DNA of 64,000 nucleotides from Octopus sinensis (taxonomy: Eukaryota). The notes under the pieces are model-generated. The model searched no databases and was not told the DNA's origin. It saw only the letters and a list, made by a program, of their open reading frames with translations. Positions 1 through 64,000 of the stretch are shown piece after piece. The translations under genes were made by a program, and so were the position numbers. Position 1 is the stretch's first letter, and every line of letters begins with the position of its first letter. Where the stretch lies: contig NW_021835467.1 of assembly GCF_006345805.1 (NCBI RefSeq), positions 4,395 to 68,394 on the forward strand, written 5' to 3'.

Positions 1-171
1 CTATTTTGTAAACTAATTTTGGTGCAAAGAATATACTTTAAATAAATCGATAATTTAGTTCGTTGTTAAATAAAATAGATCAAGGTGCATTTTTCTAATC
101 AAAAATGATTTAAACAATCAAATTTTTTTGATCAAGAATGAAATTTTTATAAATATTCTAACATGAAATAA

Positions 172-400
172 TTTTTTTTTTTTTTTTGATGAAAACCAAC
201 CAATAACTACAAGTTAATTAATTAAAAGCTTCAAGTGCGGGAAGCCGACGCGATCGAGAAAGAATTAGAGCGTACTATCGCAAGGGATATCCGCTCGAAA
301 AACCATCTCGATTCGCGGGCGTCGCCTGTGATGGCAGACATGCGGGATCCGATCTCCTGAACGAAGCTGATTGCCTTACTGCCCAAGGAACATGAAATAA
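172..400 (-). mobile_element. CRE-clade non-LTR retrotransposon 3' stub with 3' UTR and poly(A)
   Basis: Minus strand translates ...QEIGSRMSAITGDARESRWFFERISLAIVRSNSFSIASASRT*, matching the RLE C-terminus of the other CRE pieces in the window. It is followed by a short UTR and a 16-A tail (T run at 172-187). Confidence 0.8.
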
Positions 401-829
401 TTATACTTGAAATTCGAATAAAAAATTTGGTCGTTTCATATTTTCCTCAAAATAATTGCTTTATATTTAATATTGTTGAAAGGCTTTCATTACATCGTAA
501 TTATTATATATTTTTCTTTTAAGAGCAGGATTATTTTTGAATAACAAATTCTAATTATTGAACGCGTCATACTATGACGCACCATCACGATTTTTCGATT
601 TTATTTCTTAATTTTGATACAAAAATGGAGATGACCTTTTTCATGGTTTAGAGTTCGAACTAAAAAGAAAACAAATTAGAGACCCAAAGAATAAAAACCA
701 AATATTCAAGTATATCAATCCTCTCAAAATGTTAGCCGCTTTTACCTCTTTTAGTTATATTAATGGCATATTTTATATTCATAAGAATTGATTATTCAAA
801 ATTTAGTCCAAAGAATAAAAAACCATCTA

Positions 830-3800
830 TCAAATACATTTAGATCCTGCTTTAAAGGATAACGGTAACAATGGTACATTTAAGAAAACGCACAAAAGCA
901 AATTAAAAATATATATCGTCGTTAGCGTTCCTACCAAATCCAATACACACAAATAAAACCCAATATCCGTTATCCGCTCCTCTTGGGGCAGATGTGAAGA
1001 CGACCTTATGAAAACATCATCGAATCCTTCGTCACTAGCTTCCGTTTCTGGGACAATAGACATCCAATCATCTTCCAAATTTGTATCTCCGCCTATAATC
1101 CTCCTCCTACACTCCATAATATCCTCGACCACCCCGCTCAACCTCTCGCCTGTCAACCTAAAAACATGACACTCCCATATAACGGAATTCAGGCATACCT
1201 CAGCACTAGAGTAGTGACGAAATCCACAGATACGGAGTAAATTGTACATCCCCTCTTCTATCTCACCACCCCTCAACCGTACATCTTGCATTACTGATCC
1301 AGACATTGCTTCCAAAATTTGATCTATCACTTCTGCTCGGCCTATCAGGAAATTGAATATAAAAACCACCACCGTGAGAATATATTTCTAAAATCCACTC
1401 AAATATACTATTTTCCCGCCAGGAAGACTTTAATTCAGCAGAGGACTGAATCAAATCCAACTTTATAAGTCGACTCACAATTTGACGGCGGGTTCTATCT
1501 TTACGTATCAAACGAGACATGATATCTTCCACCGGGGTTTCTAGGACTCAATAAACAAACCAAACTTGATACTCCTCTCAGCTCAGTAAACAAATGACAA
1601 AGTTCGTAGTCTTCCTCCTCATTCCATTTTTTTCCTTTTCGTGTCCCAGCAAGTTCATAAGTGTTGTTTCCATGAGTCAAATTATACGAATTCCGATGAT
1701 TCTTCCAAAACAGCAACTCCACGGCAGCCAAAGCTCCCATTTCAGAAAAACGTTCAATAAAGATTTTAAAGAGCCCACCCAAAAAATCAATAATATCCTG
1801 TATAATAAGGTATAGTCAAACGGTAAATTGTTCCCCTTGTTTTTTTCTGAAACATTCAAAAACTTTTTGAAAAATTCTAAATACTCTCAATTGAAATAGT
1901 AATCCCGGGATATCATATTGTGTTACCACTTGCCTTAACAAATTAACAACAGCCAGGTTAGTATCTTGACTGTTATTCATAAATGTCTCCAACACAGTAA
2001 CGCATACGACGAGTACACTTTGACATGACAGTCTAAATTAGATAACCAAATACTTGTTAATTAAGTCACGAGCAGTCATTTCTTTTTCAATATACTCTAC
2101 TTGAGAAGACGACGATTGGTCGCTTTCGTTGTGGGAATCAATTTGTTCTTTTACGTGAGAACATGATGACTGGAGAGACTCGATAATAGAGTCTCCTTTG
2201 AAAACATTCTCCATCGGCCAGATCTCTCTAAGACATTTTAAATATCAATTACTGGCAATGATGGAGAAACTTGACTCCCTTTTCTACATTTCCATCCAAA
2301 AGGAATTGTTTTATAGTATTACATGCTTTCGAACTGTTAAGATTAGTATATATTAAGAAATGACTAAATAATGTAACAACCCTATGAACTTATTACACTT
2401 AAACATGTCGATAATAATAAAATAAAATAGGTGTGATAGATCAAAACTGAGAAATAAATACATTTGATCTTCTTCAGAAAGGTCAGATGTAGGATCGAAT
2501 GCAGAAGTTCCATCATATGGAACTTTCTCAATCATTGAAACAACTGATTCCAGATTTTTCCAGTCAATTAAATTAGTTCTCTTTGGTTTATTCTTGCGTT
2601 TTATTCTCCGTTTGGTTTTTTGAGCGAAAAAATGAACTTTGGGCTGTAAGTAAACCGCGAATAAAGAAAGATAAAGGTGGACAGTCTCAACCAGGTCACA
2701 TATAAACGAGCGTGACATTCTAGACCGACTGTAGCCCTTAAACACAGATATCAACACATCGAATGTTTCAGAATTATAAAATAAATTCTCTAACATGCAA
2801 ATAGCATATAACCTTGAAGGATGTTCATACTTTCCACCAGTGATGTATCATTAGAAAAGTGCTGAATAATCATAAACAACTCCTTGTATAAACGAATGGC
2901 CAAATTAAGTCTAAGCGATCACCCACTGATGGCCTAACCGATTAGATGACAGGCTAACAGTGAGTTTATCACGAAGACCCGTATTCCTAAAATTTTACTC
3001 ATCCAGCTAACCTGGTTGTTTGGAGAGTTGTGGTTTGACCCATCTCATTCATATATTTTTCAATACTACCTCTGGTGATCCTGAATGAGTGAACTGTCAG
3101 TAAATCACTAAAAAGTGAGTGCTGACAGGTCATACCTAACATATCCAACTTCCAAATTCGTTAGACGAGCAAAAGAAATGAAAAACGAAATAAACCAGAT
3201 CCAATATGTCTCCCTTTCATGACTCATCACTTCCCATTGAGACTATATTGATATGGAATCGCCTTACTTTCACCATCCTCACAATTGGCGAAAAAGAATA
3301 AGTAAGGAAAGTGACGCAAAATTCTCTGAGTTGATTGTTGCCCAAAATGGATGGATTTGTGATGGAACAAACTTGTTTGGTTTTATTGAATGACAGTTGT
3401 TGCGTCCCGCGTGATATAATATTCGAGGGACCGCCTGAAGGAGGTACAGGAACGACAAATACTCCCCCAAAGCGTGGATGTCTATTAAATTATAATATAC
3501 CTGGAACACCTCTTCGACGACCATTTTCCGGAAAGTGATTGTCTTTCCTTTTCTCTATCCGCCAATAAAGACGTCCTGTGATTATACAATTGGTTTCTCT
3601 GCGAAGGTAGTTCGGATGATAGCGAACAAGGTGTCTTCAAATAGACAAATTAGATAACATGTTGTTTGAGAAGTAGGGAAACTATTTCAATGATGTAGTG
3701 GGGAAATGATTCAAATTTTCTATCTTTTTTCCAATCAAACTGCCCCAGACATACAACTAGTTGTAGGAGCCCGCTTTCAGACATAACACTTGAATAAGCC

Positions 3801-4483
3801 AATAAACAATTACCAAATCAGCTTAGAATGGTCCTCTTCAAACGAGTTCTGTCAATAAATAAATGATTAATACATTTCGTTGACCAATCGAGTCATTTCC
3901 TATTAAAAGAGCATTTCTGATAAGAAAGAGCCAGCGTTCTATATTCTTTCTGTCATTTTGAGTACGATCAAGCCAATTCTTGTCAATCAAAGCCCCTAAA
4001 AACTGACCCGCAACACACCAAAGTTCAGTGTCAGTCAAGCTCTATGCGAGTAAAGCATTAATTATAATAAACTCGTTTATAGCCTTGAAGATACCACATC
4101 ACCTCCAAATAATGTTGTCTCTCAATTCGATCCCTTGGTACTAGACCGTCGAAGCAATCGTGTGCAGGCTGGGTCAGATTTAGAATAAGCCTTTATAGTT
4201 AGTTATGATTATTGCCTTAGAACGGTCTCGGTTAACACAGAATCATCAGTATATGTCTTCAAAATTGGAATTAAGTCGTTTGAAAGAACATTAGCCTTCC
4301 CTAGAAATTGACGAACATTGCAATCTCGCCCATCTTGATGCACAGCTTTTATTAGTTCTCGAACATTCTCTAATATTTTTTATTTTGATTTGTACCAAGG
4401 CAATACGGTTCTTTTATATATTTATTATTTTTAATGCATCCCAAAGAACTAATTATCGCTTCTATCTGAGACTCGTTTTCCAT
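830..4483 (-). CDS. TIMELESS: TIMELESS/timeout (Tim2/Tof1 family) replication-fork protein, multi-exon with micro-introns; 3' end approximate
   Basis: Spliced N-terminus MENESQIEAIISSLGCIKNNKYIKEPYCLENVRELIK...VRQFLGKANVLSNDLIPIL...RLILNLTQPA, plus RHPRFGG, ETYWIWFISFF, SFICDLVETVHLY, ELLFWKN and KWNEEEDYELCHLF. All are recognisable TIMELESS motifs and occur in order. Confidence 0.92.
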
Positions 4484-4661
4484 TATATATTCGTCACACA
4501 AAACAGTTCTACAGTATGCGCTAGTTTATTTAAATATTTATAAACTTATTAGGAATTTACTCCCTATAAAGTTTAGCTGGAATGAACAAAAAATTCCAAA
4601 TTCAAAAGACAAAATATTTGTATTGTGTTAAAGTGGTTTGATTGGTCAAAAACCTCTATAC

Positions 4662-6285
4662 CAGGGGTGTCAAACATGCGGCCCTCAGCGTACTTTGCCA
4701 AACATAAGTGCGGTCTGATTTAATGGCTATAAAATGCAAAAAATTATTCTTTATTTTTTTACATTTAATTAAAATTTTTAATTGTATTTTTAAATCGTGT
4801 CTGTTAATGTCACGTGCTTCTTCTTGAATAAAAAAGAAACGCTCCTTGAAAGATGAACGGAGAGTGTTTCAAGATAAATGGGAACTTTTCTATTTTTGCA
4901 CAATGGTTGATGGAAAAATACATTGTTTGATATGTAACAAGTTTATTGCTATATCGAAAGAATACAACCTAAAGAGGCATTATCAATCTAATCATCTATC
5001 ATACAATTATTTCATGCTCTTGAAAAAATTTATCTTGTTTAAAGATATTTCATTAACAAGAAACACTGCTGCCGAACACATTAATGAAATGGCATGAAAT
5101 TTGAAACACCAATTAAAGTCTGATTTGTTAAAATTCGAATATTTCATTTAGCATGCTCATTTTAATTTTATTATTCATCAGAAATATTTATGCTCAAAGA
5201 TATTAAAAGTGGAAAATACCATTAGTTTGGTCACGAAAACAGTAGACTATATCAGAGGTCATTCCCTCAACCACCGGCAGTTTAGTAAACTGCTGACAGA
5301 TATTAATAATCAGTTCAGCGACATTTCTTTTTATACTCCAGTCCGCTGGTTATCACTTCACAAAGTTGTTAAAAGATTTAAATAATTTTATTTATGGAGA
5401 TAAAAGGGCAAAACACAGACGAAATGAAAAGTCAATCTTGGATTAAACATTTGGCATTTGCAGTGGATATTACCACACATATGAACGATCTTAATTTAGA
5501 ATTGCTGGGCAAAGACAAGCTCATAACTTAGTTGTCAGATCATATCAAGTTTTTTATTTTGAAAATAAAATTATGGAAGTTTCAGCCATTAAATGAAGAT
5601 TTATCTTATTTTCCTACGTGCAAAGAGCTCAGGAGTACTGTTGATGCACATAATGTAATGAATTTTTCTCAGTATGAAAGACAACTAGAATCGTTGTTAA
5701 AGGAATTTCAAGAAAGATTTAATGATTTTTCGTCTTTTGAACAGCAATTTTCATTATTTGCATCACCATTCTCTTTTAATGTTTCCAATGCAGATGAAAG
5801 TTTACAAATGGAACTATTGGAAATCCAATCAGATTCCATACTTAAAGCTAAATATTTGGAGGTTGGAATACTTGCTTTCTTTTCATATCTTCCTGGAAAA
5901 TTTAAAAACTTTAAAAAGTTTGCAACAAAAATCATTGCTATGTTTGGTTTGACATATGTGTGTGAACAGCTTTTTTCATTTATGAAAATGACAAAAACTG
6001 GTCAAAGAACAAGACTAACTGATGAACATTTATCCTCTTTAATAAAAGTCGGAACTACACAAATAGCTCAGCCTGACATATCAAAAATTGTATCTAAAAA
6101 AAATGTCAATCCTCTGGAAGCAGCTCTCACCAAAATTAAAGGGCGATAATTCAATAATTTAGTTTCTCTTAATAATAAATATCAGAATTAATCTCCCCTT
6201 AATGAGAAATTATTATAAATGCGGCCCTCGAAGCCAAATTGTAACAAAATGCGGCCCTCAAAGCGAAATGAGTTTGACACCCCTG
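4662..6285 (+). mobile_element. hAT (Buster/Charlie/SPIN-like, GTF2IRD2-type) DNA transposon, internally deleted transposase
   Basis: 14-bp TIR CAGGGGTGTCAAAC at both ends and a perfect 8-bp TSD CTCTATAC (4654-4661, 6286-6293). Transposase pieces: zf-BED-like CLIC...KEYNLKRHY, VRWLS, and dimerisation motif TYVCEQLFSFMK...RTRLTDEHL. Confidence 0.93.
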
Positions 6286-6510
6286 CTCTATACCATTTGA
6301 GTTTATAAAAAAACCCAAAACAAAAAAATCACATAAAGACTCATTGGTACTTTTGCATTTCATCCTGCACGAAAATAGCCTCTAAATGAATTAATGAAAA
6401 TTTTTATGAATATTAGATCGAAAATTTAAAAAATTGAACTATGCCGATTTTATAAATTTTATTCTAGCTATTTCTAAGGCAACCCCTAATACTCGTATCT
6501 GAACAGTAGA

Positions 6511-6710
6511 CCCGATTAGTTCGGAAGCAAAGATCATTAAAATGAAGACTGTAACGGTGTTGACCATCTCTAGAACTTCATAAATTTACTAAATGTCAAT
6601 CTCGGGTTCCATTCGATTATCTGATCTCCGAAGGTATCTCAAGCCAGAAAAGTTTGGACGACACTGTCACAGTCTTCATTTTAATGATCTTTGCTTCCGA
6701 ACTAATCGGG
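6511..6710. repeat. 50-bp inverted repeat (6511-6560 / 6661-6710) with 100-bp spacer
   Basis: CCCGATTAGTTCGGAAGCAAAGATCATTAAAATGAAGACTGT(A/G)AC(G/A)GTGT matches its reverse complement at 48 of 50 positions. Confidence 0.9.
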
Positions 6711-6926
6711 TTGAATTGGTATTGCATTTTGTTCCTTCTGAGCCGCACTGGCGATTGGTTGGATGGCTTCCAGATAATCACAACTAAGTTACAATTAACT
6801 TAGTAGAATTTATTAGTTTGTTGACTTTACTTAGTAGTTTGACCCTAACACTATTGATTTGTTGATTTCATATGATTAGTAGTTACAATTAACTTTCCTT
6901 TTCAAAAAGGTAAGTTCGACATATTA

Positions 6927-8777
6927 TGTGACATGGGCGGCTGGATACGTATGGGCAACCGGTTACCTGACGTGACCTTGAAGCTTAACTTAATGTCAAT
7001 ATTGTAATTAATATTAAACTTCAAAGAATAATAACTTGTTAATTATTTTTTAAGTCTGGACATTGGCACAATCGAAATTTTGCTCATCGAATTTTTTATC
7101 TATTAAATTTAAATGTTTAAACTACCTCAACGCGATTGTTCGATAAAATACTGATAATTTCTGCAGATGGATAATATGGAGATTCAAACTTATCCAGTCG
7201 CAACGAAGGATTTGTTCCAAAGTCTTTTTTAACTCGAACCTAAACATTAATTTTTATGCATACCTTATCACCAACACTAAATTCATACTTACTATTGTGA
7301 ACATTCATTTTTCTGTTCATCGCTTTGTAATAATTAGAATTAGGATCAATGGGGTTGATTTCGAACTGAAATCTTTTCGGACTTGTAAACGAATAATTAC
7401 AGTCATCTACATATAGAAATTCAAATTACATGAATTTTCAATTGGACTCGGACAATTGTTTGCATCATCGACTTGATCAGGACTCAACAAATCATTACTT
7501 GAATTATCTAAGGAATAATTTTATAATTACAACCATAAAATATTGTATTTATTCCACTTATTCCCCGGTATCTTTCAAAAGGGCTCTCATTAGAAGATGA
7601 GTGGACAGAAATGTTATAACTGTACACTGCATTTTCTAATTTTTCCAGCCACTTTTTATTATCATTGTCGATCATTTTTGCCATTTTTCTTGTAATTGAC
7701 TGGTTGAAGCGTTCGACAATCCCTTGTGAGCGGGGATTGTTTGGCCTTCCGTGAATTCGTTTGATATTGAATTCCTCACATAGATTGGTCATTTCACGAT
7801 TCTTGAATTCAGTCCCATTATCGGACTGAAGAAATTGACACGGACCATTTAAGAAAAATAATGATCTAAGGTTTTCACAAACTTCATTTGAGGACTTAGT
7901 GTAGAGCAGCCTCGCAAATGCAAATCTATAAAAATTGTTAAAAAAACTAACCTGCTATATACGTCAATGACCGTTAAAATCCATTTAAAATTTTTATTTA
8001 TAGTAGAAAAACTTTTCAGATCTATAAGATCTATCTGAAATCTTTCATTTGGGCAAGATGCAAAGACATAGTTATTTATATCTCCAATCTAGGATTTAAA
8101 AAAGTTAAAACTTTTAAGGGTCGCGCAAATTTACAAATTTCACAGTTTCGAATGACTTTTCGAATAATCTCGTTTTTAACTGTGAAATATCGTTGTCGAC
8201 ATTCATATTCAATTTTGTTAACTCCTCCATGCGAGAAGTCATGCAAACTATTAGCAACGATCTCCATTTCGGGTTCATTGTCTAGGCAAATCACTAGCTT
8301 GTGATCTGAATTCGCACATTTAAGATACAATCTATACATTTACAATTTGTATGATACCTTTCATTAATTACAGTAAAATTTTCAATTTTCTTAACTAGTC
8401 TATATTTTTTTTGCTTTGTAAGATGTTCAGGAAATTTATCCTGTAAAGCATCTTTTAAAATTTGATATTCCAAACTATTCTTTACATAACCTTTCTACGA
8501 GGACATTGCTGCAAAATATACTTGCACGCTAGAAATAACTCAAGAAATTTAGGTTTTCCACCAAAAAAATTAATTTCTGATAATTAAATTCCTACAAATA
8601 TAATTTTTTGTCAAAATGAGAGAGTCTTTAGCTAATTTAGTAAATTATTAAATGATAAGAATGAGTCGCGGTCTAATTAAAAGATTTATAATTTAATCCC
8701 ATCAATGTCATAATTGCACATTTCAAGGTCACGTCAGGTATCGCGCGGCCCATAGGTATCGCGCAAACCATGTCACA
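6927..8777 (-). mobile_element. Ginger-like (Ginger2/TDD-type, rve integrase) DNA transposon with imperfect 56-bp TIRs
   Basis: Ends are TGTGACATGG...TACCTGACGTGACCTTGAA (6927-6982) and its reverse complement (8722-8777), with TG...CA termini and TA on both flanks. It encloses an HHCC plus DDE integrase gene. Confidence 0.85.
7043..8506 (-). CDS. Integrase-type transposase split by seven 23-26 nt introns (430 codons after splicing; TAG at codon 4, true N-terminus uncertain)
   Basis: Introns at 8332-8357, 8089-8111, 7926-7951, 7508-7533, 7407-7429, 7240-7263 and 7100-7125 are all GT-AG. The spliced frame gives HDFSH...CEIC, FQIDLID, TVIDVYSRF, LQSDNGTEF and QGIVERFN, ending in TAA at 7043. 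Confidence 0.85.
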
Positions 8778-9649
8778 TATGTCAACATGTCAAAGTTAAA
8801 AAGGGATCGGAATATTTATGGTTATTATGTCAAAAATTTATGTCAAAACAAAAAGTCAACATATTTTTTAGAGGATCTCGTTGCGATCTTCATAAGAAAC
8901 TGTTTCGCGGACCTCAGAATTGACGACTCTCATAATTGATTTTGAAAATGAAGCACTCACGATATTTAAACAGTATTTTTATTCCCATTAATCAATTATG
9001 TTGTAATGAATCAATTCATACTTAAAAATCTACAAGTTTTAGGCAAGCTTTAATTTTGTGTTTATACTTTGACTGTGTTGTCAAAACACAGTCGGAACCA
9101 GTGCAACTCCGCGCCTGAATGCCATTGAACGTATTTTAACTGCGGATCATCGGATCACTGAACGAATTACCGAGGTTGCCGGGAATCTCATTTTACTAAA
9201 AAGTCGACATTGTTGTAATGAACGTTATTTTTATCTTCCGCGTCTGTCAGTCTTTTTTGCGACCGGCCCAGGATAGAACTGAACATTGGCAGTGACTATT
9301 TGCCCCAATCAATGTTGTTACGGACTTCCACGACGTTGATGTCATATCTTTTCACGGGGTACGATCTGTCTCCTGTGCAATGGTCCATATTCAACATATA
9401 TATGGATGCAACTTTGGAATTCCTCTCCCACATGCACCTGTCCACAAGTGAAAGTATTGATCGTTTCAATATGGTCGTACGAAGATATGTAGTCGCCTTT
9501 CTGGATAGAAACTGATGACGAAACTGATGAAATCTTGGGGATCTTGCGCAAAGAAGACCAAAACTAGGCTACCTAAGCTAGTCAGACAGAAGGTGCGACT
9601 AGATAGCTTAGAAAGAAGTGTTTTGAAACTGAGGACTCCCGAAGTCTAA

Positions 9650-9960
9650 ATATCAGAATAAAAAACCTTTAGAAATCAGATCGATGAGCTGATTAAACCT
9701 AACACAGATGGAAGCGAGAATGTTTAAAACTGAACAAGAAAAATCCAAAATTCTGGAAACTGTACAAAATAGTGAGCGGGATGGAAGCGAAGGGGAAAAA
9801 TCATACTTAAATCGGTGGATTGAGCCTTTCTTCCTACTAAGAAAATCTTTGAGATGTTCTCCCAGCAGCTAGCAGTGATTCTGGAAATGGACCCTTGATC
9901 AATCTTGCATCGGGAAATATTCTAGGAGTCGACTCGAAATTCAAGCTCAAAATATAGCTA
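9650..9960 (+). mobile_element. Degraded LINE remnant
   Basis: CLKLNKKNPKFWKLYKIVSG resembles ECNKLHKANPNFWKVFGKLS of the LINE at 24023-25231. Confidence 0.45.
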
Positions 9961-10362
9961 AATTGCTCTAATAAACCTATATTCTATATATTTTTCATGT
10001 AAAAAACGTTCACATCCCAGTAAAAATCTAAAAAGTAATCAGAATATTGTCTGATGATAATTTCCCTGGTTGTCTGTACATCAGTGGATAATCTCGAAAC
10101 TAAATAACTTTAGTTTTTGAATTTTATATAACAATTTAATGGGGTACTAATATTAACTGGCAAGTATTCTACCTCTTCTCTTCACCGGCTACAACAAACG
10201 AGTCTCTAGGAAAAAGCGTTTTTCTGGTTTTCTATTTGTTGGATCAAATTCCAAAAACCAAAGCTATCAACATAGTAAATTAAATTGATATTATTAAATG
10301 AAAAAATTGAACATAATCTAATTGATTGTAAATAATTATTTCCAAGGGAATATAAACTAAAA

Positions 10363-12392
10363 TGACTTGTACAAATTGGACCAATCTAGACGTAGCACAA
10401 ATCATTTCGGACCACAAAATAAACTTAAATTTTCATAGAAACAGAAGAATTTTTCATCCGAAAGCATTTCTTGGTACTGAAGAGCATTTTGTTTATGTTT
10501 CACAGATAAGATACCACAAAATGTAAATACAAAGTTTATTCCCGCAAATCAATCTTCAAATAATTTCAGGGGAGGTTTTAATTTGGGAAATACCCTCAAT
10601 AAAAACAATACACCATTTTTCCCTTTACATTTGAGAACTACGCCTTATGAATATGGTCGCAAAGTAATTTAAATTTTCTAGGATACAAATCTGCCGAAGA
10701 CTATAAATTAGTTATAGACATGATCAAGACACAAAAAACGGAAAAAATGTTTCTGCCTCAGATTATAATTCCAAACATACCTTCACATTCTCGCTCTACT
10801 CAGACAATAAAAATCAAGGAACTTTCCAAGGCGTCAAGTATTTGAATATATATTAAAGCATAAAGATGTGATTGTAAACTCGACACCAAATTGGGATACT
10901 TTAGATGACAAAAAAAGTTATTTATTAATTTTTACATAAAGTGCAATTTGCACAGGAAATGTGTCGTAGAAATTCTTCCTCGGACTACGCCACTTGGCAA
11001 CTGCAGGCAGCTCAGGCTGTTCGCGATTTGTTTGTGGAAAAAAAAGTTTTTTAGTTTAAATAAAATCAGAATGAACCAACAAATATAATAGAAAAATCTC
11101 TATCGTCTAATTCAAAAAAGACAATTGATTCTGAGATTTATCCTCAGGAAAATAAATCTTGGTCAAAACCTTTTGAAAAAGCAGAAAACGTGAACCGGGA
11201 AATGTCTATTTACAAAACTCCGCAAACTTTTGGTAAAAGTGTTTATGTCGAAGCCGAACATCCAAAACTTATAAATACAGCGACTTCTACAGATCTAATA
11301 ACGACATTTACAGAAAGATCCAGTTCTCCGATTTTGGTATCCAACAAAAAAGATATAAGTTGTTCTACTGATGTCGTTGTATCGTGCATTTTAGTGAATA
11401 GCTCAACATCACCAATCAATCCTTTTTCTTTAAACGACCAAACAACACAAACTGAAGATTTTACAGAGATTCAAAGCAAGAGTAGAGAATTGGAATTTAC
11501 GAAACCGTCATTTGATTCTGAAAACACTTTTGTTAAAAGAGACGAGAAATTATTTATTAATTACAAAAAAGAGTCCAATTACGACCATCCTAATGCTTTG
11601 GATCAAAAAACTCGCGACAACATTCTTAGTGAAAAAATAGAAAATGATCAAATCGACAGTATTCATAGGTATTTGAATAATTTTATATTCAAGCTACGAC
11701 ATTGAACCAGATATTGATTCCTTACTCAATTACATTGAGGTTGGAGATGATGCGACAGATCAAGTCCTTTTGAAATTAGATGAAGATTCTAAATTAAATC
11801 TTAAAAAACAACCTGCAACAAATAGTGCAACTATAAGGCAATGGATGCGGAATTCTTTTTACAAAAGGAATCAAACGTATATAAATGACAGAAACCTGGC
11901 AATTAAACAAGAAAGAGCACCATTTTTCAACAAAAAAGTCATTAAAATAAAAGTTAAATTAGGATCCTATAAAACGATCGAACAATTTTAATGAAACAAA
12001 AGCAAAACAAAAAAGAAACTCCGATGCATACCGAATGGCTCTGTCATATGTTTGTTAATTTTTTATCAATTTAAGCTGACGGAAATTCAATGCAATAAAA
12101 AAGAATCAAATTTAATGGTTTCAAAATCGAAGAATAGTCAAACAAGCCGTCAACAATTACAAAAAATATATGGCAACTAATATTTATATATATTACTAAG
12201 GGACATCACGTCTGTCTTCGATAAATAAAATGATCTCAAAGAATAAAACTCAAGTAAAAAATAAATTCAAAATATTTTCCGATATAAATGAATGTGAAAT
12301 GAAAATGAATACACAGGACGAAATATCTCTTGTCAGCACCAATGATATCAGTGAGATCATTGACTGGGCAGAAATTGACAGAATAATATCTT
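10363..12392 (+). CDS. Putative multi-exon hypothetical gene (Ser/Thr/Lys/Asn-rich); boundaries uncertain
   Basis: Chain of plus-strand ORFs (11190-11705, 11770-11991) flanked by plausible short GT-AG introns. No recognisable domain. Confidence 0.3.
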
Positions 12393-13922
12393 GATATTTG
12401 ATGTAAAAAATGTCTTTAATTTATATTTCATTTAAACGTTGTACCCATTTTGGCAAAAAGCTCGTTCCTAATTTCCAGAAAAGATTTAGAAAAATGAGGA
12501 CTTTAAGAATCCTGCATTTTAGAATCATTTTAGACTTTAGACTAAAAGGAGATTTTTCCAGAATAGATGCATAGTTTCTTTTAAGTATGTGACTTTTTAA
12601 TTACATTTTGAATATTTTATTGGAAATGGCAAATTTTTAAAAGTTCAATTTGATTGGATTGAGCATAGAAGATAAGTTTAAACAGAACTCGGTTCTTTTT
12701 GTCATTTATGGCGACCATCTAACATTTTCTTAAGATACAAAGAACCGGAATACTTATTACTAGGGAAAAATAAATCAATAAAGTCAATTTCAATTCAGAG
12801 TTAGACTTTAGTCTCACTTCTTTCAGAGTTTACTTGCCGCAATATAGTAGAAATTTTAGCTCAACAAAAAATATCAGAAATAATTAATTTAATTTCAAAT
12901 ATCAAAGTTAGTTTGAATAGTTTAATTGTCACGGTTTTTTGATTTTGGATGAAACTGATGTTAAGAAAAACAAATTTGTTATTTGGTTGAAATGTCGGTG
13001 AGCTACTTTTCATATTGAAATTTTTTGTCGATTGACTTATATATTTTAATAACAAAATTTTGTTTTATAATTAAAAGTTAATGGGATTTTTAGCAAAATT
13101 TTCAGAAATACTTTCAGTTCTTCTGACAACAGACTGTTTTGAGAGTGTGGTATTTGGGTTTAAATATATTCGATTACAAAAATTAAAATCGTGCTGGTAT
13201 TTGGGTTAAAATTGATGCCAAAGCAGAATGTGCTTTAAAACCGATTTCATAAATAAAAATAATATTTTAAAATTTATAATTGATATTTTAGAATAACGAG
13301 AAAAAATCTAAATGCTTCATAATTTATTAAAATTTCAAAACAAGAATCTTCTGAAGGAGCAAGCCTGTCTGCACAGTTCATTTGTGATTAGAAGACCTAA
13401 TTTTAGAGATTGAAACGAGAAATAGCAATGAGATCTGTCAAATTATTACCCCCCTCACAACCTAAACCAAATTAGCGTTCAGTATTCATTGATTTTACTT
13501 TTTATATTAAGGTCTACTTATAAATTATTTTATGGGATTCAATGGAAAACTTAAGTTATTTCAATTTTAATTTTAAATCATGTTAAAATTTTAAATAATT
13601 TAATAAATATATTTGTTGATGACAGGCTTGTTAGGCGTCAAAGTCGCTCTCAGCGCTCGCGACATAATCTTTTCAACTTTTTAGAACTTTTTTATTAATA
13701 AGATTTTATTTTTTTATTATCAATATTTTTTTGCAATGAAATGTTTTGTAGGAAAAATATTTGTTTTGTATTTAGATAATTGACCTGACCAATCTGGCGC
13801 CCCGGCCGGTCTGGACGGTGACATTAAATGTTAAAGAATCAGTTTTTTAGTTGAAAAAATATAGTATTTCTTTTTTGTCCATATACTCTTACTCTAACAC
13901 CGAATTTCCCGAAAAACGTTAA

Positions 13923-14737
13923 TTTTGCTCATTTAGTATATAATTGTGCATTTAAAATAAAAGTAAATTATTTCGAAGTCAACAAATAGATTGCTTGTGT
14001 CGAACCATTAGTTGTAAAAACAATTATCGAAGACAATTATTTAAAGAAATTGGGTACCCACCAGAACCAATAGTTAAGAAATGAGGGAGCTGGCTTATAG
14101 CTGTTTTTTTACTATACTACAAACTTGCCAAATGTTATACACTTCCTTCGAAGGAGATTTTTTGCTTATTAAAAGAGTGAAAGAATGTTTATTTAGTTAA
14201 CAACTTCATGAAGATCTAACGACGCTAATATCACAATATTCACCGTTATTACATTTGCTTGATGATTTAGAATCGACCAATTTTACTATAAAAAAAGCAT
14301 TCAATTATTTGAAAACATTGGATTTTAAAGAAGACGTGTGTGGAATAAAAAATTATATTATCGAAAGGATGAATTCCAATGATATCACAAAAATTGTGAA
14401 TTTCGATGATCATTCCATTTCACCTTTAGATTATTCTTTGTTGATTGAATGTCAGGCAACATCGTGCGCAGTAGAACGATCATTTTCGATTCTTAACAAA
14501 ATCTTAACCAAGGATAGGAATTTTAAAGTGGATAATGTAAAATATTACTTAATTGTAAATAACTCGATAAACGATGAATAAAAATACTTTAAATTTTCAT
14601 AAACGTAGTTTATATATGAAAATAAAGTAGTATTTTTACGGTCAATTATTTGGTCAATTTTTAAAATTTTAAGGTCAATTACATTGACTTTTTAAGGGCA
14701 ATTTTTATTTTTTTAAGTCAATAAAAATGTTGCTCTA
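13923..14737 (+). mobile_element. hAT family-2 3' half with right TIR
   Basis: Near-copy of the 3' half of the element at 41371-43040 (CQATSCAVERSFS motif). It ends in ATGTTGCTCTA. Confidence 0.85.
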
Positions 14738-14797
14738 GTTATTAGATTTACTTGATGATTTAGAATCGACCAATCTTACTATAAATAGAGCATAAAA

Positions 14798-16980
14798 TTT
14801 TTTTTTAAATTAGAATTCAAAAACTGAACACGTATTTAATTAGTAGCAGAGGATAAGATGGAATGGCAATTCCCACGCAAAATGGCTATTGATATGCGTT
14901 GGAAAAGCCATGTCCGTTCCCGATGATCATTTCTCCTTCTGCTTGCCAGGTCCCCCAGTTTAATAAGTTAAATGATGATATCCTGCACTTTCAAGGAATT
15001 CCGAAGAATATCCTTTCCTTTGACCGATGATATGTTATTGGCCCACAAGAAAATAAATTTTATGATATCCTCCAAAGGTACTCTGGCTCCCTCTAGCCAA
15101 GTTCCTGTACATTTTTACAACGTATTTTATACCGGCTTTCAATCCAGAACTAGTTCTGCACTCTCTTTTGTGACAATACCATAACGGTGGCGTCTTTTGG
15201 TAAATTGAACAGGTTGAGTTCACGTCACATTTAAATTTATAACACGTGGGATTATTATTTTATTTTATTGTAATTAATTATAAAACACATATATTATCAC
15301 TGGAAAAAATAGTATTATTTTGAAACTCGCTAAAAAGTGGCTGTAGACTACTACAAAAGTACCGGAATTTTTTAGTTCTGGGACCGAGGACTCCCGACGT
15401 CTCCACTGCGGTGAGATAATGCACTGTATTTCTTGATTTTTAGCGTTTCGGCCAGGTTAGCTGCGGAGCCCGGCTCTGCGGCCATTTTCGAAAGGGAAAG
15501 TCGTTAGGCCGTCAGGACGTTTACCATCCTCCCGAACCTGGCCGACCGGTTCCAACTGTGATGGGAATCCGGCAGTTTCAAGGGTCCGCTTAACTATGTC
15601 GTTCAGGGCAATGTGTCGGGGAAAGCGTCCGGAGCTTTTCTGGCACGATAATGGGTGCAATTCAAAGGGGTCAACAGTCGATCCACAGCGGCACCGGTGT
15701 TTTCGGCATACGTTTAGTCCCAGGCGCAATGAGACGACGATCCTCAGGCAATCGTCGTTCAATAAGGTTCCAATAGATCCCATAGGGATAGCGGTCAACC
15801 AAGCCCCCGAATATGGTTGCGAGGGAGCCAATAAACAAGCCAAGTGATGTTGGTTAAACTTAGGCTTGAGGTTGTTCGACTTCTGATCACAGAGAATCCT
15901 GTCCCATTCGTCTTGTGCGTGTGTATTCTGTGGAAGCTCAAGAGACATCCCAAGCCAGCGACTTTCTGCGGCGACTGACTCTGAGTCCATAGGAGATTCG
16001 GTAACGGGTTGGAGAATCTCTTGGACAAGGGTGCTCGTGGCATGTGTAGGAGAAAGAAATGCTGGCAAAGAAAGGTCAGTGGCTGACCGCACACCGATGC
16101 CGCCACGACCGATGGGGAGTGTTGCCTGTTCCCAGCCAAGATCGTCAAAGAAGGCATTACATATTGATTCGAGGCAAGTCCTGAGAGCATGGTCGAATCT
16201 GGAGAGGCTTTCGGGATTGGCAAAGCATGGAGCGCTTCTAAGTGTAAACAATAGTTTGGGGATGGCGAAACAGTTCCTCAATAGAAACAGGGCCGAATGG
16301 GAATCGATGATACCAAGATTACGGGACATTGATACAAGGTTTGGTGTTTTTTCTGATAATATCCAAACGACACCGGTGTTAAAAATCGGGGAACCCAGAA
16401 TCTTGAGATTACTGGGCGAGGTGACATGGATGTTGGGAAGTAATGATTCGATAGAACCATGGGCAACGGAGAAACGGTAGACATCATAACTGATGTTAAA
16501 GATTTCAGATTTTGGGGAATTGATTTCGAGGCCAATTGCGTTTAATGCAGAAATTAAAACTCTCAGGTCGTCAAGAACGGATTCGAGAGTACCTCCGATA
16601 GTGGCATCGTCCAAATACCACGCATTGAAAACGAAGGATACACTTCTGGCAACGGGATCGATTGCCAGGGCAAAGAGAAGAGGACCCAGAGGGTCGCTTT
16701 GTTGGACACCGTTGCAGGACGAGATTGAGTGATCGCCAGCGATAAGGAGGCTGGGGCGACCGTAAGTCAATGCGACCAGGCGGGCAATAAAAGGTGAACG
16801 CCGGATAATAGATTCAAATACTACGTCCCGACGAACGCTGTTAAAGGCGTTAATCAGGACCAGCTTGACTAGAAGGCAAGGGTTATTCGGCCTATTTTGT
16901 GAGGCGGAAATGAGCTTCCTTGTTGCATGGACTACGGCTTCACAGCCGCCTTGGACGCCGACTCCAAGTTGTATTGGGCA
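14798..16980 (-). mobile_element. 5'-truncated CRE-clade retrotransposon (RT + zinc knuckle + RLE), interrupted by a Merlin-like insert and itself inside a hAT fragment
   Basis: Motifs PIQLGVGVQGGCEAVVHA, NAFNSVRRD, GVQQSDPLGPLLF, WYLDDATIGG, CRCGSTVDPFELHPLSC, KRPDG and AVETSGVLGP. The frame resumes after the insert as DHRERTWLFQRISIAILRGNCHSIL, with poly(A) at 14798-14806. Confidence 0.88.
14955..15355 (-). mobile_element. Merlin/IS1595 (ISXO2-like) transposase fragment with a 28-nt intron
   Basis: Removing the GT-AG intron at 15105-15132 gives WYCHKRECRTSSGLKAGTWLEGARVPLEDIIKFIFLWANNISSV, typical of the Merlin N-terminal Cys region; a GPGK remnant follows. Confidence 0.6.
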
Positions 16981-17195
16981 AAATTATTTGAAAAATTGGA
17001 TTTTAAAAAAGACGATTGTGGAATACAAAATTAAAATTAACAAAAGGATGAATTTTAATGATATCACAAAAATAAAGAATTTTAATAATCATTTCATTTT
17101 CGGATTTTTCTTTTTTGATTAAATGTCAGACTGCATCCTGCTCAGTGGAACGATCATTTTCGATTCTAAACAAAATCAATAAAAATGTTGCCCTA
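16981..17195 (+). mobile_element. hAT family-2 right-end fragment (continuation of 14746-14797)
   Basis: Matches the 3' transposase sequence and ends in TIR ATGTTGCCCTA. Confidence 0.75.
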
Positions 17196-17546
17196 ATTAT
17201 TACGCATAAAATTAATAACAGCTTAGATAAACAATCAGATATTTAGTTGACGTTAGCTTTTTATTCGTCATTTAATATTGGGATTTTAATTATACATTAA
17301 TTTCTTTTTACACAAAGCAACAATTTTTGATTCTTTCTAAAAACCACAGATTATCAAGATAAGTGGATTTTTAATTCAAGGTTAATGTTAAATACTTTAA
17401 TTATTATAACGTTGAAGTTAATTTCAAATATTATAAAATCTCTTTTCCACTCTCCAAATATCAATAAATTGCCTAAAACATACTCGCTATAATTTTATCT
17501 TTTAATCATAAACGCAGGAAATATAATTGTTCACATAAAAATTGAT

Positions 17547-17549
<3 letters not shown>

Positions 17550-17583
<34 letters not shown>
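17550..17583 (+). repeat. 34-nt poly(T) tract 16 bp upstream of the MCT start codon
   Basis: Direct reading of the sequence. Confidence 0.9.
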
Positions 17584-17588
<5 letters not shown>

Positions 17589-17599
17589 TATATTGTGTT

Positions 17600-19938
17600 A
17601 TGGACCTTGGAAATAATAAATTGGAGTATAATTTGAACATCGAGTCTGAACTAACTAACCTTCCCTTTCCTGGTGACCGAAATATAGAAGAAAAGCTGAT
17701 ATCGACAATGATTACTCCTCCTTCCATGCCTGAAGGAGGGTTTGGATGGTTGACAGTTATTGCCACATTCTTCTTGAATTTTACGGTTGATGGGATTAAT
17801 GGTTCCGCTGGAATTATCCTTCCTGAACTTCAGCGTTACTACAACAGTTCGATCGAAGAAACGACATTGGTCTTGTCTCTGCTCATTCTCTTCACATACA
17901 TTTCGTGTATTATTCTTTTGACTAGATAAGTCTCCTTACATAGCTCCAATGGCTGCTATTCTGATGGATAAACTAAAACCGCGAACTATTGTAATATTCT
18001 TTGGATTGATAGCTACTCTGTCAGTGACATTGACTTATTTCGTTGTTTCCGTGAAACTCATTGCCTTCACATTTGGAGTACTTCCAGGTCGCAAAAGTTT
18101 AATTTAATAAATTTTAGGTATCTCTTTCAGTATGTGTGTAATGTGTGCTCAAGTTATGATTAGTCTTTATTTTGATAAAAAACGGGCTCTGGCTTACAGT
18201 ATTACAGGAGTAGGAAGTGGACTAGGGTCCATTCTAATGCCTTTTCTAACTTCTATGATTGTTAACAAGCATGGATTTAGATTCATTTTCTTCTTTTGGG
18301 GAGGACTTTGTTTTTTATTGCTCATTCTTGGACCCTTATATTTTCCTCTAAAATTGGCCGAAGATTACGAAAACAATTTCAAAAATCAATCAGAGAAAAT
18401 AAGCGTTGATTTGGGTGATGATTCTTCTGCAGTATATATGAGAGATCTGGGAAACGTCAGCATTGATCCTTGGTTAGAAACCACGAATCTTATTTCAGTA
18501 AAGAATCATTCGATGTGGATCAATTTTATCCTATTGAGAAAAGGTCAACCGACACTATCATTTGCAGCGACTCCAAGCCTCGAAAAATAAATTTCAAGAC
18601 TTATTATCAGCAAAAAACAAAAGTTTTTATTTCTTAGATTGTTGGTAGAAAATTTATGAGAACTTTTCTTTTATGAATAATTTGAACAGAAACGCAACTT
18701 TTACCACGAAACCTGGAATATTTAGACAGGTCTCGACTGCCAAAGAATTGGAAGAGATATACAACGTCCTTAGTTCCCGACATAACTATGTTCCAAAAAC
18801 TACTCCACAAAAAATCAATCATTTAAAATCACACGCAAATAGTTTTTATAATCAAGTTGTCAATTATAATAATGTTAATTCAACATTCTCTGGTTTACTC
18901 AGTCAAATTAACGACGTAATTGAACGCTCGAAATCAGGAAAGAAAAATATTAAATTTAACAGTCACAGCGAAGAAGATATTTTCAGGCTAAAATACGGAG
19001 ATAGAAACATAATTTCTTCAAATAATTCTTTTATTGACAAACAAACATTTAATTTCCTCAAGAAATGGATTGAAAACATGATGCTGAAACCTATATACAG
19101 GATCGATATTTTTTACATGGGGTCTAGAAAACAAATGATAAAGAAAGGACTATTGAATGATAAATCTGATTTTCTCGATAACATCCACGTTCCTAAAATA
19201 GAAATGTACCATACTATTTTTGGCAATTTAAAACATATCTTGTCCATTGTACTCGACTGGTCTATTTTCCGACTTCCTCGTCTCGTTCTTTATTTTGTCT
19301 CCATTAGTTTATTCAGTTGGGGCTCGTTTATTCCAATGGTTTTTATCGTACTTTTCGCAGGAGAATTTACACCTTTGGCACAATACTTGCCATCTATAAT
19401 TGGTTGATTTTAATTTTATATTTTTAGGAGGAGGATCAATCCTTGGGCAGCTCTTTTGCGGAGTGTTTATTAGTATTTACAAATTTACTCCGTCCAGGTT
19501 GAGTGAATTTGCTTTCTTTCTCTCTTCCGTTTCCTGTGCTATTATTGCTTCATTAGAAAGACATTTCTATCCATTGGTCGTTGTTTGTTTGTTTTTTGGT
19601 TTTACATATGGTCTGTAATTTTTTCTAAATATTTTTAGGGATTTTATTGACTACGTGGCAGTCTATTTTGAGTGAAATTGTTGGTCTTCGAAGACTCACT
19701 TCTTCTCTATCCTTTTATCTTTTTTTCAGAGGAATCTCCGTTTTTATAGGATTATACACTTCAAGTTTACTTTCCGTGTGTATTTTCATTTTTAGGCATT
19801 TTAAGCAAAATCATTGGCCTCAAAGGCACATTTTATTTCGCATCTGTTTTACTTTTTGTATCAGCTATTGTACAGTCATGTATGAGATGCATTAAATCTG
19901 ATAAGTCTGATTTAAAAAATACTCAAATTTTATTTTAA
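17600..19938 (+). CDS. MFS monocarboxylate transporter (SLC16 family) with a large central loop
   Basis: PEGGFGWLTV, YFDKKRALAYSITGVGSGLG and two hydrophobic helix bundles; micro-introns of 26-37 nt. One frame junction near 18500-18560 is unresolved. Confidence 0.88.
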
Positions 19939-20059
19939 AGATTAATTTTAACTCGTAATTAATTTTTTGTTAACTCATCAAAGTTTATTCGATTTTAATT
20001 TTGAAATATATTAAAGAAGGAATTAAAAGTTAGATTAATTAAATTTCCTTTTTATCGAG

Positions 20060-20520
20060 CTGCTTAGGTCAAACAGATGTCAGAGAATACAAGTTCCCAT
20101 TTAGATACCTGCTGAATGGAGTCCCGCAAGGCTCAGTGCTATCGCCAACTTTCTTAAAGTTCTATTTAAGTGACGCACCAGTCACCAAGAATAAATTACT
20201 AGTCTCATTTGCCGACGACATAATCATTGCATCAAGAGATAGTAATCTATCAATGGCCACAAATTACTTACAATTTATCTGGATTCTATTGCTGCTTGAT
20301 TATAAATCAAGCAGCTATCCATTTCAACATCTAAATCGAACTAAACGCTCTTCACGACGAAACGTGATCTCAATCATGAACTCTTTGTATTTGAGAATCG
20401 TTTACCCATAAAAAAAACCCTAAATTTCGGATTTCATGAACAATCTCTGAGTTTCCTACTTACATGAATACGATATTTACTAAAGCCAGGCGCAAGCTGA
20501 ACGCATTACGTGCAGTCTAT
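20060..20520 (+). mobile_element. Degraded LINE RT fragment (same family as 61735-63303)
   Basis: YLLNGVPQGSVLSP and SFADDIIIASR motifs, with frameshifts. Confidence 0.8.
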
Positions 20521-20859
20521 GGTTATTCTTTTGGATAAGATTTTTGAAGAAAGTTGTTTGCAGCTAGCATGTGAGAGGAGTAAAGCAACGTAAATATATA
20601 AGTATTTATGCCTTAAATATTTTTCAAAAATGGCAAACTTCATTTTTTAGAATTCCGCCTTATAGTTATCCTTATGGTAGAATTAGTTATTTTCAAAATA
20701 TAAATAAACAGGATTAGTTAGCTTTTTTAATTCTCATTGTTCATTAAGTTTTAATTAACCTAGATTTATTATAAAATAAGCATATAAATATAAAATGTTT
20801 GATTTTATAATTAATTGAGTTTTTTTATTAGACAGAGATAAAAACACAGACAAAAATTA

Positions 20860-20940
20860 TATAGAACTGCCGGCGTAAGATGGCCTGGCGGTTCCCCCGG
20901 AAGATCGCAAATGAGACTCTTCGGAGAAGATGCCGAGTAT
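20860..20940 (-). mobile_element. CRE 3' stub
   Basis: Translates RHLLRRVSFAIFRGNRQAILRRQF. Confidence 0.65.
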
Positions 20941-21229
20941 CGTAATTAATTAATTCTTAAAATTAGAAAGATTGAAAAAATCCTTAAAAAAGATAATTTT
21001 ATTTTTGCTTATTGTTTTTTTAGTTTAAGCAAAAAACAACTTTTTGTTGTTAATTCGATTATCGATTTTTTAACTGTGATTTGTTTCGGAGTTTAACAGC
21101 AACCGCTTTTTTTCAACTTCGCCTCATTAAAAAGCGGTCAAAATAAATAATCCTTAAATAGATATAATTTTATAGTTTTCTCTCTAATTCTGAGAGAGTG
21201 TTGGGTAAAACATGAATCCGTGCGAAATT

Positions 21230-22620
21230 GATTTGATTGGATAATAAGGTGATTGGTGCTGAGGACACAACTGCTGATTTTGGAAACGACATCATTATTG
21301 AGATTATTATTCAGCCGTTAAATTGGAAGATCTGTGGATGTTATGGCATATAATAACTTTTTCTTGAAAAAATTCTTTGCAGTACACAATGACCTCTGTA
21401 AGAAAGTTGTAAGTAGTTCTTTGTCGAAATGACCTATCTCATTCTAAAAAAAGAAATTTGTGACTCACCTAACAACCTGAGGCCAATTATTTGCATGGAA
21501 AATATATATTAACTTGTAACATGTGTGAACAACAAATTGAGGACCTACATTGAATTATTCATTAAGCTAAATTTTTATCAAAAAGAAATTGGTGAAGTTA
21601 GAATGAAGAGGGATGGTTTGCAAGGTGATTCTTTATCGCCGCAAATCTTTGTGCTCGTCCTGGACCCCCTGAGTAGAATATTGAATGCAAATTTCCAAAT
21701 GTATTAAGAACGCTCAGATATACTTAACGAACCACTTGTTATTAATGGACGACCTAAAAGTGTTTGCACGGGAGGATGACACTGTAATTAGGTTGATGGC
21801 CGAGGTTGATAAATTCTTTCAAGCAACCCCATTGGACCAAAATGTTGAAAAGTCTGAAACTAATCTTGAGAGGTTGAGTAAAAAAGCCACCCTGTTTGAC
21901 AAAATAAATAATTATCGTTACTTTTGAGTATTGGAAAACATGGATAGCAGCGTCCTGAAAAATAATACGATGACTTTAATCTCGGATGCAGTTAAAAGTA
22001 GGATTAATAGCCCGGCAGATTTGAAACTGAATTATGAAATTTTTTAAGGCTGTTAATGAGCATGCATTGTCGTTATATAAGTACGTATCCGGCTCACTGA
22101 TATCGAACCATGTGAATTTGAAAATATTGGAAAGAATCTGCGCAAGATACGCCACTGAGCACGCATGAAACCTGGAAACAAAGATAGACTTTATTTTCTA
22201 ACAGACCGACTAGGAGAGGGATTGGTTTCTGTGATGCATAAAAGTAAGCGAATGTTTCCCCAATCTGAACTCTCCAAGATCGGAGGGAATGCTGTGTATG
22301 ATTCAGGACTGCAACGTATTTTTTGACAGCAGTGTTAGTAGTTGCAACCGTCGTATCATTGGTTCTCACAGGGATAGAATAATATTTAATTTTACAAGCA
22401 CTATCATAAAAGTCGAAGATTCAACTCGTGTCTATGTCCAGACGATCGTGATTAAAAAGACAAAAGAAAGCATGCGTCCGAAACACAAACTTTTAGCTAC
22501 GCCGGCGAATCACCTAACAAGTTTCGCAATGAATGTTGGGACAATCAATGAGCGACTGAAATAGACCCACTACGAGATATTAGTGGAACCTGTATTCCAG
22601 CCCATGAGCCTGAAAATAGG
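21230..22620 (+). mobile_element. Degraded R4/Dong-like non-LTR retrotransposon RT
   Basis: NWKICG.YGIYNFFLKK, TYLILKK...LRPIICM, LQGDSLSP and NHLLLMDDLKVF, with many stops and deletions. Confidence 0.75.
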
Positions 22621-22764
22621 AAACGGCAAAGAAAATGAAGTTGAAATCAATACTATTTGGAAAAGATATTATTCCACTTTTAAAATTCCATTAATTTTTT
22701 TAAATCGTTAATTAGTAATTTAAAGATAAATAAATTATAACGGGATGATGTGTACGTATTAAGA

Positions 22765-23323
22765 ATGGTAAGACTAAAAATCATCATTTGGATAGAACTG
22801 TGACAGAATCATTGAAAGACTAACAATATACTCAAAATTAAGATGGTTTTGTACATCACTTCTACTTCTATGCTTTGCATTGCGTATCATAATCGGTCAA
22901 GGCTGGTACGTGGTTGCCTATATTTTGGGCCTCCATTTGCTGAAATGGTTTGTTGAATTTATTTCTCCACGTTTTTTACCTGATGATAATTATAACCTCC
23001 CAAATCAAGTGGAAAAAGAATTTCGACCATTTGTAAGAATACTTCCTGAATTCAAATTCTGGTAAATTTGTTTATTTTTTTTTGGTTGCGAGGAACTACA
23101 TCCATTTCCATCGGACTCGTTTTGACTTTATTTAACTTTCTCGATATACCTGTATATGTTCCTATTCTTGCGGGCTACTTTCTCTTCTTATTATTTTTTA
23201 CACTTTTCGGGCGTGTTAAGGTAATCAATGTAATTGTTTTTTTAGCATATGATCAATCACGGATACCTTCCCTTCGACGTTGGCAAGACAAAGTACACTC
23301 CAATTGACATTACAAGTATTTGA
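22765..23323 (+). CDS. RER1: RER1 ER-retrieval receptor; start approximate
   Basis: RIIIGQGWYVVAYILG, LPNQVEKEFRPFVRILPEFKFW, LDIPVYVPIL and C-terminal HMINHGYLPFDVGKTKY. Confidence 0.92.
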
Positions 23324-23429
23324 ACTAATATTTTTTAATTTGATCTCGTTATACTAGTTCAAAATAATACTGAATCTATTTTACGTGTTCTATTCCGAAT
23401 TTTTGATTCCATTGCAATGATAATAAGAT

Positions 23430-25200
23430 CAATCAATCAACAACTTTATTTAGGTAACAACGAATAGTATGTGGGGTAATAATTAATGAAACGGTAAGGC
23501 TTGCTTACCGACTTCTTCCGCGAAACAAAAAGAAAGGAGGGACCCCAACCTCTCAGTATAGAATTACCTTTGCAGGTAAGTCCCAGTGACTGTTGACCAG
23601 AGTTTGTAGTTTTTGATGTTTTTTTCAACGATTTCCCCCACCGTAGGCGTTTTAGCCTCGAGCCATGGGGGAATCGGCCATTCCAGGCTTTGGGAGTAGG
23701 CGATTTTTAACGCCAGTCTCCGAGTTTTCTCAAACTTCTCGATAATGGAACTCCTCTTTCTAGAGAAGTACCATGCCTCTTTTCCAAATATAAGTCCTGG
23801 TAAGTACACCGTGTTAAAAACATAAAGGAAAGTATCTGGTTCCAGATTTAACTTTCTTAAGCAAAACAGTGCGTTTGTTGCTTTCTTTTTTTCGAATTTT
23901 CGCATTTTCAGTGTATTTACCATTTTCTTCAATTTGCAATCCCAGGTATTTTATTGAATGTTGTCGTGGTATGTTAGTAATCAGACAAGGTGAATTTTTA
24001 AGATTTCTACTTTCTGTGATTCTCAACAGGGCAGACTTCTCACGTGCGACAACCAGCATGTTATTTCTGCACCAAACTTCGATTTCTTCCATATATGACA
24101 GCATTCGTTGTTCAGATAAGGCAGGTTTCGGTGAAGCATCGAGGATGACCACATCATCATTAGAATTTCCGTCCGTACATTGTTTGGGGAAGGTAGATTA
24201 CTCATGACAATGTTAAATAACAGAGGACTGAGTACTGATCCCTGGGGGACACCTCTTTTTAATTTTAGCTCATCCGAGTCGTGGTTCAGTAAGCTTACCA
24301 CCGATCGTCTGTCGCGGAGGAAGTCCTGTAACCATAGGAACAGTTCTCTATCTATCTGACACTTCGCCAGATGTCTCAGAAGGCCAAAATGCCATACACT
24401 GTCGAATGCCTTCGAAATGTCAAGACAGGCCATCGTCAGAGATCCCTTGGTATCCAGAGCCTTCATAATTAACGAATTTACCGTATAATGACAGTCCCCA
24501 CAAGAGCGATTTCTGCGGAAACCCCACTGCACATTTTTTAGAATATTTTTGCTCTCCACATGTTCCGAGAGTCTCCACAGCATTATCCTTTCCATGATTC
24601 GGCTGATGGAAGGAATCAGGCTTATCGGCCTATAGCTTGTTGGCAAATAGCGAGGTTTTCCCGGCTTTAGTATCATCCTAACCTCCGTTAATTTCCAGGA
24701 GGAGGGGACGTATCCCAAATGAAGACTACAGGAGAAGAGACATCTCAAATATTCATAAAGTTCCCTCGGTGCTTCTTTGAACAATCGCATTGTTATCTTG
24801 TCTCTTCCCGGGGCATTATCCTTTGAGCATTTTATTGCGTCCTCCACGTCTTTGCAAGTTATAGCTTTCGTGCACAAAGGCAACAAGCTGAGGAGTCCAT
24901 CCAATTCTTTTTTCATATGACACAGTGCTGGGCCAGATAACTGTAAGTCCGGGTTGACCTCCTGAGTTTCTTTAAGACTGTCTCCAAATATATTTGGGAT
25001 TTCTTCAAGAGAAGCGGGGGATCCATCTTGATTTAACAGTTTCGGTATTGTTTCCTCGGATTTTGAAGTGGATAATTTTCCGAAAACCTTCCAAAAGTTT
25101 GGATTTGCTTTATGTAATTTATTGCACTCAGCTTTCCATTTTTTATTCTCAGCAGCAATTGTGGTGAAACTGATGGGAATGATAATAAGGTGAAACTGGT
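23430..25200 (-). mobile_element. APE-type LINE ORF2 (RT), 5'-truncated and frameshifted
   Basis: APGRDKI, YRPISL, QWGFR, LDISKAFDSV, GVPQGSVLSP and a YxDD region; frameshifts at about 24150 and 23930. Confidence 0.9.
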
Positions 25201-25908
25201 GGGAATGAAATATTCGTTTTATTTCAAACAATATTTTTACCAGAATTATATGTGGTACCGATAGTGTAAAAAGTTTTGTTTTTAAGAAAGTTTCTTCTCA
25301 TTAAAAACCACCATACACTAAACTAAATTCCAAAGACAATTTTAATATTTGTTGGATCTAATTTTGTGCTTACAGTACCGAAGAGCATCTTCGTAATATT
25401 GAAGCTCGGAATTTAGACAAAAATCGATCTTAACCACCAACTGCCAAAAAGAATTAACGAGTAGTTATATTATTAGTGTATATTAAATTATTTAAAAAAG
25501 TGACAAGTTGTCTCAAATGCTTTAAATATTACATGATAAAATAACCATTGAAAAAGCAACTAGAATCTGTTGTACTGAATGGAACTCTTGAAAGTATGCT
25601 AATTAAATACAAGCATGGGATGAAGGTATCTGGTGATAAATACGCCTCTGCTACCGACCAACTTGTGAAACTGACATGCTTTTGGGACACGTCAATTGAA
25701 GCTATGGGACATATAACAACTTTGTTTGGCGGAGAGTTAGAGAGCGATAAGAGTAAGGAACTAATAGCAGATTCTCCCCTTAAATGAAAGAGAGATTTCC
25801 AACAATAAAGCGTGAAAATGTTAATTAAATAATGTAACCTTAGTTAAATTTGATTTGGTTTCAACAAAATTTTTTGTAACTTAAAAAGTGACAAATCAAT
25901 GAAATATA

Positions 25909-27568
25909 TTAATAATAAAAGGAACAAGCCTGGCACAATAGGACAATTAGATTCGTGTTCATAAGGATTGTACAATTATCAACACACATTCCACTGATCA
26001 GTAAATTAATGATATCAGCATGAAAAATGAGTGAATTCCCCAATATTTGGTTCATTAGATCAGAAATTTTTATTTTGTTCATGATTGTGGTGGCTGTCAC
26101 GTTATAATTGAACACATCTGCCATTGTTAGATGTAGTGAAATTAGTAATACTAGACTCATTAGAGTCATATGTCCAGTGAATTCTGAAAAATTGACGATG
26201 CTTTTAGTTTTGCATTTATCAAATATTATATTATTCAAAACAGATGCAACTTGCTTAAGTTTATCAACCAATAGAAAATATTTTTTGTGGTTATCAAAAC
26301 TTTTAATATTTTCCCTTAAAAGATATTCACTAATTTTTATTGTGTCCGTAAAATCAGTTTCTTCTTGACCAACAAAAGCAATGACAACCAGCTTGTTAAA
26401 ATTATTTTCTGAGGTAACCACAAGTAGATCATTAAGACTCAACTTGCTAACTAAGTAACCAGCTAGCTTTGGCAAGCACATTGCCATTTGAGTAATCAAA
26501 TATATTGTTGATTTTATAGAATTTTTACATGTCTTCAACTGAAGACTCCACTGTTCAAATGTCTTTACTGACGCTGCGGAGACTTTTAACCCGTAATTAT
26601 GAAAGTCCTTTCCTTTTTTTGTTTTGATTGCTTTTGAGTATATGGGGTCCACAAATGCTTCAAGCAAAACAAATTCACGAACGGAAAGCTAAAATATTAA
26701 ACTATAAGCAATTACTATTTGGAAAAACTTATCCCTTTTAGAAAAAGAAATTATATAATCATTTGTGGCTCCTACAATTTTAGAATTACTAGAAAAAGAA
26801 ATATTGGTCTGGATAGAAAGTCTTTCCATGTTGAGGATTTTATTTTTCAGCAAAACTAATTTTTCTACAATTTTGCATAGTTTCATATTAATTGGAATGG
26901 AGAAATCAAGTTGTTCAAATAGAATTTTAAGCATGGGGCTTGCGAAATAAAATTGTAACATTTCTGTAGGAATATCGTGATACAGTACTTCAGTTATATT
27001 AAAGGACGTCATATTAAACTTTTCAGATGAGCTATTAAAACTTTGGCTTTTAAGCACATTATAAATATCTGTCTTTTCTTCAGTATTTTCCTAATTGATA
27101 ATTAATTTTTTAGATTGTAATACGGTAAAGATGACGTTTTTTTGAATATAATCTGTAATCTGATAATAACTAATTTCAACAAAACATTACTGATTCAGAT
27201 GATTCAATGTCATTTTCTGAAGAATTAAAAACCAATTGTGTGCTATTCAACTGATTTTTAGACAAAATGTCGCTGGGTATAATCTGCCTCCGTATTTCAG
27301 CAAATTCTGATTAATTATATCAACACTAAATACCTTCTGCTATGTCAAAACTCTTGTGCTGCGAGTTTTCAGACTCATAAAAAAGTAAAAACTATTAACT
27401 TACCGAATCAATGCTTTCTTTTTGTGGTGGAAGAAACTCGAGTTCTTTAAGCTCGTCATTATGCTTTTTGATATCTCTTTGACAGTTTCTGCAGAAGTTT
27501 GGCATCCATATATTTTCTTTAAAATGTGTACACATTCAGTAAATTTAGAAGTTAATTTGCGCACCATG
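25909..27568 (-). CDS. Hypothetical protein gene, no recognisable domain
   Basis: Consecutive long minus-strand ORFs (25909-26667, 26689-27057) plus upstream coding-like sequence starting MVRKLTSKF with GT donors. Confidence 0.5.
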
Positions 27569-27862
27569 TAATATTATAAAAACTCAACCCGTAATTAATC
27601 GTAACTGTTACGGATAATAAGTTAAACAGTGACAAATAGACGCTTAATAAATATTGTTTAGAAAGTAATCGTCACGTTTCTGAAAGACTTTTAAATAGTT
27701 TCAAGTCAATCCAAGCAGTAAATCAGATCTTATCATGGAACATGAAAAATTGTAAATTAGACAAACGGAGATTGAACCTATAATCAACACTCAAAAATGG
27801 CATAGCTACAGTTTAAGTAAAAAATTTCCCAAGATCACACAAAAGCTAGAATCCAACAATTA

Positions 27863-28455
27863 CAGTGAAACCTTTTGAATCCACTGCTTCACGAATCTGT
27901 CGCTTCTCAAATCCGCCTGTTTTATTTAAAAATTTGAAATGTCATATAGATGATTCTCGAATCCGTTCTTTAAGCTAAGAAAATTTCATGAAGACAGTGG
28001 ATCGGTAAATCGTGATAAAAAATCTATTGGTAATTTTAGTGACACAATTAGTTTAAAATTAAATAAATTGAATTGGAAAATGTTTATAATGTAGGTGAAA
28101 CCGGTAATTGTTACAAGGCGATTCCTTCTAAAAGTGTGTGTACTAAATCAAGGAATGAAATAAAATTGTCAAATGATCGATTTTTATTACTATTATGGAC
28201 TATTTGTTCCGGTTTGGATAAAAGAAAGCATGTAATAATAAGAATATTAAAAAGTCTAAGGTGTTTTAAAAATTTTAACTTTGTAAATCATGCTACTTAT
28301 ACCATTTAATAAAGAATGTATTAGCTGCGAAATGTTTAATAAATGTCTAAGTGATAGTGATTTTGATTGCGAATTTGCGAAGAAAAAATCTACTTTTAAC
28401 AAACTTTCTCGAATCCGCTGATTTCTAAAATCCGACAATTTTTTGATCGGTCCCA
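27863..28455 (+). mobile_element. Older, internally deleted Tigger/pogo copy
   Basis: TA followed by CAGTGAAACC and decayed subterminal repeats; ENVYNVGETG...KSVCTKSR matches the element at 51027-52999. Confidence 0.8.
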
Positions 28456-28539
28456 ACTTCCTGGACATCACTTTTTTGCGATCTAGGATGCATGAGTAAT
28501 TTTATAGAGTTCTTTGCTCATCTTTTTCGGCCAGCAAAT

Positions 28540-29880
28540 TCGTATGAGTATTCTTACTTAATTGTTTTCTGTGAAAAGAGGTGAGTTGATTTAGTTCTTT
28601 GGCGGTTAGACCCCAGGTCCCCGTGTTGTAGAGCAGGATCGATTCGACAAAGGTGTTCTACAGTCGAATTCAAATGCGGGTTCTTATTTACAGATCTTTT
28701 ATATTTTATGAAAGAGGCAACAGCCATCACTTTCATTTAAATAACATCCTCCGAGTTCCTAAGGATGGATCCAAATTTCTTGCATGTTTTTTACTTCTCC
28801 TTCTTTCTTGTCCCGAGGCGGGACATGGTAGTTTCTTTCGTTTTGCTTGGATGTAATACCAATAACAGTCCTTCAACAAATGAGGAATCACTTTTAATAA
28901 GTTTTCCATTAAGTTCTGATCTTGGTAAACAAAATCAATATCGTCGGCGTAAATAACTTCTATCACGTTCATAAAACATTTATTTTTCCGAAGAAGTCTT
29001 AGAGCTTTGTCCAGGTAGATTATGAATAAGATCGGATATAACGAGTCGTCCTGAGGTAGGCCAGTGTCGGTTTTAAACTTCACCGAGATATAATTTGCCA
29101 CATACACTGATAGCGTATTCATGAGCATAACCAGGCGAAACTTTAAAAATTTCCCTTCTTCTTTCCAGGTTTCTGAATTGGGATTTAGGTCAAATAAGCT
29201 GTGACATTTAAACGTCCTGGTCAAGACTATGCAGATCAACTCAACCACTTTGTCCGGCGCGTATTTAAATAATTCTGCCCTCACGTTGTCTGGTTTCGAA
29301 GCTCTTCCATTTTTAGCTTGCTCAAGGCTGAAATGACTTCATAGCGCGTGATGTCTTTACTGAGTCCACTGGGAGTTTCTTTGAATTGTTCCAGATGGTC
29401 ATTGAGATTTATTCATCCATTGTAAAAGGGTTCAATTTTGTTTGCTGATTTTTTTGTCATCAATTATGGTTTTTCCCGCATAATCGAACGTTTCGTGAAG
29501 CCTTAACTAACGAATAACTCCAAATAGTATGACCACTGAAAATAGTATGACCATCCAAATAGTTTGCATTTGTTGCGTTTTCTTTTAAAGAATCGGTAAG
29601 GCTGATCAAATTTGACGATTCTTTTAGGAGACTGAGTTTCCTTTGTTCTTTTGCTAATTTGTCTATTTCTTTGTCAAAAGTCTCCTTGAATCTCTTAATT
29701 TTGGTAGAAATATATCTCTATAGTAGTCCGGGAAACACATTAGAGTATTGTTTAACAGTTTGAGTATTTCCTCCCCATACTTTATACGGTTAGAAGCTGA
29801 AACACATAATATCTCCGCGGCTAATTTCCAGCCCCGTGTACGAACTGCAAGTACTCCGGAGAATCCAAAGCATCGCTTTA
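28540..29880 (-). mobile_element. Degraded RTE-like LINE ORF2 (linker + RT)
   Basis: ELFKYAP, GLPQDDSLYPILF and YADDIDF. Confidence 0.75.
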
Positions 29881-30295
29881 GAATAAGATATGTCACCAGT
29901 AGTCGATGATCACTCGAGGTAATCGTGCCACTGTAAGTATGGAAGTTTGTGAGTAACGTCTTCTGTGTTTGTCTGCATAATATGTAATCGATTTAGTTAA
30001 ATGTATGGACAAGATTTCTGTAGGAGCATCTCCTCTGGCCAGTCCATAGCATAACATTTCGAGCTGCAAGTCGAAATGCCGTGTTACAGAGGAACAGTCC
30101 AAAAGACTCCCCGGACAGATTTTTGATCTCGTGCTGGACTTCCTGGGGACCGACACGCATCCGTCCATCACCAATATCAACAAAAACTATTTGGAGGAAG
30201 ATTTTTGCAACATTTAGCTGCCTGCCACTGACGAAAGGGTAATTTTTGAAATCCACATTCTATAACTTCTAAGACTCAAGTTCAGTTTCCACTTT

Positions 30296-30535
30296 GCAGG
30301 CCCACGGCGCTAAAAAACCAATATCGTCTACACTTACAAGGTTGTCTTTTCGGGTCATTCCAAAGCCGTGAGGAGCAGCGAAATTTCCGTGATCCAGGAC
30401 GAGGTGATCATGTTGTTGGGGGACTACCATGAGGCTGATTGGTGTTATGTAATATACCACACTCTACTCCCAGGTCATGAAACTCGACTCCAAGTTGACA
30501 GGGTACGTTGCGGGAGTTTTATACAACCAACTGAT
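30296..30535 (+). pseudogene. SH3-domain exon(s), frameshifted copy
   Basis: EISVIQDEVIMLLGDYHEADWCYV...DRVRCGSFIQ; 1-bp loss relative to the copy at 49410-49655. Confidence 0.6.
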
Positions 30536-30604
30536 TAATATTTAACACTTAATTATAAGGTGGCTACCCTATAAAACAATACATCTACACTTCTTTAGAC
30601 ACCA

Positions 30605-31473
30605 ATGTCAGCAAATTGTTCACTAATTGAAATATCCAAACTCCACCCACTTGCAAACCAACTCTCCGGCCACGGACTCGACTCCACTGCACTCAAATGT
30701 AGTCCTTATTTCACATCAAAGTCTTCTTTGAAATACCTGGTGGCTTCATTGCCAAACGACTTAAAAAGTATTCTCGCGGTTACCAGGAGGGTGACTTTTA
30801 CCAAAATATTTCCCACTCTGCCGACCAGTTTTTCACCAAATTGTCCTCATTTTCCCCCAAATTCCATGGCCTGGCGCATGACAAACAAGGAGGTGTGGCA
30901 CTTCTTTATGTGCAGGGCAGTACATTTACTTGGAAAACATATTCCGGAACTTCACCAAACCGACATCCGCCGACATCAAAATTGGGTTCCTCAAAAAAGA
31001 AAAGTACCCGGCAGCCGACCAAATCATGTTTCAAATAAGTGGAATGAAAGTATTCGAGAGGAAGCACTTTTAGGTCCACCAACCTGACGGATCCTGCCAC
31101 ACCCTCTACAAGTCGGACGGAGCCAACTGGACGAGCATACTATCAGGGACGGTGAGGGGTCTTTGTCATTTCAGAGTTGCAAAAGTTTTTTCTGCAAGAC
31201 CACAAGTTGGGGGACGGAAGGAGACGGAAAATATTGGCTGAGTTAAGGGACATGCTCACTCTTTTGAAGGCCCAGTCAGCATGGCACTTTGTTTCGAGTT
31301 CGGTAATAATCGCCTACGAGAACGAGAACGTGTCCAATTGGAGTGAGGGACAGGTGGCTGTCAACATCATTGACTTTTCCCACGCTTCTCCTGCCCAGTC
31401 GAGGGACATTTATTCAATCAATGGATTGGCTAATTTAATTAATTTCATTTCGAATTTATTCGATTTGGTTTAA
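30605..31473 (+). pseudogene. Inositol polyphosphate kinase (IPMK/IPK family), frameshifted paralogue
   Basis: KPTSADIKIG (PxxxDxKxG), SSSVIIAYE and IIDFSHA. GGACGG-AGCC lacks one C relative to copy B near 31120 (real loss or assembly error). Confidence 0.8.
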
Positions 31474-31929
31474 TCAGACTCAATCACTTATTCTTTCATT
31501 TCACACAAATTCACTAATACATCTCCTAATTTGATTATTCTAATGACTATTCATTCAAAAAGATTACATCTAATTTATCTACCAAATAAAAAACAAGATT
31601 ATAGTTAGATAGCAATTCTACATTTTGCAAATTTGCCATTCCTTTCCCAAAGAATTAATTTTATTTTAACACTTTCCAAATAATTTCTGGATAAATAACA
31701 TTGAAAACGCCCAAAGATATATCAAAATATTCTGAGAAACTCTTATAATGTACACTCTAATTTGAAATAATAAATTAAGTAAGTTTATTCAAATTGTTTT
31801 TTATTTGTATCAAAGCATTATCTTTTAGGAGATTGTGTTTTCAATATTTTCCATAAGGTTTTCAGAATTATAACAGCATTAGTTCGGCTTTATCTCCTAT
31901 TGATTGGGACAAGATACATAATTTCTAAA

Positions 31930-33350
31930 AATAAATACATCGTAGATTTACCATTAAGTTCATCTTCGACAAACGATGCCTCGTTATTTTTATCTAAATT
32001 ATAAATAAGATTATAACCTGGTATTTCATGAATCACAGTGTTAACTCCAGAAATATCCCTAAACTTTTAAAGGGGGTCTCATTGATCGCCGAGTGGTGTG
32101 TCGTATTATAGGAAAAAGTTACTTTGTCTAAAAATTGTTTCCAATTTTTACGTATTTTCTTTATGTAGAGAAATTGTACAATAAGACCGGTTTCAGTAGC
32201 ATGTTGTATAATTTGATTTTTAGAGAGGTCGAAATTTGTTTGTAATATGTCCGCTGTATTGTTTCCAATTTTTAGTTCCTTCTTTATTCATCAGTTTTGC
32301 CATACCACGTGTTAATGTTTGGTTAAAGCGCTCAATTACACCCTAATTTATTTCAAATTTATAAACTTGTGACTGGGGATGGTTTGGTCTTCAATGAATA
32401 TGTTTGATTTTATTTTCTCCACATATCTGATCCATCAGTTGATTTTTGAATTCCAATCCGTTGTCTGTTTTAAAAATTTGACAATATCCAATTCTTCTAA
32501 CATCAATAAGATCCGCCTGGAATCTTTTATTTGGACTTCTTGCCGTTACATGATAATTAGAATCGGATACCTAAGTATATTTAATCAAAAATACTTTTAA
32601 CGGCCCAGCAAATTTAAAAATTTCGCAGTCTTTTTTAATTTGTTTGATAATAGGGCGTTTCACAGTAAAATAAAATTCACAGCACTTCTTATGAAGCTTT
32701 AGTATTCCCCAGTGACATTCTTGGTGAATATTTATTTATTAAAGACCAAACACGGGCAAAGTCAGTTAATTATAGTTATTCCCGTGATCGCCGATCCAAA
32801 CGAGGGAGATCCTTCTGAAAGGTTCGATCCTGCCCGCATGATCGGCCTGAGACGACGATGTCCCAGGGTCTGAGAGCTAGAAGTTCTTTTTCGGTAGGCA
32901 TTAAGTGCCTCCTGAGCGTTGCCATATCCGATTGGAATTTTCCGAACTGACATGGTGGACCCCATAACGCCACGCTAAGACCGGAAGGTAATAGCGAATG
33001 CCAGTGTCTTCATCTCCATTTAATTGTCCAAAAAGATAACAAATTTGTGTTTTTGGTTATTATCGTCCTTTAGATAGAGACTACGAATTAGGAATATCAA
33101 ATATACCGATCATCAATTATCATAAATTGATTCGCTTTTTTAATAAGTTTGTATTTTTCGGATTTAGATGTAGTTTGTACGGGTATTTGGAGTAGTGCAT
33201 TTAAAATATTTTTATATTCACTGTCATTTTTCACGTAACCTAAGGATTGAGACTATATTAATACAACAACTTTTGGAAGATACCTTTTTTTAATTAAAAT
33301 GACTTAAACTGGTCGCCAGCGTGGTATGGTCGCCAGCTATGGGCGCGACA
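31930..33350 (-). mobile_element. Second, degraded Ginger-like element with micro-introns; right end ...GGGCGCGACA|TA
   Basis: IHQECH...DCEIFKFAGPLK, RFQADLID, TDNGLEF and PQSQGVIERFN; introns at 33081-33106, 32571-32594 and 32343-32366. Confidence 0.75.
32762..33000 (-). mobile_element. Probable LINE 3' stub inserted in the second Ginger-like element
   Basis: GC-richer island that interrupts the transposase frame and ends in a TAAC/TAAT-type tail like other LINE ends in this window. Confidence 0.45.
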
Positions 33351-33640
33351 TATTCCATGCTCTGTGGGTTACCACAGCTGCCTCCATGCGTACTGCAAAG
33401 CCCATCTAATAATGGCGACAGTCTGACGGCGACAGGAGCATTCGGTATCTGTTTATTGTTTCATTAACGCCATTAGGGACTTTGGTCTCCTGCAGACAGC
33501 ATACAGACATTCCATATCTTTTTAAATCCGTACATAGGTGTTGTCTTTTTAATGCGGAGGTAAGTCCTCTTTCATTAAACGATCCAATAGAAAAAAGGAA
33601 AGATTAAGTGCATTGGTCGAGGTGGTGACGTCCCTCTATT
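33351..33640 (-). mobile_element. LINE APE endonuclease N-terminal fragment
   Basis: FSIGSFNERGL...DLKRYGMSVCCLQETK...MGFAV. Confidence 0.8.
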
Positions 33641-33812
33641 GCACACATGTCTTATTCAATCACTCCAACGGGTTGACTTTATTTATATAAGAAACGAGCA
33701 TACTCTCTAAGGTTTCCTTTAATGGAAAAGGTATTTTAATTAATGAATTAAGTAAATATAAATAATAAAATTATACTTGTATAGTAGATTAAATAAAATC
33801 ACATACACGTCG

Positions 33813-34711
33813 ATGTTGGATGATTATCTAAGTGCATACGAAAATAGCATTGAGTGTGTATAATTTATTTTGAAAAAAATATAGTTCATCCGTCGATTCC
33901 GAAAAATATTACCAAGTCTTGGGCGGATTGCTTTGCTTGGTACATTTGTGGACGATTCGTTCCGGATGGTAACAAAGCATGGAGATCAGCGAAACTATTT
34001 TGTGAATGTATGGAAAATAGGAAGAGCAGTGGCTACATTTATGATAATAATAAATTTATTGACTCAAATAATTCCCGTTGTGATGATAATGATGCGACGG
34101 AGAGTACGGATAGCCTGTTGTGTTCTGTTATTTAACATAATATATCAAGTATTATATTTACTAATCGTAGCACATCGTCTATCGGATGCGACTGTTTGCT
34201 ATATTCAAGTTTGATAAGCGATAACCAGATAGAACCCTTTCCCTTTGCGGTGTTGTGCTACTCCTTTATGCTGAATCGTTTGTGGAGAAGATGACTAATG
34301 TGGCTGGTCTTCCAGAACTGCAAAACGATAAAGGGAAAGAGTATTTCAAACTTATTGGACGAATATTTGTTATACTCATCCTGTTCAGTCTTGTAGATAC
34401 GTCAAGCATTTTAAGCTATGTACTATCATACTATAATATTTCAGGGAGTCATTGCGCCAATCTGTTCAATTCCTGCCATTATGCTTGTCCTCGGATATCG
34501 TGCTCAGTTTGCTTCTCTTCTCCTTTCAATTGTTCTCGTCGTTAATATGCTTGTTGCCCACCCTTTCTGGCTTCCCAGCCTTAACTCATATACGGCCGAG
34601 TATTACTCTTTTGAGTTTTTCCAATCCTTGTCTGCGCTTGGCGGATTTCTCATTGTTGTTGCTCATGGACCAGGAGTAATCAGTTTTGACGAGTTTAAAA
34701 AAATGGAATAA
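33813..34711 (+). CDS. SURF4: Surfeit locus protein 4 (Erv29) cargo receptor
   Basis: LPSLGRIALLGTFVDDSFRM...DQRNYF, FFQSLSALGGFLIVVAHGPGVISFDEFKKME* with a C-terminal dilysine. Confidence 0.92.
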
Positions 34712-35202
34712 TTCATATTCACTTTCCTCTCATAATCACTTTAATAATTTGGATTATAAAACCTATGTTTTTACGCTTACTTTGTCAATGTCACGTATGT
34801 GGATATAATATGAAATCTAAATACCTGCAAAGTCTTGAAAATCGTTCTTTTTACTTGAAATTTGTTAAAAAATAAGACATTTCTATCGTTATGTTTAATA
34901 ATATGTCATCACAAATAAAATCTTATTTTGACCTCAATGTTTTTTTTATTTCAGCATACTTTTTTTCATGACATCTTGACAAGTTTTTACATGAATAAAA
35001 GGATGTAATTATTCAAATTTTAAAATTTTATAATAATTTCCAAAAGCTTTAAATTCGTAATCAACATAATAAATTATAAGCCTGGTTAATTATTTAACAA
35101 TTTCATGTTAAGTTCAAAATACGTTGTCAATAATCCAGATGTGGTTAGAAAAAACAAACATCTGTCGAATATTATATATATGCCATAACATTGCCGCCAT
35201 AA

Positions 35203-36207
35203 ATGCTAGCAATATTATTCTTGCTGAACTTATCAAGTATTCTGAACTAGTCCAGTAATAATAAAATAGAGGCAGGAGATATATGTAAAAAGGGAAAATG
35301 CTATTCTCTTTTTCCAAATGATCTCCTTTCATTTTCAGAAGCCACAAATATGTGTTTAAAGTCAAAGAAATTCCCTCTTACGATAAAAGACAGTGATGAG
35401 CTTGGCACAATTTTGGGTGAGCGTATTCAGTATATTTTAAGAATTATTAAAAATCACAAAATTTAATTCGATCGCTATCTGGCTTGGCTATAACGACATT
35501 ATGATGGAGGGCTTATTTGTAGATCATAACGGGGATCCAATGGCAATTGTTTATTATTAAAATCTTCAGACATATTCTAACTGGTACAAGACTGAGCCCA
35601 ATAAACAAAATAAACGTGAAGACTGTGTAGGAATGGACATAAAAACCGGAAGATGGTTCGATTACCTCTGTTTTGCAAGACTACCTTTTATATGCCAGTA
35701 CACAAAGGATACTGCAACTACCACTCTTGCTTCAAGTGGACAATAAATGTATATCTTGTAGAATTACAAGAAAAAAAACTCCCGGACCTAAAAATTAGTT
35801 TGCAAATGACTAAAACTTTCCCTGAAAACCCGGTAAAAATGGCCGCTGACGGGGATAAATCTACATGCGCCATTTCGAAAGGAAATTTTTATGCACAGAT
35901 GAATTATTCGTTCAGCAAAACAGTCCTTCTTAAAAAGATCATCATATACTCTGGAAAGACAACACTAGGTAGTTTCAGTTTCCTATAGTTTACAGAGCGT
36001 CCTCGTTACTTTGATATCATTGTGGTGACTCCTGAAGAAGACAGAATACAATGCACTCGAATTACTGATGCTAAACTGCCCCCGAATTCTAAGAACGAAT
36101 TCAAATGCAAAAAAGAAATATTAACAAACAAAATTATTTTTAAAAGTTACAAATTGCAGGCAACACTCTCATTTTGTGAACTAATAATCGAACACTCGAC
36201 AAACTAA
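35203..36207 (+). CDS. Secreted C-type lectin domain + F-type lectin/discoidin-like domain protein
   Basis: Signal-like MLAILFLLNLSKA; CTLD with IWLGYND, NWYKTEPN, EDCV and WFDYLC...FICQ; second domain AADGDKSTC...KIIIYS...C...FKC...LSFCEL. Five micro-introns, including GC-AG at 35543-35569. Confidence 0.8.
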
Positions 36208-36649
36208 TACATTAAATTAACAAATTTAATATATAACTCACTTTCTTATATAATTTATTTTATTTCAAAATATACTCTTGCGCTCTGTCATTTAACTGCC
36301 TATGAGTCACATGCCGATTATTTCCACTAAACATCTCTAATGACTCTCTAATCGTGGAACGATGCCTGTCCAGGCAGTAATCTACTCACCTCAAAATGGT
36401 TTAGTCATATCCGCTTTTTTGAATTTTATAAAAATGTAGTTTCTGTCGAAATCCTGTGATCTTTGAAGAGATTGTTCGACGATATCTATCCGGTATCTGG
36501 GTCTTAGGATGGGCGAGAACCCAATCTATTCACTCCACGTAAGAAAAAGGCCATGGCAGCTTTCTGTTTTAGACGCTCTCCGTTTTAGACGTGCATCTGG
36601 ACTCAAAAACCTTTATATTTGTCTATCATACACCTATTCTTCCAGTCTT

Positions 36650-37110
36650 TTATTTAAACTGTAAGCGTGGTACTACTTTAAACAGCATCAGAAAATCGTC
36701 TCAGAATTAGAAGATTCGCCGCCACACACTGAAACTAGCATTTAAACATAGGCTGAACAATCATATCCCCGGATGGGTAGATCGTGGGATCCCTACAGTA
36801 AAAGAGATAAAGTAATATATTAAGTTCTACGTGAAACGAATTTTCAGGCGATAAGATCACAAATACAGTGCAAAAATGAACTCACTTTCTTTCGAAAAAT
36901 TTTGCTATTGAAAACGGCCGTCTTGATTATCTCTGGATTAACAATTGAAGAGATAATTACATTTATACGAGTTGAGAAAGTAGCTGACATGAGACATCAG
37001 TGGAACCTGCTGGGCACATTGAAGTTGTATCCTGGCCCATGAGTCTGACAGAAGGAGGAGAAGCAAGAAGAGTTAGTAATAGGGATTTATCAAAGTCACA
37101 TATCAATTTG
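36650..37110 (+). mobile_element. Probable R4-like RLE 3' remnant
   Basis: 3' end (GAGACATCAGTGGAACC...GCCCATGAG) resembles 22580-22612; heavily decayed. Confidence 0.4.
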
Positions 37111-37252
37111 AATATAAAAACTTATTTTTTCAGACTTTCTTGGTCACTAATAAAAGGGAAATTAATTTGAATTAAGATGTATTTTATTAATAATAACATT
37201 TAATAATTAAAATTTTCTCTTTTTGTTGCGCAATATTTTTAATATATATTTC

Positions 37253-40200
37253 ATGCAAGATCATAACAAATCTAAATTGTCAATTTCGTCTGTCTCGCAA
37301 CAAAATGATCAGATCTATTCTCCAGCTCAATCAAACCAGATAACTCCAGAAGAAAGAGAAAACTGTCGAAAGTGGCTGTAATAGGCCTTTTTTATTTTAT
37401 TTAGCACAAATAAATTAATTGATAATAATACAGCTTACTCTTCTGAATTAACCAATATTGTAGCCCGTAAAGAAATGGAGATATTTGAGATATCTCTTGG
37501 CAGAGTTTGCTAAAGTGAATTAATTGGTAGGTTGACTACCGAAACCGTTTGCTTGAAGTATTGCAGAAATTACAAAATAGTCCTGGAAGCATGATAAACC
37601 TGAGAGCCCACGTAGATGAAAAGAAGACCAAAAAAAGTAAGAGAATGCGATGAAATTGTGAGATGTCAGCAGTGAAGACATAAGCGAGGAATTTTTGAAA
37701 GTTGTAGATATTCTGTGGGATTCCGTCCCCGATTCATTCGTTTTCCGTTACCCTGTGGATCCTGTAAAAGACATGGCTGAGGTTGATTTTTGGTCGGATT
37801 TCAGGATTATTATGACATAATAAAATCCCCAATGGATTTGTCGACACTCAAAAGCAATTTGTCTGGGAAGATGTACACTTGTCCGTGGAAATTGATTGAT
37901 GATGTTAATCTCATTTTTTCAAACGCACGGAAATACAACGGATCGAAGAGTAATATAACTCGAGCGGCAATGAGAGTAGAAAAGAGGTTACATGAGTAGT
38001 TGTCAGCAAAATTTAACGAAGTGGGAGATGAGGCGATGAATAGATTGGGCTACTGCTGTTCGAGGACTTATTTATTTAACCTTCGTGTGCTTTACTGCTG
38101 TACTTCTTTAAGTTGTCAGATTGGGGCAGATGCTGATTATTTCTCATATAAAAAGTATATATTCAAAATTTATATAAGGGAGGAGGAGGAATACGTGTGT
38201 TGTGTCAAGTGCTTTAATTCGGCCGAGGAGAAAATCACCATATCACCTGACTCGACTCAACTCCCCAAACAAGACTTTGTCCAAGCCAAAAATAATGTAA
38301 GAGAGCCTGAGCCTCTCGTGGATTGTGTTGAGTGTGGTCGCCGTGTGCACCAAGTGTGCGTACTTTACCACGAGGAACTTTATTCTGGGGGGTTTGTGTG
38401 TCGCATGTGTATGGAGAGTCCTTTTTCACCAAAGTTTACATGCAGAAGTAAGTCTATGTCTGATTTGTAGACCTTCCTCAAACGAGGTTGAGCGTGTATA
38501 TTGAAGAGAGAATTAATACCTTTCTACGAGCGGAGAGTGGTGGGATTGATTTTGGGACGGTCTTGGTGAGGGTCGTCTCCTCCACCATAAAAGAGTGCAG
38601 TGTGAAGCCTCTGTTCAAGTCAAAGTTCGGGGTAGACATGCCGGACGTATTTCCATACAGAGCAAAGACTCTTTTTGTGTTCCAGGTGCGTGGTGGGAGG
38701 GAACTGGCATTCTTTGCCTTCCATACACAGGAGTACGACTCGGAGTGTCCTGAACCTAATAAGCGGTATATCTATATCTTAATTGAAGGCGTGTATACAT
38801 CTCCTATCTTGACTCAGTACACTTCTTTGAGCCAAAATTCATCCGGACTCGGGTATATCACGAAATTCTAATTTCTTACATGGACTACGTACGTAAACTG
38901 GGGTTTGGAGTGAATTAAATGCTAGTTACGCGTGGGTGCACATCTGGGCATGCCCTCCAGGTGATAGAGACGACTACATATTCTACTGCCATCCTTTTGA
39001 GCAAAAGACTCCTACGGCTAAACGTTTGATTGAATGGTACAAAGTAATTCTTAACAATGCGATAAACCAGAAGGCAATTCGTTCATACCAAGTAAGTTTG
39101 TTTTGCTAAGTGGTAGGACCTACACAGTTGTGCGCATGAGAACGCAATAACTTGTCCAACTCAAATCCCGTATATGGATGGAGATTTCTGGCCCGCTAGA
39201 ATAGAGGAAATGATCAAAAGTGACGAGGAATGTAAAAAAGAGAAAAAAAGTAGTTTGTCGGACAAGTTGATGAACATGCTTGACAAGCAGCGAAGTGGCT
39301 TCTTTGTTATTGAATTGCATTCGAGCAGACTGAATTGTCACCTCACAACAATCGTCGACCCTGATCCTCCGATGAAGTGTGAGCTCATCGACAGTCGCGA
39401 TTCTTTCCTTACCTTTTGTCGAGATAAAAACTACGAGTTCTCCACCAAAAGAAGAGCCTTTTATTCTACTCAATCCATTGTAGTTGAGTTGTGTCTCCAT
39501 CACTTGATGTTTCACTGCAACAATTGCCAAAAGGAGATTGTACATGAAAGACATCACTGTAATCAATGCAGCGACTTTGACTTGTGCCAAATTTGTGCAG
39601 AAAATAATTCGCATCCTCATCCTTTAGTCAGAATTGGCCTCGATAAAGCAGACACCTCCACCATAATTACAGATGCAGCAATAGAAAAGTGGAAGGGTAA
39701 AGTGGGACACACTGTTTTCTGCCACGACTCAAAATGTGGGCGGCCTCTCTGTTCTCAGTATCGAGAATGTCTACTTCCACATTATATGAATAACATGTGT
39801 CCTCATCGTCAAACATGCAAACTTTGTAGAATTATTATTCGAATTTATGAGACACATATTTTGGACTGCACTAACCAGCATTGTGGAGCTAAATTGTGTA
39901 ATTTGTTCAAAAGACGCTTAAAAAGTATGCAAGCACGGAAACATGCAAGAGAACAAGATCAACTTTTGAGAAGAATGAACACTATGAAAATTGCCAATGG
40001 AGATAAACAACTTCTGAAAACTAATCAGCCAATTACTCGCACACAAAATCCCTTAATGCCTAACTCTCCTTTCCTAATTCCTCAGCCCAAACGTCCTCTT
40101 CTCATTCAAACCAATTCTGCAGTACGCTTGTCTCCTATTAATTCACCCCTCCCAGACTTGAGTATCAAGAATAAGTTACGAAACGGTCGATTTCCTGATT

Positions 40201-40295
40201 TTTCCGAATTGGAGCAGCGACTCAACTGTGAGCCCGATGCTGCTGAGAAGGAATGGACGGATAGTCAAATCATTCGCTTCTATCAACCAGATTGA
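37253..40295 (+). CDS. CREBBP: Miniaturised CBP/p300 histone acetyltransferase (KIX-like, bromo, RING, PHD, HAT, ZZ, TAZ2)
   Basis: [56 protein letters not shown]...[19 protein letters not shown] (CNNC...[10 protein letters not shown]) and TAZ2 Cys/His pattern; about ten 23-27 nt introns. Confidence 0.95.
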
Positions 40296-41370
40296 TTATT
40301 TTTTGTTTTAAATACATTTTATTCTTAATTCAATAATTTTGAGGTTATATCATAACCTTTTGTAACATATCTGAAAATTCTTTTCCCGTCGAATCTACTT
40401 TTTTGTTAATTTAATCAACGCCATCTTGATTTTTATACTTTTCGATTTTCATAGTATAGCTTTATTTAAAAATCATTCTCTCTAAAGTGTTTTAAAATGT
40501 TGTCACCACTCTATCGCATGTAAATAAAATAGGGATTACCCCGACATTTTTGTTCTGAACCTTCCAGTGCACTAAAAATTACCTCTGGGTGTTATGATTT
40601 TCACTTAGATTGCTTTCAGTTCATTTAACATTAATTTTATGAAATGATCGGATGAAATTCATTAACATCAATTTAAGTATTCATAGACATTGGACCAAAA
40701 TAGAGTGCAGATGCTTTATTTTTTAGTAAATATTCACGTTGGATTTTTATCAAATTCAATATTGTCAATTTACTTAAATTTCAAGTATTTTATTTTCAAG
40801 ATAAGAATACTGAGAAATCTTCCTTTGTTTGCCGGTTGAAATTGGATATGACTGTCCATAAGTATTTGACAGATATTCTAATCACTTTTTCGAATTCTCC
40901 GAGCTCAATACCGGGTGAAAGTTGAATGTTTGAGGATAACTCTCTTAAAGAAAGTTGAATGTAATAGTTTTGACTTAATAACTACTTAATACGGTTTATA
41001 TACAATTTAGTGTAAACTTTCAAATGGTACTTGAAAGTGAGAAATCTTGCAATCGTAGATTTTCTACTTTCAAGACCAGCAAGATCCCCGCTTTTCTTAA
41101 GCAAAACTGGATTTCTAAATATACAAATACCTACAGAACAGTCATTGCTTGCTCTCGTGTCTATTAATTGCGGTCAATGATTATTGTTTTTTACCGCCGC
41201 GGGAATTGAGCCTCGAAGAGCCTAAGATCGTTTTGAGATCAAAAAACCTTCATGGCTCCTCTAAATTAGTCCCAAACGGATCATTTTCAAAAACGCTTGT
41301 CTTTAAAAAGTCGAATAAACCGAAATTATCTGACATCTCAGCAATTTTTTATAATCAAATTAGTAATAAC

Positions 41371-43040
41371 TACAGCAACATTTTTATTGACTTAAAAAAA
41401 TAAAAATTGCCCTTAAAATTTTAAAAATTGACCAAATAATTGACCGTAAAAATACTACTTTATTTTCATATATAAACTACGTTTATGAAAATTTAAAGTA
41501 ATTTTATTCATCGTCTACCGAGTTATTTACAATTAAGTAATATTTTACATTATCCACTTTAAAATTCCTATCCTTGGTTAAGATTTTGTTAAGAATCGAA
41601 AATGATCGTTCTACTGCGCACGATGTTGCCTGACATTCAATCAACAAAGAATAATCTAAAGGTGAAATAGAATGATCATCGAAATTCATAATTTTTGTGA
41701 TATCATTGGAATTCATCCTTTTGATAATATAATTTTTTATTCCACACACGTCTTCTTTAAAATCCATGTTTTCAAATAATTGAATGCTTTTTTTATAGTA
41801 AAATTGGTCGATTCTAAATCATCAAGCAAATGTAATAAAGGTGAATATTGTGATATTATCGTCGTTAGATCTTCATGAAGTTGTTCATTAAATAAACATT
41901 CTTTCGCTCTTTTAATGAGCAAAGAATTTCCTTCTAAGGAAGTGCATACTTGAATAACATTTGGCAGGTTTGTAGCATAGTAAGAAACAGCTTTAAGCCA
42001 GCTTCCCCATCTCGTAACTATTGGTTCTGGTGGGTACCCAATTTCCTTAAACAATTGTCTTCGATAATTGTTCTTTACAACAAGTGCTTTAATACAAGCA
42101 ATCAATTTATCAACTTCGGGACAATATACTTTTATTTTAAGTGCACAATTATGCACTAAATGAGCAAAACATGTGATATGGTATAGACTGGAATATAATA
42201 GCTTGAGAGTATTTCCTGCAGAAACCATATATGGAGCAGCATCGGTAATAAGGAGAGAAAAATTGTTTCTTTCAACATTCATTTTCCAAATAGTGTCATC
42301 AATTATTTGACTGATGATAGAAGAATTCGGAGAGGAATCAATTTTTATACAATCTATTAGGTAAGATCTTTGCGGATTTTCCAACTAGACAATTCACAAA
42401 TTTGTCTCCCAACACCAGTTTCGTCCACAATCAAAAAAACCTTAACAATTATACTATTCCAATAGACTAACTTTCTTATTTGAAATTAAATTAATTATTT
42501 TGGATATCTTTTGTTGTGCTAAAATTTCTACCATATTGCGGCAAGTAATCTCTGAAGGAAGTGGATGCCCGATACTTCCAAATAAGTTGATAATTGCTCG
42601 ATATCTCAATTTATAGAGCGGAATGTAAAAATTGTTTCTTGCATGTCACATGTAACTCACATAATTTACAAAAAAGCATTCCATTTGGTGTAATTGTAAA
42701 CTCTTTAGGATATTTTTCACAAATATTTTTAGCTTTTTTAAAATCCGAAGGTTTATTTTTAGGCATAAATACACTATAATTTAGTTTAAAATTTGTTAAA
42801 ATAAGAGACAAATGTCACTGCGACTATTTTAAATTTATTTTGATGCTTTAAATAATATTATTTAAATTTTTATTTAAAAATTGACCTAATTAAAAAAATT
42901 GACCTGGAAATCTAAAAAGTTGACCAAATTGACCTAAAGAACTTTTTATATAAACTTTTTTTTGACTTTATTTTAATTTAATCATTATTTTTAGACTTAA
43001 CTCTGGATTGAAGTTGACTTTATTGACTTATGTTGCCCTA
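41371..43040 (-). mobile_element. Full-length hAT family-2 transposon with frameshifted transposase
   Basis: TIR TAGGGCAACAT / TACAGCAACAT, 8-bp TSD GTAATAAC (41363-41370, 43041-43048), N-terminal LFCKLC zinc finger, VDET, ITDAAPYM, CFAHLVH, VTRWGSWL and SCAVERSFS. Confidence 0.92.
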
Positions 43041-43074
43041 GTAATAACATTAAGTAATTAGTCAACTTTACGAC

Positions 43075-43333
43075 ATTGTCAGGAGGGCTCTAAAGTCGGC
43101 TGGTTTCCCTTGAATACCTGTGTATTTCTGACTCTTTTGAGTTTGCTTCTCTTGCCTTCGAAACCTCAAAAATCTTCGGCAAGGCCGCGACTCAACTCCT
43201 CACTGACATTGTTAGGAGGATATCCTCGATAACAAACGACCGGAGGGAGACGAGCTGGCTCTTTCAGCGAATCTCGGTCGCTGTGCTCTGCGGAAACTGC
43301 CATTCAATACTAAATGGGGTGTCGTTGATCTGA
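43075..43333 (+). mobile_element. CRE 3' fragment
   Basis: DIVRRALKSAGFP...FETSKIFG...DRRETSWLFQRISVAVLCGNCHSIL*. Confidence 0.8.
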
Positions 43334-43542
43334 CCCTCAGGCTCTCGACTGTTCTTTGAGTTACTTATTTTTTTTGTTCTCATTATCATCTACAAAAAAA
43401 GCTAGAAAGTTCACTGCACAAGTTATTCAAAAATTATAGTCCAATTTTACAAACATTTATTCCAGGCATTCTGATCGTCACGGCACCCGCCTTCAATTTC
43501 AACACCTGGTCAACTACATGATCTCTCTCCAATCACAATGAA

Positions 43543-43765
43543 CCTCAAACGAGGTTGAGCGTGTATATTGAAGAGAGAATTAATACCTTTCTACGAGCGG
43601 AGAGTGGTGGGATTGATTTTGGGACGGTCTTGGTGAGGGTCGTCTCCTCCACCATAAAAGAGTGCAGTGTGAAGCCTCTGTTCAAGTCAAAGTTCGGGGT
43701 AGACATGCCGGACGTATTTCCATACAGAGCAAAGACTCTTTTTGTGTTCCAGGTGCGTGGTGGGA
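43543..43765 (+). repeat. 223-bp identical copy of a CBP HAT-domain exon segment (38476-38698)
   Basis: No mismatch seen by eye between the two copies. Confidence 0.9.
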
Positions 43766-44364
43766 TGGGAACGGGTATTTACGACTAAGTATGATCTTAC
43801 ATTTTTGATGTAATAATGTCTTTTTTAAATAAATCTATATTAATCTCTGGTCTTCTTTTCAGTCCCTTTTCTATCAATTATATATTCATAAATTTCAAAT
43901 AAATATTATTAAAATTACACCCCAGTGGTCGCAAAAGCAAAAAAAACAAGATCTATTTTTTGAACATTTCATTGCCATAATGATTTTTTGGAACATGGTT
44001 TTATAAGATTTTCGGCCTCTCAACTAGGTGCTACAAAATAATTCACCTGTCTAAATTAGATTAATTCTATACTCTTGTATTGCACTTAAAAATATTTCAA
44101 GTAGATTGACACTCATTGTTTTTCTGCTTGGGCAAATAGATGATTTGCAAAGTGACACAATAATCTCTCCACCTTTCTTTTTCCATACATTGTCTGTATT
44201 TAACCACATGGAGTCTAAAGTAATTGTCATTGACAAAATACTCTTGCCGCATAGTTAAATATAATAAAATATTCACGTGTTAAGCACGTAATATTATTTT
44301 TTAAACTCTTCAATTCCAATTGATAAAATTAAGGCAGGTTCGAGGAAATAAGACTACGCAGTTT

Positions 44365-44435
44365 AGAACGCCCTCCCAGCCTCGCGGATTGCCAAACAGT
44401 TGTCACGGATTACGGCAGTTTGTTTTTAAATGAAT
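44365..44435 (-). mobile_element. CRE 3' micro-stub
   Basis: TAVIRDNCLAIREAGRAF*, similar to IAVIRGNGFAIREAGR at 63805-63996. Confidence 0.6.
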
Positions 44436-44605
44436 AAAGTCATTTTTATAAATTCCCCACAATTTAATAAATACAACTAACGACTTGAGGCGCGAGACAC
44501 GTCCTGCTTTGAGGGTCATAGAGTTCATCATTATGACATTTGTGCTTTATTTTTACCATTCCAACATCTTGACACTCAAAATATTCACTTGAACAAATAT
44601 TTTCT

Positions 44606-45950
44606 TCATTCTGTGGATAAATCCCCACATCTTGGCACTCCTCTGAATAACATCAACTTATTCCAACCAGAATCGTAGAGAACATCCTCAATGCTATCTT
44701 TCCCAACTAGTGACTCTATCCTAGGAATATAAAAATCGTCAATTCCGATTTTATACTCCTCGTCAGCCAAGAATAATCTTGACGTCTTTAATAGTCCCAA
44801 AAGCTTACTTGAGAAAACGAATCTAGTTTTTTCCGAAAAGCGGAAATGAGGGGGAATTGTTTTGATTGGCAAAACTTGCCAGTGAAATCATCAAAGTCAA
44901 TAGTCCAAAGAGCAGCCCCGGCAAATCTCATAGCACAAATGTACTTTGCCTTCTCTTCCAAACTCTGTTCGCTCTCTAACGAAACCCAATATTCGTTTTG
45001 TGTTGCATACGCTGCACCAAAGTGAGAATCCCATTTAATATTCCAACGGCACACCTTTTATTAAATTAATACATCACTTCATAGTAAGCAAGAATTCCGC
45101 TCATTTTGGTATAATTCCCAATTTTTGTTGACTGCATGGCCAGGGCACCTATCTCTCCAGACGAGGAGTAGAATCGTTCATATAGTCTGGCATATAGTGC
45201 TATTCCCACCAATAATTTGTTTCTCTTTATGTTCAGAGTGAGGAGTACGTTGAACAAACTAGTCTAAAGAGGTTATACAATCAATAACAATGCAGTTTTG
45301 TGCGCCACTGCAGTTTAGTGCGTTGTGGAATTGAGTAGTGTTTTCATGATGATGATTTAAATCAAATCCGTCAACTATTACGTAATCCAAAATTCTAAAT
45401 TTAAGAAAATAAATATACTACTCAGATAGTTTTTTTATTTTGTGTAAATTTGTGCCATTTACATGGGAAATGAGAAGTGTAGACATGCTTTTCTTAGTGG
45501 CCACTCTGCTTATGTACTTCATTGACCACAAAGGTGTACTTTTGCTAACTTAATAACCACTTCAAGACCATCCGTTGAACCAAATATATCAATTCCGTCA
45601 AAATTATGTCGCAACATAAAGTCGAGGGCGTTCCTAGCCAGAATCAAAAACCTTGAAGCTCCAAAAGGCATGAAATTTAGCTGAGGGATGCGAAGAGAAA
45701 TCAATAACTTGACATTAAGGGAGATTTTGATAGCCAACAGCTGCTCGTACATGTTCAGTTCTACAAAATAAAGTGTTCTTAGACCTGAGGAATGAGCGTC
45801 GTCTTGTCCGATGGGAATTATCTGCAATGTAGACGGGTCGATGTCAGCAAATGCGTAAATGAGATGAGTGCAGAGATTCTTCCGAATGTCCTCAGGCATC
45901 AAACGACTCCCGGACATGCTGTACTGTGCCCAGAAAGGGTAGTAGCACAT
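44606..45950 (-). CDS. GH18 chitinase-like protein with non-catalytic active-site motif; start approximate
   Basis: CYY..WAQY, LCTHLIYAFA, FDGIDIFGS, KLLVGIALYAR, GILAYYE and GAALWTIDFDDFTGKFC...FPLI. Confidence 0.88.
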
Positions 45951-46184
45951 TGTTTCTGCTCTTGATTATTAAAATTACTTGGCTTATTTTTAGACAGAGT
46001 TTGATAGAAATTAATCATGATTACAAATAAGATCATTAAATTATTATAAAACGTGAGTTTAAATTGTATTAATTAATTATTAATCTTAGATTAGCTCGAA
46101 AAAATTCAATTTAAATAGCATTTATACCATTTTTGAATCATATGCGATAAGTACTGGTTTAAATCGGATTTAAAAATTAAGTTA

Positions 46185-46500
46185 GTTTTGATCTAAAACT
46201 ACTAATGATCGAGAAAACGTTGCCTTTCAGGAGCGCAATGGAGATTCATTGGAAGAGCCATTGCTTCTCCCGAGGCTTTTGTCGTCTTTTGGAGATCAGT
46301 TGCCAGATTCTCCCAACGAGTTCCAGAATATTTCGGATATTTGTCTTCGAGAAAGTGTCGGTGGACGTAGAGTCCCACGCGAGGCATTTCCCATTAATCC
46401 ACGGAAAACGGTGACTCCATTTCCCGTCTCCACGTTCAAGCCCAACATGTTCAAGTTCGGTGGCTATTGCTCTGTCCTCTTGACACCAAGATCCCGAGCA
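46185..46500 (-). mobile_element. CRE 3' fragment with internal deletions
   Basis: GLERGDG..VTVFPWINGKCLAWDST...REKQWLFQ*ISIALLKGN. Confidence 0.8.
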
Positions 46501-49409
46501 AGCTGTATATAATCGCCATCCTCTTCATCCTTATTTATAAGTGCTCTTCTTGTAGCCATATCTGGTTTAATTTTTTGTCGTATAGAGAAATGTCTGGCTT
46601 GCTATATTGAATTTTTGATTCGGTTGGAATAGTATTATCAATAAGGAACAGTTTGAATGATATTTAAATATTCATCAAATTTTGATTTCTCAAAACGGAG
46701 ATCGATAATTCTGAATTAATTTTTAGGGATTAAATCGGGTTTGTAGTTGTTACGACATTCCCATATGTTTCTGTTGCTGCTATCGTAGAAAAATATCTTA
46801 TTATTGGTAGTCATTGCTTAAAACAATAAAATGATATTAAATCCAATTTTTATATTAGATAGCGTGAACTGAGGCACTTCTACAAACCGCACCCAATCAT
46901 CACAGTGCTGGAATACCTTTTCGGAAGCAGTTTTTCAGGTAAATTTTTATATAAATTATGGTCGAAAGCACGGATCAAATTTCAATTTTTTGTAGAATTG
47001 TACGTCACTGAACCCGAGTTGCGCCAAATTTTTTTATCAGATTTATCAGATTTTTTTTATTTTTTATTCTTAAAATTTTTATAAATTATGACGAATTCTA
47101 CGATTTCCAAATTTAAATTGACACTAAAAATTTTTTTTAAATCGAATCTTAGAATCAACGGATTTAAGAAAGGCGAATTTGGGGGGATTTACTGTACACT
47201 TAAGTTCATTCAAACATGGATACGAAAACTTTCGTTTACTATTGGAAGCATGTGTGGAGCCTATATGGTGAAGCTTCTTAGTGAAACAGAATTATTATTG
47301 TAAGAAAAAAATCCGAAGAGGCATAAAAGTGTCTCATTTCCAGTTGGTCGACCATGCCGCTGTTGTTCTCTTCATGGACGACTCTTCTCCAATGGAAGGG
47401 AAGGTTTTGAATCTGTTTGTTGGAGACAGTAGAACTACTTATATGTTGGCGAATGGACTGTTTTCAGCAATTGTGAGTTTACAGGATTCCTTGTTAACTG
47501 ATTTGTGTTCTCTTTGTGTGTGCTATATGAGCACCATGTCTCTGTGGCACACCTCTTACATTGCCCCGCAAGCAGGATGTTTTCTTGTTCCTGTGGGGTT
47601 CAGTGCGGCGTTTAATCCAAATTTTTCCCAGTCAGTAAGTCGCACACACTTAAATTAGAAAGAGTCAATATGATCAAAGCAGAGTGTGCAAGTGACTTGA
47701 TGAGTCTCATGCGTGGAATAGAGGAGCCCTTTGATACAAATCTTGTTTTGAATTCAATCCATATTTGCTAACTGAAATGGAGTTTGGCAAAACATCAAAG
47801 CATAATTCGGTCAATTTCCCATCTGATGAGTTATTCTGCCTCACTCACCAGTTTTGTCGGCTTGATTCTTGCGCTCTCTCCGTCTCGGAAAATTCCAGTT
47901 TTCGCCCTATTTGGCCCAAAAATGGAGGCTGTGTGTCAATTATATTGTTTTTTTTGAATGGCGGGTAAATTAGTGACAAATTTCTCGCCCTTTTCAATTA
48001 TTTCAATATGTTCTTTGTCAAAATGAATATGTGGGTTCATGAGCCTGTGAATGAAGTATGAAATGGTTACATTTAACAAAGAGACTCAGTTTGGAGACCT
48101 GCCGTTAACAGAGGAAATGAAGGGAGACTGAAAGTTGACTGAAGAGCTTCTTGTACATTTATCGTCCGCCATGCCGCTGTTGTTCTCTTCATGGGCAAGA
48201 GTTCTCTTATGTAGAGTACAGCGCAATCCATTCAAAAAAAAGATGAAACAAGTATAATCATCAAAATAAATGGCTTATACCAATTCGCCTACTCTGCAAA
48301 AAACTCTTAAAGTAAAAAAATTGAAGGCAGTAAAAAAGAATCAACTTCGTTTCGTTAAAACATTGATACAAAATAAAATCCTCATAATTAAAAATTTTAA
48401 TATAATTTCAATTTTATTATTTGGTTGAAAAAATATTACTATTATTAATGAGGTAGATTTATGCGAGTTAATCAATCTGTAGAGAGCATTCTGGCTCATG
48501 ATGTTCAGGGCTCTGTTTCAGATTACAGAAAAGACTGCCAAATTTAGGAATTGCTGAAGTAGAATCAAAACTTTAAAAAATCAGCTCGCTATTCTTGAGC
48601 ACCTCTATAGCCCTGAAGATGTATTTCTCTCTAAATGCACAAAATGTGTCGTTGCTACCCTAAACCTTCTGTCCATAATAAAGAGAAAAACCCGATAACT
48701 TTTAAAGTTTCAACCAATTACATCTGAAGTGCTAGCCTTATTTAAGCCTGAACTTTAACGTCTCTCAGAATAAATCTGCATTACTTTTTTGACATGCAAA
48801 AAGCTCTATTCCCAGTAAAAATCCCTAAAGGAGTACGAATTGCCACAGCAACGTGTCTCTCGGATGGAATTGGCCACGCACTGTCCTCTCACAGTTGCGA
48901 ACCCTGGCTAAAGGTTATATGCTTTGTCGCACTCGGAGTACTCACAACAGAATCGGAAAACAATAATAAAGAAAAAAACTCCCGCATCAACTTAATCAAG
49001 AAACTGAAAGGAAACAGAATGAATTTTTGCAGTTGTCACAGGCCTAGGGTGTTACCAAGCCTAGGTGGCTACACTTTCAGACTTTAAATAAAATTCAAAA
49101 AAATATTTGAATTCTATTTCAAAATCTATTTTGTCAAAATAAATATTATAAAATGACAAATACCTTACAAAACAGAACAGAAATTTTTATTGTAAAGAAC
49201 AAGAGACTGGTACAGAAATTTTTTGACGTCGATACAACAAGACGGCAGCAATTGCTGACCCGTTAAGCAATAACCTAGGGACGTGCCTAATCGCTGCATT
49301 GCACGCATTTTTGTACGTGCAATGTGATCATCAAACTTACCGGACGGCTTAAAGAGCACTTGTAAAATCCACATTCTAGGACTTCCAAGACTTAAGTTCA
49401 GTTTCCAAT

Positions 49410-49655
49410 TTGCAGGCCCACGGCGCTAAAAAGGCCAAGATCGTCTACAATTACGAGGTTATCTTCTCGCGTCACTCCAAAACTGTGGGCAGCAGAAACA
49501 TTTCCGTGATCCAGGACGAGGTGATCATGTTGTTGGGGAATTATCATGAGGCTGATTGGTGTTATGTAATATACCACACTCTACTTCCAGGTCATGAAAC
49601 TCGACTCCATATTGACAGGGTACGTTGCGAGAGTTTTATACAACACAGTGATTAA
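49410..49655 (+). CDS. SH3-domain C-terminal exon(s) (endophilin-B-like by eye); upstream exons unresolved
   Basis: AKIVYNYE...NISVIQDEVIMLLGNYHEADWCYV...RVRCESFIQ*. Confidence 0.55.
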   Translation: MQAHGAKKAKIVYNYEVIFSRHSKTVGSRNISVIQDEVIMLLGNYHEADWCYVIYHTLLPGHETRLHIDRVRCESFIQHSD

Positions 49656-49721
49656 TATTTAACACTTAATTATAAGGTGGCTACCCTATAAAACAATACA
49701 TCCACACTTCTTTAGACACCA

Positions 49722-50591
49722 ATGTCAGCAAATTGTTCACTCATTGAAATATCCAAACTCCACCCACTTGCAAACCAACTCTCCGGCCACGGACTCCACT
49801 CCACTGCACTCAAATGTAGTCCCCATTTTACATCACAGTCTTTTTTGAAATACCTGGCGGCTTCATTGCCAAACGACTCAAAAAGTATTCCCGCGGCTAC
49901 CAGGAGGCTGACTTTTATCAAAATATTCCCCACTCTGTCGACCAGTTTTTCACCAAATTGTCCTCATTTTTCCCCAAATTTCATGGACTGGCGCATGACG
50001 AAGAAGGAGGTGTGGCACTTTTTTATGTGCAGGGCAGTACATTTACTTGGAAAACATATTCCGGAACTTCACCAAACCGACATCCGCCGATATCAAAATT
50101 GGGTTCCTCAAAAAAGAAAAGTACCCGGCAGCCGACCAAATCATGTTTCAAATAAGTGGAATGAAAGTATTTGAAAGGTAGCACTTGTAGGTCCACCAAC
50201 CTGACGAATCGTGTCACACCCTCTACAAGTCGGACGGACGCCAACTGGACAAGCATACTATCAGGGACGGTGAGAGGTCTTTGTCATTTCAGAGTTGCAA
50301 AAGTTTTTTCTGCAAGACCACAAGTTGGGGGACGGAAGGAGGCGGAAAATATTGGCAGAGTTAAGGGAAATGCTCACTCTTTTGAAGGCCCAGTCAACAT
50401 GGCACTTTGTTTCGAGTTCGGTAATAATCGCCTACGAGAACGAGAACGTGTCCAATTGGAGTGAGGGACAGGTGGCTGTCCACATCATTGACTTTTCTCA
50501 CGCTTCTCCTGCCAAGTCGAGGGACATTTATTCAATCAATGGGTTGGCTAATTTAATTAATTTCATTTCGAATTTATTCGATTTGATTTAA
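49722..50591 (+). CDS. Inositol polyphosphate kinase (IPMK/IPK family), intact copy (258 aa after four 23-24 nt introns)
   Basis: HPLANQLSGH, EADFYQNI, KPTSADIKIG, FQISGMK, SSSVIIAYE and IIDFSHA, all in one spliced frame. Confidence 0.88.
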
Positions 50592-50720
50592 TCAGACTCA
50601 ATAACTTATTCTTTCAATTCAAACAAATTCACTAATACATCTCCTAATTTGATTATTCTAATGACTGTTCGTTCAAAAAGATTACATCTAATTTATCCAC
50701 CAAATAAAAAACAAGAATAT

Positions 50721-50826
50721 AGTTAGATTGCATTTAGTTAACGGAATTACTAAATTAATGTATGTAAAGCAGAAGAACTGATGGCGATCCAGTTTCCCCT
50801 CACTGCAAAAAAAAAGTTAGATTGCA
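50721..50826 (+). mobile_element. 82-bp poly(A)-tailed retro-insertion with 12-bp TSD AGTTAGATTGCA
   Basis: TSD at 50721-50732 and 50815-50826; the insert is absent from duplication copy A (about 31600-31615). Confidence 0.8.
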
Positions 50827-50993
50827 ATTCTACATTTTTCAAATTTCCCATTCCTTTCCCAAAGAATTAATTTTATTTTAACACTTTCCAGATAATTTCT
50901 GGATAAATAATATTGAAAACGCCCAAAGATATATCAAGATATTCTGAGAAACTCAATAACGTACACTCTAATTTGAAATAATAAAAAAAGCAA

Positions 50994-53052
50994 GTTTGTT
51001 CAAATTTTTTTTTTAAGAAACAAGTACAGTAAAACCTCTCGAATCCGCCGATTTTGGGACCGACCAAAAAATCGGCGGATTCGAGAAATCGGCGGATTCG
51101 AGAGGCAATTTAAATAATATTTTATAGTTGAAACATGAACTCACAATATAGATTAAGTATTTCTTTTCATATACAAATGACTGAATACATAAAATTATTT
51201 ATATTCAAAAAAATCAGAAATTTTATTTTTTTTAATTGATTTTCTTAGCATTTCCCCAATTCGCATAATATTTTCATGATCATCTATATCTGCATTTATC
51301 TAAGAAGCATAAGTTTTAATGATCTCTAGAGCTCTGAAGGCTTCTGAGAGATCAACTTTTTTCTCATTTGATTCCTCTTCAATCATTGTTTCCTAAGTAT
51401 AATTATTAAATAAAATCACTAACTGATTGAACTTTTTTTGACTGTAATGTACTAGCTTGTTCAGATTTGTCTAAAAATTCGATTAGCTCTTCATTTTCAG
51501 TATATCCGTAATCAACAAATTCACTATAAGATATTGGATCGTCAATTTGAAATTTCTTAATTATTTCTTCATAATTATTTTCTTAGTTCTTAGATTCACT
51601 GTTGATTGTGATTGTTTCACATTTTATCCATTGTGCATGACGGAAACAATTTTTGATGGTCGTAGGAGTAACTTTATTCCAAGCGAAGAATGTTAATATC
51701 GCAGCAGTTTTAAGGGTGATTCCATTAATTGCATTCTGACAATTTTCCCCTGCCTCAACCTTTTCGATTATATCATTTATTTTCAAATTGGTAAATTCGG
51801 CTTTAAAGCATTTTATAATTCCTTGATCCATTGGTTGTAAGAGCGAAGATGTTCTAGAAGGCAAAAAAAGAATTTCAATTGAGTTTAACGTGACAATAAT
51901 TTGATGAGATGGACATTGATCTATTACAAGTAGAATTTTTCTTTTTTTCTTCGCAAGTTCACAATCAAAATCACTGAGCCACTTGTTAAAAATTTCACGG
52001 TTCATCCATGCCTTATTGGAATGGGTGTAGGTAACATATTTTCCAATGTTGAAATTTTTAAAACACCTTGGACTTTTGAATCTTCCTATCATTACAGGCC
52101 TTCTTTTATCGGAACCAGAACAATTTGCACATAATAGTAACGAAAATCGATCCTTCGACAACTTTATTCCAGGCCGTGATTTAGTGCACACACTTTTGGA
52201 AGGAATCGCCTTGTAAAAAACACCAGTTTCATCTGCATTATAAACATTGTCCAATCCATATTGTTCAATTTTTAAACTCATTGTTTCATTAAAATCAGTA
52301 ATAGATTTTTCATCATGATTTACTGATCCACTGTCTCCGTGAAATTTTCTTAACTTGATACCATTTCGTAATTTAAACTTTTCTAGCCACCCACGACTTG
52401 CTTTAAATTCTGGAAAATTTTTTCAAAATTTAAGAGCTTTTGCAATTAACATCGAATCTGATAGAATTGCTCCACTAGATTCCATTAAGTTAATCCATGT
52501 TATCATCGCTACATCAATTTCATTAAATTTGAGTTTTGGAATTCTCGTTATGTTTAATTTTTTGATGTCAGTCCTATTCAAAAGGTCCGATTTTGATTTA
52601 AGGTCGTTTATAGTTCTCGGAGAAATTTTCTTTTTTAACCGTGAAGAAAAAATCCTGGAAATTTGAGGTGCAGAAACGAATGGGTTGTCAGAAATATAAC
52701 GTAGTATAGAAATTTTTTCGTTGATAGAAAGTCTAACACAACGACGCATCACAAAAATACAATTTAACGTGTAATGAGAATTTTAAAATGTTAATTAATT
52801 TAACTTACAATTAGATAAAAAAATTATTTTTCATAATACTTGAGGAGCGGATTCGAGAAACAAGCGGATTCAAGAATCATTCATAGGAAATTTCAAATTT
52901 TTGATTAAAACAAGCGGATTCGAGAAGCGGCGGATTCGAGAAGCGGCGGATTCGAGAAGCGGCGGATTCGAGAAGCAGCGGATTCGAGAGGTTTCACTGT
53001 ATTTAATTACAAGTTAATTAATTAAAAGCTTCATGGACGGTTTGTTCAAATT
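50994..53052 (-). mobile_element. Ultra-short CRE 3'UTR/poly(A) insertion with 13-bp TSD, secondarily split by Tigger
   Basis: TSD GTTTGTTCAAATT at 50994-51006 and 53040-53052, single in copy A. It shares TGAAGCTTTTAATTAATTAACTTGTA with the CRE stub at 207-232 and has a T10 run at 51005-51014. Confidence 0.8.
51027..52999 (-). mobile_element. Tigger/pogo (CENP-B-like HTH + DDE_1) transposon, nearly intact
   Basis: TA TSD, about 22-bp TIR CAGT(A/G)AAACCTCTCGAATCCGC and tandem CGGATTCGAG subterminal repeats. Transposase has YNADETG, LLVIDQCPSH and LQPMDQG, with in-frame TGA (52423) and TAA (51583). Confidence 0.95.
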
Positions 53053-53379
53053 GTTTTTTATTTGTATCAAAGCATTCCACGTGTATCATCTTTTATGAGA
53101 TTTTGTTTTCAATATTTTTCATAAGGTTTTCAGAATTATAACAGCATTCGTTCGGCTTTATCTCCTACTGATTGGGACAAGACACATAAACCCTTTAGCT
53201 GGTGGAAATCGTATGTTTACTGATCTAAACATCTACATTTCAGTGGACAATTTCTTTCACACTGGTATTTAGGTTTATAACAAAATAAGTTTTCATCTAT
53301 TTGCACAAGTTATTCTCGAGAACAGTTAAATATAAAAAAAATTAATAGTCAATGTTATTAAAACAATCCTGAATCCTCT

Positions 53380-54270
53380 GCTCGAGAAAGTCGAATTGTT
53401 GAGTAATATGCCGCTGAGTCATCTCAGAATGATTGTCAAACTTGAAGTTGGAAATGTTGCCAAGAATTTGAGGTTGATCGAGAGAATGGCGAATAATGTT
53501 CCACGTGAGCTTTTTAGTACTGCTGACGGCCTTGGATGTTCTTGAGCATGACAGTCTTGTAGAAAGGAATTACCTGTGCGAGTGAGTGCGAAGGAGACCT
53601 ATCGTATTGTTAGTAACTATTCTGCCGTAGTAACCAACTCTTTGATAATAAAAGGAGGGACCTTGCCGACTAATTGGATGACTCCAGTTCTTACTCCTCC
53701 CGTAGAGTGTCAATGTTGAATTTAGCTAAAATAGTTACGAAATTGTACAAAATCTTACACAGAAAATACAAAACGGAGAAAAGATGAGTCCTATTGCACA
53801 AATAATGGCTTTTATTATATTTTTAGATCAAGGACGGGGATGCAGTGCTCGACGACCCGGCCATAATTGGAGTGTGCTGCAGTGTATTCTATGACTGGTT
53901 GGTGAAGGAGGGAGAAAGGAAATGTGTATTAATCGACATTCAGGGAGTGGAGATGACTACTCCCAGTCACACATCTGCTCTCCTCTAGCTTTGAATGTGC
54001 CCAACACATTTCTCAATGAGAGCACTCTCAGTGACCACTCGGTGATGGCACTTCTCTCCACCCAACGGGACAAAGATGTGTTGCCACTGCGCTTCCAAGT
54101 GGAGCACGTGGTGTTGGTGGGGTATTCGGGGAGAGTGAGAGAGAGTTGGACACTCTGGTGACACTCGCAAATGCATTCGGAAGGGTTGATCACCCCCTCT
54201 ACCTCAGTACTTTAGTCGGGACACTCACCACACCATTTCCTACGTTTGAGTGTTGTAAGCTCCGTTTTGT
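53380..54270 (-). mobile_element. Degraded LINE-like (APE region) remnants
   Basis: GC-richer broken frames without host-type micro-introns; only weak motif similarity. Confidence 0.35.
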
Positions 54271-54363
54271 TTGAGTTTACGGATAAAACAATTCAGAAAA
54301 TACGTGTCAAAGTTCGTTGAGAATGTACTAAAGTGTTTAAATATCCTCGGAAACCGAATAAAT

Positions 54364-54580
54364 CAGGGGTGCCAAACTCATTTCGCAAGAAAAACTAAAT
54401 TATTCAATCATCGCCCTTTAATTTTGGTGAGAGCTGCTTCCAGAGGATTGACATCTTTTTTAGATACAATTTTTGAGTCAGGCTGAGCTATTTGTGTAGT
54501 TCCGACTTTTATTAAAGAGGATAAATGTTCATCAGTTAGTCTTGTTCTTTGAGCAGTTTTTGTCAATTTCATAAATGATA
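54364..54580 (-). mobile_element. Right-end fragment of the Buster-like hAT (copy of the 3' end of 4662-6285)
   Basis: TIR CAGGGGTGCCAAAC plus near-identical RTRLTDEHLSSLIKVGTTQIAQPD...KIKGR*. Confidence 0.9.
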
Positions 54581-54878
54581 AAATTATGTCGGAAGACATT
54601 CGGCTTGACTTCTTGAGGCGATTTCTCTCCTTGTTCAGGACGGATCTTCTTCGGCTACAAGCAGCGTGAAGTGGACGTTTAGGTATAGCCATTGCTCTTG
54701 CTTCCAGAATGATTTTCGAGAAGAAGCCAATGGCCTTGTCGAGAGACCTAAAGTTGCACAGGGTTGAACATAATTAACTTCTTTTTAATTTACATTTTTT
54801 TATTTTATAAACAAATATTTTATTTAATAAAATATTCTATATAAATTATTGTTTTTATGCTGTTGTTGTGCTCGTGAT

Positions 54879-55313
54879 ATGGTTGTTTTTATAATTGGGT
54901 AATTTTGTGAATAGTCAGAAGACGACGACAATATTGACATCTACCAAGGGAAAACATCTGGCTTATTCATAAAAGAATGTATTATATAATATTAACACTA
55001 TACTAGTACGACAAATGATGTATGGCTTTGGAGATGACAAGAACCCATGTACCCAGTCAGTCACCATGCTCGAAAACCTGATTCAGTTATTTATTACTAA
55101 CATTGTTATTGATGGCCATTAATTGACTTGTAGACCAGGAGAGCCCTCAAAGTTGGGACACCAGGCAAGGTGACGGTTGATGACATTTTGTTTGTGGTCA
55201 GAAATGATCGAGTCAAATATTCCCGCGCGCGGGAATTGCTACATATGCATGCTAAACTCAAAAAGGCACGGAAGGCTTTTGAGGACAATAATTATTCGAA
55301 TTTATTAAAATGA
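54879..55313 (+). CDS. TAF13: TFIID subunit 13
   Basis: LFIKELRQMMYGFGDDKNP...VTVDDILFVVRND..KYSRARELL...KKARKAFED; three introns of 28-33 nt. Confidence 0.93.
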
Positions 55314-55489
55314 TTTTTTATTTTAAATTTTATTTGCGGTAGAAAATAGAATTTATGATCATTATTATTTAAATTTTTGTAGAACTTAAAATGATAGAAT
55401 TTAGTTTAATTTATTTAATTATTCTTTATTATGTATAAATAATTAAATATTAATTCGATTTAAAGACTACTGAATAAAGTCATAGAACA

Positions 55490-56120
55490 GTCCGCAAAGG
55501 ACAAACGGTACGAGATGACTGAAAAGTTCGCCAGAAAACTAAATGCAGAGGTCCCTCTAACAAAAGTATGTGCTTCCCTAAGAAGATTCACAAACCCGGA
55601 GAGATTTAAATCGGGTGAGGATAATGCGGCTCCCTTCATCAACAAATTGATAAAGTTCTACGCTGGGATCAGCAACATCCCTTACAGGAAATATGATGGA
55701 CCATGCTTGAAGTTGTTGAAACTTCGAAAATGTCGGGACATGATAATCCTCACCCATGAGGAGGTGTCTCAGACTATCAGAAATTTAAGAAGCACTGGCT
55801 CTTGTGGACCTGACGGAATTCCTACTATTCTGGTGAAAAACGTAGGACAGGTGGCAATATCAGCTCTTTGTCAAATTTACAACTTCTCTATAAACAACAA
55901 CTCAATACCCACATTGTGAAAAATGGCACACATTCGTCCTATTCTGAAGCCAGGGAGATCAAAAGACAACCCGGCGTCCTACAGGCCAATATCTCTTCTC
56001 TGTGTCCTATCCAAAGTTCCGGAAAAACTTATACTCAACCATCAAAGAATATCTCCCGGGTTGGATTTTCAACATTCAAAATAATCCCCAAAACTCCTCA
56101 GTACAATAATATCCCACACT
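55490..56120 (+). mobile_element. LINE RT N-terminal fragment
   Basis: SCGPDGIPTILVK, IRPILKPG and YRPISLL. Confidence 0.8.
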
Positions 56121-56156
56121 AACAGGGAAGTATTCAATATTTCTGATTCCTTCACA

Positions 56157-56290
56157 ATGTCTATAAAAGCCAAGGATTACGTCATATCCTGGACAGACTT
56201 TGACCGAGACATGCACAAATTAGGGCAAGGGGCATTTGGAATCATCTACAAAGCAGTCCACACGGAAACTCAGTTCCCAATGGCCATAAA
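56157..56290 (+). pseudogene. Protein kinase N-lobe fragment
   Basis: KLGQGAFGIIYKAV...PMAIKL (Gly-loop plus VAIK-like lysine); no downstream catalytic motifs. Confidence 0.65.
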
Positions 56291-56517
56291 ATTACCCCAC
56301 CACGTGCTTAGAACAGCTCTAACAGCATGCTCGTCTGCGGAATCTGTCGATCGGGGACTGCATAATACGGAATATTGCCTCCTCGGTGGTCTTAGCCTGT
56401 TGAACTTTTTGTGATTTTTTGTGACTAAGTTAAAGTCCGTCTAAAATCATCAATTCATAACTTATGATTAATAAGAACCCAATAATAAAGTAACCAAGGA
56501 AGTAAGAATCAGTAATT

Positions 56518-56750
56518 TAACGAGACTCGACAAATCTAATACGATTTTTATCAAAGTCGGAAACAGTGTAGTAACGACGTATAAAGACACCCCCAATATC
56601 CAGAAGGGAATGTCTTGGGAGTAATTTCGACTGTGCAAATTCCAATGAAGGGAATCTATTTAGTAAATTTCATTCTCAGTCAACAGGAATAATGTAGTCC
56701 TTAGGTTTTAACTCAAATTTGGTTCCGCTAATGTCAGATTTCAGCACCTA
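56518..56750 (-). pseudogene. Pepsin/cathepsin D-like aspartic protease C-terminal fragment with two 1-bp frameshifts
   Basis: ISGTKFELKPKDYII...FWILG-VFIRRYYTVSDFDKNRIRFV*. No DTG-containing upstream exons found. Confidence 0.7.
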
Positions 56751-58080
56751 ACTTTAAAGCCTAAATTTCCCTACTTATTATTCAGACTGAACCTTACTCT
56801 TCATTTATCAATCAGAAAAAATAAGTCGTTCTCTTGTAAAAAGTATTTGATTCAAAATGAGAAATATTGATAAGCCACAAGACAAACGAAGAGACTAGAA
56901 ACAAGCACGTGTTGATGAGGAAGTTCATATGTCATATCGATGGGTAGAACATGGTCTTTAAAACAATAAACGTGGTGTAAAAAGAACCATAACTATTTGG
57001 TTAATTTTATTAAAGCAAACATCTGCACAAACTTGAGGGTCTCAAACTACAGATACATAAATGTATTACTGACAAGCAGAAGGTCCTGGGTTTAAATACA
57101 ATTTGAGACTTTCCTGAAAATAACTTTAAAGCCTTTATAATTCCTTAATTACGTTCAAATAAATTATTTTAATGACATACTTTCGGTGAACGACTCATAA
57201 AAGGAATTTGCATCAATAAGGTCTTTATATTCATATCCTTTGTGTGGAGGATTACATATTCACGTCCTGTGGTCATTTCGTTCTGCTAAACATTAAAATT
57301 TAAAAATTGATTACCAAAGTGGATAGACGCACTCTCAAAATAACAGATTTGACAATTAAATTTTTTTGGTTATTGATTTTTATACTTTAACGTTGAAAAA
57401 TCGCAAGCTAAAGAAACTGACAGCCATAGAAGTAAAATAGACGATTTTAAAACTTGACAAAAACATTTAATATTTATCAAAGTGTTTTGTTTTTGAGTGT
57501 TTTTAAAACTTAAAATCAAAATCAATCAATGTTTTAAGTATCCTAGTCGGGTAAGATTGATTTCTGCTGGATATTCAAAATAACTATTCTTCTAAAAGAC
57601 ACAATTCAGTAATTTATATCACTCAGTGACATTTAAACCAATTTCTGTCTAATCATGGTGTCCTATCGAAGTAGTTGAAATGGTATTTAGTTGAACACAG
57701 AATTGCAAGATGAAAATAAAGTCATAATCTAAATTGACTTCAGACTTAAAGAAGTCGGAATCCAACCACTTTGCCAGGCTATCCTTCCCTGTTTGTGACC
57801 GTGATTTATCACACCACTTCAAATTCATTCTGAAATGATCATATTCTCACTGTCCTTTTCAAATTTGAAGATTTTCCAAAAATAGGCACGAATCTGTGTC
57901 ATTTCTATATCAACACAAATCCGAAAATTAGCTTCTCTTTGCTTTCGACTACTTTTTCAAGGATATCCTAATCTTATGTTTTTCATAACCAAATTGAGAT
58001 GGAATTGAGTCATTTTTTACTCCGCGTACATTGAATGAGTAAGCATTTAAATTTGTTGTAAAACAATAAAAACTTGTTTT

Positions 58081-58141
58081 TCAATAGCCATTTTGCGTGG
58101 GAATTGCCATTCCATCTTATCCTCTGCTGCTAATTAAATAC
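58081..58141 (+). mobile_element. 61-bp CRE 3' micro-stub
   Basis: 60/61 identical to the reverse complement of about 14832-14892 (SIAILRGNCHSILSSA). Confidence 0.85.
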
Positions 58142-59895
58142 TGAATAACAGATTCTTTGATTATCAAAAATTGAGTCTTTAAAAAAAATAAAATAAAAAC
58201 TTTGTCAAAACATCATCAGCCAATCAATGTGCAAAAATAATATTTCAGTTAATAAAAAATTAATATGTTAATATAGTATTTCGAATGATGCTTTCTATAA
58301 TTATCTTATTTCTATAAATACATTTGATCTAAGCGCCCGAATGACTTTTTTCGAAATTTTTTCAAATTGAATTTTTTGCATTGACTCAGGACAGACCGAA
58401 AAGCGCTTATTAAATAATTTTCGTAAAAATATAAGCCCTTGGCCTAAAGTTTAGGCCTTCTTCGGTCTCTTCGATGAACGTTCCCAAGTTAGACTCAATG
58501 GCCGCACTTGGAAAAGTTTCCTTCGTTGTTTTGTTTGTAAACCGAGACTTTTGGCATTCTTTCAGCGGGGTCATTTTAAACTTATGTTCTGTACGCATAC
58601 TCTCTAATGTATTCCGAATAACAATAGACAGAATGTAATTGGTTTAATGTTTAGCAAATTCATAGTAGACCCAATGATCCAAGGAAGTGGAGAATTATTG
58701 AATTCTCCAGTCAGAAAATTACAAGATCATTATCTAAGATAATTCCCAAAAACAAGTTTTTGACAAAAAACATAAAAAACAGTTTATTTTTATAATCTGT
58801 CTTCTCATTTCTCAGCAGGTAACATTACAAAATATTTTTGGCAATACTCCATTTTAAAAATATCATGGAATTAATGGATTCAACAACATTTTATGTCAAA
58901 ACACAGTTGAGATTAATACAGATAGTGGAAGCTTAAATGAAATAAATACAATTTCTTTTTTCGTGAAGAAAAACTAAATGATGAAATTTTTTAATTCAAA
59001 TAATATTTAAAACATAAAAAATGTTATAAAGCTCCAGCGGATAGAATCGTCTGGTTATTTTTGCGGATGATCGTCGTCAAGAAACGCGGAAACAACCATT
59101 AAATCTCACAACGGCCTTTCATGCATAAGGAAATTAACTAAAAAATTATATATTTCTGGCTAGGCTTCTGTATATTTACGCTCTGTTCCATGCTTCCAAT
59201 GCAACTCTAAATTAGTCAAACTAGAATTGATAGTTCGGGTTTGTTCCAAAATAGTAATTGTTAATTTAAGTTCTTGTGCGTTATAACTTTAACAAATTAT
59301 AAAAATTTAAAGTAATTTCTGTTAATTTTTTTCAATGTTCATTCAGGTAACCCGTAGGAATCGGTAATGTCCAGTGCTGTGTCATATTATTTCAAAGAGT
59401 AGCCATTAAATATTGAAATGAAAATAACAATTTATTATCGCAATAAGATACAAAAGGAGAGTCATTGTAGCTACAGATAGTCGATTAACTATGAAATCTA
59501 GCACTTCAAACCAATGTATCCTGCTTATATACGTAATTTACGGACAAAAATGTTGGCCGATTCGGACATTTCTTGACATTACTCACTAACAAAATTCGAC
59601 TACATTTTTTTCGAAATTTACACAAACTAAACAGATGAAAAGAAAAATAGATTTTATAAAATTCGAAATGTACTTTAATTTTTGATCAAAAATACTAAAA
59701 AATATAAATATAATGTACAAGATATTTTATAAGTAATCGATTTAATTAATCTTCAAAAAATAAAAAAACGACAAGATTTTAAAAATAAAGTATTGATGAA
59801 AAGAACAAATAAGACAAATTATTATATTTATTATACATGATTTTACCCAAATATATTAATTAACTCAAATATATATTTTCTATACATATCTGATA

Positions 59896-60399
59896 ATGAG
59901 TGCTGCACAACGAAGCTCACAAAATCGTTGTGACCTCGGACATATTAAGACTTCTTCTTTTCTCATACAAATCGGGACATCTGTAAATAAAAAATTCCAT
60001 TTTAGATCATTTCACTGATAGTAATAATCACATCCAGCTTGAATTCCGGATTTATTCTAAATGGGAGAGAATATATTCAGTTCTGTGGAGCAACGTCGCT
60101 GATTTTCAGTATCCTGCACTTTTTATTTTGTTTTCTTAAAATAAATACAAAAGTGGAGTCTTCTCATCAACGCTTTATTGAAATGATAATATATTTTGCA
60201 TTTACAATTCTATATTTTATATCCCTAGTCATTTCAGGAGCTGATAGTAAGCCTTGGTACTACGATATTGGCGGAAAGATAGCCATCGTTACAGCAGTAT
60301 TAATGTTTTTATAATTTGTTTTAGATATTCTGTTGTTTTGGTACAACACTCAATGCTTATTGTGCTTATATGTCGTATTTCGATGTATATATAAAATAA
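59896..60399 (+). CDS. MARVEL-domain (CMTM/MAL-like) four-TM protein
   Basis: About 150 aa with four hydrophobic segments, N-terminal DLGHIKTSSFLIQI, and introns of 23 and 28 nt. Confidence 0.65.
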
Positions 60400-60629
60400 T
60401 GGAACTTTTAGGTTTTTGGTCTTTTTTATTTTGATTTTATTAAAATATTTCAACATAGATATTAATAGATAATTTTATTGCTACAATCAATGTGGTATAA
60501 CCACCGATTACAATAAAATTGATTATTTTTATTAAAATTTATAAAATGTTTAAGCAGTTCAGTCAAAGATTATCCAAAATTCTCAATTATTTATCGTCTT
60601 TGAAAAATAATTATATTTAATGTTGATTA

Positions 60630-61410
60630 CATATTCATTCCCGGCCAAATGTTAGATACACCCTATTTTTTCTTAAAAAATCCATATTTTTTGCAAAATT
60701 TCAAGAATTCTAAAAGAATAAAATAATTTTAGGGTTATGATTGTTCAACTTACAATAATTATGAGAAGATTTTTTTAATAATTCTGGTTTATTAGATAAA
60801 GCGAAAACACAACCCCCCATATGTTAGAGGCATCCTTTCATAAGTGATAAATTATATATGCATTTTTAATTTAAATAAAATAAAAACAATAAAATGCCTC
60901 ATGTATCAATTCAAAGCCGCATTGTTTTTATTGAAAAATTGAAATTGGGGATTTCTCTGGTCCAAATATTCGAAGATCTTGTAATTTCTCGATGTGTTAT
61001 CCAAAAGATTAAGCAGAGATTTAACAATGGATATCAATACTCGACGTGCCGAAAAATGTCGAAATACAAAGTTATCAAAATTGATAAACGTTTTCTCGCT
61101 AGAGTATCCAAATTGTACCCAAAAATGACGGAGAATAAGGATACAAAACTACTGTAACTTTACCGAAAAAGTCAGTCTAACCACCATAAAAAGAATTTTA
61201 TGAAAAATAATCTTTTCGGTCGTATTTCTATCAGAAAACCAAAATTGAAGCGATTTCATATCGATAACCGTTATACTTGGTACACCAACAAAATTACTTG
61301 GAATCAAATGGACTGGAACAACGTCATTTTTTCTGACGAATGCCGGATTCAAAAAAGCCGATTTTTCATAATCTCAATCAAATCATCAAAAGGTTTTTAT
61401 TTTCAATAGC
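60630..61410 (+). mobile_element. Tc1-like transposon remnant
   Basis: TA plus ...CCCGGCCAAATGTTAGATACAC-type end; HTH ORF, GRISIRKP and WNNVIFSDE. Confidence 0.75.
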
Positions 61411-61734
61411 CTTCTATATCCATAACGGTAAAGAATATTTAGCACCTTTTGCTTTTCTAAGGAGGTAGAGCTTTTATAAAATATCAAAAAACGCCAAAAA
61501 CTCAGTAAACAAATACGGATACGCTTATACAATTCACTGATGAAAACTATCCTGCCTATAATACTGGAACATGGGAACTTTCTGAAACGGAAAATCTCAA
61601 TCTATAAACTCGTTTCATAGCTAATTCAGGCATTAGTGAATATTTTGAATTCTTCACTTTTAGCATTATTAGAACAATAAAAAATTTGAAAAAGAACGTT
61701 TTTTACCGGTAAAGAAATATTACTTTCAGTTACT

Positions 61735-63303
61735 TTACAAAGGAAAATCTCTAATATATACACCCCTCGTCACCGAAAACCAGACATTCATCTGTCCTAT
61801 CAAAAATCCTCGAAAAATTTGTCCTGAAATCAATCTACCCTTTCCTCACTCTATCAAAGTCACAACATGGCTTCCGTCCGCAGCACTCAACAACTACACA
61901 CCTATCTTGTTTAACAAGATTCATTGCAGACGGATTTAATAACTACTCCCCTCCCCATCGAACAATTTTGGCCTCAATTGATATCAGTAAGGCTTTTGAC
62001 CGGACTTCACGACATGTCCTGAGCTCAAAAATTCACTCTTCTCCTATTCCCCATCGCCTGAAAATCTGGCTGTGTAGCTTCTTATCTGGTAGACTGGCTC
62101 AGACAAAATTCGGGTCAAAAAACTCCCGGTTTCGCTACTTACCTAATGGGGTCCCTCAGGGCTCCTGTCTCTCTCCAGTTCTCTTCAATCTACACCTCAG
62201 TGATATGCCTACTAATTCGGAAACACTACTCCTCTCGTACGCTGACGACATAGTGATTGCCTCAAGAAACAATTCCATCGACGCTGCAACAAACTCACTC
62301 CAAACTCATCTAGACTCTCTAACCAAATGGCTAGGATCTAACCATATGACTCCTTCTGCGTCCAAATCGTCCATCACTGTTTTTACATCTGATAAAAGAC
62401 AATTCAACCTAAACCCAGTCCTCTATGTGGCCGGTGAAATAATTCCTGTTATAAAAAACCCGAAAATCCTTGGAGTCGTATTCGATCAATGCCTATCTTT
62501 TACGCAACACGCGGAGCTCATTTCAACCAAAGCCAAACGCAAACTGAATGCACTACGTGCCTTATCTGGACAAACTTACGGCCAAGCCAAAGAATGCTTC
62601 ACTTTGGTTTACAAACAATTTGTCAGAACATTAATGAACTATGCTAGTCCAGCATGGTCATGGAACTTGTCTTATTCAAACCTCCAAAAACTCCAAAGAA
62701 TCCAAAACTCAGGCCTACGCACAATAACTGGCTGCCTTGCATCCACTCCCATCGATCATCTTCATTGGGAATCTTGTATCCTTCCGGTCGAAGACCATTT
62801 GACGATGAGAGGACTCCAATTCCTACAGGAAATACAAGACTTTTCTCATCCAAGTCACAAAATCTCTATTCCAGAAAACAAAAGACACATCATTTCTACT
62901 CTGGCCGATCAATGTAGATGTCTTTCAAAAATACTCTCAACCAACAATGGGAAAACTGCGAATAAACTAATCCATGACTACATCTCCTCTCGTGCTATCA
63001 GGATGCTTAAAAACAACAAACTTTTCAACTCTCCCCCCCGCCGGTCCACTCCTCAGAGCAATCACTCGGCAGATATCTCCGTGTCCAGCTTGCTCAGATT
63101 CGCTCGGGACATCATCCACTCATTTTCGAAACATACCGTTCCTTCACCCCTGAAGACCTCTTCCCCTGTCCTGGACCGCCTCACTTGTCTCCGCCTATTG
63201 GGATTCGGGATCTCTGGGAGCGCCCGATCTTCGCGTCTCGCTACCTGATTGCAGCCGGCTTCCTACGTGTTAGTGAAGCCGGGGTAACATAACTAACTAA
63301 CTA
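61735..63303 (+). mobile_element. 5'-truncated APE-type LINE, largely intact RT, (TAAC)n tail
   Basis: RPIHLSCP-like start, QHGFR, SIDISKAFD, GVPQGSCLSP, SYADD and ILGV.FD; ends TAACTAACTAACTAA. Confidence 0.93.
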
Positions 63304-63386
63304 AAGCAAAACATTAATTTTGTGGTGGCAGGTAAAACCGGACAAAACTTTTATAAATATAAAAGTCGTTGAAAAGAAGCTAAAAA

Positions 63387-63790
63387 TGTATAGTCAAAGA
63401 AGAAGTCACCTTTCAGATTTCCTGAAAGGACAAATTATTGCATTTTATAATCATAATATGACTTATCGAATGATTTCTGCAAATATAGGAGTCCCAAAAT
63501 CAACTGTATCAGATGTGATTTAAAAATTCACAAAAAACTAATTAACAGACATCCGGGAACTGGAGAATGCTCTTTTGATATTTTTAATACCAATAAGCAT
63601 CAAATACAGAAAATGGTTCTGCATACAACAAATGCAATATTGTCCCAACTGTAAAATGCGGTGGTGGAAAAGTAATGGTCTGGGGCAGTTTCTTGTATAA
63701 CGGAGTCGGTAATCTTGTTTTTATTGATGGAATTCTGAATAGTGCAAAATATATTAATATTTAAAACAATCAATGTGATTTATAAAAGTA
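63387..63790 (+). mobile_element. Tc1-like transposase fragment (different copy)
   Basis: HLSDFLKGQIIAF...GVPKSTV and PTVKCGGGKVMVWG...GVGNLVFIDG. Confidence 0.85.
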
Positions 63791-63804
63791 AAAAGATAGC
63801 TAAG

Positions 63805-64000
63805 CTAATTAATGGCCTCACGAGACACCCGGCCAGCCTCGCGAATGGCGAAGCCGTTCCCTCGGATCACAGCAATCGACAGACGTTCCAGGAGCCAAGA
63901 ATACTCTCTTGGATCGTGGCTAGTCCTTGAAATCCGTCGACCGAGCGAGCGAAGGAAGCGGAGTGTCTTGGGGCCGAAGATACCGGAGGACTCCACGGCA
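63805..64000 (-). mobile_element. CRE 3' end running off the window edge
   Basis: VESSGIFGPKT...DPREYSWLLERLSIAVIRGNGFAI. Confidence 0.85.

Follow-up and report, generated by a model that had tools for sequence, protein, structure and literature searches.

The question raised by this locus is whether a short stretch of DNA bounded by terminal inverted repeats (TIRs), with an integrase gene that appears broken when read as open reading frames (ORFs), is a dead transposon or a transposon whose gene is interrupted by exceptionally short introns. The locus, element A, lies on the minus strand at positions 6927–8777 of the 64-kb window (the whole stretch of DNA analysed, 64,000 nucleotides). We consider it highly likely that element A represents a small DNA transposon of the retroviral-integrase (rve) type with a cut-and-paste mechanism, carrying spliceosomal micro-introns in its gene, disabled at codon 4 and resident in a micro-intron animal. 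The element is complete from TIR to TIR (1851 bp, termini TGTGACATGG...CCATGTCACA, that is TGTGA...TCACA), with the TGTGACATGG terminus present at both ends. The 5' TIR (8722–8777, minus strand) and the 3' TIR (6927–6982, minus strand) each have a core of about 56 nt, with weaker similarity reaching 8693 and 7011, respectively; their terminal 12 nt are identical, and identity amounts to 81% over 58 nt and to 71% when the comparison is extended to 87 nt. Two GCGCGATACCT sub-repeats within the 5' TIR may represent putative transposase binding sites. The integrase gene is the sole gene between the TIRs, where an ORF and Pfam search found no reverse transcriptase (RT), RNase H or other gene.

Both ends of element A adjoin a TA dinucleotide (6925–6926 and 8778–8779), and TA precedes all five ends examined (two of A, two of the Dictyocoela muelleri element L001 and one of copy B, see below). 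In the flanks of A (..ACATA on one side and TAATA.. on the other) TA alone matches; three of five positions agree with a 5-bp target site duplication (TSD) in this one copy, and a clean TSD of 4 or 5 bp is lacking. A larger enclosing element, looked for as an inverted repeat between the two flanks, was not found. The TIRs are diverged (81% over 58 nt) and a clean TSD is missing, yet the ORF is nearly intact. Diverged TIRs without a clean 4–5-bp TSD could mean that this is an old, immobile insertion; element A is the one full-length copy seen within the 64-kb window.

Removal of seven GT..AG segments (26, 23, 26, 26, 23, 24 and 26 nt) yields a 1290-nt frame running from 8506 to 7043 and comprising 429 codons and a TAA, with segments and frame lying exactly where the initial annotation had placed them. 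All parts of the gene are on the minus strand. Exon 1 (8358–8506, ATG at 8506–8504, amino acids 1–49 plus 2 nt) encodes an N-terminal extension domain and is followed by intron 1 (8332–8357, 26 nt, phase 2). Exon 2 (8112–8331, amino acids 50–123) carries an HHCC zinc finger (H80/H84/C113/C116), and intron 2 (8089–8111, 23 nt, phase 0) follows the residues ..RPLK. The first catalytic aspartate, D143 (QIDLID), is encoded by exon 3 (7952–8088, amino acids 124–168 plus 2 nt), intron 3 (7926–7951, 26 nt, phase 2) falls inside ..DVYSR/FAF.. (the slash marks the junction), and exon 4 (7534–7925, amino acids 169–299) supplies the remaining catalytic core with D204 (SDNGTEF) and E240 (VERFN). Intron 4 (7508–7533, 26 nt) and intron 5 (7407–7429, 23 nt), both in phase 1, enclose the linker exon 5 (7430–7507) and lie in a variable linker, where their boundaries are not fixable by homology. 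The conserved C-terminal domain begins in exon 6 (7264–7406, NYYKAMNRKMNVH..VGDK), which is followed by intron 6 (7240–7263, 24 nt, phase 0), an in-frame segment whose own terminal TAG acts as a stop on retention. Exon 7 (7126–7239) encodes the SH3-like C-terminal domain, and beyond intron 7 (7100–7125, 26 nt, phase 0) exon 8 (7043–7099) ends with ..SRLKK and the TAA (7045–7043), a C-terminus as in the homologs. All seven introns start with GT[A/T] (four GTA, three GTT) and end with TAG, their GC content is 19.5% compared with 32.7% in the exons, and retention of any one of them leads to a premature stop.

Could this be a dead pseudogene in which the 23–26-nt segments are chance intron-like insertions or indels that were never spliced? 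AT-rich DNA easily yields GT..AG strings: the window contains 1.5 GT[AT]..TAG strings per kb, and a permissive search (18–40 nt, any GT..AG) gives alternative paths through the gene. These paths were not taken as evidence, and because of them homology, not restoration of the frame, is decisive. Under a strict rule (GT..AG, 23–26 nt, at most seven removals, standard code) the real sequence is readable for 1451 of 1452 nt, whereas 300 shuffled sequences reached 47 nt on average and 233 nt at most, and none of the 300 read through. At introns 1, 2, 3, 6 and 7 (five of the seven junctions) the alignment with the homologs contains no gaps. That all seven GT..TAG segments fall within a 4-nt length range, that collinearity is restored at all five checkable sites, that a paralog of 49% identity has introns of the same position and phase, yet of different sequence, at two of the sites, and that introns of this class also occur in host genes make the pseudogene reading extremely improbable. 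The introns were also compared with their flanking exons as possible tandem duplications, and no significant similarity was found (all p ≥ 0.058). From these comparisons of sequence we conclude that the seven segments of this Ginger2-like transposon are genuine micro-introns of the spliceosomal type, and their splicing is predicted.

Pfam analysis of the spliced product identified rve (E = 2.7e-15) and Integrase_H2C2 (4.3e-06) domains, which together with the real TIRs bears out the designation of the locus as a TIR-bounded, integrase-type (Ginger-like) DNA transposon. H80, H84, C113, C116, D143, D204 and E240 are all located at invariant or nearly invariant alignment columns, and 35 residues separate D204 and E240 (a D,D35E core); the zinc finger and the intact D-D-E triad noted previously are therefore conserved across homologs. 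In the PDB the sequence of the element A protein matches retroviral integrases, and an AlphaFold model, built for the 50% identical homolog P0001 and not for the element A protein itself (pLDDT 84), resembles the full-length integrases of PFV, Ty3 and others. The C-terminal extension of the initial annotation turned out to be a conserved SH3-like domain that is present in the homologs and contains ..KFESPYYPS.. (..SFY.. in homologs) where a GPY/F-like motif would sit. No YPYY motif is present upstream of the finger in the element A protein, and Pfam detected no OTU or Ulp1 domain in element A.

The spliced frame contains a single in-frame stop in 429 codons, a TAG at codon 4 (8495–8497, minus strand), which had been suggested to be a splice acceptor instead. 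This suggestion did not hold: the start Met of the element A protein is common to all homologs, and the TAG aligns with a Tyr in the homolog P0008 (MSYKGYVK). A 27-nt candidate intron ending at the TAG, GTATATTTTGCAGCAATGTCCTCGTAG, was rejected, as the frame upstream of it meets a TGA and has no ATG. A ciliate code, in which TAA and TAG encode Gln and the TAG would be harmless, was likewise rejected, since the TAA after ..LKK coincides with the C-termini of the homologs; a ciliate origin is also ruled out by standard-code ORFs of 392–508 amino acids and by animal-type neighbours, namely CBP/p300 (bromodomain, KAT11, ZZ), SURF4, Rer1 and GH18. We regard the codon-4 TAG as a nonsense lesion, so that copy A is probably not autonomous. 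Most likely, copy A was recently disabled by a Tyr-to-stop change and would move only if an intact copy elsewhere supplied transposase. The contrary view, that copy A is intact and active and that the TAG reflects an error of assembly or sequencing, is polymorphic, is read through, or is bypassed by initiation at M72 (upstream of the HHCC finger), appears unlikely. It can draw on the TAG being the sole lesion in 429 codons with all catalytic and zinc-binding residues intact, on the identical terminal 12 nt of the TIRs, and on a pogo transposase in the same window that likewise contains a single in-frame stop. However, the sequence does read TAG, the host uses the standard code (TAA at homolog C-termini, long standard-code ORFs), and a start at M72 would delete the conserved N-terminal domain, which is confidently folded in the P0001 model.

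The window was also searched for further copies, as the initial annotation had proposed for the genome, and a decayed sister element, copy B (~31870–33352, minus strand), and a short remnant, fragment C (58634–58893, plus strand), were found. Copy B has a left TIR-like end (TATGTCGCGCC.. at ~33350–33305), a search for its right TIR was negative, and its lesions comprise stops, one deletion and two insertions. A 26-nt phase 2 intron (33106–33081, ..DDR/LYLK) and a 24-nt phase 0 intron (32594–32571, ..GPLK/VSD) of copy B match introns 1 and 2 of A, respectively, in position and phase, while the intron sequences are unrelated and the proteins share 49% amino-acid identity. Copy B has an extra 24-nt intron (32366–32343, HPQSQ/GVIERFN) that is absent from A, and two candidate linker introns (32017–31994 and 31951–31925). 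A KRBA2-like gene model of Littorina has a 1.8-kb intron located 1 nt from this extra intron in a different phase; given the phase difference, it was not accepted as shared with copy B and was treated as a possible coincidence. Fragment C belongs to the same integrase family (amino acids ~217–298) and has no intron at the SQ/G site. In a neighbour-joining tree A and B group together with 90% bootstrap support, and (A,B) with Dictyocoela with 97%. The family has resided in the genome long enough for at least two lineages, A and B, to separate.

These copies bear on whether the gene has been domesticated, a possibility raised in the initial annotation. Under this explanation A would now be a host gene of integrase-transposon origin, like KRBA2, SCAND3 and GIN1, and would have acquired its introns as an ordinary host gene. 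Its seven introns in 1.29 kb (5.4 per kb) equal the density in dicyemid host genes (~5–6 per ~1.15-kb CDS; PMC6736024, PMC6543705), and intron-bearing Tc1-like genes of bivalves have been read in this way (bioRxiv 10.1101/656579). However, the gene is still bounded by both TIRs with TGT..ACA termini, the same 64 kb contain a decayed paralog, which retains part of a TIR, and a third fragment, which amounts to multicopy, decay behaviour, and a premature stop interrupts the frame at codon 4, so that domestication is very unlikely.

The closest relatives of the element A protein are encoded by the microsporidia Dictyocoela and Nosema (47–50% identity, end to end, covering 99% of the length for Dictyocoela). 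These sequences (P0001–P0003 and L001, from Dictyocoela roeselum, D. muelleri and Nosema granulosis) are annotated as 'Gag-Pol polyprotein', and their proteins start and end as in A. Like A, the microsporidian elements are TIR-bounded, have one gene and a size of ~1.8 kb, and their TIR tips (TGTC/TGTG) follow a TA; unlike A with its seven introns, they contain single uninterrupted ORFs. In the D. muelleri element L001 (1816 bp) one ORF of 1353 nt (450 amino acids) lies between 213-nt TIRs that are 98% identical, and the flanks match over 5 bp (TATTA), in contrast to the diverged TIRs of A and its lack of a clean TSD. The layout of one gene between TIRs is also found in a Logan contig (L002). 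The database label of these relatives, the fold of retroviral and Ty3 integrases and the RT ORFs detected by Pfam elsewhere in the window would fit a fragment of a larger integrase element, for instance a Maverick/Polinton or, with its pol end, an LTR retrotransposon. We find this scarcely credible: the repeats are inverted, not direct, and surround one gene in 1.85 kb, the same layout recurs in D. muelleri and in the Logan contig, the start Met and C-terminus of the homologs coincide with those of A, and no RT or RNase H adjoins the gene.

Among described transposons element A is probably closest to Ginger2/TDD, on the basis of its termini, its domain content and its next-best matches: the annotated matches ranked after the microsporidian clade are KRBA2-like proteins, which serve as a proxy for Ginger2 kinship only, since KRBA2 and SCAND3 derive their integrase domains from Ginger2 (PMC3575427). 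Like A, Ginger2/TDD elements encode one integrase-like transposase, in which an H2C2 finger accompanies a DDE core, and have TIRs of ~50–300 bp, TGTNR termini (TGTGA in A) and an AT-rich insertion site (PMC2836005). Element A differs in its size (1.85 kb versus 2.7–6.7 kb for Ginger2 families; PMC2836005), in its flanks, which share TA only whereas Ginger2/TDD generates TSDs of 4 bp (5 bp in TDD-4/5) at RTATAY targets, and in its seven introns, since Bao, Kapitonov and Jurka (2010) mention introns (1–4) for Ginger1 only (PMC2836005). The SH3-like C-terminal domain of A has an S-P/F-Y motif at the place of the GPY/F of Gypsy and Ginger1; in Ginger2/TDD both GPY/F and the YPYY motif of Ginger1 and Gypsy are missing. 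Ginger1 (4-bp CCGG/CCGT TSD, OTU/Ulp1, 2.6–7 kb) is not matched by the AT-rich flanks of A, its lack of OTU/Ulp1 and its 1.85 kb; neither is GingerRoot (6-bp GC-rich TSD, 100–150-bp TIRs; PMC6839031), as the flanks of A are AT-rich and show no 6-bp duplication. Tc1/mariner, raised by the TA flanks, encodes a DDE_3/Tc1-type transposase with a paired-like HTH and was rejected, the protein of A being an rve integrase with an HHCC finger. Intron-bearing DNA transposons are known from Ginger1 (1–4 introns; PMC2836005), CACTA (PMC4158355) and the Tc1-like TLEWI elements of bivalves (bioRxiv 10.1101/656579). Element A resembles these in that host splicing of the transposase is required and intron content varies within the family, and differs in its far higher intron density (5.4 per kb CDS), its extreme intron size class and, compared with TLEWI, the retention of TIRs (bioRxiv 10.1101/656579).

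In line with the initial claim that the introns are of the host's own size class, GT..AG introns of 22–28 nt were found in host genes of the same window. SURF4 forms one ORF once introns of 22, 24 and 25 nt (34149–34170, 34209–34232 and 34420–34444) are removed (Pfam SURF4, 6e-58), and the CBP/p300 and MFS transporter genes contain introns of 23–28 nt (for example 39092–39116 and 19403–19427, respectively). Among animals, introns below 30 nt are known from dicyemids and myxobolids only (PMC13644364, PMC6543705, PMC6736024), where they have GT..AG boundaries, a median length of 22–27 nt, A-rich interiors and, as 5' signal, little more than GTa; the introns of A (23–26 nt) and those of the host genes (22–28 nt) fit this class. 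Element A thus probably resides in the nuclear genome of an animal with own introns of ~22–30 nt, for which a dicyemid is most consistent and a myxobolid myxozoan the alternative. The published reports concern host genes, and such introns inside transposase genes are not described there (PMC13644364; PMC6543705; PMC6736024). The window has a GC content of 34.7% and is rich in transposable elements, features that fit the dicyemid D. japonicum (36.7% GC, 49% repeats) better. The window contains no tRNA genes and no Rfam matches, database searches for homologs of a CBP exon or of SURF4 gave no match, and exact-protein look-ups were likewise negative. As far as sequence can tell, the host lineage is very divergent. 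Not every DNA transposon of the window has micro-introns: in the pogo-like transposase at 51586–52782 the frame is unbroken apart from one TGA.

The initial annotation further held that the introns of A have shrunk to the extreme size class of the host. The size class itself was recovered (23–26 nt versus 22–28 nt in the host), whereas shrinkage of inherited introns is the less parsimonious reading, as the comparison with elements of other species revealed relatives with single uninterrupted ORFs, among them two Dictyocoela elements of the sister clade and every more distant full-length relative recovered, in a protein database that consists of called ORFs only and is thus biased toward intronless relatives, intron-bearing ones being fragmented or missing. 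Because the sister clade and the more distant full-length relatives are intronless, the introns were most probably gained within the host lineage; precise intron loss in microsporidia is a less likely alternative. A stronger and more tentative version, which we consider possible but somewhat short of an even chance, is that this lineage, with its intronless sister and outgroup relatives, acquired eight or more micro-introns de novo once it had settled in a micro-intron animal, seven of them in A and a further one in B, reaching the host intron density of ~5.4 per kb. If true, the family would be a datable, paralog-rich reporter of the creation of 22–27-nt introns in a genome whose intron positions are generally regarded as conservative. 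The introns would then confine the element to hosts able to splice introns of <30 nt, and the 50% identity of the Dictyocoela elements would reveal a horizontal connection between the parasite lineage of the host and microsporidia.

We propose that the gene of A has the architecture of a host gene (eight exons, seven GT..AG micro-introns) and that its transposase, composed of N-terminal extension, HHCC finger, D,D35E core and SH3-like C-terminal domain, would be produced only from fully spliced mRNA, because any single retained intron introduces a premature stop. The transposase would bind the ~56-nt TIRs (TGTGA termini), cut the element out and insert it at AT-rich sites. The anatomy of A, its homology, the collinearity at the junctions, the common intron positions and the intron class of the host are observed, whereas splicing, TIR binding and mobility, like the direction of intron change, are what we infer for A; the known working of integrase-type transposons is left unchanged. 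As the initial annotation anticipated, ORF-based annotation would miss the gene: in micro-intron genomes, recently recognised in animals, ORF-based calling of genes and transposable elements would report A as dead fragments, and splice-aware models accepting introns of 22–30 nt are needed before transposable elements are called inactive. The contrast between the intron-rich A and B, which share positions and differ in at least one, and their intronless sister clade makes intron gain versus precise loss directly testable once more copies are compared. Restriction of host range and control of transposition at the level of splicing, both suggested earlier, are reasonable conjectures. A transposase that needs seven micro-intron splices should fail in ordinary hosts, which would form a plausible barrier to outward horizontal transfer.

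In the six-frame view, the interior of element A, the TIR-bounded integrase transposon on the minus strand at window 6927–8777, shows short ORFs only. The seven GT–AG segments and 1290-nt frame reported in the initial annotation are present exactly as described: excision of introns 1 (8357–8332, 26 nt, phase 2), 2 (8111–8089, 23 nt, phase 0), 3 (7951–7926, 26 nt, phase 2), 4 (7533–7508, 26 nt, phase 1), 5 (7429–7407, 23 nt, phase 1), 6 (7263–7240, 24 nt, phase 0) and 7 (7125–7100, 26 nt, phase 0), all on the minus strand, leaves a frame from 8506 to 7043 (429 codons and TAA) that is interrupted once, by a TAG at codon 4. All seven introns start with GTA or GTT and end with TAG, their GC content is 19.5% versus 32.7% in the exons, and an exonic AG directly precedes four of them. 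Retention of any single intron results in a premature stop; the in-frame 24-nt intron 6, if kept, ends translation with its own TAG. Because AT-rich DNA allows alternative permissive paths (a search for any GT..AG of 18–40 nt threads other frames through the region), frame restoration alone is weak evidence. Under a strict rule (standard code, GT..AG segments of 23–26 nt, no more than seven of them removed), element A reads 1451 of 1452 nt, and 300 shuffles reach a mean of 47 and a maximum of 233 nt.

Above frame restoration, we consider homology decisive for the introns. The spliced product matched Pfam rve (E = 2.7e-15) and Integrase_H2C2 as well as solved retroviral integrases, and aligned from first Met to last Lys with proteins of 423–458 aa at 37–50% identity. 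Junctions 1, 2, 3, 6 and 7 were gap-free in the homolog alignment; junctions 4 and 5 fall in a variable linker and are uncheckable there. In line with the HHCC finger and intact D-D-E triad noted previously, H80/H84/C113/C116, D143, D204 and E240 (35 residues past D204) occupy invariant or nearly invariant columns. An AlphaFold model of the Dictyocoela roeselum homolog (P0001; mean pLDDT 84) is composed, in order, of an N-terminal extension, HHCC domain, RNase-H-like core, disordered linker and SH3-like C-terminal domain, with full-length PFV integrase as best structural match and Ty3 integrase matching too. Seen against this model, the C-terminal extension noted earlier consists of the linker and, behind it, the conserved C-terminal domain.

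The codon-4 TAG had been considered a possible splice acceptor, and a 27-nt GT..TAG string does end at it. This reading was rejected: all homologs start at a Met aligned with that of element A, the frame upstream reaches a TGA without an ATG, and the stop (MSS*KGYVKN) lies opposite a Tyr in the further homolog P0008 (M-SYKGYVKD). We read it as a TAY-to-TAG nonsense mutation, or possibly a base-call error. Judged from the element as sequenced, full-length transposase cannot be made; the next Met past the stop is M72.

The window neighbours of element A are genes of animal type, for a CBP/p300-like protein (bromodomain, HAT_KAT11, ZZ), SURF4, Rer1, an inositol polyphosphate kinase, an MFS transporter and a chitinase-like protein of family GH18; the genetic code of the host is the standard one. 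Once GT..AG introns of 22, 24 and 25 nt are taken out, SURF4 is one ORF that ends at a stop and matches Pfam model positions 14–265 of 267, and the CBP and MFS genes contain intron candidates of 23–28 nt. The host therefore shares the intron class of element A, whose segments are supported, as far as sequence can tell, as real micro-introns of this size class. Within animals, dicyemids and myxobolid myxozoans are the only groups with reported introns below 30 nt (PMC6543705, PMC6736024, PMC13644364), with a median of 27 bp and 4.9–5.3 introns per gene in Dicyema sp. (PMC6543705) and medians of 22–27 bp in myxobolids (PMC13644364). With 5.4 introns per kb CDS, element A is as intron-dense as dicyemid genes are reported to be. 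Window GC (34.7%) and TE richness fit a dicyemid host somewhat better than a myxobolid one; D. japonicum is LINE-rich, with 36.7% GC and 49% repeats (PMC6736024). Host proteins (a CBP exon and SURF4) found no homologs when searched, and look-ups of exact protein products gave no match either. In the Rer1 gene, a 23-nt segment (23062–23084, plus strand; GTAAATTTGTTTATTTTTTTTTG) is the sole junction restoring ..PEFKFW|LRGTTSISIG.., colinear with Rer1. If an intron, this segment would be of GT..TG type and lack AG at its 3' end; there is no canonical GT..AG solution. Near-identical copies of the inositol polyphosphate kinase C-terminal exon (31156–31470 and 50274–50588) and of part of the CBP/p300 HAT exon (38464–38868 and 43522–43785) indicate segmental duplication or pseudogene copies inside 64 kb.

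Inverted repeats, each starting with TGTGACATGG, bound element A from 8777 to 6927. Their terminal 12 nt and inner 19 nt (CCTGACGTGACCTTGAA..) are identical; across 58 nt the arms agree at 81% of positions, and across 87 nt at 71%. TA adjoins both ends; for this one copy the flanks (ACATA versus TAATA) have TA alone in common. The top protein matches were 'Gag-Pol polyproteins' of amphipod microsporidia (D. roeselum, 47%; D. muelleri, 44%; Nosema granulosis, 39%), followed by SRA-assembly contigs; over the full length, element A was 50% and 48% identical to the Dictyocoela proteins, which share 51% with each other. The D. muelleri gene is an uninterrupted 1353-nt ORF (450 aa) within an 1816-bp unit that has 213-nt TIRs (98% identity) tipped with TGTCG; TATTA flanks the unit on both sides, compatible with a 5-bp TSD or TA. 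A Logan contig likewise carries a one-gene unit ending in inverted repeats, and because this layout recurs, the family consists of small TIR-bounded integrase transposons and not of pol fragments. TA precedes all five ends examined (element A, its decayed sister copy B and the D. muelleri contig). The Ginger-like identity first proposed is supported. TGTNR termini, TIR length, H2C2 plus DDE, one-gene layout and AT-rich target fit Ginger2/TDD as defined previously (PMC2836005), a placement by features. Beyond the microsporidian clade, the best annotated matches were KRBA2-like proteins, and KRBA2 has been placed with Ginger2 (PMC3575427). Ginger1, with its CCGG TSD and OTU or Ulp1 domain, was excluded, and so was GingerRoot, which has a GC-rich 6-bp TSD (PMC6839031).

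Just outside the 5' TIR, five direct-orientation TTGAC(AT) motifs lie within about 80 nt (8780–8870, left flank, minus strand), beside the tip TGTGACATGG and against a window background of 2.9 per kb with both orientations summed; on the right, just two GTCAA occur, at distances of 81 and 99 nt. The left-flank cluster might represent subterminal binding sites, scars of end duplication or a preferred target. No inverted repeat was found between the two flanks. About 200 nt past the 3' end, a 57-nt inverted repeat (6510–6566 and 6655–6711; 93% complementarity, 88-nt spacer) looks like a MITE or hairpin.

A tblastn search of the window with the spliced protein recovered copy B (~33352–31870, minus strand) and a short remnant, fragment C (58634–58893). 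In copy B, a 26-nt GT..AG intron (33106–33081, minus strand, phase 2, ..IIDDR|LYLK..) and a 24-nt one (32594–32571, minus strand, phase 0, ..AGPLK|VSD..) coincide in position and phase with introns 1 and 2 of element A; their sequences are unrelated. An extra 24-nt GT..AG intron (32366–32343, minus strand, phase 0, HPQSQ|GVIERFN) lies where element A is continuous, and 32017–31994 and 31951–31925 (minus strand) are candidate linker introns. Copy B carries stops, a ~45-codon deletion and two insertions; its left end (TATGTCGCGCC..) resembles a TIR, and no right TIR was found when one was sought. For element A, domestication, as raised initially, is not supported. One insertion (~260 nt, 32745–33000), GC richer than its surroundings, separates ..MEMKTLA from NIHQECH.., and the other (~110 nt, near 32150–32260) duplicates a KNWKQ motif. 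In a KRBA2-like model of Littorina saxatilis (L003, 2275–4103), an 1829-nt intron lies 1 nt from the extra-intron site, in phase 1 within the Gly codon of ..ESQG|CIER, versus phase 0 in copy B; this may reflect an ancient position, protosplice-site coincidence or a nested-insertion annotation artefact.

In an NJ tree (231 columns), copies A and B were sisters (90% bootstrap) and grouped with the two Dictyocoela proteins (97%). A and B have at least two intron positions in common, whereas their sister clade and every outgroup recovered consist of unbroken ORFs. Most parsimoniously, then, the host lineage gained the introns before the A/B divergence, which makes the shrinkage proposed originally less likely than gain. 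Later turnover, as with the extra intron of copy B, would have followed the split. Precise intron loss in the intron-poor microsporidia is the alternative, and the bias of the protein database towards intact ORFs weakens the parsimony case. A similarity test gave no sign that the introns of element A are duplicated flanking exon sequence.

Other transposons in the window include LINE-like RVT_1 ORFs (15460–16983 and 24026–25297, minus strand; 61755–63245, plus strand), uninterrupted over 424–508 aa in the standard code, and hAT fragments with Dimer_Tnp_hAT and a BED-like zinc finger (4828–6146 and 14201–14578, plus strand; 41507–42384, minus strand), of which 14201–14578 and 41507–41818 are near-duplicate C-terminal pieces. 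In contrast to intron-rich element A, a pogo/Tc5-like transposase (51586–52782, minus strand; Pfam DDE_1, 5.8e-37, and HTH_Tnp_Tc5) has a continuous, intronless ~397-aa frame broken by one in-frame TGA. Micro-introns are therefore not general to TEs here, as would be expected if the integrase family has resided in this genome for long. The observations on element A fit an ordinary cut-and-paste integrase transposon with host-type introns, the expression of which would need seven splices; host restriction and splicing-level control, as suggested initially, would be conceivable consequences. DNA transposons with introns have been described before, in Ginger1 (PMC2836005), CACTA (PMC4158355) and TLEWI (bioRxiv 10.1101/656579); what is unusual and useful about element A is its intron history.

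Follow-up and report, generated by a model that had tools for sequence, protein, structure and literature searches.

The gating of p300 and CBP is attributed to a long, lysine-rich loop and its trans-autoacetylation. A minimal CBP/p300-like gene in the 64-kb window (the whole stretch of DNA analysed here) raises the question of what such an enzyme is when nearly all of that loop is missing. The original prediction, made from the letters of the window, described an acetyltransferase stripped of TAZ1, the Q-rich tail and almost all of the autoinhibitory loop, and interpreted it as a naturally deregulated enzyme of a simplified parasite. The observation as a whole, that is the architecture and the short spacer, was confirmed by our analysis, and the interpretation was supported in part.

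Gene model and domain content

The coding segments between 37253 and 40295 appear as short reading frames, and the frame alternates from one segment to the next. Splicing at ten GT-AG introns of only 23-27 nt each joined 11 exons on the plus strand (Table 1). The resulting CDS of 2799 nt translates into 932 aa with no internal stop, in agreement with the "about 930 aa" first estimated. All of the 861 homologues of this protein found at E<=1e-20 were CBP/p300-like, and its best matches in the PDB were the p300 and CBP cores, with E about 1e-168. All seven intron positions between the bromodomain and the HAT domain were the same as in its sister gene at locus L001 (described below), which supports the splice model.

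Table 1. Positions of the CBP/p300-like gene, its encoded domains and the neighbouring features in the window.
Feature	Position	Strand	Remarks
SURF4 gene	33813-34711	+	upstream of CBP/p300-like gene
C-type lectin gene	ends about 35746	+	~1.5 kb upstream; Lectin_C 31.7 bits, 35561-35743
Upstream intergenic region	35747-37252	+	from C-type lectin gene to start codon; no TAZ1-like coding sequence
Exons 1-6	37253-37377, 37405-37504, 37531-37636, 37663-37781, 37805-37975, 38000-38154	+	
Exons 7-11	38179-38447, 38471-38765, 38789-38902, 38926-39091, 39117-40295	+	
Stop codon	40293-40295	+	TGA
KIX-like remnant	37340-37578	+	residues 30-91, exons 1-3; weak KIX HMM score
Bromodomain	37716-37969	+	residues 129-205; Pfam PF00439, 64 bits
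CBP/p300-type RING	38036-38152	+	residues 220-258; Pfam PF06001 RING_CBP-p300, 35 bits, cut-off 25
p300-type PHD finger	38306-38413	+	residues 302-337; Pfam PF23570 PHD_P300, 45 bits
HAT (KAT11) domain	38429-39491	+	residues 343-665; Pfam PF08214 match 379-575, 146 bits
GDFWP-FFVI spacer	39195-39299	+	35 residues; two flanking helices and 11-residue remnant
Loop remnant	39222-39254	+	11 residues; replaces lysine-rich autoinhibitory loop
ZZ zinc finger	39504-39620	+	residues 670-708; Pfam PF00569, 31 bits
Diverged TAZ2	39681-39932	+	residues 729-812; TAZ2-specific HMM 30.9 bits
C-terminal tail	39933-40292	+	120 residues; not Q-rich, no NCBD/IBiD
hAT-like remnant	41504-42811	-	downstream; weak DUF659 and hAT-dimerisation matches over 41504-42384

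The bromodomain, RING, PHD, HAT and ZZ domains all exceeded the Pfam gathering cut-offs, and the first three lie in that order N-terminal to HAT. In the alignment to the PDB chains of p300, the Asn of the acetyl-lysine pocket of the bromodomain was kept in "ARKYN". TAZ2 scored only 14.4 bits against Pfam zf-TAZ, under the cut-off of 25. A TAZ2-only HMM made from 58 homologues detected it with E 1e-8 among the six-frame fragments of the window, and all 12 zinc ligands, forming three H-C-C-C sites, were present when it was aligned to p300. Judged from these matches, TAZ2 is real but diverged.

The N-terminus is less clear. A KIX HMM (32 homologues) gave 6-12 bits in the region listed in Table 1, colinear with HMM positions 9-76, and 1 of about 2000 shuffles of the N-terminus reached this weak score. 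The same region gave no Pfam match, and BLASTP found no similarity between it and its KIX-like counterpart in L001. The residues aligned to Tyr658 and Lys662 of CBP, which we take to be the positions that contact pKID, are Gln and Asn. Thus, from the domain list first proposed, bromodomain, RING, PHD, HAT, ZZ and TAZ2 stand, but "KIX-like" can be kept only as a weak resemblance.

Compared with human p300/CBP (KAT3B/KAT3A), the protein has the same order of bromodomain, RING, PHD, HAT, ZZ and TAZ2, and its core is about 44% identical to that of p300. However, it is less than half as long as the human proteins (about 2400 aa). It has no NRID, TAZ1, NCBD/IBiD or Q-rich tail, and the KIX is barely recognisable. 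In its own tail, L, P, R, Q and N are the most prominent residues. An NCBD HMM and Pfam detected no NCBD/IBiD in the protein or anywhere in the 64-kb window. Together with the TAZ1 searches described below, this bears out the loss of TAZ1 and of the Q-rich tail, neither of which was detected in the window.

Catalytic core and the shortened loop

The catalytic core is well preserved. The motifs SYLDS, WACPP and EWY are found at residues 452, 492 and 521, and the L1 loop motif (WACPP...EWY) of human p300/CBP is conserved. In the PDB alignment, the residues corresponding to D1399, R1410, T1411, Y1414, H1434, W1436, Y1446, K1456, R1462, W1466, Y1467, D1625 and D1628 of p300 are identical, whereas the counterpart of E1505 is Asp. 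For these catalytic and cofactor positions we presume the usual p300 residue numbering. The catalytic stretches (32 residues) and DSRD are also conserved in the alignment to p300. The motifs of the catalytic site had been called intact, and both the motifs and the aligned catalytic and cofactor residues agree with this. The catalytic residues are kept at an identity of only 40-47% to the other metazoan CBPs in the comparison and of 52% to the sister gene, which argues for purifying selection. From its sequence, the acetyltransferase is predicted to be catalytically competent.

The loop is different. Between GDFWP, which ends at 39194, and FFVI, which starts at 39300, there are 105 nt, or 35 codons, in a single uninterrupted frame. 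Direct reading thus gives the 35 residues without an intron that had been reported. The same spacer has 84-85 residues in human p300 and CBP, and the figure of about 85 first given for the human protein was correct. Whereas the human autoinhibitory loop has about 60 residues, about 11 are left here, so almost all of the loop is indeed lost. There are 7 lysines in the 35-residue spacer, and 4 of them lie in the 11-residue remnant.

We surveyed the spacer in about 120 natural homologues that have both the GDFWP and FFVI motifs. It had 57-288 residues in most of them and 24-50 in nine. The length was 84-87 in vertebrates and 84-118 in parasitic flatworms and nematodes. In free-living invertebrates (sponge, hydrozoan, limpet, leech, sea star, amphioxus, rotifers and insects) it was 68-118. 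A loop-less state common among free-living invertebrate CBPs would have spoken against a special loss in this gene, and it was not common in the homologues surveyed.

Five of the nine short spacers (P0001, P0010, P0087, P0110 and P0123) belong to evident gene-model or isoform variants from species whose main CBP is full-looped. The other four (P0079, P0176, P0185 and P0246) are environmental or transcriptome sequences. Spacers similar in length to that of the window gene include those of 37 residues in P0123 (Stegodyphus isoform X3), 40 in P0176 (Logan ERR11571142), 37 in P0246 (JGI 3300038702), 47 in P0185 and 50 in P0079. These natural short-loop CBP-like proteins are not close kin of the window gene. 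They are mostly fragments, predicted isoforms or environmental sequences, and no named free-living animal is documented to have one of them as its main CBP.

The protein also resembles engineered ones. The loop-deleted p300 and CBP core constructs 4bhw_A, 5u7g_A and 7w9v_K, made for crystallography and cryo-EM, are colinear with the window protein. The spacer of the loop-deleted p300 7w9v_K (P0005 in our set) has 28 residues, compared with 35 here. 7w9v_K and 5u7g_A aligned in one stretch, for example query 108-721 with chain residues 11-626, whereas loop-containing 8hag_K aligned in two stretches with 48 chain residues skipped. In contrast to the constructs, the window protein is natural and keeps the four remnant lysines, TAZ2 and a short N-terminal extension. 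It appears to be a natural enzyme that lost its loop at nearly the same place at which structural biologists remove it, while selection preserved the remainder of the core.

The closest relative and the host

The exon-11 ORF (373 aa) had no exact match on any public contig. It was then compared exhaustively with 1.84 billion cluster representatives. P0121 was an outlier as the best match with 204 bits; all others had at most 157. P0121 is XP_029655242.1, "CREBBP-like [Octopus sinensis]", encoded on contig VCDQ01001334.1, our locus L001. The RefSeq annotation covers only the C-terminal 557 aa of this gene and skips one exon. The full gene extends from about 7483 to 11895, with introns of 23-28 nt, on a contig of 35% GC; our splice model of it is approximate near 8490-8545.

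The L001 protein starts with a low-complexity N-terminus and a degenerate TAZ1 exon, in which two of the three zinc sites are present and the TAZ HMMs score 14.5 and 21.5 bits. Next is a KIX-like exon (13.8 bits), and then the bromodomain-RING-PHD-HAT core. The spacer has 76 residues, 15 of them Lys, with a 28-nt intron inside. After HAT come ZZ, TAZ2 (56 bits) and a tail of 250 residues in which N, Q, P and Y abound, with no NCBD.

The two genes were sisters in 200 of 200 neighbour-joining (NJ) bootstraps, the window gene sitting on a long branch. FFVIE, FCRD and IRSYQ are common to both and absent from the 259 other homologues retrieved. Over 393 ungapped columns the two were only 52% identical. 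The identity of either to the other metazoan CBPs in the comparison was 40-49%. Both have a diverged TAZ2, both lack NCBD, and both have ultra-short introns, although L001 has at least 4 introns more. Compared with L001, the window gene lacks the low-complexity N-terminal region including TAZ1, about 41 loop residues along with the intron located in the L001 loop, and over half of the C-terminal tail. The sister gene keeps TAZ1, the loop and the tail, which identifies their absence from the window gene as derived losses. As far as this gene comparison goes, the minimal architecture is a derived, lineage-specific loss and not an ancestral state.

Among animals, introns this short are known only in Dicyema japonicum and in myxobolid myxozoans (PMC13644364). 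The D. japonicum genome has 36.7% GC and 49% repeats, and its host is Octopus sinensis (PMC6736024). We favour a dicyemid over a myxobolid because the sister contig is in an octopus assembly and the GC content of the window is about 34-35%. The organism that carries the gene is therefore most likely a dicyemid, an ultra-short-intron parasite. The introns of L001 are also not octopus-like, so this contig is probably a dicyemid contaminant of the Octopus sinensis assembly. CBP, KAT11, TAZ and KIX go unmentioned in the supplements to the D. japonicum genome paper, as they do in the text of the dicyemid/orthonectid paper.

The two genes may be paralogues or distant orthologues, and we lean slightly to paralogues. 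The window/L001 split is deep relative to their shared stem, synteny was absent within 10 kb on either side of the L001 gene (tblastx and blastn), and D. japonicum inhabits the same octopus species whose assembly carries L001. Other observations are neutral or point the other way. The window-type protein is absent from a 15-billion-protein collection, though the L001 gene is annotated. Apart from the CBP-like genes and related LINEs, the two loci share at the nucleotide level only one 93-bp block. As calibrators of divergence, a LINE reverse-transcriptase ORF gave matches of at most 46% identity, and the reconstructed SURF4 protein gave none at E<=1e-5.

A full-featured, deep-branching sister suggests a possible second, regulated CBP in the lineage. 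We infer, with less confidence, that this lineage has two KAT3 copies that diverged long ago, the window gene and another that bears the loop and TAZ1. If so, the window gene may be one specialised copy and not evidence of organism-wide simplification. A more specific version can be offered only tentatively: dicyemid-type parasites would have two ancient KAT3 genes, duplicated independently of vertebrate CBP/p300, with the L001 type, which has the TAZ1 remnant and the lysine-rich loop, signal-responsive and the loop-less, core-only window copy providing unregulated basal acetylation. Coexistence with a second, loop-bearing copy would mean subfunctionalisation of regulation and not simple loss.

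Predicted activity and alternative readings

In p300, the hypoacetylated loop occupies the substrate site until trans-autoacetylation relieves it, with further steric gating by RING and TAZ2 (PMC12547938). Without the loop, p300 is reported to be constitutively active or more active (PMC12354013, citing Thompson et al. 2004). By comparison with these findings, we think it reasonably probable that the window gene is functional and encodes a minimal KAT3 lysine acetyltransferase of an ultra-short-intron parasite, active without loop gating, like the loop-deleted p300 core.

The protein keeps the whole structured core (bromodomain, RING, PHD, HAT and ZZ) together with the diverged TAZ2, and it would be active. 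With the loop lost, there would be neither hold-off by a hypoacetylated loop nor a trans-autoacetylation switch as in p300, and its behaviour would resemble that of the engineered core. Any leftover gating would come from RING and TAZ2. Targeting would depend on the bromodomain, ZZ and TAZ2, and perhaps on the KIX remnant as well. The word "deregulated" can be applied to it by analogy with p300 only, and "always on" may be too strong, because RING and TAZ2, which also block the active site of p300, are kept. If the enzyme is unregulated, it would be the natural equivalent of the p300 engineered without its loop. It would offer a ready-made test of what the loop is needed for and of how much RING and TAZ2 can regulate alone. 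It would also indicate how far a central metazoan co-activator can shrink in a parasite of roughly 30 cells.

An unlikely but serious alternative is that autoregulation persists, with the short acidic-basic patch EECKKEKK, RING and TAZ2 acting as a compact autoinhibitory element. The lysines counted above fit this reading, and the four in the remnant could be acetylatable. RING and TAZ2, the steric blocks of the p300 pocket (PMC12547938), are retained. The metagenomic homologue P0246, with its short spacer, keeps GKKRKMKK, a hint that a small basic patch may be selected for. However, the remnant is tethered at both ends and is only 6 residues longer than the engineered SGGSG linker. In the alignment, Thr stands opposite K1499 of p300, and the window protein lacks the region that carries the main autoacetylation sites.

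We consider it very improbable that an artefact accounts for part of the minimal architecture, be it a missed upstream exon (or exons) encoding TAZ1 or an assembly collapse of A-rich loop DNA. Such an exon could be overlooked, since the TAZ domains of this lineage score poorly (14 bits in Pfam for the window TAZ2 and 14.5 bits for the L001 TAZ1). An upstream TAZ1-coding exon was sought in the 64-kb window with HMMs, tblastn and an L001 probe, and it was not found by any of them. The best match of a TAZ1 HMM (23 homologues) in the six frames was 7.8 bits with E 0.7. tblastn with 19 homologues that contain the N-terminus gave chance matches only. Against the artefact, HMMs that do detect the TAZ1 exon of L001 matched nothing in the window, and neither did the L001 N-terminus, which carries that exon, when used as a probe. 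The same-strand lectin gene also closes the upstream space (Table 1), and the ORF fragments at 36467-37167 had no Pfam match.

An in-frame stop lies upstream of the ATG at 37253, and the AT-rich tract between them has no AG acceptor. The 5' end near 37253 is the predicted start. An upstream exon might be spliced into exon 1, though the 64 kb contain none with TAZ1 similarity. As for a collapse, the loop-coding DNA is A-rich and laden with homopolymers, but the event must delete about 120 nt in frame together with a 28-nt intron and leave no frameshift.

We give very little credence to the reading of the gene as a duplicate heading for loss, either in decay or non-catalytic (pseudo-enzyme or scaffold), for which the long branch, the loss of several interaction modules and a nearby 237-bp duplicated exon fragment (a local rearrangement) could be cited, but the 2.8 kb of 11 exons hold no stop or frameshift and the catalytic and zinc-binding residues checked were all kept despite the deep divergence from the sister gene.

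A search of the window against Rfam gave no match. A weak tblastn "KIX" match at 30256-30375 was rejected, as it lies inside a 1.37-kb repeat; another copy of this repeat is at 49365-50735. The window also contains many LINE, hAT and pogo-like remnants.

Splicing of the CBP-like gene and its sister

The minimal, loop-less CBP/p300 gene (the CBP-like gene) has a sister gene on contig VCDQ01001334.1. The AG that ends intron 3 is the only acceptor that preserves the reading frame. A better-looking alternative, "tcag" at 37669, was rejected because a stop would arise. Intron 6 could be read through, and its retention adds 8 residues (YIFKIYIR) within the CBP/p300-type RING region. Splicing of intron 6 is supported by the sister gene, where the 26-nt intron at the equivalent position is obligatory.

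The introns of the sister gene are 23–28 nt long. Its RefSeq model, XP_029655242.1, skips one exon and covers only the C-terminal 557 aa. One of its introns lies at the position of intron 8 of the CBP-like gene and appears to use GC-AG instead of GT-AG. The 382-kb contig bearing this gene looks like a dicyemid contaminant within the host genome.

Features of the window and of the sister locus (sister coordinates refer to VCDQ01001334.1, Octopus sinensis assembly GCA_006345805.1)
Feature	Window	Sister locus	Length	Details
Intron 3, CBP-like gene	37637-37662		26 nt	acceptor AG at 37661-37662
Intron 6, CBP-like gene	38155-38178		24 nt	in frame, without stops
CREBBP-like gene		about 7483-11895		annotated as octopus XP_029655242.1
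Intron, CREBBP-like gene		9754-9776	23 nt	apparent GC-AG
Exon 8 partial duplicate	43543-43779		237 bp	copy of 38476-38711, 98.7% identity
93-bp block	46183-46275	6496-6588	93 bp	85% identity between loci
Dispersed element	30249-31617; 49365-50735		1.37 kb	94% identity between copies
hAT-like element	13923-14744; 41364-42169			91% identity, copies inverted
LINE reverse-transcriptase remnants, several	e.g. 61755-63245, 24023-25231, 15457-16770
SURF4 gene	33813-34711 (+)			four introns, 22-27 nt

Duplicated and shared segments

The table also lists the repeats found in the window; the 1.37-kb and hAT-like elements are both large and dispersed. One duplicated segment repeats the initial portion of exon 8 from the CBP-like gene and crosses no intron. 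It is located 3.2 kb downstream of that gene, on the far side of a hAT-like remnant (41504-42811, minus strand). Either the DNA was duplicated locally and recently, or the copy is an artefact of the assembly.

The 93-bp block occurs once at each locus, with sharp edges and unrelated flanks. Because the sister copy contains a stop, the block is non-coding. No match to it was found in Rfam, and a two-sequence fold showed only weak covariation.

SURF4

The SURF4 gene was recognized by Pfam with 74 bits in its C-terminal part. When the protein was compared with 5.8 billion proteins by word-indexed search, no match was obtained at E≤1e-5, and therefore the proteins of the window organism are highly diverged.
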